Origin: Candidatus Adiutrix sp.
Lineage (GTDB): Bacteria > Desulfobacterota > Desulfarculia > Adiutricales > Adiutricaceae
Direction: 5' to 3'
Length of the DNA stretch: 64,000 nt
Assembly (NCBI GenBank): GCA_031553735.1
Contig: JAVBLB010000007.1
Coordinates: 30,348-94,347 of the forward strand
Shown in pieces: positions 1 through 64,000 of the stretch. Under the pieces are notes generated by a model. The model worked only from the letters and a program-made list of their open reading frames with translations. It was not told where the DNA came from and searched no databases. The position numbers were made by a program, and so were the translations under genes. Position 1 is the first letter of the stretch. Each line of letters opens with the position of its first letter.

Positions 1-216
1 CTGGCTTTGCAGCTCCCGGCACGTCTGGATCATGGCGGCCACTTCCTTGCTCTTGTCCTGGGATTCGGTGATGGCGTCCATGTGGTTCACGGCCTGGGTC
101 TTGCATTGTTCGGCCAGGGCCAGTTGCAGCTTGGCGAACAGCAATTGGAGGCTCTGGGTTGGCCCGAGATCGATCTGCTGGCTGATTTTATTTAAGCCGA
201 TGGTGTCCACGCTCAT
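1..216 (-). CDS. T3SS needle-tip/filament-like secreted protein, second tandem paralog (5' part only; gene runs off the left edge)
   Basis: ATG (rc) at 214-216 with an AGGAGG-like RBS at 221-228. My translation is MSVDTIGLNKISQQIDLGPTQSLQLLFAKLQLALAEQCKTQAVNHMDAITESQDKSKEVAAMIQTCRELQSQ. From GPTQ onward it is about 85% identical to the N-terminus of the 233..871 product. It is missing from the ORF track because it is truncated by the window edge. Confidence 0.55.
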   Translation of the reverse strand, partial: MSVDTIGLNKISQQIDLGPTQSLQLLFAKLQLALAEQCKTQAVNHMDAITESQDKSKEVAAMIQTCRELQSQ

Positions 217-232
217 GGCGGCCTCCTGTTTT

Positions 233-871
233 TTACTGACCCCGGGCGATGGCGGTCAGGGTCTGGCTGCTCTGCTGGATGGCGCTGTTGGCCCCCTGGA
301 GGTAGGAATTGTACTGCCCCATGAAATCCTGGATGAAGACCATCTTCTGCTGGGTGTCCGTGCCGAGCTGCTCCTGGTAATTCCTGAGGGAGGTGATGTT
401 CACCTCCCAGCCGTCCTTATCGAAGAACCGGCCATCGTTGGCCTTGTCCAGGGCCAGGCCGTTATCTTCCATGAACTTTTTGATTTCGGGCGGAATGGCG
501 GTCTCGTCACTGTCCATTTTCTTGTACATTTGCTCCCACGGCTGCGTCATTCCAGGATGATCTTTTTCCCACTTTGTTATCAGGGCGTCATGCTCGGCCG
601 CAGTCAGAACCCTGCCGCTGTTTACTTCGTAATAACCGCCGCCTTCCTTGTTCTTGGCCTGGCTTTGCAGCTCCCGGCAGGTCTGGATCATCTTGGCCAC
701 TTCCTTGCTCTTTTCCTGGGCCTCGGCGATGGCGTCCATATAGTTCATGGCCTGGGTCTTGCACTGTTCGGCCAAAGTCAGTTGGAGCTTGGCGAACAGC
801 AGTTGGAGGCTCTGGGTGGGGCCAAGACCAACCTGGTCGTTGAGGGTATTTATTTTGATATCGGCGCTCAT
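233..871 (-). CDS. T3SS needle-tip / filament-like secreted protein (LcrV/SipD/EspA-class coiled-coil protein, short form)
   Basis: 212 aa. It sits directly downstream of an LcrG-sized gene inside a Ysc-type T3SS locus. N-terminal amphipathic helix LQLLFAKLQLTLAEQ. The C-terminal helix ...QDFMGQYNSYLQGANSAIQQSSQTLTAIARGQ recalls the C-terminal helices of LcrV (..RFNSAIEALNRF..), SipD and EspA. No signal peptide or TM segment. The family assignment is from memory of motifs, not a search. Confidence 0.45.
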   Translation of the reverse strand: MSADIKINTLNDQVGLGPTQSLQLLFAKLQLTLAEQCKTQAMNYMDAIAEAQEKSKEVAKMIQTCRELQSQAKNKEGGGYYEVNSGRVLTAAEHDALITKWEKDHPGMTQPWEQMYKKMDSDETAIPPEIKKFMEDNGLALDKANDGRFFDKDGWEVNITSLRNYQEQLGTDTQQKMVFIQDFMGQYNSYLQGANSAIQQSSQTLTAIARGQ

Positions 872-902
872 GACAACCTCCCTAGGAATGCGGCGGCGAA
901 GT

Positions 903-1193
903 TTACAGCTTGATGGCCCCGGGCCGGGCGCCGGCGGGCCGGTTGGCCGGGGTATTTTCCGGGGCCTGGCTCCGGCGGCGTTCCCCCTCGCGCCGGGCCT
1001 CGGCCCGGGCTTCTTCCAGAGCCCGCTTCACTTCCGGAGGCTGCCGGTCCGGGTCCAGGCCCCGCAGTTCGGCTCCGGTGGCGCCGGCCTCTTTCATCCT
1101 CTGGTCGAAGAGGCTGTTGAGCCGGGACAGTTCCTCCTTGAGGATGGCCAAGCGTTGTTCCTGTTTTTTCAAATCGTCTTCAGTGAAGGGCAT
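903..1193 (-). CDS. small coiled-coil protein, possible LcrG/PcrG-like tip-protein partner
   Basis: 96 aa (LcrG is about 95 aa). It lies immediately upstream of the tip-like gene. N-terminal helix, then a basic Pro/Arg-rich tail ending RPGAIKL (compare LcrG ...MMRGQII). A sigma-54 promoter match lies 45 nt upstream. The assignment is positional and compositional. Confidence 0.35.
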   Translation of the reverse strand: MPFTEDDLKKQEQRLAILKEELSRLNSLFDQRMKEAGATGAELRGLDPDRQPPEVKRALEEARAEARREGERRRSQAPENTPANRPAGARPGAIKL

Positions 1194-1237
1194 GGGTTCC
1201 TCCTGGCTGTTGAAAATGGGTGGCTGACCAGATAAAG

Positions 1238-1253
1238 AGCAAAGAGTGGGCCA
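1238..1253 (-). promoter_or_regulatory. sigma-54 (-24/-12) promoter candidate for the LcrG-like/tip gene unit
   Basis: The reverse complement reads TGGCCCACTCTTTGCT. This gives GG-N10-GC spacing and a TTGCT -12 element (consensus TGGCAC-N5-TTGCW), about 45 nt upstream of the ATG at 1193. Confidence 0.55.
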
Positions 1254-1424
1254 AGCGTAATCCCGGCTCTGGTCATTCGTAAAAGCTTATACAGCATGGC
1301 TTTCCCGGCGGTCTCATTCCACCGGCTCCCTTTCTCGGGGCGGCCGCCAACCCTGGTTGACGCTACGGGCCCCATGGTCCGGCAACTTTGTTGGCGCCAA
1401 CTTCGGCGGCCGTCAGGGGCCGCT

Positions 1425-3398
1425 TCAGGGGTTGGCCGCCCGGGTGGTGAAAGACACCAGGGTGATGTCGTCCGACTGGGGCGCCGCGCCCCGGAAGGCC
1501 AGCACCTGGTCATAGATGTGTTGATTCAGCTCGGCCGGTTCCAGGTCGGCCCCGGCCCGGAGCAGGGTTTCCAGGCGGCTCTGTTCGAAAAACCCGCCGG
1601 CCTCGTTCTGGGCCTCGGTGATGCCGTCGGTGTACAGGAGGCAGATTTCCCCCGGTTCCAGGCGATCGTGGCAGGCGATGTAGACCCAGCCGTCCAGCGC
1701 CCCGACCAGGGGGCCGCTGAGGCCCTCCAAAGTCCGGAGCCCCTTCGGCCCACCGGCGGCCCCCCTCACCACCAAAGGTTGGCAATGGCCGCCGTTGGCG
1801 TATTCCAGAGTCCCGTCGGCGGGATCGAACAGGCCGATGAACAGGGTCACGAACATGGACCCCGGGTTCCCGGAATACAGCCGGGCGTTGACCTGGGTCA
1901 TGGCCTCGGCCGGGCCCAGGCCCTGCCCCATGATGGTCTGGCGGACCAGGGTGACGGTCATGGCCATGAACAGGGCCGACGGCACCCCCTTGTCGGAGAC
2001 GTCGCCGATGACCAGCGCCCGCCGGCCGTCCGGGGCGGTGAAGAAATCATATAGGTCCCCGCCCACCTCCTTGGCCGGCCGCAAGAGGGCCCGGGCGGTC
2101 AGGGCCCGGTCGCCGGGCCAGGGCTCGGGGGACGGGAGGATGCCCAGCTGGATCTCCCGGGCGGCCCCCAGTTCGCCCTCCAGCCGCTCCTTGACGGCGG
2201 TGGCGGCCATCAGCTCCCGGACGTTTTGGATCAGGGCCTGGCCCATCTGCCGGAAGGCGGCCGAGAGGCGGCCGACCTCGTCAGGCCGCTCCCGGGGCAG
2301 GTCCCGGATGAGGGCGGCTTCGGCCCCGGGCGAACTGAAATCCACCGCCGCCAGGTCCAGGGCCTTGAGGCTCAAGCTTTTCAGCGGGCTGGTCAGGCGG
2401 GTGGCGAAATAGAAACCGGCCGAAAGGGCCAGGCCCATGATCAGAAAACCCAGCGTCAGCATGTGCCGGGCCACGGCCCGGGCCGGCTGGGAGACGGCCG
2501 CTTCGGGCACGCTCAGGGCGATGAACCAGTCCAGGGGCTTGAAGTATTGCAGATGGAGCAGCACCTTGGGCTGGTCCGGCCCGGCCAGGCTCACCACCCG
2601 CTCCAGCTCCCCGCTCCGCCGGACCTCGTCCAAAAGAGACCGGGTCAAAAGCGCGCTGTCCTGGGCCCCCTGATGGGCCAGAATGGCCCCCCGCCCGTTC
2701 AGGAGGCTCACCCCGGCCTGGGGCGGCAGCCTCAATTCCTGGAAGCGGGCCTGGAGCCCGGCGACAATGGACCGGACCCCGCCGGAGCCGTTCAGGGCCG
2801 GATCGGTGAGGGGGCTGACGATGACCAGGGCCTGGCCCGACCCGGCCTGCGGCAACAAAAGGGCCAGGAAAACGGCCTCGGGCCGCTCGGCCAGCCGGGC
2901 GCTGAAAACCAGGAACTCGCCGTCCGGCGACAGGGTGTCCTCGATGCGGCTCTTGAGGGACCGGCCGGTGAAGTCCCGCAGTTCGGCCCAGTCGTCGATG
3001 CGGCTGAAACGGTCCAGGGGCGGGGCCAGGCGACCGTCGGCTTCCACCCGGGTGGCCAGGAGGCCCAGGCCGCTGAGATGCCCCACCTGATGGCCGATCA
3101 GGCGCCGGCGCTGGTCCTCGGGCAGGGCCGCCAGGTCTTCCCAGTTGCGGCTGACGAAGAGGCCGATTTTCCGCAAATTTTCTTTCTGGCGCATCACCTC
3201 CACCACCTGGCCGGTCAGGTAGGCCAGGTAGCGGGATCCGAGGTTGTCCCGCACCAGGGTGGATACGTTGCGCAGGTTTCCCAGAGCCGTCTCCTGATAA
3301 CTCTCCTTGAGGTTGGCGGCGGTGTAGAAGCTGTACGGCGCCACGGCCAGCCCCACCGACAGGGCCAGCAGACCCAGCAATTTGCTCCGCAGGGACAT
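1425..3398 (-). CDS. membrane sensor PP2C (SpoIIE/RsbU-type) serine phosphatase with periplasmic domain and HAMP
   Basis: 657 aa. N-terminal signal anchor, a roughly 300-aa extracytoplasmic region, a second TM (MLTLGFLIMGLALSAGFYFATRL) and a HAMP-like linker. C-terminal PP2C motifs: GGDLYDFF, VIGDVSDKGVPSALFMAMT, LYTDGITEA. Confidence 0.8.
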   Translation of the reverse strand: MSLRSKLLGLLALSVGLAVAPYSFYTAANLKESYQETALGNLRNVSTLVRDNLGSRYLAYLTGQVVEVMRQKENLRKIGLFVSRNWEDLAALPEDQRRRLIGHQVGHLSGLGLLATRVEADGRLAPPLDRFSRIDDWAELRDFTGRSLKSRIEDTLSPDGEFLVFSARLAERPEAVFLALLLPQAGSGQALVIVSPLTDPALNGSGGVRSIVAGLQARFQELRLPPQAGVSLLNGRGAILAHQGAQDSALLTRSLLDEVRRSGELERVVSLAGPDQPKVLLHLQYFKPLDWFIALSVPEAAVSQPARAVARHMLTLGFLIMGLALSAGFYFATRLTSPLKSLSLKALDLAAVDFSSPGAEAALIRDLPRERPDEVGRLSAAFRQMGQALIQNVRELMAATAVKERLEGELGAAREIQLGILPSPEPWPGDRALTARALLRPAKEVGGDLYDFFTAPDGRRALVIGDVSDKGVPSALFMAMTVTLVRQTIMGQGLGPAEAMTQVNARLYSGNPGSMFVTLFIGLFDPADGTLEYANGGHCQPLVVRGAAGGPKGLRTLEGLSGPLVGALDGWVYIACHDRLEPGEICLLYTDGITEAQNEAGGFFEQSRLETLLRAGADLEPAELNQHIYDQVLAFRGAAPQSDDITLVSFTTRAANP

Positions 3399-3401
3399 AG
3401 G

Positions 3402-4715
3402 CTATTCCAATCCCAGGCGCTTGAGTTTTTTGCGCAGCCCCTCGCGGGAAAGCCCCAGCTCCCGGGCCGCGCGGGTCTTGTTGGACCCGTGGCGGGCCAG
3501 GGTTTCCACAATGGCCTGCCGTTCCAGGTTTTGCAGCACCGGGCCGGTTTCCTCAGGCTTCGTCTCCGGCGGCCGCCGCCATTCCGTTTCCCGGGGCTGT
3601 TCCTCCCCGCGCAGACGGGGCGAAAGGTCGGCGGGGGTGATGATCTCGCCCACGGTCAGGGCGGCGGCCCGCTCCATTTCGTTGTTCAGCTCCCGGACGT
3701 TGCCCGGCCAGGGGTAGTGTTGCAGGAGGGCCGCGGCCTCCCGCGAAAGGTCCAGCGGCGGCCGGCCCAGGCGGGCGGCGTGGCGGCCCAGAAATAAACG
3801 GGCCAGGAGCAGGACGTCGTTGCCCCGGTCCCGGAGGGGGGGCAGGCGCACTTCGGCCACGTTGAGCCGGTAATAGAGGTCTTCCCGAAACCGCTTGTGC
3901 TCCACGGCGGTCAGGATATCGGCGTTGGTGGCCGAAATGACCAGGAGATCCACCGGGATCGGCCGGGAGCCGCCCACCCGCTGCACTTCCTTTTCCTCCA
4001 GCACCCGCAACAGCTTGGCCTGGTTGGCCAGGCTCATCTCGCCCAGTTCGTCCAGAAACAGGGTGCCCCCGCTGGCGGCCTCGATCAGGCCCCGCCGCTG
4101 GTTGACGCCCGTGGCCACTCCCTTTTCGATGCCGAACATCTCGCTTTCGAACAGGGTCTCGGGGATGGCCGTGCAGTTGACGGCGATGAAGTCGCTCTCC
4201 CGCCGGGCGGAGTTGTAATGGATCATTTTGGCCACCACCTCCTTGCCCGCGCCGGTGGGCCCCAGAATCATGGTGTTTATGGGCCGGTGGGCGATGGACA
4301 TGGCCATCTCGGTCACCCGCCGGATGGCCGGGCACTGGCCCACCATCTGGCGGGGGCCGTAGGTTTCGTAGACAGCCTGGGTCAGGGCCTGATTGCGCCG
4401 GGCCAGGAAATCGCGCCCCTCGGTCAGAGCCTGATTCTTTTCGGCCAGTTCCCGGATGAGGTCCTCCCGGTTCATTTTGCGGGCCTCCAGCTTGACCAGC
4501 ATCAGACCGAAGGCCTCGGCCAGGCGGACCAACTGGGGCGGGCCGGCGCTCTGGGCGGTAAGGCGATAGAGTTCGGCCTCGCTGGCCGGACGGTCCCAGG
4601 CCAGGTCGTCGCAAAGTTCGATCAGCACGTCCAAAAGCCGGGGGGCCTCGGCCAGCGAGGCCGGGGAAATTGCCGGATTTTCAGGTGGAATCAGCCGCTC
4701 GGTCATGATCTTCAC
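3402..4715 (-). CDS. sigma-54 enhancer-binding protein (AAA+ / Fis-HTH) lacking a receiver domain; variant GAFTGA loop
   Basis: 437 aa. Walker A GPTGAGKE, Walker B TLFLDELGEM, WPGNVRELNN, and a C-terminal HTH (NKTRAARELGLSREGLRKKLKRLG). The sigma-54 contact loop reads EKGVATGV where EBPs normally have GAFTGA. Confidence 0.8.
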   Translation of the reverse strand: MKIMTERLIPPENPAISPASLAEAPRLLDVLIELCDDLAWDRPASEAELYRLTAQSAGPPQLVRLAEAFGLMLVKLEARKMNREDLIRELAEKNQALTEGRDFLARRNQALTQAVYETYGPRQMVGQCPAIRRVTEMAMSIAHRPINTMILGPTGAGKEVVAKMIHYNSARRESDFIAVNCTAIPETLFESEMFGIEKGVATGVNQRRGLIEAASGGTLFLDELGEMSLANQAKLLRVLEEKEVQRVGGSRPIPVDLLVISATNADILTAVEHKRFREDLYYRLNVAEVRLPPLRDRGNDVLLLARLFLGRHAARLGRPPLDLSREAAALLQHYPWPGNVRELNNEMERAAALTVGEIITPADLSPRLRGEEQPRETEWRRPPETKPEETGPVLQNLERQAIVETLARHGSNKTRAARELGLSREGLRKKLKRLGLE

Positions 4716-5755
4716 CTCTGTTCCCGGAGGCTCTGGACCCAGCGCAGCACCTCGGCCACGGGGGCCAGGAGGTTTTTGGGGATGGAAGCGTCTTCCTGCC
4801 CGTCCTCATACAGCTGCCGGGCCAGGGAAGCCTGGCGCAGAATGGGGATGCCCTCCTCCCTGGCCACGGTGATCATGCGCCGGGCCAGGTGATCCTCGCC
4901 TTTGGCCAGCACCACCGGGAGCGGGGTCCGGTCCCGGTCGTAGTCCAGGGCCACGGCCACGTGAGTGGGGTTGACCACCAGCACCTTGGCCTTGCGCACC
5001 CGGCCCAGGGTGTCCTGGTTGGCCATTTCCTGGTGCAGCTGCCGCCGCCGGGACTTGATGAGCGGATCGCCCTCCATGTCCTTGTATTCCCGCTTAACCT
5101 CGTCTTTGGTCATCATATGTTCCTTGGTGTAGCGAAAGCGCGTGAAAACATAGTCCACGGCGGCCAGGACGGAGAAGGCCACGGCCGCGTGCAGGGCCAG
5201 ATCCAGACAGGCGCCGGTGAGCACCGTCCACATGGCGTCGAGATCCCGTTCCGGAATGACGAACAGCTCCCGAAAACGATCCTTCAACACCAGCCAGACC
5301 GCCCCGGACAGCACCCCCACCTTCAGAAAATTCTTGACCAGTTCCAGGGCGTTCTTTTTGGAAAAAGTCTTCTTGAACCAGCGACCCGGGCTGAGATTCT
5401 CCATCTTCGGCAGAGCCCCCTTGAAGGCGAAGAGGACGCCCACCTGGCCCAGGTTGGCCAAGAGGGACGCCGCCACCGCCAGGATCACCAGCGGAGCCAG
5501 AATCGAGAGCGAACCCTCGATGACATACCCGGCGGCCCGGCTCAAGGCCTCATCGAAGGGCCGGTCCATCTGGGCGAACACCCCGGCGGCCATTTCGGTG
5601 ACGATGCGGAACAGGTCCTCGCCCCGGAGCAGGAAATAAACCACCACCACCAATACCACCAGAGCCGAAGCCACCTCCGGGCTCTTGGGCACGTCCCCCT
5701 TTTCCCGGGCCTCCCGCAGCCGCTTTGGAGTTGGTTGTTCAGTCTTCTCGCTCAT
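4712..5755 (-). CDS. sctU: T3SS export-apparatus switch protein SctU (YscU/FlhB family)
   Basis: 347 aa. Family-typical N-terminus MSEKTEQPTPKRLREAREKGDVPKS, four TM segments, and the NPTH autocleavage motif (VVNPTHVAVAL). Context is sctS-sctT. Confidence 0.9.
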   Translation of the reverse strand: MSEKTEQPTPKRLREAREKGDVPKSPEVASALVVLVVVVYFLLRGEDLFRIVTEMAAGVFAQMDRPFDEALSRAAGYVIEGSLSILAPLVILAVAASLLANLGQVGVLFAFKGALPKMENLSPGRWFKKTFSKKNALELVKNFLKVGVLSGAVWLVLKDRFRELFVIPERDLDAMWTVLTGACLDLALHAAVAFSVLAAVDYVFTRFRYTKEHMMTKDEVKREYKDMEGDPLIKSRRRQLHQEMANQDTLGRVRKAKVLVVNPTHVAVALDYDRDRTPLPVVLAKGEDHLARRMITVAREEGIPILRQASLARQLYEDGQEDASIPKNLLAPVAEVLRWVQSLREQR

Positions 5756-5773
5756 GAGCGCCTCCGGCGGTCC

Positions 5774-6592
5774 TCAGAAGCCGGGCCAGATGCTTTTCAG
5801 CCCCTGGATGGCCTGGGCCAGATCGTTGAACAGGGCCGGGGCCTGGCGGGTGAACAGGGCCAGGAAAATTAGAACCAGGAACATGGTCAGCCCGCTTTTG
5901 ATGGGCATGGCCAGGATATAGACGTTCAACTGCGAGGCGAAGCGGTTGATGAGCCCCAGGGCCACGTCGGTCAGGAGCGAAGCCACCACCACCGGCCCGG
6001 CCAGAAGGAGCATCACCAACATCAGCCAGTCCAACAGTCCCCCGAAAAAGAGCGGCAGTTCGGCGTTCAGGGACGGCCACCAGGCGAAGACCGGCCAGAA
6101 CAGGTAGGACTGGTAGAACAGAGCCAAAAAGCTCCCGAAGGCCCCGCTGACAAAAAACAGCACCACCAGATACTGGAACAAGAGCGAGGCCAGGGGGCTG
6201 GCCTCCTCCCCGGAGAGCGGGTCGGTTCCGGCGGCCATGGCCGCCCCCCGCTGGTTGTCCATCACAAACCCGGCGCTCTGGACGGCCCAGAAAACCATGC
6301 TCGCGGCCAGGGCCAGCACGAAACCCACCCCGGCCTCCTTGGCCGCCAGCCCCAGATAGACCAGGAACCAGGCCGCCGACCAGCCGGCCCCGGGCGGCAC
6401 CTGGGACCATAAGAGAGGATGCAGCACCAGGTACAGGGCGAAGAGCACGGCGGCCTTCACCTGGCCGCTCAAGAGCTGCCCGCCCATAAAAGGGGCCACG
6501 ATCAGCAGCATCAACAGCCTCGGCAGGCCCAGCAACACCGCCAGCAGGTGGGGCCGCACCTCCGGCAGATCGGCCATTTCCATCCAGCCCAT
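5774..6592 (-). CDS. sctT: T3SS export-gate protein SctT (YscT/FliR family)
   Basis: 272-aa polytopic membrane protein located between sctS and sctU. Length and hydrophobic pattern match FliR/YscT. Confidence 0.8.
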   Translation of the reverse strand: MGWMEMADLPEVRPHLLAVLLGLPRLLMLLIVAPFMGGQLLSGQVKAAVLFALYLVLHPLLWSQVPPGAGWSAAWFLVYLGLAAKEAGVGFVLALAASMVFWAVQSAGFVMDNQRGAAMAAGTDPLSGEEASPLASLLFQYLVVLFFVSGAFGSFLALFYQSYLFWPVFAWWPSLNAELPLFFGGLLDWLMLVMLLLAGPVVVASLLTDVALGLINRFASQLNVYILAMPIKSGLTMFLVLIFLALFTRQAPALFNDLAQAIQGLKSIWPGF

Positions 6593-6601
6593 GGATTTGC
6601 C

Positions 6602-6862
6602 TCAGATCACATAAAATTTGTCGAAAATCTCCCGCGCGAAGCGGAGAATTTCGGCGCTGAACCAGCCGGCGGTGAGAAACAGGGTGGCCACCACGGCGAT
6701 GAGCTTGACCCCGAAGCTCAGGGTCTGCTCCTGCAATTGGGTGATGGCCTGGAACAGGCTCAGGGCCAGGCCCACCACCGAGGCCACCACTATGGGCGGC
6801 ATCGAGAGGATGAGCACCAGGCTCATGGCCTTGGATATGTACATCAGGGCGGTGGCTTCCAT
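6602..6862 (-). CDS. sctS: T3SS export-gate protein SctS (YscS/FliQ family)
   Basis: 86-aa product MEATALMYISKAMSLVLILSMPPIVVASVVGLALSLFQAITQLQEQTLSF.. (FliQ/YscS pattern). I take the internal ATG at 6860-6862. The 225-aa track ORF (to 7279) would overlap sctV and its extra part is Gly/Pro/Arg shadow sequence. Confidence 0.85.
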   Translation of the reverse strand: MEATALMYISKAMSLVLILSMPPIVVASVVGLALSLFQAITQLQEQTLSFGVKLIAVVATLFLTAGWFSAEILRFAREIFDKFYVI

Positions 6863-6873
6863 AATTATCCCTT

Positions 6874-8973
6874 TCACCAGCCGCCCAGGCGGTCCACCGG
6901 CTGCACCGAGATTTCCGGCGTCAGCTCCTGGTAGGACAACACGGGCAGTTCGTAGAACTCGGCTTCGATCAGGCGGCGCAAATAGCGGCGGATGTCCATC
7001 GAGGCCAACAGCACCGGCTTCTGCTCCTGGGCCCGGTATTTGTCGGCCAGGGCCTGGACGGCGGCGATGATCCGCCGGCTGGTGTCCGGGTCCAGGGCCA
7101 GGAAGGCCCCGGCCGAGGTCTGGCGGATGGCCTTGCGCACAGCCTCCTCCACCTGGGGCTCCAGCAGAATGGCCGGCAACAGGTTCTGGCCCCCGGAATA
7201 CTGATAGCTGATCTGCCGCTTGAGGTTGCCCCGGACGTATTCCACCAGCATGATGGAATCCTTCTCCTTGGGGCTCCACTCGATCAGGGCCTCGAGAATG
7301 CCGCGCAGGTCGCGGATGGAGATGCGCTCCTGCACCAGGCGCTGGAGGATTTCGGCGATCCGCTGGACGGGCAGGAGCCGGGTGGCCTCCCGCACCAGGT
7401 CCGGGGCCCGCTCCTCCATCTTGTCCAGGAGGAATTTGGTCTCCTGAAGGCCCAGAAAGCTCCCCGCGTGGCGGGCCAGCACCAGAGAAAGGTGGTAGGC
7501 CAGAATGCGGGAGTGGGTCATGAACCCCAGGCCGGCCTTGGCCAGCACCGGCCCCTGGCTCTCCGGCAGCCAGCGGGAGGCCAGGCCCGGGATGAATTTC
7601 TGGCCCTCTTCGGCGGTCAGACCCAAAAGAGCCAGATTTTCCTGGCTCTCGGTGACCAGGATGCGGCCGGCCGCCAGTTCCCCCCGGGAAACGGGGATTT
7701 CGTTGAGCTGCAACACGTAGGCCAGGCCCGGCAGCCCCGGGTTGGGCCGGATGTTGATGCCCGGAAACGGCACCCCCAGGTCGAAATACAGGGCCCGGCG
7801 CAGAGCGGCCAGATCCTCGTTGAGGCTTTCGTAGCTCAGGCTTTCGATGAGGGCTGGCGAGAGGTCGAGGATGATGGGCACCACCGGGGCGAACTCCTCG
7901 CGCGGCTGGCCGGGCCGGGCCGGGGTTTTGCGGGTTTCGGCCGCCGGGGTCAGGGTCCGGGCCAGCTGTTTTTCATAATCCGGCTCGTCCTGAACCCGGC
8001 TGAGGTAGTTGAGCGTCCGGCCGACGACCAGGAGAAAGGCGGCCAGGGCGAACAGCTGGGGCTTGGGAAAGCCGGGGACCAGGGCGAAGATGAAGACCAG
8101 GGCCCCGGCCACGGTCAAAGCCTTGGGCTGGGCGAAAATCTGGCCGCCGATCTGGGCCCCGACGTTGTCGGTCTCGTCCCCGGAGCGGGTGATGAGAATG
8201 CCGGCGGAAATGGCGATCAACAGCGACGGGATCTGGGAGACCAGGCCGTCGCCGATGGTCAGGATGCCGTAGAGCTGGAGGGCCTGCCCGGCGGTCAGGC
8301 CGTTTTGCAGCACCCCGATGAGGGTGCCGCCGGTGATGTTGACCACGGCGATGATCAGGCCGGCGATGCTGTCGCCCTTGACGAACTTCATGGCCCCGTC
8401 CATGGCCCCGTACATGGAGCTTTCAGCGCTGACGCTCTCGCGCCGCCGCTGGGCCTCGGCCATGTCGATTACCCCGGCCCGGAGGTCGGCGTCGATGGAC
8501 ATTTGCTTGCCGGGCATGGCGTCGAGGGTGAAGCGGGCCCCCACCTCGGCCACCCGCTCGGCCCCCTTGGCGATGACCAGGAACTGGACGATGGTCAGGA
8601 TGGTGAAGACCACCGCCCCGACGATGAAGTTGCCCCCCACCGCGAATTCCCCAAAGGTGAAAATGATCTCCCCGGCGTCGGCCTGGAGGAGAATCAGGCG
8701 GGTGGTGGCGATGTTCAGGCCCACCCGGAACAGGGTGGTGAAGAGCAGCACTGTGGGGAAGGCGGAAAAGTCCAGGGCCTTGCGCACATACATGGTCATC
8801 ATCAGAATCAGAAAGGAGACGGCCAGGTTGGCTCCGATCAGGGCGTCGATCAAAAAGGTGGGCAGCGGCAGGATCATCAGGGCGATGACCGCCACCATCA
8901 GGGCCACCAGGGTCAGATCGTTGTGGCGGGTGAAAAGCCCCACCGTGTTCCGCACGTTGGCCATCAGGCTCAT
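6874..8973 (-). CDS. sctV: T3SS export-gate major subunit SctV (YscV/LcrD/InvA/FlhA family)
   Basis: 699 aa from the ATG at 8971-8973 (RBS GGGGGAGG upstream; ATGA overlap with sctY). Motifs: MSLMANVRNTVG..., FPTVLLFTTLFRVGLNIATTRLIL, GARFTLDAMPGKQMSIDADLRAG. The 105-aa N-terminal extension in the track ORF is low-complexity and was rejected. Confidence 0.92.
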   Translation of the reverse strand: MSLMANVRNTVGLFTRHNDLTLVALMVAVIALMILPLPTFLIDALIGANLAVSFLILMMTMYVRKALDFSAFPTVLLFTTLFRVGLNIATTRLILLQADAGEIIFTFGEFAVGGNFIVGAVVFTILTIVQFLVIAKGAERVAEVGARFTLDAMPGKQMSIDADLRAGVIDMAEAQRRRESVSAESSMYGAMDGAMKFVKGDSIAGLIIAVVNITGGTLIGVLQNGLTAGQALQLYGILTIGDGLVSQIPSLLIAISAGILITRSGDETDNVGAQIGGQIFAQPKALTVAGALVFIFALVPGFPKPQLFALAAFLLVVGRTLNYLSRVQDEPDYEKQLARTLTPAAETRKTPARPGQPREEFAPVVPIILDLSPALIESLSYESLNEDLAALRRALYFDLGVPFPGINIRPNPGLPGLAYVLQLNEIPVSRGELAAGRILVTESQENLALLGLTAEEGQKFIPGLASRWLPESQGPVLAKAGLGFMTHSRILAYHLSLVLARHAGSFLGLQETKFLLDKMEERAPDLVREATRLLPVQRIAEILQRLVQERISIRDLRGILEALIEWSPKEKDSIMLVEYVRGNLKRQISYQYSGGQNLLPAILLEPQVEEAVRKAIRQTSAGAFLALDPDTSRRIIAAVQALADKYRAQEQKPVLLASMDIRRYLRRLIEAEFYELPVLSYQELTPEISVQPVDRLGGW

Positions 8974-9323
8974 GGGCCGGCCTCCCCCGGGGCGGAAGCG
9001 GCGGCCAGGTATTCGGCCATCACCGCTTCGGCCTCCCCGGCCCGGCCCAGACCTCGCAGAGCCTGGGCCGTCATCAGCCGCAGGTGGCTCCCCACGCCGG
9101 CCTCCGGCCGGTCCAGATATTCCAGGGCGGCGGCCCAGTCGCCCCGGCCCAGGGCCGCCGCCGCCAGGCTGGCGGCCCCGGTCCCGTCCCCGGGCCGGAT
9201 GGCGGCCAGGGCCTTGAAGAGCCGCTCGGCCCGCTCCCAGTCCCCCAGGCGCAGATACAGAAATCCCAGCACCGACAGGGCCGTCCACTGGCCGTCATCC
9301 AGGCGGGGTTCGTCGGCGGCCAT
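8970..9323 (-). CDS. sctY: TPR-like T3SS chaperone SctY (YscY-like)
   Basis: 117 aa, located between the sctX-like gene and sctV as in Yersinia yscX-yscY-yscV. The TPR-like segment SVLGFLYLRLGDWERAERLFKALAAIRPG parallels YscY LLNGWLQLQCGHAERACILLDALLTLNPE (from memory). Confidence 0.65.
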   Translation of the reverse strand: MAADEPRLDDGQWTALSVLGFLYLRLGDWERAERLFKALAAIRPGDGTGAASLAAAALGRGDWAAALEYLDRPEAGVGSHLRLMTAQALRGLGRAGEAEAVMAEYLAAASAPGEAGP

Positions 9324-9325
9324 GT

Positions 9326-9688
9326 TCAGCCTCCCACCATCAGGCCGGTGTAGGCCGCCAGCAACTGGTGGTCTTCCAGAAGCGGCCCCAAATCGTCGTG
9401 CACGAACCGGCGGACATCAGGGTGGCGGGAACCCCGCAGCGCGGCCAGGGCGCTTTCGAGATGGCGGTTCAAGAGGTCCGGCCGCAGCAGCTCCTCATCA
9501 GGCACCCGGGGCTTCAAGCCGGCCAGGACCAAATGGCGGCAGGTGGGCAGACGGTACAGCTCGGCCAGGCCGGTCTCCGCGGCCTCGGCCTGGGCCAGGG
9601 CCCGGGGCCGGGGCAGACGGACGCCCTCGGCCTGGGGCGGCAGGACATTCTGGACCCCCAGATGAGGATCGAGGAGATTCACAGTCAT
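9326..9688 (-). CDS. sctX: T3SS early substrate SctX (YscX-like)
   Basis: 120 aa (YscX is 122 aa). The N-terminal LLDPHLGVQNVL matches YscX ITAPHIGIEKL. Position is upstream of the sctY-like gene. Confidence 0.6.
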   Translation of the reverse strand: MTVNLLDPHLGVQNVLPPQAEGVRLPRPRALAQAEAAETGLAELYRLPTCRHLVLAGLKPRVPDEELLRPDLLNRHLESALAALRGSRHPDVRRFVHDDLGPLLEDHQLLAAYTGLMVGG

Positions 9689-9723
9689 AACCAGTCCCCC
9701 TTTACATTGACCACCGGGCGGCC

Positions 9724-10092
9724 TTATTCGCCGACCCGGATGGCCGCCATTTCCCGCAGCAGAAAATCGGCGGCCCGCTCCAGCTCCCCGGCCGTCACCC
9801 GCGCCGCAGCCAGGCGGGTCAACAGCAACAGGCTATCCCCGGCCAGGCCGCAGGTCAGCGGAAAAGCCGGAGCCAATTCGAAACCCGTCCGGGCCAGGGC
9901 TCGCGGCAGGGTTTCCCGGTCATACGGCGGCAGCGGCGCGGCCAGATAGAGCCACAGCTCCTCCGTCCCCCGTTCCATAAAGAGCCGGCCCGCGCCCTCG
10001 ATCTCCAGGGCCAGCGGACCCCGGTCGGGCAGGGTCGCTGGTCCCAGGCCCAGGCGGCGGCTGAATTCGCTGATTTCCCGGTCCATGGTCAT
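9724..10092 (-). CDS. class-I T3SS chaperone, SycN-like (gatekeeper chaperone)
   Basis: 122-aa acidic protein. It follows the gatekeeper gene with a 4-nt overlap, as sycN does in Yersinia. Typical CesT/SycN-like length and pattern (..LALEIEGAGRLFMERGTEELWLYLAAPL..). Confidence 0.6.
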   Translation of the reverse strand: MTMDREISEFSRRLGLGPATLPDRGPLALEIEGAGRLFMERGTEELWLYLAAPLPPYDRETLPRALARTGFELAPAFPLTCGLAGDSLLLLTRLAAARVTAGELERAADFLLREMAAIRVGE

Positions 10093-11216
10093 TCCTCCAG
10101 CGACGCCAGGTAGGCGTCTTCCCGGGCGATGGCCGCGTCCAGGGCTTCCTGAACCGCGCCGATGAATTTCGTCCGGTTATCCGGGCCGTCGAAAAGCTGG
10201 GGGCTGAAAGAGCGGGCCGTGGCCAGAAACTCCTGCAGGAACAGCACCTCCCGCTCCAGGTCCGGCGGCCGGGCCCGGCTGGTCAGGGCTTCCAGGCGGG
10301 TCTGGGGCAGATAGCTTTCCCGGCCCAGAGTTATGACCTCCCGCAGCAAAACCAGGGGGGTCAGATCGCCGCCGCTGGCCCCGTGGACCCGGGACCAGCG
10401 GTCCAGGAGCCGTTCGTTCAGGGCGTGGGCGCTTTTGAGAGTCCGCACCTGGCCCAGGCCCCGGCCCACGATTTCCAACTGAGCTTTTTCCGGGCCGTCG
10501 CCGGCCGCGTTCAAGTCGCCGGCCAGGGCTTTCATCAGGAAATCCAGGGCTTCATCGAAACGGTCCGGCCCGTATTTTTCCAAAATATGCTCCAGCATGT
10601 CCACCGCGTCGCGGAAATCGCAGGCGACCTGTTGATAGCTTTCGCCCAGGGCCAAAGGCGGTCCCAGCTCGGGATGATCCAGGGCGGCCAGAGCCCCTTC
10701 CAGGCCGGCCCGGATGCGGGCGCCCTCGCGAGCTTCCAGAGAGGCCAGGGCCCCTTCGACCGCCTGAAGGGCTTCCGCCGGCACGCCTTCGCCTTCCATC
10801 TCTTCCTGGACCGATTTTAGGGCGGCCCAGGCCTGGGCGGGGTCGGGAAAGTATTCCCGGGCCTTTTCCAGGGCCGCGTCGGCCTCGCGGTTGGTTTGCA
10901 GGAAACGGCGCAGCAGCCCGAGCCGGTCTTTCAGCCCCTGTTGCCGCCACATCAGCTCCTGGTAGAATTTCACTTTTTCCAGAAGCCCTTTATGTTTGGC
11001 GGCTTCTTTCTGCGGCCGTTCCTTGAGCTCCAGTTCCTCGGTATTGTCCACGGCGAAGGTCAACTCCTCGGCCGCGTCACTCAACAGCGACTGGGGGGAC
11101 GGGGCTTCCCGCACCTGATGGCCGGACAGACGCCCCACCCGGGCGGCGCTTTCCGGCCCGGACTCGGCGGCCAGGCCGCGAGCGGGAAATTGAGTGACGA
11201 CAAAATCAGTGGCCAT
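10089..11216 (-). CDS. sctW: T3SS gatekeeper SctW (YopN/TyeA fused, MxiC/InvE/CopN family)
   Basis: 375 aa. HrpJ-like region (LSDAAEELTFAVDNTEELE..., ..ALEKAREYFPDPAQAWAALKSV..) plus a TyeA-like C-terminus (EVLFLQEFLATARSFSPQLFDGPDNRTKFIGAVQEALDAAI). It is followed by sycN/sctX/sctY/sctV-like genes. Confidence 0.8.
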   Translation of the reverse strand: MATDFVVTQFPARGLAAESGPESAARVGRLSGHQVREAPSPQSLLSDAAEELTFAVDNTEELELKERPQKEAAKHKGLLEKVKFYQELMWRQQGLKDRLGLLRRFLQTNREADAALEKAREYFPDPAQAWAALKSVQEEMEGEGVPAEALQAVEGALASLEAREGARIRAGLEGALAALDHPELGPPLALGESYQQVACDFRDAVDMLEHILEKYGPDRFDEALDFLMKALAGDLNAAGDGPEKAQLEIVGRGLGQVRTLKSAHALNERLLDRWSRVHGASGGDLTPLVLLREVITLGRESYLPQTRLEALTSRARPPDLEREVLFLQEFLATARSFSPQLFDGPDNRTKFIGAVQEALDAAIAREDAYLASLEE

Positions 11217-11245
11217 AACGCCCTCTCCTTTTTCAACCGGAGAAC

Positions 11246-11261
11246 AGCAATAACCCGGCCA
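11246..11261 (-). promoter_or_regulatory. sigma-54 (-24/-12) promoter candidate for the sctW operon
   Basis: The reverse complement reads TGGCCGGGTTATTGCT, with GG-N10-GC spacing and a TTGCT -12 element. It lies about 30 nt upstream of the sctW ATG (11216), with the RBS AAAGGAGAG in between. Confidence 0.6.
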
Positions 11262-11451
11262 TTTCCCCTATCGGAATTGGCGAACCACAAGATATTGATT
11301 TGACTTGGGAACAATTTGAAAATCGGAAACCGCCAACCAAGTTGGCGGTCACCTCGCCCACGTTGTTGTCGGCAGCAAGCGGCCTGGAGAGGCTTTTCCT
11401 CGCAAGTTTTTTACGGTCCCGGCCCAGTCCAACGGGCCACAAGCAAATCTC

Positions 11452-11560
11452 TTTATTACTCCGGCAACTAAATAAGTCACACTCGCGAGTTCGCCAAAGC
11501 CCGAAATCGCTGGACTTGGCCGTCCGAGAATCGACTTCGTCAGCTGCCGGGTTAATAATA
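11452..11560 (+). repeat. 109-bp hairpin-ended (MITE-like or structured-RNA) element, copy 1
   Basis: Identical except for 3 substitutions to 42472-42580, in the same orientation. The ends form an imperfect inverted repeat (TTATTACTCCGGCAAC ... GCTGCCGGGTTAATAA). No ORF. Confidence 0.8.
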
Positions 11561-11766
11561 TAAATTATAAAACGGAACACTGGATTACGCATCGTCGGAA
11601 AAGACGATATTGCCGCTAAAGTTTTATTTTTATAACTGAAACAAGGTTAAGGATGTCATAAACGGGTCAGGCATGTTAAAATAGACCCGAAAAAATAAAG
11701 CTTCGAATCAGCGGCCGGCCGGGCCTATTGGTTTTTTAATCCAACCAGGCGGTATGGCGCATAAAA

Positions 11767-14262
11767 GTGGTGAATAAAATTACCAGCCAACACAACAGAA
11801 AACCACCGGGCCACCAGGTGGCGGCCACCGATCCTCATTATTTTTCCGGCCGCCTCCAGCGGAAGCTGGCTCAGCTTCACGATTTTCCGGCCGCGGTGAT
11901 CGAAGCGCCGTCCGGCTGCGGCAAAACCACCGCCGTGCGGGATTACCTGGCGGCGGCCGCTCCCCGAAGTGCGAACGTCCGCTGGTTCACCGCCGTGGAC
12001 GAAGCGCCCGGGGCGGGTTATAGGCGGCTATGCCATGAAATAGAAAAAATTGACGGCCGGGCCGGCGGACGTTTACTAAAAATCGGCCTCCCCAACGCCT
12101 TTACCCTCGGAGAAACCTGCGAGGTGCTGCGCTCCCTCGAGTGCCGACGTGCGGCCTGGCTGGTGATTGACGATTTCCAGCTGCTGGAGCCGGGCCTGCC
12201 GCCCGCTTTTTTGGCCGCTCTCTTTGGCCACGCCGCCCCGAAACTGCATGTTGTCGTGGTAACGCGGACGCTGGGGCGGGATCTTCAGGCGGCGATCGCC
12301 GGTTTCAGGTTTTTGCGGATCACCGCCGCCGATCTGCGGTTGGATGACGAGGACATTCGCCGCTACTTCGCCCTGGCCGGGGCCGACCTGACCCCCGAGG
12401 AAGCCCGGCAGGTTCTGCGCCATACAGACGGCTGGATCATCGCCGTTTATCTGCAACTCCGCTCTTTTCAGGAAACCGGGGCCTTGTCGAGCGCGCCCAC
12501 CCTGCCGCTCATGGAACGGCTGGTTTGGGACCGGCTGACTGACCAACAGCGGGACTTTTTCCTGCGCCTGTCCCCCTTTGAAAGCGCCACGGCCCGGCAG
12601 ATGTGCGCTTTGCTGGGCCGCGACGCCCTGCCCGAATACGCGCTGGAAGCCCTGTCCGGCCCGTTCATCCGCTATGATCCCGCCGCGCGGCGGTATGAGC
12701 CCCATAGCCTGCTGCTCGAACTGGTGACCGGAAAACGCCTGGAACGGGGCCTCGAGTTCGAGACCGAATGCTTCCTGCGGGCCGGCGATCTCCGCCGCGC
12801 CGAAGGCCGGATCGCGGAAGCGCTGAAATTCTACCTGGAGATAAAAGCCTATGACCGGATGCTCTCCCTGGACTTCTCGCCGGTAATTTTTGGTGAAATC
12901 GGCCCGACCCCCTTTGCCCGGATCGCCCTGGACATCGCCGAACACTGCCCGGAGGAAATCAGGCGGGAGCATCCCCTGTCCATGCTGCGCATCGCCTGGG
13001 CGCTCAAGGCCGCCGGCCTGGAGTCCGCGTTCGGCGAGGTGATGGCGGAATTGGACGGCTGGCTGGATGAAAGCGACCCGTTGCGGGCGGAGTGGTTTTT
13101 ATTGTCCGCCTATAAGCATTTCCCGCATCTGGACCAAATGCTGCCCCTGGTCCGCCAGGCGGCGGCGCTGTTCAGCCAAGCCGGTTCGCAGGTGATTTTG
13201 CCGGATGCGCCTTGGGCTTTCGGCGGCTACTATCAACTGACCGAGTTCCATACCAAGGCGGGCCAGGCCGACCTGACGGCCGGGGTTTTCGACGAATTCA
13301 TCGCCCTCTATTCCCGGCTGACCGGCGGCCACGGCTGTGGGGCGGACGCGCTTTTCCGCGCGGAGCTGGCCCATCTGCGGGGCGATTTGACCGCCGCCGA
13401 GATATTGGCCCACAAGGCGGGCTTTCTGGCCGAAAGCAAACGCCAGAGCATCATCCAACTGGGCGCGGCCATGACCCTGGCCAATATCGCGCTTTTTCAG
13501 GCCGACGCCTCCGGCTGGCAACAGGCCGTCAATTCCATGGAGCGCGCCGCCGCCTATGCCGATCAGAACATATCCCTCACCCGCGCGGTGCTGGACACGG
13601 TTCGGGGCTCGCTTCTGGTGGAACTCAACAAGCCGGACCATATTGCCGATTGGCTGAAAAACAGGGATTTTCCAAGCAACCTGCTGGCCCCCATGGCCCT
13701 TAACGCCTTATACGTGCATGGCCTCTTCTTATTGCACCGGGGCGAATTGGGCCGCTTCATCGGCACACTCGAGGCCCTGCCGCCGGAGGTCGGCCGCCGG
13801 TCGGCCTATGCGGAGTTCAGCTTGCCGCTGCTTCAGGCCGCGGGTTATGCTTCCGCGGGCCAGCGCGAAAAGGCGGCCATGTATTTAGCCCGCGCCGCCT
13901 CCAAAGGCCTGCCCGACGGCTTTTTGATGCACTTCGCGGGCTATTCCCGGCTGTTTCCGGAACTTATCGAAGAATTGTTCGCCAGGGAATATCCACTGCT
14001 GCGCGATAAATTCACTGAGGTCAAGGCCCGGTTCGGCCTGGGCTGGGAAACGCTGCATAAGGCCGCGTCCCGGGGCGAACTGCCCGACGACCTGACCGCG
14101 CGGGAGCGCGAGATCGCGCTTTTGGCGGCCGAGGGTCTGCCCAACAATGAAATAGCGGATACACTGCGGGTGACGGAAAGCACGGTGCGCACCCACCTGC
14201 GCACGATATTCCAAAAACTGGACATTGATCGCCGGGCCAAGCTGGCCGGCAAGCTGAAATAA
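11767..14262 (+). CDS. MalT-like STAND ATPase / LuxR-family transcriptional regulator
   Basis: 831 aa. Walker A APSGCGKTT near the N-terminus, a long helical/TPR-like middle, and a C-terminal LuxR HTH (LTAREREIALLAAEGLPNNEIADTLRVTESTVRTHLRTIFQKLDI). GTG start as given in the track. Confidence 0.8.
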   Translation: MVNKITSQHNRKPPGHQVAATDPHYFSGRLQRKLAQLHDFPAAVIEAPSGCGKTTAVRDYLAAAAPRSANVRWFTAVDEAPGAGYRRLCHEIEKIDGRAGGRLLKIGLPNAFTLGETCEVLRSLECRRAAWLVIDDFQLLEPGLPPAFLAALFGHAAPKLHVVVVTRTLGRDLQAAIAGFRFLRITAADLRLDDEDIRRYFALAGADLTPEEARQVLRHTDGWIIAVYLQLRSFQETGALSSAPTLPLMERLVWDRLTDQQRDFFLRLSPFESATARQMCALLGRDALPEYALEALSGPFIRYDPAARRYEPHSLLLELVTGKRLERGLEFETECFLRAGDLRRAEGRIAEALKFYLEIKAYDRMLSLDFSPVIFGEIGPTPFARIALDIAEHCPEEIRREHPLSMLRIAWALKAAGLESAFGEVMAELDGWLDESDPLRAEWFLLSAYKHFPHLDQMLPLVRQAAALFSQAGSQVILPDAPWAFGGYYQLTEFHTKAGQADLTAGVFDEFIALYSRLTGGHGCGADALFRAELAHLRGDLTAAEILAHKAGFLAESKRQSIIQLGAAMTLANIALFQADASGWQQAVNSMERAAAYADQNISLTRAVLDTVRGSLLVELNKPDHIADWLKNRDFPSNLLAPMALNALYVHGLFLLHRGELGRFIGTLEALPPEVGRRSAYAEFSLPLLQAAGYASAGQREKAAMYLARAASKGLPDGFLMHFAGYSRLFPELIEELFAREYPLLRDKFTEVKARFGLGWETLHKAASRGELPDDLTAREREIALLAAEGLPNNEIADTLRVTESTVRTHLRTIFQKLDIDRRAKLAGKLK

Positions 14263-14276
14263 GGAGCTGAGCGAGG

Positions 14277-14807
14277 ATGGACGGGAGGGGGAGGCGTTCT
14301 CAAGGGAAGCTCGGCCTGGCCCGGCCGGTAGAAAGCTTTATCCGCCGGACCGGGGTGACGGCGGGGCTCTTCAACTTCGTCCTGAACCCGCTCCTGGCCT
14401 GGCTCGGCAACCGGTCCAGGGCGGAGGTGCCGCTGACCGGGGCTGGCTCGGCCGCCGTGGATACGGTCATCACCTGCCTGATCCTTTCGTTTCTGGTGAC
14501 CCTGTTCATCTCCGCCGACACCCGGCGCGCCCTCAGAACCGGAACCCTCGAAACAGGCGGCCGGCTTCCCCGGACGGGGCCTCTACTGGGCCGCCTGCCC
14601 GGCCGCCCCTGGCAGCTCGGTCTTATTCTGGGTCTGGTCGCCGCTCTGGTCGTCACCGCCGGTCTCGTCGGATTATCCGCCGCCTTCGGGGTGACCTCGT
14701 TTCCGTTTCTCGCTTTTGCTCTGCTCAAGGCGGGGTACACGCCGCTCTTGGCCTATGTCGTGGCTCGATGGGTTATTCTGCGGCAATTGACCGCGGCCGC
14801 CGCCTGA
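14277..14807 (+). CDS. hypothetical membrane protein (about 4 TM segments)
   Basis: 176 aa. RBS AAGGAG upstream. Hydrophobic segments present, GC content typical of the host, 15 nt downstream of the LuxR gene. I recognise no family. Confidence 0.5.
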   Translation: MDGRGRRSQGKLGLARPVESFIRRTGVTAGLFNFVLNPLLAWLGNRSRAEVPLTGAGSAAVDTVITCLILSFLVTLFISADTRRALRTGTLETGGRLPRTGPLLGRLPGRPWQLGLILGLVAALVVTAGLVGLSAAFGVTSFPFLAFALLKAGYTPLLAYVVARWVILRQLTAAAA

Positions 14808-15392
14808 GGAGAAGCGCTGGCGGCTAGGCTTGGCTGATCATCAACGAAGGTCGCACGGTATGCTCAACCCCGGGCTTTTGGGTTCAATCCGACGCGGTTG
14901 TCAGGCGAATGAACGCCATGAGCGGGGTTCATGTGCGGTAAGGTGACAAGGCGGCCGGCATTTCGGTCTCGGCAAAAGACGCTGTCCGCCAAATAGCCGG
15001 AGAGTTGAATCGAATATTAAAACTGAACATCCCAAGCCTGTCGGCGCTGGAAACAGACACCTCTATCGGTTCAAGAGTTCTTTTCACTTGACCAGCCTGG
15101 CTTCGCCGCTGACCAGACCGTCAGCGAAGTGGAAAAACCAAGGGTCTTGAAACCATTTCATTGCATTGACGCGCGAGCCGACGATATTGACATTTCACAA
15201 GCGTTCATGGATAATTAGAACATATCACAAAGTCGATGATCGACAATCATCAGCCCTGAATTTTTGCTCCAAATATGCTCCACTGGAGTTGGTAAAAAAA
15301 CGACTTTTCATGAATACCCATGAATCACCATCTGTTTGATTTTAAAAGGCATGTAGCCATAACTACTTGAATCTATTTGCCACAAATAGAGA

Positions 15393-15437
15393 TTTGTAAT
15401 CCGGCGGTTGCGGGTTCGATTCCCATCGCCAGCTCCA
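15393..15437 (+). other. 3' fragment of a tRNA-Thr(UGU)-like gene (anticodon loop to CCA), att-site-like remnant
   Basis: TTTGTAA|TCCGG|CGGTT|GCGGG|TTCGATT|CCCAT|CGCCAGC|T|CCA fits tRNA numbering from the anticodon loop (UGU) through the T-arm and acceptor 3' strand, with one T-stem mismatch. The upstream sequence cannot form the anticodon stem, D-arm or acceptor 5' strand. A GACAAGGG/CCCTTGTC hairpin follows at 15443-15479. Confidence 0.6.
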
Positions 15438-15509
15438 ATAATGACAAGGGTTTCAGTGTTTTCAACTGAGCCCCTTGTCGACTCATTGACCCGGTGATTA
15501 AACATATTC

Positions 15510-15746
15510 TCATGCGGCGTAGGCGATGATGGGGTCTTCGAAGTATTTTCTGACCCTTTCGGGACGCCGTTGGATGGTCTTCATAGCGGAGCGGACCTTG
15601 CCTTTGACTTGTTCTTTGCTCCGAGCCACCAGGCCAGTTTGGACCTGGTATTTGAGATCACCGTTGAGACGCTCGTCAGGGTTGAGTTCAGGCGAGTATG
15701 ACGGCAGATAAAGTTTATATGGCAGGACTCTGATCGGCGGGAGATG
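15510..15746 (-). mobile_element. IS630-family transposase C-terminal remnant (pseudogene fragment)
   Basis: My translation of the minus strand is HLPPIRVLPYKLYLPSYSPELNPDERLNGDLKYQVQTGLVARSKEQVKGKVRSAMKTIQRRPERVRKYFEDPIIAYAA*. This contains the IS630/Tc1 DDE-region signature LP.YSPELNP.E. The frame is closed by stops just upstream, so only about 78 codons remain. Confidence 0.65.
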
Positions 15747-15977
15747 TCATGATTACCTCAGTTGTCCCGCCGGAACGGGGTCATAATCATTTTTCCGCGA
15801 TTCCTTTTTTTCGAACGGTCTGATGTATATGGCCGCTCTCAGAAAAGGCGTCGCTGGTGATCATGACCCCGCTCGAAGTCTTTGCGGGCTTGAGCTATGC
15901 CCATTGATGAAAATTCGCGCATTCATTCCCCGGCCGGAATTCTCCTTTGCCAGGCGCCGCCCACCGAGCGGTCCCGG

Positions 15978-17843
15978 TCAGGGCATTCCATCAGTTGCCC
16001 CCAATAAACCGACAGCGGCATTCGCCATTTTTTTCAGCCTCTTGAGAAATGAGTGTTTCAATCTCTGGCCGTACAGCCTCGCATACGATTTGGCGGTGAA
16101 AGAAATCGTGAACTTTCCAATATTGCGGTCCAAATAATTGGCCGCCAAGTCGTAGACCTCTTGGCAGGATTCACCAGGGCCAAGTTTATCCAAGACCCGG
16201 CGCAACGAGTGTGAATCATCCCATTTAAATTTTCCAAGCGCATAACCTCGGCCGAGTTGTCGAATCCGTTGAAGATCACGTCTAACAGTCTTCATTTCTT
16301 CATATCGATCGGCTTTAACCGCAAACTGAGGGTCCAGGAGTAATAAATCTCCATCATCCGAAAAAAAGAGATTCTCCAAATGGATATCTCTATGGCATAT
16401 CGAAGTTTTTAATAAAGTTTCAGCGATTTCCTTGATTTGAAAAATTATTTTCCCACGATCCGAGTCTGATAATTGATCAATTATTTCCGCCAAATTGTGC
16501 CCATTGATGAAAGGATAAACTATAAACGAATGTCGGCTGTTATATTTAAACAAAAGTGGTTTTAAAAAATTACGGGGGCCGCGGCCCACCAACCTCAAAG
16601 CCATCAAACATTCGTTTTTGATAAATTCATCGACCTTTCCCCATTTTACAAGTATATCAAGGTCATCCAAGGTTCCGCGAAAAAATTGCCCCCCAGAGCC
16701 AATTGCCCGCGCCAGCGCATATGGCGCAAGACCGGATATTTGAGGGTAAACTTGGATTATATGCTCAATCGCATCATCCGTCGCCGGCAAAGCATCTCGA
16801 TATGCCACCGATCTATCAGCCGGACGAACGAAGTGATAATTATTTTTCTTCATGAATGCATTCAGGAAGAGAAAATATTGATCACAGCGCTGAAAACGGC
16901 TCAATGAATCAGTGCAATCCAGATTGACATCTTTCGCCGCGGAATCCATTTTAGAATAATAATCAGGAGCCACACAGCTTTTATGAATCAGGGCGTGATA
17001 CACTAAAGTATAAAAATAATTCTCCCTATCAGGCACATATATATTATTTTTATTTAAGGACTTATATTTCAAACATTCTTTTTCCCAACGTTGACAATAG
17101 TAGTCGTCACCAAGGTGCCGCAAATCAAAAAAAACCTCCGCATCGCCGACTTTCGTTCGATAATGAACCCGGTAGGGTTCTGCAAATACTCTTGCCGCAT
17201 TCAGGATTAAAGCGGCTTCGGCCAGATTTTCCACCAGAAGATCGATATCGCCGTGAAGTTCATTCTGACAAGACTCAGGCAGATTTTCAAAATTTCTCAA
17301 CACCACATAGTCAATGGTGTTATTCAAAATATAAAAGAGTTCTTTTAAATCCCGCCAACCATTGGTCCCTATCAAATCCTGATCAAGCCTGGTGATGGCC
17401 GGGTTCTTTCCATTTTTCAGGGTGTTCAGATAGTCCCGGCTATTTTGACCCAAAAGTAAAACCAGGTCATGGTTCGATTCGGTCACTGAATTACTGGTAT
17501 GCACAGTACTGCCGCCCGCCCAGTCCCGGCATTTTTGTTTAAACTGAAATAGCTTTTTATTGACGTATTCCATGCCACGGCTGGTGTGTTCAAAAGAATA
17601 CTCCGGGTTTTCATCCCAAACCGAAATCGCCAAAAACCTCCCCGCCCCGCAATCCTTTACTTTAGCGACAGCGTCAGAGAGTTTTACCCCATAAAACCTG
17701 CGGAAATTCGTCAGTACCTTGCCGGCGGACCAGCCAATATCGAACTTTTTTAAAATGGTCAGTTCCCGGTTTAAAGCCGATACAATTTCATCTTCTTTAT
17801 GCCGGCCATTTTCCCAAATTATTACCAGATGAAGCTCGCCCAT
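15978..17843 (-). CDS. AT-rich multidomain protein: unknown N-terminal domain + nucleotidyltransferase-like core + protein-kinase-like C-terminal domain
   Basis: 621 aa. Codon usage and GC are strikingly lower than the flanks. The middle has YVVLRNFENLP..ELHGDIDLLVEN (GxDxD-type NTase-like motif). The C-terminus has LVKWGK, a hinge IVYPFINGHNL, the catalytic loop ICHRDIHLENLFF, and LLLLDPQFA (DFG-position Asp). Confidence 0.6.
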   Translation of the reverse strand: MGELHLVIIWENGRHKEDEIVSALNRELTILKKFDIGWSAGKVLTNFRRFYGVKLSDAVAKVKDCGAGRFLAISVWDENPEYSFEHTSRGMEYVNKKLFQFKQKCRDWAGGSTVHTSNSVTESNHDLVLLLGQNSRDYLNTLKNGKNPAITRLDQDLIGTNGWRDLKELFYILNNTIDYVVLRNFENLPESCQNELHGDIDLLVENLAEAALILNAARVFAEPYRVHYRTKVGDAEVFFDLRHLGDDYYCQRWEKECLKYKSLNKNNIYVPDRENYFYTLVYHALIHKSCVAPDYYSKMDSAAKDVNLDCTDSLSRFQRCDQYFLFLNAFMKKNNYHFVRPADRSVAYRDALPATDDAIEHIIQVYPQISGLAPYALARAIGSGGQFFRGTLDDLDILVKWGKVDEFIKNECLMALRLVGRGPRNFLKPLLFKYNSRHSFIVYPFINGHNLAEIIDQLSDSDRGKIIFQIKEIAETLLKTSICHRDIHLENLFFSDDGDLLLLDPQFAVKADRYEEMKTVRRDLQRIRQLGRGYALGKFKWDDSHSLRRVLDKLGPGESCQEVYDLAANYLDRNIGKFTISFTAKSYARLYGQRLKHSFLKRLKKMANAAVGLLGATDGMP

Positions 17844-18471
17844 TTTATTAAGACCCCACGGACTACAGAAAATCGAACACCGCCATATCGGTCGGTCAAA
17901 CCATTCCGGATTCCCGGCAATAACAACTTTATCAACGCCCCGGAGTGGCCAGGCACCGCCGCGACCGCGTCATGGACGGGTTGCGGCAAATGAAAAGTCT
18001 GTTTGGACCACTATCGGGAATGTTCTCAATTTTACCATTTTTCCATCAGTTGGGGACCAGATTCCCGGTAACAGGTCACCCGAAAACCTATGTGGTCTTT
18101 GCGGAGTGTAAAACGTTTCCATCTCTCCGTCAATATCCGGGCCTCCCGCACAGTGCAAACAGCTCGCCGGGCAGATATTCACCGCGGAATTTGCCGTTGA
18201 CGATTTCACGCGGTCGTTTCCCCAAAGGGCCGCCGATGGCCTGAACACAGTCAACCGCTTTTCGGTGTCGCATTGCCCATTGGGGGTTCAGACGTCTTGC
18301 ATTATATAGCGATTTGTGCCATAATAAAAGCCAAGAGGTGGAGAGGATTCCAAGCCTCTGACGGAAAAGGAAATCGCGGCGGACGACAGTTCGCCGCCCC
18401 CAGCCCGGATAACATTTTTCGCCGGCCGGGAAGCGGTCCCGCCATCCGCCGGTTCCGATACACAGTGATCT

Positions 18472-20157
<1,686 letters not shown>

Positions 20158-20292
20158 TCGCCCTGAATCGCGTTGCTTCCCGATCGCGGCGGCCCGCCGG
20201 CGGCAATTGTAATTATGGGGAAATGGCGTGTATTTAAAACTTGGGGCATCTGTTTCAAAGCTCTATCCGGGGCAGTTTCCCCGGGAACCTAT

Positions 20293-20428
20293 CCGAAACC
20301 GCCCGCCTTGGGGCGGTTTCGGTATCTTTCAAGCTTATCAGCTTGAATCTCAATATTATCGCAAGGTATTGCGATTTGTGGTCCAGGGGACTCTGTCCCC
20401 TGGCAGGGGTTTGGGGACGGAGCCCCCA
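20293..20428 (+). repeat. modular GC-rich palindromic intergenic repeat (family C), copy 1
   Basis: Hairpin CCGAAACCGCCCGCCTTGGGGCGGTTTCGG, hairpin CCAGGGGACTCTGTCCCCTGG, then GGGGTTTGGGGACGGAGCCCC. The same modules occur inverted at 37767-37846. Confidence 0.7.
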
Positions 20429-20553
20429 TGCTTTAAAAGGCCGCCTTTCCGCCATAATGAGAATCGCCGCCCGCCAGGAATACTGTTGACGCCGTTCCCC
20501 TGGAAGGATATTATACTACCACAAAATATCCTTCAAGGTTTTTGGTTTTTTTT

Positions 20554-21189
20554 ATGATCGCCATCATCGACTATCAGGCCGGCAACCAGACCAGCGTCAA
20601 GCGGGCTTTCGACGCCCTGGGGGTGCCTTCCGAAATCACCGCCGATCCGGCCAGGCTCAAGGCCGCCGACGGCCTCCTCTTCCCCGGGGTGGGAGCCGCC
20701 GGCCAGGCCATGGCCCTGTTGACCCGGACCGGGCTGGACGCCGTCATCCGGGAGGCGGCCGGCCTTAGGCCCTTCCTGGGCATCTGCCTGGGCTGCCAGA
20801 TCATGCTGGAATCCAGCGAGGAAGACGGGGGCACCCCGACCCTGGGCATTATCCCCGGCCGCAACCGGCGTTTCGACCCCCGGCTGCCGGACGAAACCGG
20901 CCGGCCCATCCGCATCCCCCACATGGGCTGGAACAACCTGCGCCCCCTGGCGGAGAGCCCGCTTCTGGCCGGCCTCGGCGAGCGGGACCAGTTCTATTTC
21001 GTCCACGGCTACTACCCGGAGCCGTCCCCGGAATACGTCCTGGGCGTCACCGAGTACGGCCTGGAGTTCGCCTCGGTCTTCGGCCGCGACGGCCTGTGGG
21101 CGGTGCAGTTCCATCCCGAGAAGAGCGGCCCCCCGGGCCTTCGGATCCTCAAAAATTTCCATGATTACTGCGTAGCCCGGCGCGGCTGA
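20554..21189 (+). CDS. hisH: imidazole glycerol phosphate synthase, glutamine amidotransferase subunit HisH
   Basis: [24 protein letters not shown]..., GICLGCQ (catalytic Cys), [14 protein letters not shown] use the ATG at 20554 rather than the track start at 20542. Confidence 0.92.
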
Positions 21190-21207
21190 GGCGGACCCGG
21201 AGTACCC

Positions 21208-21984
21208 ATGCTTTCCAAACGCATCATACCCTGCCTGGACGTGCGCGACGGGCAACTGACCAAGGGAGTCCGCTTCCAGGGCAACATCGACCTGGGCGAC
21301 CCGGTGGAGGTGGCCCGGCGCTACTATGAAGAAGGCGCCGACGAAATCGTGTTTTACGACATCACCGCCTCGGCCGAGGGGCGGGGCATCTTCCTGGACG
21401 TGGTGGAGCGGGTGGCCGAGACCATCTTCATTCCCTTCAGCGTCGGGGGCGGGCTGTCCACGGTGGCTCAGATGCGGTCGGTGCTCCTGGCCGGGGCCGA
21501 AAAGGTGTCGGTGAATTCGGCGGCGGTCCAAAATCCCGGACTCATCGCCGAGGGAGCGGCGGCCTTCGGTTCCCAGGCCATCGTGCTGGGGCTGGACGCC
21601 AAAAAAGTGCCGGTGACCGCCGAAATTCCTTCAGGCTATGAAGTGGTCATCCGGGGCGGACGCACCCCCACCGGCCTGGACGCCCTGGCCTGGGCCAGGC
21701 GGGCCGAGGAACTGGGCGCCGGGGAAATCTGCCTCAACGCCATCGACACCGACGGCACCAAAGACGGCTATGAACTGACCATCACCGCACTGGTGGCCGA
21801 GGCCGTTTCCATCCCGGTCATCGCCTCCGGCGGAGCCGGGGAACCCCGGCACCTTCACGAGGTGCTGACCACGGGCCGGGCTTCGGCCGCGCTGGTGGCC
21901 TCCATCGTCCATTTCAACGAATACAGCCTGCCCCAGTTGAAGTCCTATCTCCACGAGCGCGGCTGCCCGGTTCGGCTGATCTAG
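21208..21984 (+). CDS. hisF: imidazole glycerol phosphate synthase, cyclase subunit HisF
   Basis: [24 protein letters not shown]..., [31 protein letters not shown]. Confidence 0.95.
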
Positions 21985-23162
21985 AGCGCTTTTCATTTTA
22001 AAGGTCATGAGCATGAAATGAAAAGCGCCCGGATGTTTGCGCGTTTTACAATTTATCTGTCTTTGATAAATTGTAAAACGCTCCAGGATCCGGCCTTTTT
22101 ATCATTATCACCTATTATCATTATCGTATCATTACCGCCCCAAAACCGTCATCCCGGCGAAAGCCGGGATGACGGGAGACGAACGGTACGCCAAAAACTA
22201 TTCAAACCAGGCGGAGCCGGGTTTACACGCCCGCGGAGGCGGGCCCGGCCCATAAAAGAAGAGCGGGGCTGACCCAGCACCACGCTGAAAGTCAACCCCG
22301 CCGAGTAGACCGGGACCAAAAGTCCCTGTTGAGGCAGGCTGGGAGATGAATCCCCCAGAGTATGAGACGGGGTGGGCACCCCAATATATGGAAGGTAGAG
22401 AGGGTCAGGCCCTCGGCAGGAAAATTTTTTTTCAACAGGCCCGCTCCTGTAAAAAACCTTCGGGGCGAAAGTAAACTTTATCATTTAGAGACGCCCAAAG
22501 CTTAAGGTCACTAAGTCGATGGGATTAGATATATTTAAATCACCCGATCAAAACGTCAATTTTTTGGTCAAAATGAGAAATTATATCAGCTAAAATTAGC
22601 TTGCCGTTCTCTTGCTGATATGTAGTAGCGAAAAATGTGCCAACAGTTATCAGAACTCTTAATAAATGCTCCGAGCACTTTTTAAAGTCCGAATCGACCC
22701 GAAAATGACGCCCCTGAAGGCCTCAGCCCTCCCCCGGCCCATCGGGAGTCCGATGATGTCCAGCGCCGCCGAAAGAGCCTTTATTGAGATTTCAAATAAC
22801 ATTTCATCAACTTACAGGGCTGATCAATACATTTGGATTTTTATCGGGCCCGCCCGGCAATCAGAGCCAACAGAGGTCTCCAGAGGCTGGCGGGGTCGAA
22901 AAGAGCCTGAAGCGCTCTTTAGGCTTTGGCCGGACCTCTAAAAATGACCGTATATGGACTCGATCCGGCCAAATATGGGCACGTGACAGCATTTAGTCAA
23001 AACCGATTTGCCGGACTCCCACATCTTGAAAAAATACCCCGGCGGGCACCATATGCGCCCCCGGCCGGACGCCGGCTCCCCCGAATCGGTTCCTGGTACA
23101 TTCCCGAACCCGGGCCGGCGGCCAAAAATGAGGGCCACCGGCGGTGAATTCGGATTTATCGC

Positions 23163-23191
23163 TTGGCTTTCGTCGGATTCCTAACTATAAT
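23163..23191 (+). promoter_or_regulatory. sigma-70-type promoter candidate ahead of a roughly 260-nt gatB leader
   Basis: TTGGCT - 17 nt - TATAAT (23163-23168 / 23186-23191). Confidence 0.45.
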
Positions 23192-23458
23192 GTAAGACGC
23201 TCGCGTCCCGTCCGCAAGGGGGGGGCCATCAGCCCGGCCACCCCCGGGCACCGATCTCTCTAGGCTGTCTCTAAAAAGGCCGGCCCGCTTGGCTTGATGT
23301 GTCGCGGCCCGCGCCGCCATCCCCGGTTACGGCCGGAGGTGATCGATTCGCCGTTCCGGCCGAGAGGGCGGACCCGGCGTCGTTGGGCTCTCCGGGGCCT
23401 GACCGAATGCGCTTCCGAGTGAAACGACCCTTTTAGAGCTGGCCTGAAGGAAGGCCAC

Positions 23459-24895
23459 ATGACCGATATGGAACCCGTCATCGGCTTGGAAATACACACC
23501 CAGCTGAAAACCGCCACCAAGCTTTTCTGCTCCTGCCGCGCCGCCAGTGGCGCCGAACCCAACCGCCACATCTGCGAGATCTGCTCCGGCCAGCCGGGCG
23601 CCCTGCCCCGCCTGAATCTCCGGGCGGTGGAGTTGGCCGCCCTGGCCGGGCTGGCCCTGGGCTGCCGGGTCAATGAAGTCTCCATTTTCTCCCGCAAGAA
23701 CTACTTTTATCCGGACCTTCCGGGGGGCTTCCAAACCTCCCAGCTCGATCCGCCCATCTGCCAGGGCGGCGGGCTGACCATCGGCGACCCGGCCGGAACC
23801 AAGCATATCCGCCTCAACCGCATCCACCTGGAAGACGACGCCGGCAAGTGCCTGCACGACGAACAGCGCGGCCAGACCCTGGTCGATCTCAACCGGGCCG
23901 GCACCCCCCTGATCGAGATCGTCACCGAGCCGGACTTCCGCTCTTCGGGCCAGGTGGTGGAGTTCCTGAAGAAGCTGCACGGTATCCTGGTCCATCTGGA
24001 AGTCACCGAAGGCCGCCTGGAGGAAGGCGAATTCCGCTGCGACGTCAACATCTCCCTTCGGCCCCGGGGGGCGGATTACTTCGGCACCCGCTGCGAAATC
24101 AAGAATCTCAATTCCTTCCGCCACGTGGCCCAGGCGGTGGAATATGAAATCGTGCGTCAGGGCGGCCTCTACGACCAGGGGCGGTCGGTGTTTCAGGAGA
24201 CCCGCCTCTTCGACCCGGCCCGCCAGGAGACCCGGGCCCTGCGGTCGAAAGAGGAAGCCCACGATTACCGCTACTTTCCCCAGCCCGATGTGCCCCCGGT
24301 GGCGGTCAGCCCGGAGCTTCTGGAGCGCCTCAAAGCCGGGATGCCGGAGTTGCCCGACCAGGTGCGGAACCGCCTTCTGGAACAGGGCCTGACCGAGGAA
24401 CAGGCGGACGTGCTGCTGGACCGCCGGCGGGCCGTGGAATATTTCGACGCCGCCTGCGGGCATCTGAGCGAGCCCCGGCGGGTGGCCGTGCTGATGCTGG
24501 AGCTTCTGCTCCCGGCCTGCCAGCGGGACAACATTTCCCCGGCCGAGTGCCGCCTGCCCCCGGCCGGCCTGGCCGCCCTGGGGCGACTGATGGCCGACAA
24601 CACCCTGAGCCGCCGGGCGGCTTACGAACTCTTCCCCGAGCTGTTCGAAACCGGCGGGGACCCGGCCGAACTGGCCCGGGCCAAGGGACTGGGCCAGATT
24701 TCCGACGCCGGGGCCCTGTCGTCCCTGGCGGCCGAGATCATCGCCGCCCACCCCGAGGAAGCCCGCAAATACCGGGATGGGCAGGATAAAATCCTCTCTT
24801 TCTTCGTCGGCCAGTTGATGCGCCGCAGCCAGGGCGCGGCCAACCCCAAGCTGGCCGGGGAAGTCCTGTCGGGCCTCCTGCGGCCGGGCGCCTGA
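23459..24895 (+). CDS. gatB: Asp-tRNA(Asn)/Glu-tRNA(Gln) amidotransferase subunit B
   Basis: 478 aa. EPVIGLEIHTQL, KLFC.C, NLNSFR, and a C-terminal YqeY-like tail (FFVGQLMRRSQGAANP). Confidence 0.95.
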   Translation: MTDMEPVIGLEIHTQLKTATKLFCSCRAASGAEPNRHICEICSGQPGALPRLNLRAVELAALAGLALGCRVNEVSIFSRKNYFYPDLPGGFQTSQLDPPICQGGGLTIGDPAGTKHIRLNRIHLEDDAGKCLHDEQRGQTLVDLNRAGTPLIEIVTEPDFRSSGQVVEFLKKLHGILVHLEVTEGRLEEGEFRCDVNISLRPRGADYFGTRCEIKNLNSFRHVAQAVEYEIVRQGGLYDQGRSVFQETRLFDPARQETRALRSKEEAHDYRYFPQPDVPPVAVSPELLERLKAGMPELPDQVRNRLLEQGLTEEQADVLLDRRRAVEYFDAACGHLSEPRRVAVLMLELLLPACQRDNISPAECRLPPAGLAALGRLMADNTLSRRAAYELFPELFETGGDPAELARAKGLGQISDAGALSSLAAEIIAAHPEEARKYRDGQDKILSFFVGQLMRRSQGAANPKLAGEVLSGLLRPGA

Positions 24896-24952
24896 TCGGC
24901 CGCAACAGGTTGCGATTTTAAAATTATACGCTGATTATACTAAGGATATGCA

Positions 24953-25261
24953 ATGCCCATCGACCTGGAAACCGTTCTGCACACCGCCGAACTGGCCCGG
25001 CTGGACCTGACCCGGGGTTTAAGCCCCGAGGAGGCCCCGGCCGCCCTGGCCAAGCTGGCCGAGGAAATGGCCGGCATCGTCGGCCACATCGACATCCTGG
25101 GCGAAGTCGACACCACCGGGGTCGAACCCCTCTATTCGCCCATGCTGGAGCCGATCGGTCCCCGGGCCGACCGGCCCGCCAACGGCGAGATCACCGAGGA
25201 CATCCTGGCCCAGGCCCCGGACCGCTTCGGCCAGTTTTTCGCCGTGCCCAAAATTCTGTAA
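24953..25261 (+). CDS. gatC: Asp-tRNA(Asn)/Glu-tRNA(Gln) amidotransferase subunit C
   Basis: 102 aa. VLHTAELARLDL..., ...FFAVPKIL. Located between gatB and gatA. Confidence 0.85.
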   Translation: MPIDLETVLHTAELARLDLTRGLSPEEAPAALAKLAEEMAGIVGHIDILGEVDTTGVEPLYSPMLEPIGPRADRPANGEITEDILAQAPDRFGQFFAVPKIL

Positions 25262-25267
25262 GCCGAC

Positions 25268-25332
25268 CGTTACCGGACGACCAATTTTCAGCCAGACCGC
25301 CTTTCGGCGGCGCATCGCCCCACCCGGGGCCC
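25268..25332 (+). repeat. dispersed intergenic repeat family B, copy (downstream of gatC)
   Basis: ..CCGGACGACCAATTTTCAGCCAGACCGCCTTTCGGCGGCGCATCGCCCCA.. is shared with 28837-28945, 35928-36011, 42814-42902 and partly 18252-18288. Confidence 0.65.
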
Positions 25333-25343
25333 GGATATATATA

Positions 25344-26789
25344 ATGAACGCACTCCATCAACTGACCCTGACCGAGGCCGCCGAAAAGCTTCAGGCCCGC
25401 GAAATCAGCGCCACGGAACTGACCACCGCCTGCCTGGCGCGCATCGAGGCCACCGAGCCCACGGTCCAGGCCTGCCTGACGGTCATGGACGATCTGGCCC
25501 TGGACCGGGCCGCCCAGCTGGACCGCGAGGGCCCCGACCCCGACCGGCCGCTGTGGGGCGTGCCGCTGACCCTGAAGGACCTCTACTGCACCAAAGGCGT
25601 GCGCACCACCGCCGCCTCCCGCATGCTGAACCAGTATGTGCCCAGCTACGACGCCGAGGTGGTGACCCGGCTCCAGGCGGCCGGGGCGGTCATGGTGGCC
25701 AAGACCAACCTCGACGAGTTCGCCATGGGGTCCTCCACCGAATTTTCGGCCTTCGGCCCGACCCGCAACCCCTGGAACCCCGACAAGGTGCCCGGCGGCT
25801 CCAGCGGCGGGGCGGCGGCCAGCATCGCCGCCTACCAGACCCCCGGGGCCCTGGGCACCGACACGGGGGGCTCCATCCGCCAGCCGGCCTCCCTGTGCGG
25901 CTGCGTGGGGCTCAAGCCGACCTACGGCCGGGTCTCCCGATACGGCATCATCGCCTTCGCCAGTTCGCTGGACCAGCCCGGCCCCCTGGCCCGCCGGGTC
26001 CGGGACTGCGCCCGGCTCCTGCAGGTCATGGCCGGCCCCGACGAACGCGACAACGCCGTCTCGACCCATCCGGTGGATGACTATGTCTCCGCGCCGCCGG
26101 CCAAACTGCGGGGCCTGAAACTGGGCCTGCCCCGGGAGCTGTGGGAAGCCCGGCTGGATCCCGAGGTGGGCACGGTCGTCCAGGCCGCGGCCCGGGCCCT
26201 GGAATCGGCCGGGGCGGAACTGCGGCCCATGAGCCTGCCGAACCTGCGCTATTCGGTGGCCGCCTATTACATCCTGGCCACGGCCGAAGCCAGCACCAAC
26301 CTGGCCCGGTTCGACGGCGTGCGCTACGGCTATCGGGCCAAGAATCCCAAAGATCTCAACGATCTGTATGTGGCTTCCCGCAGCGAGGCCCTGGGGCCGG
26401 AAGTCCGTCGGCGGATTTTGTTGGGCACCTTCGCCCTGTCGTCTGGCTATTATGAAGCCTATTTCAAGAAGGCGGCCCGGGTGCGCCGCCTGATTCGGGA
26501 CGACTATTTCCGGGCCCTGGAGGAATGCGACTTCCTGTGCAGCCCCATCACCTCCGCTCCGGCCTGGGACTTCGGCAGCTTCGTCGACGACCCCCTGACC
26601 GCCTATCAGTTGGATCTGATGACCCTGCCGGTCAACCTGGCGGGCCTGCCGGCCCTGTCGCTCCCGGTGGGGCTCGGCCCCCAAAGCCATCTGCCGGTGG
26701 GCCTCCAGCTGATCGGCCGCCCCTTCGGCGAGCGCGACCTTCTGGGCGCCGGGCTGGCCTTCGAAGAGGCCTTTCCGCCGCTGTTGTAG
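25344..26789 (+). CDS. gatA: Asp-tRNA(Asn)/Glu-tRNA(Gln) amidotransferase subunit A (amidase)
   Basis: 481 aa. Amidase signature GGSSGGAAASIA, GTDTGGSIRQPAS. Confidence 0.95.
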   Translation: MNALHQLTLTEAAEKLQAREISATELTTACLARIEATEPTVQACLTVMDDLALDRAAQLDREGPDPDRPLWGVPLTLKDLYCTKGVRTTAASRMLNQYVPSYDAEVVTRLQAAGAVMVAKTNLDEFAMGSSTEFSAFGPTRNPWNPDKVPGGSSGGAAASIAAYQTPGALGTDTGGSIRQPASLCGCVGLKPTYGRVSRYGIIAFASSLDQPGPLARRVRDCARLLQVMAGPDERDNAVSTHPVDDYVSAPPAKLRGLKLGLPRELWEARLDPEVGTVVQAAARALESAGAELRPMSLPNLRYSVAAYYILATAEASTNLARFDGVRYGYRAKNPKDLNDLYVASRSEALGPEVRRRILLGTFALSSGYYEAYFKKAARVRRLIRDDYFRALEECDFLCSPITSAPAWDFGSFVDDPLTAYQLDLMTLPVNLAGLPALSLPVGLGPQSHLPVGLQLIGRPFGERDLLGAGLAFEEAFPPLL

Positions 26790-26820
26790 GCCGCTGTGGC
26801 TTTTTGACCACATCTCGAAA

Positions 26821-26855
26821 AGGCCCTGATATTTTACGGCTGAATATCAGGGCCT
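26821..26855 (+). terminator. stem-loop downstream of gatA (candidate terminator)
   Basis: AGGCCCTGATATT - 9-nt loop - AATATCAGGGCCT, a perfect 13-bp stem 30 nt after the gatA stop. Only a weak T-tract (TTAT) follows. Confidence 0.5.
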
Positions 26856-26964
26856 TATGCTATCGACCGGTCAGGCTTGGATCTTGCTTCCAAAGCAAGT
26901 CATCCCCTGTGAATCGGCGAATGAATCTCAAACAAACGTTTTATTTTTTTTCGGAGTCTGAATA

Positions 26965-28791
26965 ATGTGCGGCATCATCGGTCTGATCAGTGAACATCGC
27001 GACGTGGTCCCCGAACTCATGGCCGGCCTGGGCCGCCTGGAATACCGGGGCTACGACTCCGCCGGCCTGGCCACCCTGGACGCCGGGGGCCGGATCGCCC
27101 GCCGCCGGGCCCAGGGCAAACTGAGCGCCCTGGCCGAACTGCTCGAGCGGGAACCCCTGACCGGCTCCATCGGCCTGGGCCACACCCGCTGGGCCACCCA
27201 CGGCGCGCCCAACGAAACCAACGCCCACCCCCACGCCACGGCCGAGGCGGCGGTGATCCACAACGGCATCATCGAAAACTTCCAGGATCTCAAGCGCCAG
27301 TTGCAGGCCAATGGCCACCGCTTCGAAACCCAGACCGACAGCGAGGTGGTGGTTCACCTGGTCAGCCAGAAAATACGGGAGGGCCTGGAACCGGCGGCGG
27401 CGGTGGGGGCCACCCTGCCCCTGCTGGAAGGCGCCTTCGCCCTGGTCTTTCTCTTCGCCAACCACCCGGATCTCCTGATCGGGGCCCGGCGGGGCTCGCC
27501 CCTGGCCGTGGGCTACGGCGAGGGGGAGATGGCCCTGGGCTCCGACGCCCTGGCCATCGGCCCTTTCTGCCGTCAACTGACCTATCTGGAGGACGGCGAC
27601 TGGGCCGTGGTCACCAAAGGTTCGGTCGCCATTTTCGATGAATCCGGGCGCCCCGTCCAGCGGCCGGTGAACCCCTCCTCGGTGGCCGCGCTGAACCTCG
27701 GCAAAGGCGGCTACCGCCACTACATGCTCAAGGAAATCCACGAACAGCCCCAGGTCATGGGCGACACCCTCAACACCATGATCGATCCGGTCACCGGCCA
27801 GGTGGCCCTGCCGCGCCTGCCGGAACTGAAGCGGACCCGGCGGCTGACCGTGGTGGCCTGCGGCACTTCCTATTACGCGGCCCTGATCGGCAAATACTGG
27901 ATCGAAAAATTGGCCCGGCTGCCGGTGGACGTGGATGTGGCCTCCGAATTCCGCTACCGCGACCCGGTGCTGGGTCCGGACCAGGTGGCCCTGTTCATCT
28001 CCCAGTCCGGCGAGACGGCCGACACCCTGGCCGCCCTGCGCCACTGCCGTCGGGCCGGCCAGGGCATCATGAGCATCGTCAACGTCCAGGAGAGCACCAT
28101 CGCCCGCGAATCGGACGTGGTGCTGCCCACCGTGGCCGGGCCGGAATTCGGCGTGGCCTCCACCAAGGCCTTCACCGCCCAGTTGACCCTCCTGGCCGCC
28201 CTGGCCCTGGTCCTGGCCAGCCACCGGGGCCACCTGGACCGGGCCGAGGAAACCCGCCTGGTCCGGGCCCTGATGGAGGTTCCGGCCCTGGCCGCCGATA
28301 TCCTCCACGACACTGTCCACCTGGAGCACCTGGCCCGCGAGTTGGTCGCCCCGGCCCGCGACGTCCTGTTCCTGGGGCGGGGCCCCAGCTTCCCCATCGC
28401 CCTGGAGGGGGCCCTGAAGCTGAAGGAAATCTCCTACATCCACGCCGAAGGCTATGCCGCCGGCGAGATCAAGCACGGCCCCATCGCCCTGGTGGACGAA
28501 AACGTGCCGGTCATCGTCGTGGCTCCCTCCGACCCCCTTTTCGCCAAGACGGCCTCCAACCTCTCCGAAGTCAACGCCCGGGGCGGCCGGACCATCTTCA
28601 TCGGCGACGAGGACGGCCTGGCCCAGCTCTCCGGGCTGGCCGGGCACCTGGCGATGCCCCGGGTCGACCCCTTCGTGGCCCCGCTCATCTACGCCTTGCC
28701 GGTGCAGCTCCTGGCCTATTACGCCGCCGTGGCCAAAGGCACCGACGTCGATCAGCCCCGCAACCTGGCCAAGAGCGTCACCGTGGAATAG
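26965..28791 (+). CDS. glmS: glutamine--fructose-6-phosphate aminotransferase (isomerizing)
   Basis: 608 aa. MCGIIGL N-terminal nucleophile, two SIS domains, and the C-terminal ...NLAKSVTVE. Confidence 0.97.
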   Translation: MCGIIGLISEHRDVVPELMAGLGRLEYRGYDSAGLATLDAGGRIARRRAQGKLSALAELLEREPLTGSIGLGHTRWATHGAPNETNAHPHATAEAAVIHNGIIENFQDLKRQLQANGHRFETQTDSEVVVHLVSQKIREGLEPAAAVGATLPLLEGAFALVFLFANHPDLLIGARRGSPLAVGYGEGEMALGSDALAIGPFCRQLTYLEDGDWAVVTKGSVAIFDESGRPVQRPVNPSSVAALNLGKGGYRHYMLKEIHEQPQVMGDTLNTMIDPVTGQVALPRLPELKRTRRLTVVACGTSYYAALIGKYWIEKLARLPVDVDVASEFRYRDPVLGPDQVALFISQSGETADTLAALRHCRRAGQGIMSIVNVQESTIARESDVVLPTVAGPEFGVASTKAFTAQLTLLAALALVLASHRGHLDRAEETRLVRALMEVPALAADILHDTVHLEHLARELVAPARDVLFLGRGPSFPIALEGALKLKEISYIHAEGYAAGEIKHGPIALVDENVPVIVVAPSDPLFAKTASNLSEVNARGGRTIFIGDEDGLAQLSGLAGHLAMPRVDPFVAPLIYALPVQLLAYYAAVAKGTDVDQPRNLAKSVTVE

Positions 28792-28836
28792 GCGGCGGCT
28801 CCCGCCTCGGAAGGCGGCGCGACGCCGCACCTTCGT

Positions 28837-28945
28837 AAGGTGAGGAGGCGATTCAGCCCGACAAAACGAGTCTGCGGGGACCTGTTCCCGGACGACCGAA
28901 CCTTGGCCGGACCGCTCTTCGGCAGCGCACGGCTCCATTAGGGGC
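28837..28945 (+). repeat. dispersed intergenic repeat family B, copy (downstream of glmS)
   Basis: AAGGTGAGGAGGCGATTCAGCC...CTGTTCCCGGACGACCGAACC...CTCTTCGGCAGCGCACGGCTCCATTAGGGG. It aligns with 35928-36011. Confidence 0.65.
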
Positions 28946-29116
28946 GCTGAAAACAGTTATTGAATTATCCCGCGCCCTTCTCTACAATGGGGGCAGGTGT
29001 CGACAGCCGCGCCCCGAAAAGGCGATGCGTCGCCGCGACCGCCTTATCGGAACGGGTCGCGCCGACCGGGACGGCGGTTCGGTCGCCTCCGATTTTTTTA
29101 TGGAGGTAGGGCGGTA

Positions 29117-32100
29117 ATGGAGTTTCTCGCTTTTCTGGCCATCGCCTTTCCGCTGCTCTGGACCATTCTGCTGATCGTCCTGGTGAGCCGGAGCGGCGAG
29201 GTCGGCGAAGCCGTCCGGCGGCTGCAGGGCCTGGAGGGGCGGCTGAACCGGGACGCCCTCGACCTCTCCCAAATACTGGCCCGCCTGGACCGTCTGGATC
29301 AGGCTCTCCAGGGTCGGCCGCCCGTCGTCCCCAGCGCCTCGGCCGCCGCCGAAACCCACCCGCCGTCCGCGACCCCGGCCGAAGCCCCGCTTTCGCCGCC
29401 GACGGCCGCCGAAGCACGCCCACCGGCCGTCCCGGACGACAGGCCGCTCCCCCCTCCCCCACTCTGGGCCCCGGACACGGAAGCGGGCCGGACGGACGCC
29501 GAAACGCGCCCGCCGGCCAGCACGGACGATATGCCGCTCCCGCCTCCCCCGCTCTGGGCCCCGGCCCCGGAAACGGGCCGGACGGACGCCGAAACGCGTC
29601 CCCCGGCCGTCCCGGACGATCTGCCGCTCCCGCCTCCCCCGCTCTGGACTCCGGATGCCGAAGCGGGTCGGGCGGATGCCCCGGCGGCCGCCACCGAAGC
29701 GCGGCCGCCGATCGCAGAGACGCCCCCGGCCCGCCCCGCCGCCGAAGAGCCCCCTTCGCCGCGAGGCCGCGCCGTCCCTTCGCCGCTCTCCGTCCGGGTC
29801 TCGATTCCGGCGGAACCGCCGGTCGCCACGGAGCCGGGCCCCCTGGCCCGGGCCTCCCGGGCCGCCCTCGATTTTCTGATGCGGGAGGGGCACTTCTGGG
29901 TGGCCGCCGGCCTTCTGGTGCTGTTTCTGGGGGCCACCTTCCTGGTGCGCTACACCATCGCCATGGGCTGGTTCACCCCGGCTATGCGGCTGATCAGCAC
30001 CTTCCTGGTGGGGCTGGCCCTGACCGGCATCGGCCTGGCCGTCCGGCGCCGGCGGCAGACCTGGGCCCTGGCCGTCCAGGGCGGCGGCCTGGGGCTGATG
30101 TATCTGACCATCGTGGCCTCGGTGCGGGTCTATGAACTGGTGGGGCAATCCCCGGCCCTGGCGGTGATGACCCTTCTGGTGGTGGTCACGGCCCTCCTGG
30201 CCCTGTGGCAGAATTCCCAGATCGTGGCTCACCTGAGTCTGGTGGCCGCCTTCGTGGCCCCGCTCTTGGTGTCCTCCGGCCAGAACAACTTCGTGGGACT
30301 TTTTTCCTTCCACACCATTCTCAATCTCGGCATCCTGGGCCTGGTGCAGGTCCGCCCCTGGCGCCGCCTCTACCTGACCGGTTTCACTCTCAGCTTCGGC
30401 ATCTTCGCCACCTGGGTCCAGCTCTGGTATCAGCCGCCCATGTTCAACGGGGCGGCCCCCTTTCTGATCGCTTTCTACCTTTTTTATGTCTTCATCGGCC
30501 TGCGGACCGCCGCCGGCGACGGCCTGGCATCCGCTTCCGCTTTCAGTACCGAAGGCCGCTGGCCCCGCTTCCGCACCGACCTGACCCTGACGGTCCTGGC
30601 CCCGGTGCTGTTCCTGTCGCTGATGGCCGCCATGGCCGACCGGCCGTTCATTCTGGCCGGGACGGCGGCCGGGATGGGTCTTCTCTACCTGGCCCTGGGT
30701 TTCGGGCTGCGGGCGCGGCACCTGCCCCCGCTGATCGCCAAAGTGATTCTCTGGGAAGCCCTGATCTGCCTGAACCTCGGCCTGGCCCTCTTTCTGTTTG
30801 ACCGGGGCCAGCCCTGGGCGGGCCTGAGCCAATGGACGATCCTGAGCCTGACCTGGTCCCTGGAGGGCGCACTCCTGGGCTTCATCGGGGCCAGCCAGGG
30901 CAAGGCCGAAGCCCGGGTCTTCAGTCTGATCTGCCTGAGCCTGGCCGCCCTCTTCACCCTCGGAGCCCTGGACACCCGGCTGGATGCGCCTTCCACGGGC
31001 CTGGTCTCCCAGTTCTTCGTCGCTTCGCTGGTTCTGGGCGGGGCCATGATCCACGCGGCCTGGTCCCGCCTCAATTTCAGCCCCGACCCGGAAGCCGACC
31101 GCCGCCGGCAACCGGCCCTGCTGATGCTGGGGGTGGCCGCCTGGACCCTGGGCGCGGTGCTGGAAACCGCGCGCCTGGTCGACGTCTTCGGCTCCCAATT
31201 CGCTCTGGCCTGGCTGGTGACGGCGGGAAGCCTCATGAGCCTGGTTCTCCTGGGTCTGGGGCGGCGCCTGCCCATCCTCCTGACCGTGGGGCGGGTGCCC
31301 CGGGCGGAGGGGGACGGAACGACCGAGGGCCCGCCGTTCCTGGTCCTGGCTCAGGGGCTGGTCATGATCCTGACCCTGTGGCAGACCCTGACCGGCCTGA
31401 GCCTCTTTCTCTTCGGCACCACGCCTATCCCGGCCACGGACATCGACCTCTTCACCGGCCTGGCCTGGGGGCTGATGTTCCTCTCGCAGGCCCTGGCCAT
31501 CGCCGAAGCCCGGCGCTACGGCCCGGCCCGCCTCTGGGCCAACGCCTGGGGCCTGGCTCTGGCCGTCATCGGCGGGCGGGTTCTCCTGGCCCTGGCTCAG
31601 GCCGCGCATTTTCCGGAAGCCTGGTGGGGGCCGGCCCGGCTCCTGCCGGTGCTGCTGCTTTTGGCCTTCTTCCTGCGTCCCCCGAAACGGCCCCTCTTCG
31701 AGGATCTTGATTTTTTCCGCCCCCTGGTCTGCGTCCTGGGCGGCCTGTCACTATGGCGGTTCCTGGTTCTGATCGCCGATCCGGCCGCCGGGCCGGACTT
31801 CCGGCCCTACGTCCCGGTGCTGAACGCGGTGGATTTCTTTCAGGCGGCCAGCTGCGTTCTGCCCCTGGCCACCCTGTACCGCCACATCTGGCCCGCGCTC
31901 ACGGATCAGCGCCGCTGGGCGATCTACGCCCTGGGCATTCTCCTGTTCGTCTGGCTGAATCTGGTTCTGGGGCGGTCGGTGCACCACTATGCCGGGGTGC
32001 CCTACGAGGCGGCCGCCCTGTTCCGCAGCAGCCACTTCCAGGGAGCCTGCGCCCTGGTCTGGGGGGTGGTGGGCATCGGGACCATGATCACCGGGCACCG

Positions 32101-32338
32101 GGCCGGCCGCCGGCTCCAGTGGCTTCTGGGCGCGGCCCTGATGGCCATGGACCTGGCCAAGATCTTTTTCATCGACCTGTCCCGGGCCGGCACCGTGGCC
32201 CGCATTGTCTCGTTTGTGGCGGTGGGCCTTCTGCTGATCCTGGTGGGATATTTCGCCCCCCTGCCGCCGTCGGAAACCCGAAAGCCGGAGGCGGAAGACG
32301 GGCTGACCGGCGGTTCGCCGACTGTTGAAGCGGGCTGA
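29117..32338 (+). CDS. large polytopic membrane protein (DUF2339-like) with N-terminal coiled-coil and Pro-rich repeats
   Basis: I start at the ATG at 29117 (RBS GGAGGTAGGG; the track ORF begins at 28997). One N-terminal TM, a coiled segment, three 30-aa Pro-rich repeats, then more than 20 hydrophobic segments. The DUF2339 call rests on my memory of that architecture. Confidence 0.6.
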   Translation: MEFLAFLAIAFPLLWTILLIVLVSRSGEVGEAVRRLQGLEGRLNRDALDLSQILARLDRLDQALQGRPPVVPSASAAAETHPPSATPAEAPLSPPTAAEARPPAVPDDRPLPPPPLWAPDTEAGRTDAETRPPASTDDMPLPPPPLWAPAPETGRTDAETRPPAVPDDLPLPPPPLWTPDAEAGRADAPAAATEARPPIAETPPARPAAEEPPSPRGRAVPSPLSVRVSIPAEPPVATEPGPLARASRAALDFLMREGHFWVAAGLLVLFLGATFLVRYTIAMGWFTPAMRLISTFLVGLALTGIGLAVRRRRQTWALAVQGGGLGLMYLTIVASVRVYELVGQSPALAVMTLLVVVTALLALWQNSQIVAHLSLVAAFVAPLLVSSGQNNFVGLFSFHTILNLGILGLVQVRPWRRLYLTGFTLSFGIFATWVQLWYQPPMFNGAAPFLIAFYLFYVFIGLRTAAGDGLASASAFSTEGRWPRFRTDLTLTVLAPVLFLSLMAAMADRPFILAGTAAGMGLLYLALGFGLRARHLPPLIAKVILWEALICLNLGLALFLFDRGQPWAGLSQWTILSLTWSLEGALLGFIGASQGKAEARVFSLICLSLAALFTLGALDTRLDAPSTGLVSQFFVASLVLGGAMIHAAWSRLNFSPDPEADRRRQPALLMLGVAAWTLGAVLETARLVDVFGSQFALAWLVTAGSLMSLVLLGLGRRLPILLTVGRVPRAEGDGTTEGPPFLVLAQGLVMILTLWQTLTGLSLFLFGTTPIPATDIDLFTGLAWGLMFLSQALAIAEARRYGPARLWANAWGLALAVIGGRVLLALAQAAHFPEAWWGPARLLPVLLLLAFFLRPPKRPLFEDLDFFRPLVCVLGGLSLWRFLVLIADPAAGPDFRPYVPVLNAVDFFQAASCVLPLATLYRHIWPALTDQRRWAIYALGILLFVWLNLVLGRSVHHYAGVPYEAAALFRSSHFQGACALVWGVVGIGTMITGHRAGRRLQWLLGAALMAMDLAKIFFIDLSRAGTVARIVSFVAVGLLLILVGYFAPLPPSETRKPEAEDGLTGGSPTVEAG
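29414..29683 (+). repeat. 3 x 90-bp in-frame tandem repeat (coding)
   Basis: Encodes ARPPAVPDDRPLPPPPLWAPDTEAGRTDAE / TRPPASTDDMPLPPPPLWAPAPETGRTDAE / TRPPAVPDDLPLPPPPLWTPDAEAGRADAP. Confidence 0.85.
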
Positions 32339-32357
32339 GCCGAAGCAAGGAGAAAAC

Positions 32358-33125
32358 ATGAAAATCGCGGCCAGCGACTATGACGGAACTCTCTTCCGAC
32401 GAGGCCGGGTCAGCCGGGAGGACCTGGAGGCCATCGCCGCCTGGCGGCAGCGCGGCCACCTGTTCGCGCTGGCCACCGGGCGCGACCTGAACCTGACCCG
32501 GGTGGAAGTCGAAGAGCGCGGCATTCCCGTGGACTACCTGGTCTGCAGCACCGGCGCGGCCGTCTTCGAGCCGGATTACCGGCCCGTCCACCTGTTCTCC
32601 CTGCCTCCCGGGGCGGCGGAACTGATCATCGACCACCCGGCGACCCAGGACAGCCGCTATTTCGTGTTCTCCAGGGCCGGACAGACCTATATCGACCTCC
32701 ATTCCTCTGAATCGTGGCTCACCGGGCTGAAACTGCCCCTGACCCCCGTCGACACCAGGCAAGCCCGGAGCTTGACCGGGCTGCAGCAGATCAGCCTGGA
32801 ATTCCCCGACGCGGAAACGGCCGCGCGCGGCGCGACCGCCCTCAACCGGGACCTGGGCCCGACCATGTACGCCCAGTTGAGCGGCTTCTGCGTGGACGTC
32901 GTGCCGGCCGGGGCCACCAAGGCCGAAGGGCTGAGCCTTTTGATCGAACTGAAGAAGCTGGCCGTCGACGATGTTCTGACCATCGGCGACAGCGAGAACG
33001 ATCTCTCCATGCTGCGGCGCTTCCACGGCTACGCCATCAGCGGCGCCCCTGAGGAGGTCCTGGCCGCGGCCCGTTCGGTGGCCGACAGCCCCGCGGCCAT
33101 GCTCTGGGAGAATCTGGAAACCTGA
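32358..33125 (+). CDS. HAD-superfamily (Cof-type) phosphatase
   Basis: MKIAASDYDGTL (DxDGT motif I), ATGR, GDSENDLSM (motif IV). The ATG at 32358 has the RBS AAGGAGAA. Confidence 0.8.
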   Translation: MKIAASDYDGTLFRRGRVSREDLEAIAAWRQRGHLFALATGRDLNLTRVEVEERGIPVDYLVCSTGAAVFEPDYRPVHLFSLPPGAAELIIDHPATQDSRYFVFSRAGQTYIDLHSSESWLTGLKLPLTPVDTRQARSLTGLQQISLEFPDAETAARGATALNRDLGPTMYAQLSGFCVDVVPAGATKAEGLSLLIELKKLAVDDVLTIGDSENDLSMLRRFHGYAISGAPEEVLAAARSVADSPAAMLWENLET

Positions 33126-33301
33126 CCGACCTTTGGATACAGCTTCGGCGGCTAAACATATTCCTTCTCGGTCGACCAAAGTCTTGTGATTTGGGGCTTT
33201 GACCAAATCACTCCGAAAAAGTTTAGTCGGCGGGTCAATACCGCCGCGACGGCCGCACCCGTCGCGGCGCCGCAAGCCCCCCCCGGGGCGGGAACACCCA
33301 T

Positions 33302-35857
33302 ATGAAACGCGCGGAACGCCCTAAAAACGACGCCGACCCCCTCCGCCCCCCGGCGGGCGGCCTGGCTTCCAAGATCATCCTCTCCACCTGCCTGATGTTC
33401 GTCGTCGTCATCGTCGTCGTCGTGGCCATCAGCTATCGGATGTACAAAGACGCGTTCTACGACTACGGCAACGCGCTCTGCCTCAGCAGCAACGCCCTGG
33501 CCGCCTACGCCATCGACGGCGACCAGGTGCGGCATTTCGCCGAAACGCTCACCGTCGACGAGGAATACGAAAAATTCGCCGCCCGCCTCGACGAACTGTC
33601 CGGCAAGATCAACGCCAAGTATTTCTACATCCTCTTTGACAACGGCGTTCCCGGCATGTACACCTATATCTACGACGCCACCCACAGCCAGGAATTTCCG
33701 GGCGAAAAATACGCCCTGGGCCGGGAAGAGACCAAGGACGAATACGAGGGCGCGGCTGAGGTGCTGGCCACGGGCCGGGGTTTCGAAAAGGCGCTGTATT
33801 ACAACGACTATTACGGCGAACTGTATTACGCCTACGCCCCGATCTTCGATTCCCGGGGCCGGGTGGTGGCTTTCCTGGGCACCGACGCGGACATCACCCC
33901 GCTGCACGCCCAGGTGGCCCGCTACCGCCTGGTCATCACCGGGGTCTTGGTCCTGGCGATGTTGATCTTCGCGGTCATCGACTTCATCGTCATCCGGCGC
34001 ATGCTCTCCGGGCCCCTGACGGATATCGGCCGCCAGGCTCTGAGCCTGGCCCGGGGGGATCTGAACCTGAAAATTTCCGGGCGGATGCTCCAGCGGGGCG
34101 ATGAGATCGGCCGCCTGGCCGGGGCCTTTGACAGCATGGCCCGCAGCATCGCCGGGGTGGTTTTGGACATCGAGCACCTGATGAAGGCGGTCCGCGAAGG
34201 CCGCCTGGACGAACGCGCGGACAGTTCCGTCTACCAGGGGGATTACCACCGCATCATCTCCGGGGTCAACAATACCCTGGAGATGACCGGCCGCCATTTC
34301 GACGCCCTGCCGGAGGCCATCGCCTTTTTCAACGCCCGCTTCAACCTGCTGTACCGGAACCGAAACCTGCGCGCCCTGATGGATCTGCACGGTTTTGAAG
34401 CCGAGGGCTCCACCTTCCCGGGGGACATTTTGGCCGCCGGGGGGCAAGCCGGCCAGGCGGCCGACCTGGCCCGGCTGTTCGGCGGGGACCGGCGGGAGCC
34501 CCTGTTGCTGGACCTGCATCTGAAACCGCGGGACGGCGGCGAGCCGCGCCACTATGCGGCCGTGTTTCTCCGCGCGGATTCCGCCGCCGATTCGGCGGAA
34601 GAGGCGGATCAGGCCTGCGTCATGCTGGTGCTGACCGACATGACCCCGCTGGTCCGGGCCAAAAACGAGGCCGAAGCGGCCAGCCGGGCCAAGAGCGATT
34701 TTCTTTCCCGCATGAGCCATGAGATCCGCACCCCCATGAACGCCATCATCGGCCTGACCCAGTTGGCCTTCGGCTCGCGGGACTTCGAAAAGGTGGACGC
34801 CTCCCTCAGGCAGATCGAGGATTCGTCGTTGCATCTTCTGGGCATCATCAACGACATCCTGGATTTTTCCAAGATCGAGGCCGGCAAGATGACCCTGGAG
34901 GCCCGGGAGTTTTCGCTCCGGCAGAACACCGACTTCGTGATCTCCATGGTTGAATCGAAAGCCCTGGAGAAAAAGATCGACATCGCCCTCGGCGTGGTCG
35001 GGCTCGACCATGAATACGTGACCGCCGATTCGCTGCGGCTGAACCAGGTGCTGATCAACCTTTTGTCCAACGCCGTCAAGTTCTCCCCCGTCGGCGGCCG
35101 CATCAATCTGACCCTGGAGGAAGTCTCCCACGACGGGGGCCGAAGCGTCTTCCGCTACACCGTGCGGGACCAGGGCATCGGCATCGATCCCCGGCAGACC
35201 GGCCGGCTTTTCCAGCCCTTCGAACAGGCCGACGAAAGCGTCAGCCGCTCATACGGCGGCACCGGGCTCGGGCTGGTCATCGCCAGGAGCATCGTCGAAG
35301 CCATGGGCGGACAGATCGGGGTGGAGAGCCAGCCGGGGCGCGGCAGCGCGTTTTTCTTCACCATCGACGTCCCGGCCGCCGCTTCGCCCTCCCGGACGGA
35401 GCCGGCTCCGGGCCGGCCCAAAAAAACGATCCCCAAAAAGGATTTCTCCGGGCGCCGGGCCCTGATCGTGGACGACATCGACCTGAACCGGAAGATCGTG
35501 GTCGAACTCCTGGGCCGCAACGGCCTGGCTTCCGACGAAGCCGGCAACGGCCGGGAAGCCGTGGAGCTGTTCCAGCGCTCGCCCGTGGGATATTACGATT
35601 ACATCCTGATGGATATGCTGATGCCGGTCATGGACGGCTGCGAGGCCGCCCGGGCCATCCGGGCCCTCTCGCGGGCCGACGCGGCCACGGTGCGCATCGT
35701 CGCCATGACCGCCAACGTCATGAAGGAGGATGTGGACAAGGCCCTGGCCGCCGGCATGAACGCCCACGCCGGAAAGCCCGTGAACCTTCGCGAACTTTTG
35801 GAAGCCCTGGCCCCGGCCATCCCGGACGAGACCGCGACGGCTCCGGAAACCGACTGA
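33302..35857 (+). CDS. hybrid sensor histidine kinase (extracytoplasmic Cache-like domain, HAMP, HisKA, HATPase, receiver)
   Basis: 851 aa. H-box FLSRMSHEIRTPMNAI, N-box LNQVLINLLSNAVKF, G-boxes DQGIGI / GGTGLGLVI, and a receiver with LIVDDIDLN..DYILMDMLMPVMDG..AMTAN. Confidence 0.9.
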   Translation: MKRAERPKNDADPLRPPAGGLASKIILSTCLMFVVVIVVVVAISYRMYKDAFYDYGNALCLSSNALAAYAIDGDQVRHFAETLTVDEEYEKFAARLDELSGKINAKYFYILFDNGVPGMYTYIYDATHSQEFPGEKYALGREETKDEYEGAAEVLATGRGFEKALYYNDYYGELYYAYAPIFDSRGRVVAFLGTDADITPLHAQVARYRLVITGVLVLAMLIFAVIDFIVIRRMLSGPLTDIGRQALSLARGDLNLKISGRMLQRGDEIGRLAGAFDSMARSIAGVVLDIEHLMKAVREGRLDERADSSVYQGDYHRIISGVNNTLEMTGRHFDALPEAIAFFNARFNLLYRNRNLRALMDLHGFEAEGSTFPGDILAAGGQAGQAADLARLFGGDRREPLLLDLHLKPRDGGEPRHYAAVFLRADSAADSAEEADQACVMLVLTDMTPLVRAKNEAEAASRAKSDFLSRMSHEIRTPMNAIIGLTQLAFGSRDFEKVDASLRQIEDSSLHLLGIINDILDFSKIEAGKMTLEAREFSLRQNTDFVISMVESKALEKKIDIALGVVGLDHEYVTADSLRLNQVLINLLSNAVKFSPVGGRINLTLEEVSHDGGRSVFRYTVRDQGIGIDPRQTGRLFQPFEQADESVSRSYGGTGLGLVIARSIVEAMGGQIGVESQPGRGSAFFFTIDVPAAASPSRTEPAPGRPKKTIPKKDFSGRRALIVDDIDLNRKIVVELLGRNGLASDEAGNGREAVELFQRSPVGYYDYILMDMLMPVMDGCEAARAIRALSRADAATVRIVAMTANVMKEDVDKALAAGMNAHAGKPVNLRELLEALAPAIPDETATAPETD

Positions 35858-35876
35858 CCGGGGCCGGATGCGAAAA

Positions 35877-35924
35877 CCGCCCGACATCCGCGAGGGCAAG
35901 CCTCGCGGATGTCGGGCGGTTTTG
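35877..35924 (+). terminator. Rho-independent terminator after the hybrid kinase gene
   Basis: CCGCCCGACATCCGCGAGG - GCAAG - CCTCGCGGATGTCGGGCGG followed by TTTTG. This is a 19-bp perfect stem, 20 nt after the stop. Confidence 0.85.
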
Positions 35925-35927
35925 TAT

Positions 35928-36011
35928 AAGGTGAGAAGGCGATTCAGCCTGTTCCCGGACGACCAATTTTCGGGCAAACCGCTTTTCGGCGGCGCATTGC
36001 CCCATTCGGGG
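35928..36011 (+). repeat. dispersed intergenic repeat family B, copy
   Basis: AAGGTGAGAAGGCGATTCAGCCTGTTCCCGGACGACCAATTTTCGGGCAAACCGCTTTTCGGCGGCGCATTGCCCCATTCGGGG. Confidence 0.65.
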
Positions 36012-36012
36012 C

Positions 36013-37305
36013 TCAGGCCCAGATATCCCAGCCCAGCTTGGTGGCGAAGACCAGCCCCACCAGGCAGACGGTGGCGTTGAGTTCCCGGAACCGGCCGGCG
36101 GCGGTCTTCATCAGCAGATAGACCAGCCAGGCCACGGCCAGGCTGTCGGAAATCTTCCACGACAGGCCGATGAGCACCACCACCAAAATGGCCGGGAAGG
36201 ATTCGGTGGCGTCTTTGAAGTCGATGCGGGTCAGGGGCTGCAGCATATACCAGCCCACCACCACCAGAGCCGGGGCCACGGCGGCGAAGGGAATGGCCAG
36301 AAACAGGGGCGAACAGAACAGGGCCAGGACGAAGCAGAGGGCGCAGACCAGGGCGGTCAGGCCGGTGCGGCCGCCCACGGCCACCCCGGTGCCGCTCTCG
36401 CCGTAGGCGGTGTTGGGGGAAATGCCCAGGCAGCTGCTGACGACCAGGGCCAGGGAATCGGCCACGAAGGCCCGGCCCAGTTTGGGGCGATAGCGCGCGG
36501 CCTCCTCTTCGCCCATGATGCTGAACAGGCCCAGAAAGCCGCCGAGGCTGTCGAAAATGGCGATGAAAAGGAAAATCAGCACCACCGAAAAGAAATCGAG
36601 GCTCCACAGACGGGAGAAATCGAACTGAAAAAACAGCGGAGCCGGGCTGGGCGGAAGGCTGAGCAGGCCGCCCTCGGAGGGCCAGACCGTGACCCCCAGG
36701 GGAAGGCCAATGAGGGTGGACAAAACGATGCCGGCCAGGACCGCATAACGGAATTTCACGGCCAAAAGCAGCGCGGTGATGAACAGGCCGATGAAAACCA
36801 GCTTGACCGCCGGCTCGTGAAGATTCCCCAGGGCCGGGAGCCCGCTGGTGAAGACCACCGCGTGGCTGTTGATCAGGCCGATGCCGGCGATGAGCAGCCC
36901 CACCCCGCCGCAGACGGCGTATTGGAGCGACGGCGGGATGTCGCGCAGAATCTTTTCCCGCAGCGACGACAGCGACAGCAGGAAGAACAGAACGCCGGCC
37001 AAAAGAACCGCGGCCACGGCCTGGGGCCAGGTGTAGCCCAGGGTCAGGATGACCACGAAGCCGAAAATGGCGTTGATGCCCATGCCCGGGGCCACGGCGA
37101 ACGGCAGGTTGGCGACCAGGGCCATGATCAGCGAGCCGGCGATGGCGGCCAGGGCGGTGGTCGTGAACAGGGCCTCCGGCGGCGCCCCGGTGTGGGCCAG
37201 GATGGCCGGGTTGGCGGCCAGCACATAGACCATGGCACAGAAGGTGGTGAGGCCGGCGGTGATTTCCACCAGGGGGGTGGTGTGGTGTTCCTTGAGTTTG
37301 AACAT
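36013..37305 (-). CDS. NCS2/AzgA-family purine (adenine/guanine/hypoxanthine-type) permease
   Basis: 430 aa from the ATG at 37305 (RBS GAAGGAAG; the track start at 37326 is a TTG). MFKLKEHHTTPLVEITAGLTTFCAMVYVLAANPAIL.., ..NLPFAVAPGMGINA.., ..TAYGESGTGVAVGGRTGLTA.. align well with my memory of E. coli AdeP/GhxP-type permeases. Confidence 0.85.
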   Translation of the reverse strand: MFKLKEHHTTPLVEITAGLTTFCAMVYVLAANPAILAHTGAPPEALFTTTALAAIAGSLIMALVANLPFAVAPGMGINAIFGFVVILTLGYTWPQAVAAVLLAGVLFFLLSLSSLREKILRDIPPSLQYAVCGGVGLLIAGIGLINSHAVVFTSGLPALGNLHEPAVKLVFIGLFITALLLAVKFRYAVLAGIVLSTLIGLPLGVTVWPSEGGLLSLPPSPAPLFFQFDFSRLWSLDFFSVVLIFLFIAIFDSLGGFLGLFSIMGEEEAARYRPKLGRAFVADSLALVVSSCLGISPNTAYGESGTGVAVGGRTGLTALVCALCFVLALFCSPLFLAIPFAAVAPALVVVGWYMLQPLTRIDFKDATESFPAILVVVLIGLSWKISDSLAVAWLVYLLMKTAAGRFRELNATVCLVGLVFATKLGWDIWA

Positions 37306-37414
37306 GGCGTCTTCCTTCGATTTCAAAGCTGGTAATGATGGCCCTGTTCAGGTCAGCCGTATGGAACTGTCGCGGGCTCGCACGGGGGCGGGGTTTTCGT
37401 CATCCGGGAGGCCC

Positions 37415-37463
37415 CAAAAAACGAAAACCCCCGGACGCCGCGCACAGAACGGCTCTCCAGGGG
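37415..37463 (-). terminator. Rho-independent terminator = expression platform of the cobalamin riboswitch
   Basis: In the mRNA sense: CCCCTGGA - 20-nt loop - TCCGGGGG followed by TTTTCGTTTTTT. It lies between the aptamer and the permease start codon. Confidence 0.6.
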
Positions 37464-37529
37464 GTCTTTACCTTCAACCACCTTGAATCACAGGGCGCCG
37501 GCGACCGGCCAGGGGTCGCGCGGAGCGGG

Positions 37530-37691
37530 TTCATCCGGTCTTCTGGCTTACGGATCGACCGGCCGACCGGCCTTCCCGGGTCTAAACGACCCAGTGGCTG
37601 GCCTTTCCCCTTCAGGAAAAGCCGTCGGCGACCGTCCCCGTTCACAGCGGCGGGTCCGCCACGGAATTGCACCGTGTTCCGGGAGGATGAA
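37530..37691 (-). promoter_or_regulatory. cobalamin (B12) riboswitch aptamer
   Basis: In the mRNA sense: P1 TTCATCC...GGATGAA. Conserved core: CCCGGAA..GGTGCAATTCCGTGGCGGACCCGCCGCTGTGAACGGGGA..., AGCCACTGGG...CCCGGGAAGGC, and the B12 box AAGCCAGAAGACCGGA (consensus rAGYCMGgAgaCCkGCc). Confidence 0.85.
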
Positions 37692-37698
37692 CGTATTT

Positions 37699-37726
37699 AT
37701 TATATCACAGCCGCCGGATATCACAA
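37699..37726 (-). promoter_or_regulatory. sigma-70-type promoter for the riboswitch-permease transcript
   Basis: In the minus-strand sense: TTGTGA - 16 nt - TATAAT, with the -10 ending 8 nt before the P1 helix. Confidence 0.6.
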
Positions 37727-37766
37727 GGCCGTTTCTTCGCGTTCAGCAATTCTCAAAGTAAAAGAA

Positions 37767-37846
37767 ATGGGGCTCCGCCCCAAACCCCGCCAGGGGGAAT
37801 TTCCCCCTGGCCCCCACCGAAACCGCCCCAAAGCGGGCGGTTTCGG
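37767..37846 (-). repeat. modular GC-rich palindromic intergenic repeat (family C), copy 2 (inverted relative to copy 1)
   Basis: The reverse complement reads CCGAAACCGCCCGCTTTGGGGCGGTTTCGG..CCAGGGGGAAATTCCCCCTGG..GGGGTTTGGGGCGGAGCCCC. These are the same modules as 20293-20428, minus a roughly 60-nt insert. Confidence 0.7.
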
Positions 37847-38105
37847 AAGGGTCAGGGATGAAAATTGTCTCTTGGCCGGGATGGAACAGGAACCGCACTT
37901 CCACTTTGAGAATTGCCGCTTCGCGTTTTCCAACGAACCCGGCTTCGGCGGTGAAATCCCCCAGCGCCCCGCCAATTGTGGTATTATAAAAAAATTATAA
38001 TTTATGGGCCGGAATGAACCGGGCGTCTCCGAGGCCGGATTTTTTGTCCGACGCGGGGCGCGCGGGTCATCGACGCCCGACATCCGGTGGAATCGAGGTG
38101 CCCTC

Positions 38106-39995
38106 ATGCGCTTGGGAAAAGGCGTCATCGCCCTGGTCGTTCTGTTGCTGGGTCTTTCGGCGGGCTGCTCCCCCCAGGAGAAGGCGGCCACCGGTTACGA
38201 CCCGGCCGACGTGGCGGTCATCAACCGGATTCTGCGGGACAACGACGCCCAAAACGGCTTTCTGGCCTCCCTCGGCTGGAAAATCGACCAACCCGACACC
38301 TGGCTCGCCTTCACCGACGAAACCCAGGAGCCCCCCGAGCGGATCCGCCTCGCCTGGATAAACCGGAAGCTGGACGTTCTGGAATTTTGCAATGCCCGAC
38401 TGACCGGCGTCATGGACCTGACCGGACTGACCACGCCGCGAACAGTGCAGTTCTACGCCAACGACCTGGAAGAAGTCAAGGGCCTGGAAGCCATGACCAA
38501 GCTGGAAACATTGTGGGTCGCCCACAGCAGGGTCCACAGCCTGGGCGACCTCTCCGGCCTTATTTATCTGAGGGATTTGATTATCCTGGCCAACCGGCTG
38601 ACCACAGTCGGCGATTTAAGCGGCCTGACCCACCTGGTCAGGCTGGACGCCTCGTTCAACCGGGAACTGACGAGCCTCGGCGACCTTTCCAAACTGACCC
38701 GCATGAGGCAATTGAACGTCGCCGTCAACAAACTGACCACTCTGGGCGACCTCTCCGCCATGAAGGATCTGTACAGCCTGGACGTATCATACAACCGGTT
38801 GACCGACCTCGGCGACCTCGGCGGGCTGCTCCGCCTGACCGAATTGAACGCCTCCATAAACGGGCTGCAAAACCTGAGGCGGCTCGACAACCTGGTGAAT
38901 TTGAAACGCCTGAATCTCCGCCAGAACCGCCTGGCCGACATCGGTGATTTGAGCCGGCTGACCGCTCTTGAGTGCGTGGATGTAGGGTTCAACCGCCTGA
39001 CAACCCTTGGAGACCTGAAAGGCCTGACCCGGCTGACCCACCTTGGCGTCGGCCACAACCAACTGACCGACCTGGGAGAACTGGGGGCCGACGATACGCT
39101 GGAGGAATTGGTCCTGAGCCACAACCAACTGACCGCCCTGCCCGATTTGACCGGGATGAAGGCTTTGAAGAAGCTGGTCGTCGCTGATAATCCCCTGGAG
39201 CAGCCCGATCCGATGAAGCGGCTGCCGGAAGGGGTTCTGGAAGACTTCGCCTTTTCCGGCGATCAGTTCCCGGAGCTCAGTCTGGCCGCCAAGCCCCTGG
39301 AAAGCCTCAATGAACTTGAGGTGAGAAAGTCCGACCGGATGCGGGATTGGGAGTTATTGCGGAGAATGGTGGCGAACAAGCCCGCCGACTTCAAGTGGGG
39401 TCCCGTTGTGGATGCCAAGATCAAGCAAGGCCCCCCGCCTCGGCTGCTGCAACGCCTCGACCTGTACGGGCGGCCTCTTAAAACACTGAATCTCGCCGAC
39501 CATGTCGCCGTCGACCTGATCGACAATCCCGGCCCGGTGGATCGGCTGGTCATCGGCGACGGCGGATACACGCTGACCGAGCTGGTCCAGCTGCACCGGA
39601 AACTGCGGCCGGCCATTCTGGACGTTATCAGCAGCCAGCATCCCCTCCTGGGCGACCTGAAGAAGCCGTTGAAGGCCGGGACGGCTTATACCCTGAAGCA
39701 ACTCAGCCCGCGCCTGGCGGCCGACTATCAGGCGGCGGGCGATACCGTAACACTGGTCGCCTGCGACAAATCCGGCGGGTTCTTCTTCTGGACCGACGAC
39801 TCGCTCAGGGACGAGTTTCTGAAGGCCAAGACCGAGTTGAACGAAATCCGGGCCGTTGACGCCTATACCTTCGAAAACGGCCGGATCACCTTCAACCGGC
39901 CGGGGGAATACCGTCTGGTGGTCGCCAGCGATTATATCGACGGCTTCGAATCCCCCGTCTTCGTGGCCTATGAAGATGTCCTCCGCGTTGAATGA
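38106..39995 (+). CDS. leucine-rich-repeat lipoprotein (internalin-like 22-residue LRRs)
   Basis: I start at the ATG at 38106: MRLGKGVIALVVLLLGLSAGC (lipobox LSAGC). At least 10 consecutive 22-aa repeats of the type L..L.v..N.LT.LGDLs.Lt. (about 38.5-39.2 kb), then a roughly 270-aa non-repeat C-terminal domain. Confidence 0.8.
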   Translation: MRLGKGVIALVVLLLGLSAGCSPQEKAATGYDPADVAVINRILRDNDAQNGFLASLGWKIDQPDTWLAFTDETQEPPERIRLAWINRKLDVLEFCNARLTGVMDLTGLTTPRTVQFYANDLEEVKGLEAMTKLETLWVAHSRVHSLGDLSGLIYLRDLIILANRLTTVGDLSGLTHLVRLDASFNRELTSLGDLSKLTRMRQLNVAVNKLTTLGDLSAMKDLYSLDVSYNRLTDLGDLGGLLRLTELNASINGLQNLRRLDNLVNLKRLNLRQNRLADIGDLSRLTALECVDVGFNRLTTLGDLKGLTRLTHLGVGHNQLTDLGELGADDTLEELVLSHNQLTALPDLTGMKALKKLVVADNPLEQPDPMKRLPEGVLEDFAFSGDQFPELSLAAKPLESLNELEVRKSDRMRDWELLRRMVANKPADFKWGPVVDAKIKQGPPPRLLQRLDLYGRPLKTLNLADHVAVDLIDNPGPVDRLVIGDGGYTLTELVQLHRKLRPAILDVISSQHPLLGDLKKPLKAGTAYTLKQLSPRLAADYQAAGDTVTLVACDKSGGFFFWTDDSLRDEFLKAKTELNEIRAVDAYTFENGRITFNRPGEYRLVVASDYIDGFESPVFVAYEDVLRVE

Positions 39996-42436
39996 CGTGT
40001 GACCCCTTGGGTGCAACGACTGGCGGACGGAGGGCGGGGTTGAAAAAAAGCGCCGAAACCCGCAACGCCGCCGTCAGCTTCGGCCTTCTCTTGGCTGTTT
40101 TCCTGACGGCGGGGCTGCTGGCGGGCTGCCGGAGCGAAAACCGGCCGGACGCCGGGGCGGCGGCGTTTTCGCCCCCCTCTCCGGTCGAGGGCTCCGAGCC
40201 CACCGGCCCGGTCTTCGAGCACCCCTATTCCGGCGACGAGCTTGAGGCCGTCGTGACCTTCGACTACCTCGTCGGGCCCGAGGGCGTCTCGTTTCACGGC
40301 CGCGCCCTTGAAGGCGGCCGACCGGGAGTGGACACGACCTCGTTTGAAGTGCTCAATCCCCACGTCGGCTACGCCCGGGATAAGAACCAGGTCTATTTCC
40401 GCGACCGGGTCGTCGAGGGCGCGGACCCGGCCGGCTTTCGGGTGCTGGCCCAGCGGCCCGTGGAGCTGGAACCCCTCTGGCGCTGGCGGCTGGGCCTGGC
40501 CGATCAGCCCCGCGCGCTGTATGCCCGCACGGCCATCGCCACCGACGGCCGCCGCATCTTCTTCGACGACCGCCTGATCGACGGCCTGGACGCGTTCAGC
40601 TTCGTCTACCTGGGCCAGTATCATCACGACCCGGGCTATGACGAACACGGTCGGCGGAACCCCTTCACGCCCTATCACCAGAACGACGCCTTTCTCTATA
40701 TGGACCGTCGCGGCGTCTATCTGGAGGAAAGCGATCACGGCCGGCCCGGTCTCCGGACCGGCGAAAGGTTGGTGTACCCCCTGCCATGGATCCGCATCGA
40801 TATGAGCGATGACCCCCGGCCGGAGGCCTTGCGGCCGCTGGGTTCCCGCGGCCTGTACACCGACGGCGACAACGTCTTTTTCCGCCAGTTCCGGGTCTGC
40901 GAATCCAAAAGCTATCAACCGCCCGCCGCCCCGGACGGCCTGTACGGCCTCTGTGGCGGCGAGGCGGTTTTCCAGAACCGCCCGGTCGGCCGCAAGCTCC
41001 GGGATTTCCGCACCCCGGTCCCCGCCGCCGACTACCTGGTCGCCGCCGACCGGATTTTTTTCCGCGACCTGCCTCTGGAGCCGCCGGCCGACCCGGCGAC
41101 CTTCGAAATCCTGGAACCCCACCGCCACTATGCCCGCGACCGGCACCGGGTTTATTATCAGAACAACCCCCTGGCTTTCGATCGTTTCCTGGATCTCGGC
41201 GGCCGGGAGGCCGGCCCGGAGGTCGACCCGGCCACCTTCGAAGCCCTGGGGCGTGAAGGGCTTTACGGCCGCGACGCGAACTGCCTCTATTATCAGGCTA
41301 AGCAAATCGCCTGCGGCCGGGCGGCCGAATCGCGCCTGATCGACGAAGGCGAACAGGCCATCGCCGCCGACGGGATCTCAGCGTTTCACGGGCCGCACCG
41401 GGTCGAGGGTTCCGACGGCCCCAGCTATGAGCTGCTGGGCTACATTCAGGACGGGCCCTTTCGCTTCAGCCCCCTGACCCGGGACCGGCACCGGGTTTAC
41501 TGGCGGGGTCGGCCGGTGGAAGGAGCCGACCCGGCCGGTTTCGAGATCCTCAGTGTTTCCGGATATGGCCGCGACGCCCGGCACGTCTATTTCCGAGACC
41601 AACGGCTCGACCAGGCCGACCCGGCCGGCTTTCGGCCGGTGCCCCCGGCCGACGAAGCCGAATACCTTCTGAGCCTGCGGGACGGGCCGGTGGGCGGGGA
41701 CGGAAATCATTATTGGCGCGGCGACCGCCGGCTGTATGATCTGGAGTATCGCCTGACCGACCGCCGGCTGGATTACCCGGCCGGGGAATACACCGTCATG
41801 CTCGGCTGGGAGGGCCCCACCCGCCCCGAGCCAGCCGGGGAACGGGAACGGCGGGCGGCCCGGGCTTTTCTGGAGCGCGAGTTGGGGGGCGAGCTTCTCG
41901 AAGCCCTGACCCTGCCCGGGAGCGCCCCCGGGGCCAGCCGCCCGGCCCGGCTGCTTCTGGGGCTGGTCGCCGGGGCGACGGCCGAGAACCCGGCCGGCGG
42001 CCTCGGCGGGCTGCTTGAAGAAATCAGGGTCGACGGCCTGCGGGCGGGCACACTCACCAACCAGGCCGGCTCCGACCGCGGCGCGATGTTCGAACGCCTC
42101 CGAACCGTGGATTACGCCGGACTGGAGCCGCCGGGCGGGCCTTTTTATCTGCACTATTCCCTGGCCCACCGGCCCCGGCCCGGGGTCGAGGTCCACCAGT
42201 GGTTGAGCCGGGTTTCCCCGTTGGGCGGCGCCCCCGAGGCGGACGGCCTGTTTGCCGTCCACCTGGTCGTCTGGCCCCTGCCCGGGGGAGAAGCCCGGCC
42301 GGCCGCGCGGGCGGTGATGCTGAGTTTTCAAGAGGTGGGCTGCTGGGCCGAGCTCGAAGCCTTCATGGACGAGGCCGAAGCCCGCAAGCTGCGGCTGTGG
42401 GCGGTCCGGGGCGACGGGCCCCCGGCGGAGGAATGA
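39992..42436 (+). CDS. DKNYY-repeat lipoprotein
   Basis: 4-nt overlap with the LRR gene. Signal/lipobox ..LLLAVFLTAGLLAGC. An in-frame TTG at 40040 with a GGAGGG RBS is an alternative start. Repeated motifs: YARDKNQVYFRDRVVEGADPAGFRVL, YARDRHRVYYQNN, GRDANCLYYQ, TRDRHRVYWRGRPVEGADPAGFEIL, GRDARHVYFRDQRLDQADPAGFRPV. Confidence 0.7.
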   Translation: MTCDPLGATTGGRRAGLKKSAETRNAAVSFGLLLAVFLTAGLLAGCRSENRPDAGAAAFSPPSPVEGSEPTGPVFEHPYSGDELEAVVTFDYLVGPEGVSFHGRALEGGRPGVDTTSFEVLNPHVGYARDKNQVYFRDRVVEGADPAGFRVLAQRPVELEPLWRWRLGLADQPRALYARTAIATDGRRIFFDDRLIDGLDAFSFVYLGQYHHDPGYDEHGRRNPFTPYHQNDAFLYMDRRGVYLEESDHGRPGLRTGERLVYPLPWIRIDMSDDPRPEALRPLGSRGLYTDGDNVFFRQFRVCESKSYQPPAAPDGLYGLCGGEAVFQNRPVGRKLRDFRTPVPAADYLVAADRIFFRDLPLEPPADPATFEILEPHRHYARDRHRVYYQNNPLAFDRFLDLGGREAGPEVDPATFEALGREGLYGRDANCLYYQAKQIACGRAAESRLIDEGEQAIAADGISAFHGPHRVEGSDGPSYELLGYIQDGPFRFSPLTRDRHRVYWRGRPVEGADPAGFEILSVSGYGRDARHVYFRDQRLDQADPAGFRPVPPADEAEYLLSLRDGPVGGDGNHYWRGDRRLYDLEYRLTDRRLDYPAGEYTVMLGWEGPTRPEPAGERERRAARAFLERELGGELLEALTLPGSAPGASRPARLLLGLVAGATAENPAGGLGGLLEEIRVDGLRAGTLTNQAGSDRGAMFERLRTVDYAGLEPPGGPFYLHYSLAHRPRPGVEVHQWLSRVSPLGGAPEADGLFAVHLVVWPLPGGEARPAARAVMLSFQEVGCWAELEAFMDEAEARKLRLWAVRGDGPPAEE

Positions 42437-42471
42437 GGGGAAAGATGGGGAGCGACTAGAACGCTTTTCTA

Positions 42472-42580
42472 TTTATTACTCCGGCAACTAAATAAGTCAC
42501 ACTCGCGATTTCGCCAAAGCCCAAAATCGCTGGACTTGGCCGTCCGAGAATCGACTTCGTCAGTTGCCGGGTTAATAATA
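42472..42580 (+). repeat. 109-bp hairpin-ended (MITE-like or structured-RNA) element, copy 2
   Basis: 3 substitutions relative to 11452-11560. It begins 36 nt after the stop of the DKNYY gene. One substitution (C to T) converts a mismatch in the terminal stem into a pair (CCGGCAACT/AGTTGCCGG). Confidence 0.8.
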
Positions 42581-42813
42581 CCAATTCTCCATCAAGACCG
42601 CTTTTATTTCGTCGGCCAAGTCAGCCAGGTGGGGCGGCCTGGGAATACTTCGGAGAGCGGCCGCGTGGGCTCCGACCGCGTCGCCGACGCAAAGTTTCGG
42701 AGGTCAGGGCCGTCGCCGACGGCGTGGCTGGGCAGCGGCCAATCGGAGAAGTATTCCCAGACCGCCTCACCGTGCGAATACCGATAACGCCATCATGAAG
42801 GAGAAATGGCACA

Positions 42814-42902
42814 AGCCTGTTCTCGGACGATCAATTTCAGCCAGACCATTTTTCGGCTACTCGTCAATTTATTGATCGAGGGCGCATGGCCCCATTCAAG
42901 GC
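42814..42902 (+). repeat. dispersed intergenic repeat family B, diverged copy
   Basis: AGCCTGTTCTCGGACGATCAATTTCAGCCAGACCATTTTTCGG...GCGCATGGCCCCATTCAAGGC. Confidence 0.55.
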
Positions 42903-42987
42903 TCGGCTCAAGCCCCAAAAAATAGCCCCAGTCCAACCGCTCCGCGAACGGTTGGACCGGAGCGCCGACTCAGCCGCCTCCCGCCGT

Positions 42988-45024
42988 TTACCCGCCGGGC
43001 CGGTAACCGCCCGCCCGGGACGAGGCCGGGCGCGCTTCGGTGACCGCGAAGCTGAGGCTGGCCCCCAGTTCCATCACGTCGCCCTCCTCCGTTCTCACCC
43101 GGCGGTCCTCCCGGTGGACCGACACCTTCGCCTCCCCGGCTCCGGCGGTCAGGGCCAGGGTCCGCATGTAGCCGGCCATTTTTTCCTCGGCGATGGCCGA
43201 CAGCTCATCCACCGAGTCGCCGTCGATCATCTCGCTGGGGAGGAACAGCCGGAAGCCCGCGAAGTTGGGCAACGAGTGGATCTCCACCTTGCGCCGCAGA
43301 TAGATGGGCGCGGCGGCCGCGCCGACCGCGCTGGCCGCGTCATACACCGGCGGCACGATGATCGTGCCCTTCAGCCGACGGCCGAGAAACGGCGCCAGGA
43401 CGGCGGCCGGGGCCCCCAAAAGCAGAATGCTGTCCTCCACGCCGAGTTCGACCCGGATTTTGCCCTTTTTCCCGCGCCCCAAGGGGCCGCTGAAAACCCC
43501 GGTTTCGGAAAACTCTTCGGGCTGGTAGTGAACCCCGTCCTGATCGAAGCCGTGGCAGATGATTTCCTCGGCCAACAGGCGGCCGAATTCCTCCAGCACC
43601 CGGAAAGCCACCTCCTCAGCGGTCAGCCGCAGCGAGCGGCCCAGAATTTCCGCCCCGATGCAGGCGGCTTCCCGCGAGCCCTGCCCATACAGCCCCAAAA
43701 CCGCCATGGCGTCGGTGGGAGTGAAGGCCGAAACCAGAATCGCCGGGTGCTTCAGGGCGTTCACCCCGCTGAAGCGCTGACCCCGCTGAAAGCAGGTTTC
43801 CGCATGGGTGGCCAGGGCCAGCGGAGTCTCCCGCTCCAAAGCCCGCAACAGCACGATTTCATCGTCGTTCAACCCGGAATCGGGGGGCGACCCGGGCAAA
43901 AAGAAGCACCCGGCCAGGGTGGCGCCCAGGCCCGATCCCCGCTGGTATTTCAGGGTCCGAACCACCTGGGGCCACTCATCCGCCAGGCGGCACAGGGGCA
44001 GAACCCGGCGCGGGCCCAGCGTCAGGTCGCCGGCTTTGCTCATGGTCACCAGGCTGTCGCCGCCCAGGCCCCGGGTGCGGGTCTCGACGGCCACGGTCAT
44101 GGTGTTCCAGGCGCCGACCCGGGCCCCGTTGGGATTGACCGCCGGGCGGCCATCCCGCACCAGGGCCAGATCCGTGGTCGTCCCGCCGATGTCCAGCACC
44201 CAGAGGTCTTTCTCCCCGGGGGTCAAGAGGCCCCGCCCCAGCGTTTTCGCGCCGACGAGGCTGGCGGCCGGCCCCGAAACCACGGTCTCGATGGGCCTGT
44301 CGCGGGCCCAGTCTTCGCTGACCAGGCTGCCGTCCCCTTTGACCACCATCAGCCGGGCCTTGAATCCGCAGCCTCTCGCCGCTTTTTTGACCGCCTCCAG
44401 AAGACGATTGATGACGCCGACCAGCCCGGCGTTCAGCGCGGCCGTGGCCGCCCGGCGAACGGCGTCGTATTCGCCCGTGAGATCCCGGCCCAGGGTGATC
44501 GGCTTTTGGGAAAGACTCCGAATGATGCGCGAGGCGGCCAATTCATGGGCGGGATTCTTGACGCTGAAAAAACCGGAGACGGCCCAGGCGGACACGTGCG
44601 GATCCAGCGTCCCGACCGCCGCCTCGATCGCTTCTTCGTCCAGGGGCTCTTCTTCCGTGCCGTAATAATCGTGGCTGCCGCGCACGAAGACGGATTCCAC
44701 CAGGGGCAGCTTCTGGACCAGCTGGCGCACGGCCTCCTGGTCGGCGTCATAACCCATCATGATCAGGCCCACCCGGCTGCTCACCCCTTCGGCGATGGCG
44801 TTGGTGGCCAGGGTCGTGGACAGGCTGATCTGGGTCACGGCCTCCCGCCCCCCGGGCCAATCCCGGGCGGCCAGCTTTTCCAGGGCCCGGGCGATGCCCA
44901 CGGAGAGGTCGTGGTGGGTGGTTTCGGCCTTGGCATACGCCGCGACCGTTCTGGTTTGCGGGTTATAGATCACCGCGTCGGTGTGGGTTCCCCCGGTATC
45001 GAGTCCTAAAGTCAAAGCGTTCAT
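42988..45024 (-). CDS. hydantoinase/oxoprolinase-family (ASKHA-fold) ATPase
   Basis: 678 aa. N-terminus MNALTLGLDTGGTHTDAVIYNPQT.., ..ISLSTTLATNAIAEG.., ..VLDIGGTTTDLALV.. (two actin-like phosphate-binding motifs). Confidence 0.7.
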   Translation of the reverse strand: MNALTLGLDTGGTHTDAVIYNPQTRTVAAYAKAETTHHDLSVGIARALEKLAARDWPGGREAVTQISLSTTLATNAIAEGVSSRVGLIMMGYDADQEAVRQLVQKLPLVESVFVRGSHDYYGTEEEPLDEEAIEAAVGTLDPHVSAWAVSGFFSVKNPAHELAASRIIRSLSQKPITLGRDLTGEYDAVRRAATAALNAGLVGVINRLLEAVKKAARGCGFKARLMVVKGDGSLVSEDWARDRPIETVVSGPAASLVGAKTLGRGLLTPGEKDLWVLDIGGTTTDLALVRDGRPAVNPNGARVGAWNTMTVAVETRTRGLGGDSLVTMSKAGDLTLGPRRVLPLCRLADEWPQVVRTLKYQRGSGLGATLAGCFFLPGSPPDSGLNDDEIVLLRALERETPLALATHAETCFQRGQRFSGVNALKHPAILVSAFTPTDAMAVLGLYGQGSREAACIGAEILGRSLRLTAEEVAFRVLEEFGRLLAEEIICHGFDQDGVHYQPEEFSETGVFSGPLGRGKKGKIRVELGVEDSILLLGAPAAVLAPFLGRRLKGTIIVPPVYDAASAVGAAAAPIYLRRKVEIHSLPNFAGFRLFLPSEMIDGDSVDELSAIAEEKMAGYMRTLALTAGAGEAKVSVHREDRRVRTEEGDVMELGASLSFAVTEARPASSRAGGYRPGG

Positions 45025-45057
45025 ATGGCACCTGAAAATGATGGGGAGTCGGCGGAA

Positions 45058-45732
45058 TTACATGCCGATGTTTTCGCCCTGATAGGGGGCTTTTCGGGAA
45101 GGGCAGCCCTCTTTGGTGCAGAGCTGGCAGTTGTGATATTTCTCCGCCGTCTCAAAATACACCCCGGAAACGCTCTTGTTCGGGCTCATCAGGAGGCTTG
45201 GCAGAAGGGTCACCCCGATTTGCCCCGGCAGTTCGCCCAGAAGCTCGAAAAGGGGTTTCTGCTCGGTGATCGGCCATTCCCGGGGCAGGGAGCCGGGGTT
45301 CATGGCCGATACCAGCGGCAGGCCATAGCGTTCGGTGATGAAATCCTCCAACTGCCGCACGCCCTGCCGCAAAGCCATCAACATGACCTCATCGGCCATG
45401 AACTGTTCCAGCCCGGTCAGGCCGGCCGTCCATTCGGCCAGTTCCCGCCCGCAGGTGACCACGTGGGGAAAGGCCACCTTCAAGCCGGCCAGTTGGCGGG
45501 TCATCAGCCCGCTTTGAAAGACCACCTCGCCGAATCTGGTGTTTTCGTCATCCAGAATTTCCGGCGCCATCACCATGAAAGCCGCCTTCGGCCGGGCCAG
45601 GCGCCCGGCGGTGGCCAGAATGTCGCCCAGGAGTCTTTCGGCCTTGGTCCCGGGCCTGACTCTGAGATGCCCGGCCACTTCCCGTTCGTCATAATGGACC
45701 TGGAGATCATCCAGGATCATGAATTCCGTCAT
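45058..45732 (-). CDS. methionine-synthase (MetH) activation-domain-like protein with C-terminal Cys motif
   Basis: 224 aa. The overall pattern (..FGEVVFQSGLMTRQL.., ..MNPGSLPREWPITEQKPLFELL.., ..SVSGVYFET..) matches my recollection of 'vitamin B12-dependent methionine synthase activation region' proteins found next to corrinoid methyltransferases. It ends CQLCTKEGC. Confidence 0.45.
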   Translation of the reverse strand: MTEFMILDDLQVHYDEREVAGHLRVRPGTKAERLLGDILATAGRLARPKAAFMVMAPEILDDENTRFGEVVFQSGLMTRQLAGLKVAFPHVVTCGRELAEWTAGLTGLEQFMADEVMLMALRQGVRQLEDFITERYGLPLVSAMNPGSLPREWPITEQKPLFELLGELPGQIGVTLLPSLLMSPNKSVSGVYFETAEKYHNCQLCTKEGCPSRKAPYQGENIGM

Positions 45733-45781
45733 TGTATATCTCCCAATCCAAATGGTTGCGATATCCGGCCGGGCCCGGAAC

Positions 45782-46534
45782 TCAGATAAGAGCGCAGGGA
45801 CCGACGCCGCACTTTCCGCAGACGTCGAGGGTCCAATTAAGGCTCCGGGTATACGGCGACAGGTTCAGCAGCTTTTTGTTGCAGACGTGGCGGTCGAATT
45901 CGTCCGGGCCGTCGCCCAAGGCTTTGGGCGGGCAGTGCTTCAGGCAATACCGGCAGCTTCCGTTCTTGAAATACAGGCACAAATCTTCCGTCGGGCGGGC
46001 GGAGGGCGGCAGTTCCTCCGCCAGGAACACGGTGCCGTAACGGCCCGCGCCGCCGACCGGGGTGATCAGCATCCGGTTGAGGCCGAAACGGCCCAGGCCG
46101 GCCACAAAGGCCGCGCTGCGGTGGGACCAGTAGGCCCGGAGCGTCGTTTCGTCATAATTATTGGTCGAATTGACCATACCGGCTTTGACGCCCCGGGCTT
46201 CCATCATGGCCACCAGGTCCCCGGCAATTTCATCGATCAGGTTGTTGGCGTGGAGGTAGGAATCCACCCATTCCCGGGCCGGGACGACCGGGTCCCGGCG
46301 GTTGGCCTCGACGACCTTTTTGGAAAAAGGCAGAAAAAACGAAACCAGGGTTTTCACTTCGGGCAAAACGTCTTCCGGCCGCCAATGGTGAGGCCCGATG
46401 ACGTCTTTGAACGTCGAATACAGGGGATCGGCGGCCGAGGAAAACCCGACCAGGGGCTGGCGGTAGTAATCCTCCTGATTGGCCCCGGCCACTTTCCGGG
46501 TGATGAACTCGACAATTTCGCCGGACAATGACAT
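45782..46534 (-). CDS. QueG/RdhA-like iron-sulfur protein (two 4Fe-4S-type Cys motifs)
   Basis: 250 aa. C-x7-CRYCLKHCP and CGKCGVGPC motifs in the C-terminal third. The N-terminal part resembles the epoxyqueuosine-reductase-like fold (..WSHRSAAFVAGLGRFGLN..). This is a moderate-confidence family guess. Confidence 0.45.
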   Translation of the reverse strand: MSLSGEIVEFITRKVAGANQEDYYRQPLVGFSSAADPLYSTFKDVIGPHHWRPEDVLPEVKTLVSFFLPFSKKVVEANRRDPVVPAREWVDSYLHANNLIDEIAGDLVAMMEARGVKAGMVNSTNNYDETTLRAYWSHRSAAFVAGLGRFGLNRMLITPVGGAGRYGTVFLAEELPPSARPTEDLCLYFKNGSCRYCLKHCPPKALGDGPDEFDRHVCNKKLLNLSPYTRSLNWTLDVCGKCGVGPCALI

Positions 46535-46595
46535 GATGAACCCCCCGGTTGTTTTTTCGGCCGTTGCGGCCGCGCCTTCGGATCGGGCCGCGCGT

Positions 46596-48005
46596 TCAGT
46601 CGCCTTCGGCCTTCAAAGTTTTCTCCAACAGCGGATCGATATCGGGCCGCCGGTATTGCTCCAGATAGATATCCACCCTGATGCGGGCCAGGTCCACGGC
46701 CTGGGGGCGGCCCCTCCGCTTCCAGCGCCCGTACGAATCCCGGTTGAAGACCAGCGGGTCATGGAATTCCGTTCGGAAGCGTTTGAAAGTCAAAGGATGG
46801 TTCAGAAAGTTGCCCTTGGGCCCCACTTCCTTGATCGCCTCCAGGGCCAGATCGTCCTCGCCGCACCTGACAGGCCGCAGAAAATTATCCACATATTCGA
46901 TGAGTTCGGCGTCCAGAATCATTTTTTCCAGGCTGCCGCCCATGAAACTGCCCAGGTGGCCGCAGCCCGGCAAGAGATTCACCGGCTGGGCGGCGGCGCT
47001 GAAAAATTGCATCATCGCCTCGGCCCCGGCCTGAAAATCGACGACGGGCGAATCGGTATGGCTGACGTCGCCCCGCGACAAAAGGCCGTAATAACGCGCC
47101 AACTGGCAGCCGGCCAACTCCACCAGCCGGTTTTCCGGGCCACCGTAAACCGAGCCCAGGCTCTTCATGTCGCTGTGCCCGCCCATGGCGCCGTAAAACA
47201 CGGGGTGCCCCGGGGAGGCCAACTGGGACAGGACGATCGCCCCCAGATTCTCGCAATTCTGCATCAACACGGTCGCGGCCAGGGAACAGGGCGCGGTGCT
47301 GCCGGCGGCCGGCATCGAGGTGACGTTGAAGGCCACCCCCGCCCGGCAGAAGGCGACGAGATTGCGGGAGGCCTCTTCGGTCATATACAGAGGCGAAATG
47401 ACGTTGACCGACGATAGGCCGTAACTGCGCCCGATCAGGGCCGATTCCCGCATCTCTTCCGCCGTTTTGCCGAACGCCAGGCCCAGGAGCCGCACGTCGT
47501 CGGCGACCATCAGGTAATAAGGTTTATCCTGGTGGAGGATCTGGTTGGCCATCATCCAGGCGTGAACGCGCTTGGCTTTGATGTCCTGCGGCATGAACAG
47601 GGGACGGCAGAGCTTCATCTGCGGGAGAGCCTGCACCAGTTGGGCCGTCCGGATGAAATCCGCGGCGGTCGGCGCGGCCAGGCGCCCTTGATGATCGACC
47701 ACATAGACGGCCCCGCTGCCGGGAGCGATGACCCGGCTGTCGAGGGAAAAATCGACGTCGTGCTCCGGGTTCCGGGCCAGCAGGGTGAATTCGCTCGGCA
47801 CCGTCTCCAGGCATCTTTCAATGATGCGGTCGGTGAAATAGACCGTATCGCCCGAAGTTTTCAGCCCGTGGGCCTTGAAAACCGCCAGCGCCTCCGCCGA
47901 GCCGAAGGCCATCCCGGTTTCCCGGAGTATTTCCAGGCTGGCGGTGTGAATTCGCCCCAACTGTCTCGGGTCGAGCACGCCGGAGTGGCTGGCGAAAAAA
48001 CTCAT
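46596..48005 (-). CDS. MttB-superfamily (trimethylamine methyltransferase-like, non-pyrrolysine) methyltransferase
   Basis: 469 aa from the ATG at 48003-48005 (RBS GAAGGGGG). ..LDPRQLGRIHTASLEILRETGMAF.., ..PEHDVDFSLD.., ..NVISPLYMTEE... The ORF is uninterrupted with no in-frame TAG. Confidence 0.8.
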   Translation of the reverse strand: MSFFASHSGVLDPRQLGRIHTASLEILRETGMAFGSAEALAVFKAHGLKTSGDTVYFTDRIIERCLETVPSEFTLLARNPEHDVDFSLDSRVIAPGSGAVYVVDHQGRLAAPTAADFIRTAQLVQALPQMKLCRPLFMPQDIKAKRVHAWMMANQILHQDKPYYLMVADDVRLLGLAFGKTAEEMRESALIGRSYGLSSVNVISPLYMTEEASRNLVAFCRAGVAFNVTSMPAAGSTAPCSLAATVLMQNCENLGAIVLSQLASPGHPVFYGAMGGHSDMKSLGSVYGGPENRLVELAGCQLARYYGLLSRGDVSHTDSPVVDFQAGAEAMMQFFSAAAQPVNLLPGCGHLGSFMGGSLEKMILDAELIEYVDNFLRPVRCGEDDLALEAIKEVGPKGNFLNHPLTFKRFRTEFHDPLVFNRDSYGRWKRRGRPQAVDLARIRVDIYLEQYRRPDIDPLLEKTLKAEGD

Positions 48006-48066
48006 AGAGCCCCCTTCGTCGATCAGGAGAAAAAGCTGGAACCGGTATAGCGACGGCAATCTAGAG

Positions 48067-48082
48067 TGCAAGCGGCATACCA
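48067..48082 (-). promoter_or_regulatory. sigma-54 (-24/-12) promoter candidate for the MttB-family operon
   Basis: The reverse complement reads TGGTATGCCGCTTGCA, with GG-N10-GC spacing and a TTGCA -12 element, about 65 nt upstream of the ATG. An AT-rich tract (48100-48240) separates it from the divergent EBP gene. Confidence 0.55.
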
Positions 48083-48269
48083 TTTAAATTCAGAATATTT
48101 TCAATTAATATCAAGTAGATACCTGTGCGGCCCGGCAAAAGAAAAACAAAAAGAAAACAAAACGAAAAATAATTTGCTCTTTTTTTTCGCTTTTGCTCAC
48201 GGTTGAAGTGACAAGAAGGCGGCGGATTGCTATAATCAGGCGGTCTCGATACGAAAAAGGCCATTTTTT

Positions 48270-49715
48270 ATGGATTCCGAAAAAACGATGATCCAAGCCG
48301 TGGTCGACGGGCCGGTCTCCCTGCGGGCTTTCTTTGAAAGCCTGCCGCAGGGCGTCGTCATTACCGACGCGGACCACCGGATTGTCTTCTGCAACCGGAG
48401 GCAATTGGAACGTGACGGTTTGGGCGAGGCGGAGGTTCTGGGGCGGTCGATATTCGACCTCCACCCGGGCGACGGCTGGCCGTCGGCGTTGTCGGCGCCC
48501 GCCGACGGGTCTTTCGGAGAACCCGCCCCGCGCACCTGGACCGGACGCGGCCGAAGCGGCCGGCCCATCGCCGTCTCCATCACCCGCATCCCCCTGCCGG
48601 GCGTCGGGGCCATCTATGTGATCGACGACCGGCCCAGGGCCGATTCGGCCGGGGAGGAAAAACGCCGCCAGGCTCCGAAAGAGGCGACGGGCGGGCGGGC
48701 GTTCAACAAGCTGATCGGGCGGAGTCCGGGGTTCCTGAAAGCGGTCGGCTTCGGGGAAAGCGCCGCCTCGTCCCCTTCGCCGGTGCTTTTGGCCGGGGAA
48801 ACGGGGACCGGCAAGGAGATGTTCGCCCGGGGCATCCATGAGCGGTCGCCCCGGGCCAACCGGAATTTCGTGGCCATCAACTGCGCGGCCATTCCCCAGG
48901 AACTCCTGGAAGGCCTGTTGTTCGGAACCACTCGGGGCGCCTACACCGGGGCCACTGAAAAGCCGGGACTCTTCGAAGAAGCCAACTTCGGCACCCTGTT
49001 TCTGGACGAATTGGATTCCATGCCCCTGAAGCTGCAACCCAAGCTCCTGCGGGTTCTTCAGGACCGCCGGATCAGGCGGGTCGGCTCGGCCCGCGAACTG
49101 GAACTCGACATAAAAATCATCAGCGCCATCAGCGGCTCGCCGGAAGAAGTCCTCAGGAGCGGACGGTTGAGGGCCGACCTCTTCTACCGCCTGGGAGTCA
49201 TGATCATCAAGCTGCCGCCGCTGAGGGAGCGGCCCGAGGACCTGCCGCTTCTGGTCGAACACTTCGCCGGCAAATATAACACCCTTCTGGGGCGCCGGGT
49301 GCGGGCCTTTTCCCCGGAAGTCATGGAGGCTTTCCAGGCCTATACCTGGCCGGGCAACGTCCGGGAGCTGGAGCACATCATCGAGGCCATTTTCAACATC
49401 GCGGACCGGGAGGAAGTGATCACGCCCAAGATGCTGCCCGACCACTTCAGCCTCTCGTCCAAAATAACCCTGGGCGGGCAAACGGCCGGGAGCCGCGACG
49501 AGAACCGCGATTTTCCGCCGGCGGACCCCGACGACCGCGGCGACCGGCCCGGCCTGGTCACCCTGAAAGACCGGGAGAGGGAGATGATCTCCCGGGCGCT
49601 GCTCATGACCGGCGGCAACGTGGCCCAGGCGGCCAAAATGCTGGATATTTCCCGGCAGCTTCTGGTCTACAAGATGAAAAAACACCAGTTGACCCGGGAG
49701 CATTTCAAGAAATGA
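48270..49715 (+). CDS. sigma-54 enhancer-binding protein with N-terminal PAS domain (GAYTGA variant)
   Basis: 481 aa. PAS-like N-terminus (..GVVITDADHRIVFCNRRQLERDG..), GETGTGKE, TRGAYTGA, TLFLDELDSM, WPGNVRELEH, and the HTH GNVAQAAKMLDISRQLLVYKMKKHQL. Confidence 0.85.
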   Translation: MDSEKTMIQAVVDGPVSLRAFFESLPQGVVITDADHRIVFCNRRQLERDGLGEAEVLGRSIFDLHPGDGWPSALSAPADGSFGEPAPRTWTGRGRSGRPIAVSITRIPLPGVGAIYVIDDRPRADSAGEEKRRQAPKEATGGRAFNKLIGRSPGFLKAVGFGESAASSPSPVLLAGETGTGKEMFARGIHERSPRANRNFVAINCAAIPQELLEGLLFGTTRGAYTGATEKPGLFEEANFGTLFLDELDSMPLKLQPKLLRVLQDRRIRRVGSARELELDIKIISAISGSPEEVLRSGRLRADLFYRLGVMIIKLPPLRERPEDLPLLVEHFAGKYNTLLGRRVRAFSPEVMEAFQAYTWPGNVRELEHIIEAIFNIADREEVITPKMLPDHFSLSSKITLGGQTAGSRDENRDFPPADPDDRGDRPGLVTLKDREREMISRALLMTGGNVAQAAKMLDISRQLLVYKMKKHQLTREHFKK

Positions 49716-49799
49716 CGGCGCCTTCGGCGCCGCGCCGACCGGGCCTCCGGCTCTGGGTCAGTCACTTTCAACAGACCGAACCGATACGGCGGGAACCGC

Positions 49800-50141
49800 A
49801 TGAAACACAAAAACCTTTTGATCGCCACACTGGCCCTGGGCTTCATGCTCGCCCCGCCTTCCATCGGCACCGCCTCCATGGAATGCTTCCGCCATCAGCA
49901 GCCCGACACGGTGGTCTGCCCGCCGCCGAACGGCGAGATCATCGCGTATACGGAAGGGGATTATGCCTGCGGCACCGGCTGGTGCGTGGCCGATGCGCAT
50001 GGCAACGTCAAGTGCTCGAGGGTGCCCGGCGGGGCGGCGATCGTGGATCAGCGCGGCAACGCCCTGTGCGTCGGCGGCTGCATGGATCCCAGCCCGTCGC
50101 TGTGCCGGACCATAGAACGGCCCAACAAGAAATCCAGATAA
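49800..50141 (+). CDS. secreted 8-cysteine small protein, paralog 1
   Basis: 113 aa with a Sec-type signal peptide (MKHKNLLIATLALGFMLAPPSIGTAS). The mature part shares 8 aligned Cys and motifs (C.PP.G, CG.G.CV, PGG.A..D.RG..LCV.GC, SLC) with the next two ORFs. Confidence 0.7.
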   Translation: MKHKNLLIATLALGFMLAPPSIGTASMECFRHQQPDTVVCPPPNGEIIAYTEGDYACGTGWCVADAHGNVKCSRVPGGAAIVDQRGNALCVGGCMDPSPSLCRTIERPNKKSR

Positions 50142-50155
50142 TACGGAGAGGGACG

Positions 50156-50497
50156 ATGAACCTGAATAGAGCCTGGATGACGGCGGCCGCTTTGGGGGCC
50201 CTCACTTTTTTGTTCGCTCCGGTCTGCCTGGCCCAGTTCCAGTGCGAGCAGAAGACCGACGCGCGCAACACCATCATCTGCGCGCCGCCCCAGGGCGACC
50301 TGGTCAGGAACAGAAGCGGAAAATACGTCTGCGGCCCGGGGCAATGCGTCGTGAACAGCTCTTCGGGCGAGGTCATTTGTTCCGCCGCGCCCGGGGGGCT
50401 CGCGGCCCTGGATTCGCGCGGCGAGGGGCTGTGCGTCGAAGGCTGCGTGGCGGCCAGTGAATCGCTCTGCGTGACCCCGGTCCCCGATCCGTCTTAA
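50156..50497 (+). CDS. secreted 8-cysteine small protein, paralog 2
   Basis: 113 aa from the ATG at 50156 (RBS GGAGAGGG), embedded in the longer track ORF 49712..50497. Signal peptide MNLNRAWMTAAALGALTFLFAPVCLA. Same 8-Cys pattern. Confidence 0.7.
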   Translation: MNLNRAWMTAAALGALTFLFAPVCLAQFQCEQKTDARNTIICAPPQGDLVRNRSGKYVCGPGQCVVNSSSGEVICSAAPGGLAALDSRGEGLCVEGCVAASESLCVTPVPDPS

Positions 50498-50516
50498 AAA
50501 CCATAGGGAGGAGAGC

Positions 50517-50852
50517 ATGAGATTACCGGTTTTTTTCGCCTGTTTCGCCGTGGGCCTGGGGGCGCTCTTGACGCCGACTCTCTCCTGGGCCGGGCCCATC
50601 GCGCCCAAGTGCCTCTGGGCGATCGGCATGGGTCAGGTGAAATGCGCTCCGCCGTTCGGGGATATCATCCAGGACGTAAATACGGGAAAATTTCTCTGCG
50701 GCGTGGGGCAGTGCGTCATCAATCCGGCGGGCATGATCAGGTGTTCGTCCGTGGTCGGGGGGGCGGCGGTCATCGATTCGCGCAATCGGGCGGCCTGCGT
50801 GGGGGGATGCCGGGCGCCCGAAGAATCACTCTGCGTCATTCCCAGGCCGTAG
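50517..50852 (+). CDS. secreted 8-cysteine small protein, paralog 3
   Basis: 111 aa. RBS GGGAGGAGAG. Signal peptide MRLPVFFACFAVGLGALLTPTLSWA. Same 8-Cys pattern. Confidence 0.7.
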   Translation: MRLPVFFACFAVGLGALLTPTLSWAGPIAPKCLWAIGMGQVKCAPPFGDIIQDVNTGKFLCGVGQCVINPAGMIRCSSVVGGAAVIDSRNRAACVGGCRAPEESLCVIPRP

Positions 50853-50967
50853 GGGCCAAACGGCTTTTCGGTCAACTTTATCAAGCTGAGCTGAGCGGGT
50901 CGGTAACACTTCGGAGGGCGGCCGGTGTGAGTCCCGACCGCGTCGCCGACGGGTTTCCGGATGACGA

Positions 50968-51050
50968 ACTGATGGTCCCGGCCACCCAAATGTTGCGGCC
51001 ACTGAAATCCAGCGAAGCGGGTGCGGAATTGGGTCCAGGGCTCAGCCCTG
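50968..51050 (+). repeat. intergenic repeat family D, copy flanking the MCP gene (3' side of the gene)
   Basis: CTGATGGTCCCGGCCACCCAAATGTTGCGGCC...GAGCGGGTGCGG..GGGTCCAGGGCTCAGCCCTGG. It aligns with 53040-53146 and contains the MCP stop codon. Confidence 0.65.
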
Positions 51051-52916
51051 GCGGGGCGGCCCGGCGGCGGCTCGCCGGTTCTCCCGGTCCAGCCGCCGGG
51101 CTTCCTCAGGACTGTAGACCATGGCGCTCAGTTGGTCGACCGTCTCCACCAGGTCCTCGGCCTGGCCGGCCAGGGCGGACGAGGCCCCGGCCGCCTGGCT
51201 GGCGGCGGTCAGGTTGTCCTGGGTCACCCGGTCCATTTCCGACATGGAGCGGCTGATCTGGGCGATGCCCTGGGCCTGCTCGCGGGAGGCTTCGGCCACC
51301 GCGTTCAGCAAGGTCCCGGCCTCCCCCACCCCGCGGCCGACCTGGTCGAAGCTCTCCCCGGTCTGGCGCACCAGTTCGGCCCCGGAATTGATGTTCTGAA
51401 TGGTGCCGGCGATGAGGCCGGCGGTGTTCTTGGCGGCCTCGGCCGAGCGGATGGCCAGATTGCGCACCTCGTCGGCCACCACGGCGAAGCCGGCCCCGGC
51501 TTCCCCAGCCCGGGCGGCCTCCACGGCCGCGTTCAGGGCCAAGAGGTTGGTCTGGAAGGCGATTTCATCGATAGTCTTGATGATTTTACCGATTTCCCGG
51601 CCCGAAGCCGAAATTTCGTCCATGGCCCGGATGACCCGGGACATCGAGTCGGCGGCCGTGGTGACCTCTTCCCGGGCCGACCGCATCAGGCCGTCGGCCC
51701 GGCCGGCGTTTTCCGAATTGCGGGTGGTCATGGCCGAGAGTTCCTCAAGGGCCGAAGCGATGTCCTGAAGGCTGGCCGCGTTTTGGGAGGCCCCGTGGGA
51801 CAGGGTGCCGGCGGCCTCGGCCAACAGGCCGGCGTTCGATTCCACATAACCGGCCCCGGCGGAAATGCGGCCGATGGCCCGCTTGATGGAGCCGGTGATG
51901 CCTCGGCTGATGAAGAAGGCCCCCAAAAGGCCGGCGACCAGGGTCAGCCCCAGGCCGATGAAGGAGGCGGCCAGCGCCGAGGCCACGTTGTGCCGGGTCT
52001 GGTCGGCGCCGTCGGCGCTGATGCGGCCGGCCAGGGTGGCCAGGCGGGTCAAATCCTGACTGACGGCCCGCATTAATTCGCGGCTGCTCTCCTCCCCCGC
52101 GCTCCGCGCTTCCCAGGCCCGGATGAACGCCTCCAGGGCCTCCCGAATTATCGGCAGCCGGGCCGCCAGTTCGCGCCCGGCGGCGGCCACCTCCGGCGGC
52201 AGGGCCGGTTCGGCCAGCAGCCGATCCAACTCGGCCGCCGAAGCCGAAATCAATTCGACGGAACCCCGGATCACCATCAGATCGCGACCGGCCTGACCCT
52301 GCCAGAACGTGAGGTTGGCGGCCTCATACTTGTCCCACAGGGAGTTGGACAGCTCGGTATAGCGGTCCCTGAGGTCCCGGGCGGCCTGGTCGTCGCCCTG
52401 GATCCGGGGCAGTTCGGCCTGGATCATATCGAAAAAAGGGTAAAGGTGATCCTGAAAGACCTGATCCCGCAACTGGCTGAAGCCGGCCCGGGCGGCCCGA
52501 ACATCGGCCTGGTTCTTTTCCATGGCCCCGCTCTGGTTTTGGGCCTCGGCCACCCGTTGGCGGATGGCCAGGACCAGGTTTTCAATCTCCGGCCGGTCCG
52601 GCCCGCCATATTCGGCCAGGTTGTCGACGATGGCCTGGAGCTTTTCGTCCACCTGGGGCAGATAACCCCGGGCCGATTTCAGGTAGGAGTCCTCCTCGGT
52701 CAGGCTGTAGCCGCGCAGTTCCAGCGACATGTTCAGGAGGGCCCGTTCCAGGGCGGCGGACTCATTGGCCAGGGGCATGGCGTCCCGGGACAGGATCTCC
52801 GAATGCCGGTTGATGGAGAATAAGAGCGTGGTCAAAAAGCCGACCAGAACCATGAGAATGACGATCAGGGCCAGGTAGCCCAGCGAGATTTTCGTGCCGA
52901 TTTTCAGGCCGCCCAT
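51042..52916 (-). CDS. methyl-accepting chemotaxis protein
   Basis: 624 aa. An N-terminal TM, a helical periplasmic sensor, a second TM and HAMP. Highly conserved signalling hairpin (..[40 protein letters not shown]..). Confidence 0.92.
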
Positions 52917-53039
52917 TGCGATTCCCCTCGACGGTGCTCGTAATAATATGATTTATAGTGATAATGTGATCCGACTAATGCCATTTTTCCATACAGTCCG
53001 AAAGGGCGCACAGCGCCCATTCTGACCCTCAAAATGACC

Positions 53040-53146
53040 CTGATGGTCTCGGACGACCAAACGTTGCGGCCTCGGCAGCCCAACGGAGCGGGTGCGGGGA
53101 GGATAGGCCGACAGGCGCATCCGGCGGGTCCAGGGCTCAGCCCTGG
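53040..53146 (+). repeat. intergenic repeat family D, copy flanking the MCP gene (5' side of the gene)
   Basis: CTGATGGTCTCGGACGACCAAACGTTGCGGCC...GAGCGGGTGCGGGG[26-nt insert]GGGTCCAGGGCTCAGCCCTGG. Same orientation as 50968-51050. Confidence 0.65.
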
Positions 53147-53180
53147 AAAAAACGCCCCGGCTGGGATCCAGGCCGGGGCG
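53147..53180 (-). terminator. Rho-independent terminator of rpoD
   Basis: In the mRNA sense: CGCCCCGGC - 10-nt loop - GCCGGGGCG followed by TTTTTT, 22 nt after the rpoD stop. Confidence 0.85.
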
Positions 53181-53201
53181 TCGGTCTTGAATCTTGGCAA
53201 T

Positions 53202-54968
<1,767 letters not shown>

Positions 54969-55435
54969 GGTTCATCTCCTGACGGAAGAAGACAGGCTTG
55001 GGGAGGCCGGGCTTGCGGGCGGCCGTTGAAACATGAGGTCGGTTCTTTCGGACCGGCCGGGGGGAACGGAGGCGGTGCGGCCGTCATCACGGCCGCGGTC
55101 GGATCACGGGGAGGCGTCGGCGGCGCCCGGGCCGAGGAGGACCGGAATACGGACCAAACTTATGTGGTAAATATAAGCACGCCGGTCGGAGCCGGCCAGA
55201 GGCGCGGCGATATTATTTATGGCTCAAAACACGGAATTCATCGCCATCAACCATAAAAGCCGTCGGCCCCGGTCGGGGCGGGTAACGGCCTTTAGTGTTT
55301 CGGGGCGGCCGGGCGGCCGCGATTGCGGAATCATATCGTGGAGAAATTTCCACGAAATTATTTATGGTATCACACTCCTTCAGGCGAGTAAAGCTTTTTT
55401 CGAAAAATGAACCGGGCGGCGGCGGAAACCCGGCC

Positions 55436-57193
55436 CTATTTAACGAGCAGTGATTTTTTTTCTTCAAGCAAACTAAGTACTTCCGCTTCATCCCCCCGGG
55501 CCTGGGCCTTTTTGACGGCCTCTGAAATTTCGGCCTGCCGGGCCCGGCGCCAGGCGCCCCGCAGCCGCTCCATATAAGCCTCGGCCACCTCCCCGGCTTC
55601 CTCCGGCGGGTAGAGCCGCGGGCTCACGGCCGCCTCCGCGACCAAAGCGGCCATCTCTTCCGACTCTTCCCCGGCCGCGTCTTCCGGGGCTACCGAGCCG
55701 TGAGCTTCGAAGCGGGCTTTCAAGCGGGTGAAAAGCGGCCGGGTGGCGTCGTCCGGCCACCAGGCGGCCATTTCCGTCAGCACCGGGGAGGCGGTTTCCG
55801 GATGCGCCAGGATGAGTTTCAGAAGCTCGCCGGCGGTCCGGTCATAGGAGGCCCCCCGGCCGGGCGCCGCCGGGGCGGAGCGGCTCAGTTGCCGCCGGGG
55901 GCGGCCCGGGTTTTCGCCCAGCCAGCCCTCCTCCAGGTCCAACAGGGCGGCCAGCCGCCTGGCCAGAAGCCAGCGTTTGGCCGGATCGGGCACCTGGCCC
56001 AGGATCTCCCGGACTTCCCGGACCATCCGGGCCTGGCCGCTGACGGAATCGGAATGGGCGCTCTTCAGCCGGGCGGCCACGAATTCGACCAGATCCCGGG
56101 CCAGCCCGGCCGCCTCGAACAGGGCCTCGGCCCCGAATTCCCGCATGAAGGTATCCGGATCGTGCCCTTTCGGTAGGGTCAGCACCCGGCCGTCGAGCTC
56201 GGCGTTCAGGAGAATGGGCAGGGTGCGGGCCGCGGCCCGCTGCCCGGCCTCGTCGGCGTCGAACAGCAGCATGACCCGCTCCACCTGCCCCCGCAGAAGC
56301 CCGGCCTGGTGGGCGGTCAGGGCCGTACCCAGCGGAGCGGCCACCTCGTTGACCCCCCCGGCCACCATGGAGATAAGGTCGAAATAGCCCTCGACCAGAA
56401 AGACCAGCCCGGCCGAACGCAGGTAGGGGCGGGCCCGGTGAAAGCCATAGAGCAGCCGCCCTTTGGTGTAGACCGGGGTCTCGGGGGAATTGACGTATTT
56501 GGGCTGGTTTTCCTCCCCGCTCAGGAGGCGGCCCCCGAAAGCGGCCACCCGGCCTTCGCCGTCCAGGATGGGCACCATCAGCCGATCGCGAAACAGATCG
56601 TAATAGCGGCCCTCCTGGCGGCCGGGCTTGATCAGGCCGGCCTCGAGCATGATCTGGTCGCCGAAGCCCGCGGCCGCCAGGTGCGGGCGTAAAGTCTCCC
56701 AACCCGGCAGGGACAGCCCCAGCCCGAACTCGCGGGTCAGCCGCTGGTTCAGCCCCCGACCGGCCAGATAGCGGCGGGCCCCCTCCCCGGCCGGACCCCA
56801 CAGATTGGCCTCGAAAAACTCCCGGGCCACCCGCAGCACTTCAAAAATCGCGGCCCGGTTTTCCCGGCTCCCATCCCGAGGATGGGGACCACCCTCCCGG
56901 GCCGGCAGTTCCACCCCATAGCGCCGGGCCAGCTCGGCCACCGCCTCCGGAAAGCTTTGGCCGGTGATCTTCATGAAAAAATGGATGGGCCCGCCGCCGA
57001 CCCCGCAGCCGAAACAGTGAAACATGCGGCGGTGGGGAGTGACCACGAAAGAGGGCGTCTTTTCCGAATGAAACGGACACAGGCCCTTATAGACCGACCC
57101 GGCCCGCTTGAGGGCCACATAGTGGGACACCAGCTCCACCAGGTCGGCGGCCTCATTGACCTCATCTATTTTTTCCTGGGCGTAATAGGACAT
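55436..57193 (-). CDS. dnaG: DNA primase
   Basis: 585 aa. Zinc ribbon GLCPFHSEKTPSFVVTPHRRMFHCFGCGVGG and a TOPRIM domain (..VFLVEGYFDLI.., ..LLFDADEAGQRAA..). Located upstream of rpoD. Confidence 0.95.
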   Translation of the reverse strand: MSYYAQEKIDEVNEAADLVELVSHYVALKRAGSVYKGLCPFHSEKTPSFVVTPHRRMFHCFGCGVGGGPIHFFMKITGQSFPEAVAELARRYGVELPAREGGPHPRDGSRENRAAIFEVLRVAREFFEANLWGPAGEGARRYLAGRGLNQRLTREFGLGLSLPGWETLRPHLAAAGFGDQIMLEAGLIKPGRQEGRYYDLFRDRLMVPILDGEGRVAAFGGRLLSGEENQPKYVNSPETPVYTKGRLLYGFHRARPYLRSAGLVFLVEGYFDLISMVAGGVNEVAAPLGTALTAHQAGLLRGQVERVMLLFDADEAGQRAAARTLPILLNAELDGRVLTLPKGHDPDTFMREFGAEALFEAAGLARDLVEFVAARLKSAHSDSVSGQARMVREVREILGQVPDPAKRWLLARRLAALLDLEEGWLGENPGRPRRQLSRSAPAAPGRGASYDRTAGELLKLILAHPETASPVLTEMAAWWPDDATRPLFTRLKARFEAHGSVAPEDAAGEESEEMAALVAEAAVSPRLYPPEEAGEVAEAYMERLRGAWRRARQAEISEAVKKAQARGDEAEVLSLLEEKKSLLVK

Positions 57194-57388
57194 GTTCCAG
57201 CGCGGATCCTTATCCGGTTTGGCGGAGTATCACATTGATATCCTTAAACAAACAACCGCCGCGCCCCGCCTCGGGGCCGGTCAGACGACAGTCGCCCGTC
57301 CCAGCCGGAACGGGCGACCTTCAAAGACCATTTTCCGGGCGCCCGAAAAAACGACGGGCCGCCGCGATACCCATGTCGACGCGAACCG

Positions 57389-58171
57389 TCAGGAAGCGGC
57401 GGGGGCGGGGTTGGAGGACGGCGGCAGGTTGCGATTGCGGGCGCGCTGTTCTTCCAGCATGTAAAAATTGATCGCCTTCTGCAGCGCCCGGGTGGCGTTG
57501 AGATCCAGATCGAGAAATTTCAGGCCCACCCGGGCGAAGGCCTCGCCCTCGTTGGTGGTGACCCGGACCACCTCGGCTTCGCCGTTGATGGTGGTCTGCT
57601 GGCCGGGCGCGGACTGCACCGGGAAAAAGAGGGTGAACCACAGGCGCATGCTCACCTTGGCCTGGGGCGGCCGGGGCACGCCGATCAGCACCCCGCCGGC
57701 GGAAAAATCCAAAAGGCTGACCCGGCCGAAAGAGGGATGGGTCTGGATGGAAATCTTCTTGTCGCTGGTGATGGCCAGGCGATAATCCATGCGGGCGTTG
57801 GTCTCGGAAAGGCCGCCGCCGACCGGCAGACCCAGGGCCACGGCCGGGATCGTTTCGGGATCTTCCGGGCGGAGCTTGTAGTTGGGCAGGAATTCCAGCA
57901 CCTGGCAGCGCCAGCCCCAGCGGATGATTTCCGCGGTGACCGGATCGCGGCGGACGAAGGTGGCTTCCAGGGAGCGCCCGACCATGGACCTGAGGATCGG
58001 CGGGTCGGACTGGCTGATGATGATTCTGCTGTCGGTTATTTCCTGGACCATGGCGCTGCGCACATCAATATAGTCATTGATGAGATCAACGTCGAAGATG
58101 AGGTCCAGCCTGGTTTGAGGCCTCAAAAATTCGTCAAGGCTGGCCGTGATTCGTTTGGGTGACTCAGTCAT
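57389..58171 (-). CDS. PilZ-domain (c-di-GMP-binding) protein with YcgR-like N-terminal domain
   Basis: 260 aa. RxxxR (NARMDYRL) and D.S..G (LLDFSAGGVLI) motifs with the appropriate spacing. Confidence 0.7.
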   Translation of the reverse strand: MTESPKRITASLDEFLRPQTRLDLIFDVDLINDYIDVRSAMVQEITDSRIIISQSDPPILRSMVGRSLEATFVRRDPVTAEIIRWGWRCQVLEFLPNYKLRPEDPETIPAVALGLPVGGGLSETNARMDYRLAITSDKKISIQTHPSFGRVSLLDFSAGGVLIGVPRPPQAKVSMRLWFTLFFPVQSAPGQQTTINGEAEVVRVTTNEGEAFARVGLKFLDLDLNATRALQKAINFYMLEEQRARNRNLPPSSNPAPAAS

Positions 58172-58423
58172 ATAGGCTACCTGATCCGGTCTGGGGGCGA
58201 CATGAAATCATGAATCTTCAATCCTGATTGTAATACATTTTTCTTTCAGGATCAAGCATTTTGACGAATCGCCCCCGGGCGGTCTCTTGAACAACCGGAG
58301 GTGAATCACGGCGGCGAAGGCCGCCCGTGGCCTTCCGGGGCGCTGCCCCGGGCGGACGCCGAAACCACCGCGATTCATCACCCCACAGGCGATTGCCCTG
58401 TGAATCGCCCCCGGGCGGCCCCG

Positions 58424-58960
58424 TCAGGCGCCGCCCTTTCCAGCCTCGCTCGACCGGGCCAGCGTCGCCAGCACTTCGGCCTCCAGGCGCAACAGTTGGT
58501 CCTTGATTTCCACCCCGGCGGCAAAGCCGGACAACTGGCCGCTGCGGCCCACCACCCGGTGGCAGGGAATGATGATGGCGATGGGGTTGCGGGTGTTGGC
58601 CTGCCCCACGGCCCGGAAGGCCCGGGGGCGGCCGGCCATCGCGGCCATCTCGCGATAGCTGATCTTGGCCCCATAAGGGATGCGCAGCAACGCGGCCCAG
58701 ACCTGCCGCTGGAACTCGGTGCCGAACGGAGCCAGCGGCAGGTCGAACTCGGTGCGCCGCCCGGCGAAGTATTCCGAAAGCTGCTCCCGGGCCCGAACCA
58801 GAAGGGGCGTTTCGCCGACCTCGGCCCCCTCCGGGGCGCCGGCCCGGCCAAAAAACAGGTGGGTCAGGGCCGAGCCGTTTTCCACCAGCCCCAGCGGACC
58901 GACCGGCGAATCGATATATAACGCCCGGCCCCGATACGGCTCCACGGCCAACAGTCTCAT
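58424..58960 (-). CDS. ogt: methylated-DNA--protein-cysteine methyltransferase
   Basis: 178 aa. Active site IIIPCHRVV, and YGAKISYREMA. Confidence 0.9.
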   Translation of the reverse strand: MRLLAVEPYRGRALYIDSPVGPLGLVENGSALTHLFFGRAGAPEGAEVGETPLLVRAREQLSEYFAGRRTEFDLPLAPFGTEFQRQVWAALLRIPYGAKISYREMAAMAGRPRAFRAVGQANTRNPIAIIIPCHRVVGRSGQLSGFAAGVEIKDQLLRLEAEVLATLARSSEAGKGGA

Positions 58961-59020
58961 GGCTGGATCGCCTCTTCACCTTGATATAAACGTTTGGAAA
59001 ACGCGGGGCCCGGCCTCCGC

Positions 59021-59296
59021 CTACCAGCGGTCCTCGCCCAACTGCTCCATGCGCTGAAGGCGGGGCAAGAGACGGCGGTGGTAGTAGAGGGCCATGAACA
59101 GGCCCAGAAAAGTCAGGGACAGGCCGGCCAGGTCGAGATAAAACTGGCTGACGGAGCGCCTGGCCAGTTCGGCCTGGAGTTCGGGGAAGTGGAGACGGGT
59201 CAGGAGCAGCCCCCAGGATCCCATGAGAGTCAGGCTGAAAGAAAATATCAGCCGGCGAATCAACCCCCTCAGCGAATTGGCCCTTTTTCGACTCAT
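59021..59296 (-). CDS. small hypothetical membrane protein (2 TM)
   Basis: 91 aa with two hydrophobic segments. It sits tightly between nadE and ogt on the same strand. I recognise no family. Confidence 0.4.
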   Translation of the reverse strand: MSRKRANSLRGLIRRLIFSFSLTLMGSWGLLLTRLHFPELQAELARRSVSQFYLDLAGLSLTFLGLFMALYYHRRLLPRLQRMEQLGEDRW

Positions 59297-59308
59297 CTCG
59301 CCCTCCTG

Positions 59309-60817
59309 TTACTCCGGCCAGTCCAGCCCGGCCAAAGGATGGGTCGAGGCCACCAGGCTGAAAGGCTCCTGAGCGCGCTTGAAGGCGGATTTTTTCAAGG
59401 CGCCGAGCACCCAGGCCACGGTCAGGGCCGAATGGCCGCCCTCCCTGGCCACCTGGGAGCCGCTCCGCCCGCCTTCCAGGTGACGGTGGAGGATGTCGTC
59501 CAGCACCGCGTACGGCGGCAGGGAATCCTCGTCTTTCTGGCCGGGCCGCAGTTCGGCCGACGGCGGCCGGGTGATGATGCCCCGGGGGATGCGTTCAGTC
59601 TCCCGGTTGAGGTGTTCGGCCAGCTCATAGAGCCGGGTTTTGTAGACGTCGCCGATGGGGGCGATGGCCCCGCAGGTGTCGCCGTAGAGGGTGGAATAGC
59701 CCATGGCCGCTTCGCTCTTGTTGCCGGTGGCCAGCAGCAGCCGATCCTCGCGGTTGGCCAGGTACATCAAAAGAACGCCCCGGATGCGGGCCTGGAGATT
59801 TTCATCGGCCAGATGGCCGTCCTTGGCATCCCGCCGGGGGGTCAGGAGAAAGGAGCGGCTGAAAGATTCCCGGATGGCGTCGATGGGGATGGTCAAAAAA
59901 CTGATCTTGAGGTTCCTGGCCAGTTCCCTGGCCAGGGACAAACTTTCCGGCGCGTTGTATTCCGAGGGCAGGGCCACCCCCAGCACGTTCTCCGGCCCCA
60001 GGGCGTCCACGGCCAACAGGGCGGTGACCGCCGAATCCAGCCCGCCGGACAGGCCCACCAGCACCCGGCCGCAGCCGGTGGAGCGGACGTAATCGGCCAG
60101 CCCGGCGGTCAGGGCCTGATGGAGCACGGCCAGGGGCTGGCGATCCGGCGGCTCCAGGGTGGGCAGGTGGGTCGAATCGGTATCCAAAATGATCACGGCG
60201 GTGTCGAAACCGGCGGCCCAGCCCTTGAGCCGGCCGGCCGGGTCGACGACCCAGGTGGCGCCCTCCAGCACCCGGGGGCCCTGGGCGCCGACGGCGCCGA
60301 CGTTGAGCCGCCAGGCCCGGGCCGGGCCGGGAGACGGCGGGGCGTAGGGCGTCCCCCGATAGGGGGCGTCCTGGAAGCTGACGAGCACATCGGCGGCCTC
60401 GACTTCTTCGGGGAGCCAGCCGTCCGGGCCCGGCCCCAGGGCCACGGTCCGGCCGGCCAGCTCAAACATACACCCCGCCCGGGGCCGGGCCGGAAACACC
60501 CGCCCGCCCCGCACGGCCAGAACCTCTTCCCGCGCCGGGCCGCCCTCCGGGGGCCAGACCAGGGCCGAAAGGGCCAGCGCCGGATCGGGCCGGGAGGCGG
60601 AAATCTCCAAAAAGTCCTTAAAAACTTTGGTATATTGCACATCCAGACCCGGGCGGCCCAGAGCCTCCGGGCCGAGACGCCCCGACAGGATCAGGGCCGG
60701 AAAGACCACCAGATCCACCCCGGCCATCTCCGGACGATCCAGAAAAGTTTTGACGTGTTCCAGGTTGTCGGCGGGCCGGTCACGGTGCACCCGCCCTTGA
60801 ACCAGGGCGATTTTCAT
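59309..60817 (-). CDS. nadE: NAD+ synthetase with degenerate N-terminal CN-hydrolase (glutaminase-like) domain
   Basis: 502 aa from the ATG at 60815-60817 (MKIALVQGRV...). C-terminal N-type ATP-PPase motif VGLSGGLDSAV, and ..GNKSEAAMGYSTLYGD... The N-terminal domain has FPAL where CN-hydrolases have FPE. Confidence 0.8.
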   Translation of the reverse strand: MKIALVQGRVHRDRPADNLEHVKTFLDRPEMAGVDLVVFPALILSGRLGPEALGRPGLDVQYTKVFKDFLEISASRPDPALALSALVWPPEGGPAREEVLAVRGGRVFPARPRAGCMFELAGRTVALGPGPDGWLPEEVEAADVLVSFQDAPYRGTPYAPPSPGPARAWRLNVGAVGAQGPRVLEGATWVVDPAGRLKGWAAGFDTAVIILDTDSTHLPTLEPPDRQPLAVLHQALTAGLADYVRSTGCGRVLVGLSGGLDSAVTALLAVDALGPENVLGVALPSEYNAPESLSLARELARNLKISFLTIPIDAIRESFSRSFLLTPRRDAKDGHLADENLQARIRGVLLMYLANREDRLLLATGNKSEAAMGYSTLYGDTCGAIAPIGDVYKTRLYELAEHLNRETERIPRGIITRPPSAELRPGQKDEDSLPPYAVLDDILHRHLEGGRSGSQVAREGGHSALTVAWVLGALKKSAFKRAQEPFSLVASTHPLAGLDWPE

Positions 60818-60888
60818 ATCAGCATCCCTCGCTTCCGCGCCCCGAACGGGGCGCCGCATCGCCGCCGCCGGGCGGCGGGAACGAAGGC

Positions 60889-62283
60889 TTAGTCGCCCCC
60901 GTCCTTCATGTTTGGGGCGTTTGCATTTTCGCCCCGGTCATCTTCCCGGGCCTCCCCGTCGGCCTCCATTTTTTTCGAAGGCTTCCGAGCCCGACGATCG
61001 AGCTCCCGCAGAAACTCCAGTTTCTCGGCGATCTTTATTTCCAGGCCCCGGTTCACCGGCTGATACCAGCGCGGCTCGGCCAGGCCCTCCGGCAGGTAGG
61101 TCTCGCCGGCGGCGTAGCCGTTGGGTTCGTCGTGGGCGTAGCGGTATTCGCGACCGTGGCCCAGATCCTTCATCAATTTGGTGGGGGCGTTGCGCAGGTG
61201 GACGGGCACCTCGCGGGAGCGGTCCTTCTTGACGAAGCCCATGGCCCGGTTATAGGCCAGGTAGCCGGCGTTGCTCTTGGCCGCCACCGCCAGATAGATA
61301 ACCGCCTGGGCCAGAGCCAGTTCGCCTTCGGGCGAACCCAGCCGCTCATAGGTTTCGGCCGCGGTCCGGACCAGGTCGACGGCCCGGGGATCGGCCAGCC
61401 CCACGTCCTCCCAGCTCATGCGCACGATGCGGCGGGCCAGGTAACGCGGATCGGCCCCGCCGTCGATCATACGGCAGAACCAATAGAGCGCCGCGTCGGG
61501 GTGGGAGCCCCGAACCGATTTGTGGAGGGCGGAAATTTGATCGTAAAAGTTGTCGCCGCCCTTGTCGAAGCGCCGCAGGTTCAGGATCAGGGCCTCCTGG
61601 ACGAACTCGCCGGTCACCTCTTCCACCCCGGCCGTCCGGGCCGCCGACCGGCACTGTTCCAGAAAGTTCAGCAGCCGCCTGGCGTCGCCGTCGGCATAGC
61701 CCACCAGGGCCTCCACCGCGGCCGGCTCGAAGGTCAGGGTCCCCAGGGCGCCGGAGGCCCGGGCCCGATCCAGCAACAGCTTCAGCTCGTCCTCGGACAG
61801 AGGTTTGAGCACGTAAACCTGGGCCCGGGACAAAAGGGCCGAGTTGACTTCGAAGGAGGGGTTCTCCGTGGTGGCCCCGATGAGGGTCACCAGGCCGGAT
61901 TCGGCGTAAGGCAGGAGCCCGTCCTGCTGGGCTTTGTTGAAGCGGTGGATTTCATCGATGAAAAGGATGGTACGCTTGCCCCAGGCCAGGTTGCGCTCGG
62001 CCAAATCCATGGCCGCCCGGATATCCTTGACCCCGGAAAAGACGGCCGACAGGGAAATGAATTCGCTGCCGGCGGCCTGGGCCGTCAGCCTGGCCAGGGT
62101 GGTCTTGCCCACCCCGGGCGGCCCCCACAAAATCATGGACTGCAGCCGCCCCGATTCGAAAGCCAGCCGCAGGGGCTTGCCCGGCCCCAAAAGGTGGGCC
62201 TGCCCCACCACCTCGTCGAGGCTGCGGGGCCGCAGGGCCTCGGCCAGAGGCGGTTCGGGCTTGACGTCGAACAGATCGGCCAT
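60889..62283 (-). CDS. rarA: replication-associated recombination protein A (AAA+ ATPase RarA/MgsA)
   Basis: 464 aa. LRPRSLDEVVGQAHLLG.., GPPGVGKTTLARL, ILFIDEIHRFNKAQQD, HKS.RGSDPDAALYW-like motif. An acidic/basic C-terminal tail of about 40 aa. Confidence 0.92.
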   Translation of the reverse strand: MADLFDVKPEPPLAEALRPRSLDEVVGQAHLLGPGKPLRLAFESGRLQSMILWGPPGVGKTTLARLTAQAAGSEFISLSAVFSGVKDIRAAMDLAERNLAWGKRTILFIDEIHRFNKAQQDGLLPYAESGLVTLIGATTENPSFEVNSALLSRAQVYVLKPLSEDELKLLLDRARASGALGTLTFEPAAVEALVGYADGDARRLLNFLEQCRSAARTAGVEEVTGEFVQEALILNLRRFDKGGDNFYDQISALHKSVRGSHPDAALYWFCRMIDGGADPRYLARRIVRMSWEDVGLADPRAVDLVRTAAETYERLGSPEGELALAQAVIYLAVAAKSNAGYLAYNRAMGFVKKDRSREVPVHLRNAPTKLMKDLGHGREYRYAHDEPNGYAAGETYLPEGLAEPRWYQPVNRGLEIKIAEKLEFLRELDRRARKPSKKMEADGEAREDDRGENANAPNMKDGGD

Positions 62284-62310
62284 GTCGGATACCAGAAGGC
62301 CGGGACGGCC

Positions 62311-62751
62311 TCAGGACGGGGAGCCCGAATATTTGGCCTGAAGCTGTTCCATGACCCGGCCCAGGTCTTCCTGGTACTGTTTTATCAAAGTCAACTCGGC
62401 CGGGGTCGGCTTGACGAACTCGGGCAGGTTGGCAAGGCGGGGATCATCACGCCGCATCAGCATGGACATGCCCACCGCCATCTTGGTGGTCACGTAGGCG
62501 AAGCGGCTTTCAGTCCAGCCGTCGGTGGCCTTGATGGCCTCCGGCATCCGGTCCGGTTCGAAGCGCAGGCGATAGATGGCCTCCACGTTGGTCAGATAGG
62601 TCCGGACGTCATCCTCGGTCAGGGGCTCCTGGCCGACCATGGTTTTTTCCAGGGCCTGCTGAATTTTGATCAAGTCGCTCTGGGCCGAAGCCGGAGCGGT
62701 CAACCACATGGCCAGGCCCAGAAAAACAACAAGAAAAAGCCAGCGCTTCAT
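62311..62751 (-). CDS. small secreted protein, tandem paralog family (member 1)
   Basis: 146 aa from the ATG at 62749-62751 (MKRWLFLVVFLGLAMWLTAPASA signal peptide). It shares LT..D(V/I)..(Y/F), a central S/T-E-x-R...(T)K(I/M)..G block and P(S/T)..E(L/I).LI motifs with the next two genes. Confidence 0.6.
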   Translation of the reverse strand: MKRWLFLVVFLGLAMWLTAPASAQSDLIKIQQALEKTMVGQEPLTEDDVRTYLTNVEAIYRLRFEPDRMPEAIKATDGWTESRFAYVTTKMAVGMSMLMRRDDPRLANLPEFVKPTPAELTLIKQYQEDLGRVMEQLQAKYSGSPS

Positions 62752-62933
62752 AGACGAGCCTCCCATGGCGGTTCCAAATCGAACGACGCCCGCCCCCGAT
62801 ACCGGAATCAGCGGGCCCCGAAAAAGCAAAGCGCCGCCGCAACCGCGTCGCGACGCCCGGGACGAAGGCTCCCTTGCCTCCGTCATTTTTATTTTAGATC
62901 AAACAAGGCCGCTTTTCGATCTAAAACTTGGAT

Positions 62934-63473
62934 TTATTTCTCCAAAGCCCCCTTGGAAACCCGGGCCGCGGCCCGGCGGGCCGCCTCCTGGGCCCGCACC
63001 AGGGACGTCAGGTTGGCCTGGATCAGGGCTATTTCCTCGGCTGAGGGCCGAAGATGGGCCGGCACCTGCTCGTCGGTCAACTGGCCGGTGCTCAGAAGTC
63101 CGGTGGCCAGAGCCTGGGCGATGGTAATCTTGGCCCCGACATAGGCGGCCCGGGCGCGGCTCAAACCGGATTCCCGCAGCAGCCTGGCCCCATGCTCCGG
63201 ATCCTTCCGATCCACTTCCGCCAGCCGGGGCAACAAATACATATAGCCGTCGACATCGGCCTGGGTCAGCGGCCCGCCGAAAGCCCTCGAGGCCGGATCC
63301 TCCGCCCGGAGCCCCCCGGCCGTCAGGCCGACCAGGACCAGGCCGAGAACCAGCGCCCGCCATAAAAAACCCGCCCGGCGCGGATCGCCGGCCGAGTTCC
63401 AACCGGATTCCGCCGGAAGCGGACGGATCGACGCCTCATCCCGGCCAGACTTCGACAACAACCGCTGTTCCAT
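62934..63473 (-). CDS. small secreted/membrane-anchored protein, tandem paralog family (member 2)
   Basis: 179 aa as given in the track (start uncertain). Hydrophobic segment FLWRALVLGLVLVGLTAGG, then LTQADVDGYMYLL.., ESGLSRARAAYVGAKITIAQALATG.., PSAEEIALIQANL. Confidence 0.55.
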   Translation of the reverse strand: MEQRLLSKSGRDEASIRPLPAESGWNSAGDPRRAGFLWRALVLGLVLVGLTAGGLRAEDPASRAFGGPLTQADVDGYMYLLPRLAEVDRKDPEHGARLLRESGLSRARAAYVGAKITIAQALATGLLSTGQLTDEQVPAHLRPSAEEIALIQANLTSLVRAQEAARRAAARVSKGALEK

Positions 63474-63495
63474 ATTTCACGCCAACGCCCGAGAC

Positions 63496-63909
63496 TCATT
63501 CAGCGGTCAGGTTTTCCAGATTGGTCCGGATCAGCTCGAGTTCCGTGTCGGAAGGCTGCAGAACCTTCGGCACATCTTTGGTCAGAATCATATCCTTGGG
63601 GGCGCCGGCGGCAATCATCATGCCCAGGGAAATCTTGGTCAGCACCAGGGTCAACCTGGTTTCGCTCAAACCGCTCTCTTCCACGGCCTTCTCGGCGGCC
63701 TTGGTGTCGTTCTCGGGCACGTTCGCCAGCTTGATAAAGGCGTCGATATCGGCCTGGGTCAGCGACGGCTCCTTGGCCAGAGAGGCCAGTTCCGCGGCGG
63801 TGAAGTCCCCGGATTTCTCCGTCTGGCCGGTCTCCGCATCCTGAGCCCCGACCGGTGAAACGGTCAAAAGCAGGGCCAGAAAGGCCAGGGCCATAATCTT
63901 TTTAATCAT
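63496..63909 (-). CDS. small secreted protein, tandem paralog family (member 3)
   Basis: 137 aa. Signal peptide MIKKIMALAFLALLLTVSPVGA, then LTQADIDAFIKLA.., ESGLSETRLTLVLTKISLGMMIAAG.., PSDTELELIRTNL. Confidence 0.65.
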   Translation of the reverse strand: MIKKIMALAFLALLLTVSPVGAQDAETGQTEKSGDFTAAELASLAKEPSLTQADIDAFIKLANVPENDTKAAEKAVEESGLSETRLTLVLTKISLGMMIAAGAPKDMILTKDVPKVLQPSDTELELIRTNLENLTAE

Positions 63910-63920
63910 AATAGCACCTT

Positions 63921-63952
63921 AAAAGAATGGCGGAGCCAAGGGGCGCTCCGCC
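63921..63952 (-). terminator. Rho-independent terminator of the gene entering from the right edge
   Basis: In the mRNA sense: GGCGGAGC - 8-nt loop - GCTCCGCC followed by ATTCTTTT. A stop codon (TAA, rc of 63968-63970) closes a minus-strand ORF (...AAAMQQQQ*) that runs off the window. Confidence 0.7.
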
Positions 63953-64000
63953 GTTTATCAGGGCCGCTTACTGCTGCTGCTGCATCGCGGCCGCCATTTC

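Follow-up and report, generated by a model that had tools for sequence, protein, structure and literature searches.

Which microbes can use a cobamide depends on its lower ligand, and many bacteria incorporate lower-ligand bases from their environment. To our knowledge, the only importer related to lower ligands is CblT, which acts on alpha-ribazole, and our search of the literature found no transporter for the free bases. B12 riboswitches mainly govern genes for cobamide synthesis and uptake, including the bza genes and the alpha-ribazole transporter gene cblT. In a 64,000-nucleotide stretch of Candidatus Adiutrix sp. DNA, the whole of which is called the window here, a cobalamin riboswitch on the minus strand precedes the gene for an AzgA-like NCS2 nucleobase permease, which raises the question of what a base carrier does behind a cobamide sensor. 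A sequence-only reading of this DNA knew of no AzgA-type permease described as a member of the B12 regulon, and the literature that we searched agrees with it: B12 riboswitches were not linked there to NCS2/AzgA permeases. The B12-regulated transporters compiled in one source include btuB, btuFCD, cbrT/UV, cblT, cbiMNQO, NiCoT and others, with cblTS placed under DMB uptake, and contain no AzgA-like NCS2 permease (PMC8123684).

A sigma-70-type promoter was located at 37699..37726 (minus strand), with the -35 element TTGTGA, a 16-nt spacer and the TG-extended -10 element TATAAT. Ten of the 12 consensus positions were matched, and this was the sole promoter-like site in 35700-38100, where shuffled sequences gave an expectation of 0.4. 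Transcription likely starts at approximately 37694-37690, immediately 5' of the P1 helix of the aptamer. TTGACA ... TAnnnT was conserved in relatives at an unchanged distance from P1 (leader alignment, columns 7-40). The aptamer (37529..37692, minus strand) is of the RF00174 type with a B12 box, a P6 extension and P1, as delimited by a covariance-model match and by folding. The match itself, at 37680..37538 (minus strand), scored 79.7 bits (E 5.5e-18), where the gathering score is 31.5, and was the sole Rfam match in the 64-kb window. The B12 box AAGCCAGAAGACCGG was read in the window sequence, and the conserved core GCCACUG...GGGAAGGC is present as GCCACUGGG...CCCGGGAAGGC; the box and core strings were invariant or nearly so across 25 aligned leaders. 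P1 (GUUCAUCC at 37692-37685 and GGAUGAAC at 37536-37529, minus strand) falls outside the local covariance-model match and was assigned from the sequence, from its pairing in MFE folds and from covariation in relatives. Among the 25 orthologous leaders, compensatory double changes were found at 19 of the 33 consensus pairs of the riboswitch, and 6 of the 7 P1 pairs had pair-preserving double changes (3-7 sequences per pair). The gathering score, the B12 box and core, and the compensatory helix substitutions each place the aptamer in RF00174. The promoter and the aptamer with its P1, core strings and B12 box had all been picked out in the sequence-only reading and were recovered here, and the RF00174 search of the leader that it had proposed was positive with the score given above.

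Downstream of the aptamer lies an intrinsic terminator (37416..37468, minus strand), composed of a hairpin at 37468-37424 and the U-tract UUUUCGUUUUUU at 37427-37416. The stem is G+C-rich and interrupted, comprises about 17 bp and has a dG of -25.8 kcal/mol; an 8-bp stem had been described earlier, so that the terminator stood but its size did not, the structure being stronger than described. The bulges and the 7-nt loop kept a simple terminator scan from calling this hairpin. In the MFE structure of the 283-nt leader, the terminator hairpin and the aptamer form together. The motif AAAGACCCC, which opens the 5' arm of the terminator, was conserved in relatives, and an equivalent hairpin followed by a U-run was found in about 22 of 32 orthologous leaders. 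When the best duplex of this arm with the aptamer was compared with those of shuffled arms in 19 leaders, no consistent anti-terminator partner emerged and the result was not significant. The U-tract ends 108 nt before the ATG, close to the earlier estimate of about 110 nt, and the leader between terminator and start codon (37306..37415, minus strand) has a Shine-Dalgarno-like GAAGGAAG at 37318-37311, as read from the sequence.

The permease gene (36013..37305, minus strand) encodes 430 amino acids, with its ATG at 37305 and a stop codon that ends at 36013. Residues 14-385 matched PF00860 (E 3e-41), and full-length identity was 39% with E. coli AdeP and 33% with GhxP. Its best structural homologs were Arabidopsis AZG1 (E 4e-44) and AZG2 (E 3e-32). 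Homology over the whole length, both to the family and to its characterised members, assigns the protein to the AzgA-like NCS2/NAT permeases and bears out the alignment with adenine/guanine/hypoxanthine permeases that had been noticed earlier. An exact-sequence look-up of the window permease returned no record. A bidirectional terminator with a 20-bp stem (35876-35920, both strands) is common to the permease gene and a convergent hybrid histidine kinase ORF (33302-35857, plus strand), indicating that the permease gene is monocistronic.

Of 40 assessable in-clade loci, 33 had a cobalamin riboswitch directly upstream of the permease gene and in the same orientation: the window, 31 in-clade loci and one locus cut by a contig end. 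In-clade loci were those with a permease at least 49% identical, from Ca. Adiutrix, Smac51 (CP026657.1) and termite-gut Deltaproteobacteria MAGs. The RF00174 scores of the 31 orthologous leaders ranged from 38.7 to 81.6 bits. The B12-linked permeases, 49-82% identical and represented in MAGs from many termite hosts, formed one clade in an NJ tree, and tandem permease paralogs each retained a riboswitch of their own. The retention of the riboswitch, the compensatory changes, the conserved promoter and the co-duplication with the gene indicate purifying selection on the cis-regulatory unit. No RF00174 match was obtained in the 41 outgroup loci scanned with Rfam. Among these 41 loci, purine riboswitches were found in 13 clostridial relatives (35-37% identity), whereas neither the window nor the in-clade loci gave a match to the purine aptamer RF00167. 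Homologous carriers have swapped their sensor RNA, with a purine riboswitch in Clostridia and a cobalamin riboswitch here. In the sister group and in the Paludibacter homologs, the permease gene abuts the upstream gene and therefore leaves no space for a riboswitch. Seven in-clade copies had no riboswitch; some of them stand behind housekeeping genes, and one, in Neisseria sp. Ec49-e6-T10, arrived by transfer. A metagenome scan, which used less specific patterns, added three in-clade loci among the matches listed, all without a riboswitch, and the remaining 77 matches listed were distant homologs. An nhmmer profile trained on the B12-linked clade had no match on these 77 distant homologs, which is weaker evidence than the Rfam scans. 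The linkage in orthologs, which had been suggested as a check, was clearly positive (33/40 in the clade vs 0/41 in the outgroup). The aptamer, the terminator and this conserved linkage support the prediction, made at the outset from the letters of the DNA, that an AzgA/NCS2 purine-type permease is under a cobalamin riboswitch whose expression platform is a terminator.

The neighbourhoods covered were those of L081-L084, the downstream ORFs of nine loci and the flanks of the Neisseria, L002 and L004 copies. No cobT, cobS, cobU, cobC, bza or btu gene was found within about 10 kb at L081-L084 or within 2.5 kb at the other loci examined. The cobT/cobS/bza genes for which a search had been advised did not adjoin the permease gene in any locus examined, so it is the riboswitch alone that links the permease to cobamide function. 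In a termite Deltaproteobacteria MAG lineage, purA lies two genes downstream of the permease gene. A convergent phosphoribosyltransferase gene beside the Smac51 copy was considered as a hint of purine salvage and was rejected on its identification as PyrR. At locus L005, a small QueG/reductive-dehalogenase-like Fe-S protein is encoded 33 nt downstream of the permease gene.

The substrate pocket was compared with the contact residues of AZG2 (PMC11992111). The purine-ring contacts are kept, namely Y27 (AZG2 Y56), M75 (M138), Y301 (F396, pi-stacking) and E303 (E398). TM3 is AdeP-like, with GMGxN that includes M75 and N78, and the permease has the complete set of purine-ring contacts (TM1 Tyr, TM3 Met-Gly-x-Asn/Thr, TM10 aromatic plus Glu). 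The clade is marked by the signatures 'SPNT(T/A)Y(G/A/C)ESG' in TM10 and 'D(G/S)L(A/G)GF' in TM8. Its specific pocket changes are P297 (AZG2 T392) and G/A/C302 (AZG2 V397) in TM10, and a cluster of changes in TM8 comprises A255, G256, L260, F261 and M264. Motif 4 of the AzgA-like family reads [FY]-[IV]-E-S-x-[AST]-G-x2-[EAV]-G-G-[RKA]-T-G (PMC11527162). The window permease departs from it with Y-G-E-S-G-T-G, and throughout the clade position 2 is G/A/C instead of I/V and position 5 is G, the remainder being kept. The loss of the first TM8 Asp (AzgA D339 / AZG1 D390) was discarded as a marker because this position is Asn in E. coli AdeP and Ala in GhxP. These residues suggest a purine-like substrate in an altered binding pocket. 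The pocket signature of the riboswitch-less in-clade copies was identical to that of the B12-linked copies, suggesting that the substrate is generally useful, for example an ordinary purine.

Our leading reading, to which we assign a probability of about 40%, is that the locus is a cobamide-repressed one-gene unit that imports a purine-like base, probably a cobamide lower-ligand base. The transcript would start at the sigma-70 promoter, and the classical cobalamin aptamer would be made first. With a cobamide bound, most likely an adenosyl-cobamide, the G+C-rich hairpin and U-tract would end transcription ahead of the permease gene; at low cobamide, read-through would lead to production of the AzgA-like permease, presumably a proton-coupled, elevator-type nucleobase carrier. 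The permease would import a free purine-like heterocyclic base needed when the cell builds its own cobamide, and this base (adenine, a substituted purine or a benzimidazole) would be attached as the lower ligand by CobT-type enzymes in nucleotide-loop assembly. Tentatively, the clade could represent the first dedicated importers of free lower-ligand bases, turned on through a B12 riboswitch at low cobamide, with benzimidazoles (DMB, 5-OHBza) and substituted purines (2-methyladenine) as candidate bases. Import for pseudocobalamin seems unnecessary because adenine is available inside cells. The uptake of a lower-ligand base or benzimidazole had already been put forward in the sequence-only reading; its regulatory basis held, and the function remains plausible as the leading hypothesis. 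The alternative raised there, salvage of a corrinoid precursor, is unlikely because the fold binds single nucleobase-sized ligands, and cobinamide or another corrinoid precursor was rejected as a substrate, being probably too large for the permease fold. The kept purine contacts and the 39% identity to the E. coli adenine permease count against lower-ligand import.

These two features, together with the AdeP-like TM3, speak for salvage of ordinary purines (adenine/hypoxanthine/guanine) by a transporter that is under the same riboswitch and on when corrinoid is limiting, a reading that we consider somewhat less likely than lower-ligand import. The methyl-folate trap is established physiology. 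Low corrinoid would stall the use of methyl-THF by MetH and by the Wood-Ljungdahl corrinoid methyltransferases, the folate trap would deprive de novo purine synthesis of the 10-formyl-THF that some of its steps need, and the permease would serve as a B12-independent bypass in the sense of metE or nrdDG. The absence of adjoining cob genes agrees with purine salvage, and the riboswitch-less copies and the acquisition by Neisseria fit a generally useful purine importer; purA two genes downstream points weakly in the same direction, as synteny within one MAG lineage. We know of no B12 riboswitch that controls purine salvage as indirect compensation, however, and none was present in the literature searched. 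The pocket replacements disrupt a motif shared across the family, which speaks against a purine specificity that stayed the same, and the plain purine-uptake relatives sit under purine riboswitches. The lineage does consist of corrinoid-dependent acetogens (PMC7608387), but a strict folate trap is probably doubtful in acetogens because formyl-THF forms ahead of the corrinoid step and methylene-THF reductase can run in both directions.

It is improbable that the permease imports another B12-related heterocycle, either a 7-deazaguanine base (queuine or preQ1), so as to bypass QueG at low B12, or a different purine analogue metabolised with the help of a corrinoid enzyme. The epoxyqueuosine reductase QueG is cobalamin-dependent, but known 7-deazapurine importers belong to families other than AzgA/NCS2. 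The AzgA family, named after 8-azaguanine, accepts guanine analogues, and YjcD takes up purine analogues (PMC3809563), which is consistent with 7-deazaguanine import, as are the remodelled pocket and the QueG/reductive-dehalogenase-like gene downstream of the L005 permease. That neighbour, however, was seen in one locus only, with a score below family cut-offs, and the window and the other loci give no pointer to queuosine. Least of all do we expect the riboswitch to be a relic or to act elsewhere (as an sRNA, or solely by insulating or terminating transcription from the upstream region), with the permease effectively B12-independent. Seven in-clade genes function without it, the leader continues for 108 nt past the terminator, and no anti-terminator was defined from the 19 leaders and their shuffles; against this, the riboswitch is kept in 33/40 loci despite protein divergence of up to about 50%, P1 and other helices show compensatory changes, the promoter immediately upstream is conserved, and riboswitch and permease gene duplicate together.

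The leader resembles classical RF00174 terminator-type OFF switches (btu, cob, cbi, bza) in its aptamer architecture, B12 box and P6 extension, in a score far above the gathering threshold, in its intrinsic terminator and in its position 5' of a transporter gene, but this gene encodes an AzgA-like NCS2 permease. The Firmicutes PbuG/PbuO-type permeases and E. coli AdeP/GhxP are homologous carriers (PF00860, about 33-39% identity), from which the clade-specific TM8 and TM10 pocket changes distinguish the permease. Genes of the PbuG/PbuO type are likewise monocistronic with a riboswitch and terminator in the leader, and the core purine contacts are shared; here, however, the aptamer is a cobalamin and not a purine aptamer (no RF00167), and a cofactor serves as the signal in place of the presumed substrate. 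The proposed logic, a B12-repressed importer supplying a lower-ligand part from the environment, would be that of Firmicutes CblT/CblS under B12 riboswitches. CblT belongs to an unrelated protein family, transports alpha-ribazole, a riboside, and comes with the kinase CblS, whereas the lone nucleobase carrier described here would import a free base, needing CobT. CytX, an NCS1 cytosine-permease homolog under TPP riboswitches, is the predicted importer of the thiamin precursor HMP. By analogy, the present permease may be a nucleobase-permease homolog recruited to a vitamin riboswitch regulon, presumably for a heterocyclic precursor, although it belongs to NCS2 rather than NCS1 and the riboswitch and vitamin are different. 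With the Arabidopsis adenine/cytokinin transporters AZG1/AZG2, whose structures are solved, it shares the TM1 Tyr, the TM3 Met and the TM10 aromatic residue plus Glu. The N6-side-chain and backbone-binding positions D345, T392 and V397 of AZG2 are A249, P297 and G302 here, and the bacterial permease is shorter than AZG1/AZG2, lacking the plant loops.

A clade-wide permease defined by its riboswitch is a directly testable candidate gene for free-base import. If lower-ligand import is true, termite-gut acetogens would complete or tailor their corrinoid with the bases of neighbours, an instance of guided biosynthesis in nature. If purine salvage is true, this would be the first example of a B12 riboswitch that couples the salvage of purines to the corrinoid supply, and a counterpart of the methyl-folate trap in bacteria. 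Either way, regulatory logic has changed among homologous carriers. The host organism uses corrinoids: Ca. Adiutrix is a reductive acetogen (PMC7608387), and a gene cluster for an MttB-family corrinoid methyltransferase is found 6-10 kb from the permease gene.

On the minus strand of the window, a promoter is followed by a genuine cobalamin aptamer and an intrinsic terminator, with one gene downstream; the promoter, B12 aptamer, terminator and permease start claimed in the sequence-only reading were each found on that strand. The sigma-70-type promoter (TTGTGA-16-TATAAT, its -10 extended by TG, 37726..37699) was the sole promoter-like site detected by promoter scan in 35700-38100, where 0.4 would be expected by chance. 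The aptamer (RF00174, 37680..37538, 79.7 bits, E 5.5e-18, gathering score 31.5) was the only Rfam match across the full 64-kb window. Its P1 helix (GUUCAUCC, 37692-37685, with GGAUGAAC, 37536-37529) lies outside the local CM match to RF00174, and the pairing was taken from MFE folds. The terminator stem had been given as 8 bp; the terminator itself stood, and its stem proved stronger, an interrupted hairpin of ~17 bp (37468-37424, -25.8 kcal/mol) with UUUUCGUUUUUU behind it at 37427-37416; bulges and the size of the loop hid the hairpin from a simple terminator scan. The permease ORF (430 aa, ATG at 37305, end at 36013), preceded by Shine-Dalgarno-like GAAGGAAG, begins 108 nt beyond the terminator U-tract. 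A bidirectional terminator of 20 bp (35876-35920, both strands, terminator scan) and a convergent hybrid histidine kinase gene adjoin it, indicating that the permease gene is monocistronic; the divergent gene upstream of the unit encodes a leucine-rich-repeat protein. In window 37377-37427 (minus strand), just 3' of the U-tract, ACGAAAACCCC is complementary to GGGGGUUUUCGU, which comprises the terminator 3' arm and U-tract; the two form an alternative hairpin in MFE folds of full-length transcripts and a terminator-like site when read on the plus strand.

The permease ORF matched PF00860 (Xan_ur_permease) over its full length (E 3e-41), and among solved structures it was related to AZG1 (E 4e-44) and AZG2 (E 3e-32), which carry adenine and cytokinin in Arabidopsis. 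Over its full length it was 39% identical to AdeP, the adenine permease of E. coli, and 33% to GhxP, which transports guanine and hypoxanthine. The protein thus belongs to the AzgA-like NCS2 nucleobase carriers, as had been proposed. The nearest database relatives (50-82% identical) had no annotation beyond NCS2 or 'AGZA family' permease; their sources were MAGs of Ca. Adiutrix, 'Deltaproteobacteria bacterium Smac51' and numerous MAGs of termite-gut Deltaproteobacteria.

A homolog scan with one genome per species gave 80 loci, every one of which was then scanned with Rfam. The permease clade, taken as all loci with 49% identity or more to the protein of the window, comprised the window, loci L001-L036, L050, L055 and L071, and metagenome loci L095-L097; three loci interrupted by contig ends were left out of the count, leaving 40 assessable. 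RF00174 scored above the gathering score, on the same strand and directly upstream of the permease, in 32 of these 40, and L019, with an aptamer 3' half at the contig edge, raises the count to 33/40, so that the linkage is borne out in orthologs. By Rfam, none of 41 outgroup loci had a cobalamin riboswitch, and 13 clostridial relatives (35-37% identity) had a purine riboswitch (RF00167) at the equivalent place. The permease gene abuts the upstream gene in the nearest outgroups (Planctomycetes-like P0102, P0106 and P0109, and Paludibacter P0110), leaving no space for a riboswitch.

The riboswitch was absent from seven of the 40 in-clade loci (L002, L007, L018, L050 and L095-L097). In a neighbor-joining tree all B12-linked permeases formed one clade with the riboswitch-less copies nested within it, indicating secondary losses. 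The permease of L002 lies behind a prepilin-peptidase gene, and those of L095-L097 behind housekeeping genes or tRNA. Upstream of the L018 permease is a group II intron fragment (RF00029 domain, 159-245, 40.9 bits), whose insertion may have displaced the leader. The copy in Neisseria sp. Ec49-e6-T10 (L007; NZ_CP152375.1, 2501-3796), 67% identical and with an AT-rich upstream region, is flanked by a DSP phosphatase-like gene on one side and three SCPU (spore coat U / fimbrial) genes on the other; it was apparently acquired horizontally from the Adiutrix lineage and came without its regulatory RNA. Two same-contig paralogs, each with its own cobalamin riboswitch, occur in at least two termite-gut MAGs (L082, 9657-11290 and 16172-17827; L025, 2158-3787 and 3939-4348), indicating that riboswitch and permease duplicate as a whole. 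The second paralog of L084, which follows 360 nt downstream, has a promoter-like region of its own and no riboswitch.

In an alignment of 25 leaders, compensatory double changes occurred in 19 of 33 consensus pairs, P1 included, indicating that the riboswitch is under selection, and a TTGACA/-10 promoter was kept just upstream of it. A hairpin and U-run lay between aptamer and start codon in about 22 of 32 leaders; the 5' arm of the hairpin starts with AAAGACCCC in nearly all leaders, and the remainder is variable. No anti-terminator was found: when the 5' arm of the terminator was paired with the aptamer, the duplexes were no better than shuffled controls and had no consistent partner. By analogy with known cobalamin riboswitches, cobamide-bound RNA would terminate transcription, and the permease would be produced only under cobamide scarcity. 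The (GGU)AAAGACCCC motif in the leaders of the window and L001-L055 (window 37469-37460, for example) resembles GAAGACC of the B12 box.

The window protein was mapped by alignment onto the adenine-bound AZG2 structure (PMC11992111). Purine-ring contacts were kept (Y27 = Y56, M75 = M138, Y301 = F396 with pi-stacking, and E303 = E398), and TM3 has the AdeP-like GMGxN. A flat, purine-like heterocycle would accordingly be expected as substrate. Residues specific to the clade (conserved in 85% or more of its members and in no more than 10% elsewhere) were concentrated in the substrate-binding elements TM8 (A255, G256, L260, F261, M264), TM9 (F280) and TM10 (P297, N298, G305). The position of G256 is Thr in 90% of outgroups, and P297 corresponds to AZG2 T392, which touches the N6 side chain of zeatin. 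Position 302 is G, A or C in the clade, compared with Ile/Val in the family-wide motif [FY]-[IV]-E-S (PMC11527162); its AZG2 counterpart, V397, binds the ring via the backbone. Judged from the alignment, the pocket has been remodelled in comparison with all canonical purine carriers examined, sister group included, which hints at altered specificity. Loss of the first TM8 Asp was rejected as a diagnostic because AdeP and GhxP, like the window permease, also lack it.

Genes for cobamide biosynthesis, lower ligands or B12 uptake flanked the permease in none of the loci examined. Downstream of it, the termite MAG lineage has a gene for a CCA-adding-type nucleotidyltransferase and then purA, a synteny within one lineage, and the phosphoribosyltransferase adjoining the Smac51 permease proved to be PyrR and was set aside. 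A 237-aa Fe-S protein encoded 33 nt downstream of the permease in one Adiutrix MAG (L005, 3829-4539, plus strand) has weak similarity to QueG and reductive dehalogenases, enzyme families that depend on B12; the similarity is below family cut-offs and was seen in this single locus. The window itself contains a corrinoid-dependent methyltransferase cluster (42988-48083, minus strand) with an MttB-family methyltransferase, perhaps of non-Pyl type (46596-48083), indicating that the organism uses corrinoids. The cluster also encodes a 250-aa protein without a family match, possibly a corrinoid protein, a 224-aa protein matching the MetH activation domain, and a hydantoinase/ASKHA-like protein of 678 aa that may be a reductive activase. 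Beside the cluster is a divergent gene for a sigma-54 activator (48270-49715), and the Rfam scan of the 64-kb window gave no riboswitch ahead of the cluster. Ca. Adiutrix has been described as a reductive acetogen (PMC7608387).

Our leading hypothesis, a tentative one (probability about 0.42), is that the permease is a B12-repressed importer of a cobamide lower-ligand base, purine or benzimidazole. It is favored because it fits the logic of the B12 regulon, which takes in biosynthesis, uptake, bza genes and CblT, because CytX of the thiamin regulon offers a parallel, and because the pocket is remodelled. The absence of cob neighbors, the riboswitch-less copies, that of Neisseria included, and the kept core purine contacts speak against it, and all three would be accounted for by ordinary purine salvage, which would be induced when low corrinoid traps folate as methyl-THF and starves de novo purine synthesis. 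This main rival, somewhat less likely, has no known precedent among riboswitch regulons and fits poorly with both the pocket changes and acetogen folate chemistry. Transport of another B12-linked heterocycle, such as queuine bypassing QueG, appears improbable, and a non-functional or relic riboswitch, against which conservation and covariation speak, very improbable.

A cobalamin riboswitch linked to an NCS2/AzgA or purine permease was not found in the part of the literature searched by full text, and the B12-regulon transporter list of a 2021 review includes no NCS2/AzgA-type carrier (PMC8123684); within these limits the pairing appears undescribed. The parts are known, and what is new is the pairing of cobalamin riboswitch with permease and its clade-wide conservation. 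Such a permease is an unexpected B12 regulon member for specialists, and with this pairing the open question of the route by which cells take up free lower-ligand bases can be tested directly.

Two further regions of the window (3402-11216, minus strand; 38004-42436, plus strand) hold type III secretion genes and, adjoining the riboswitch, genes for a leucine-rich-repeat protein (663 aa), which resembles LRR effectors and internalins, and for a DKNYY protein of 814 aa. The type III genes encode an FlhA/SctV-like FHIPEP protein, FlhB/SctU, FliR/SctT and SctW (LcrE/TyeA), a bona fide gatekeeper that scored above the NCBIfam cut-off, and they indicate an injectisome rather than a flagellum; these injectisome and LRR genes are of note in a relative of protist endosymbionts.
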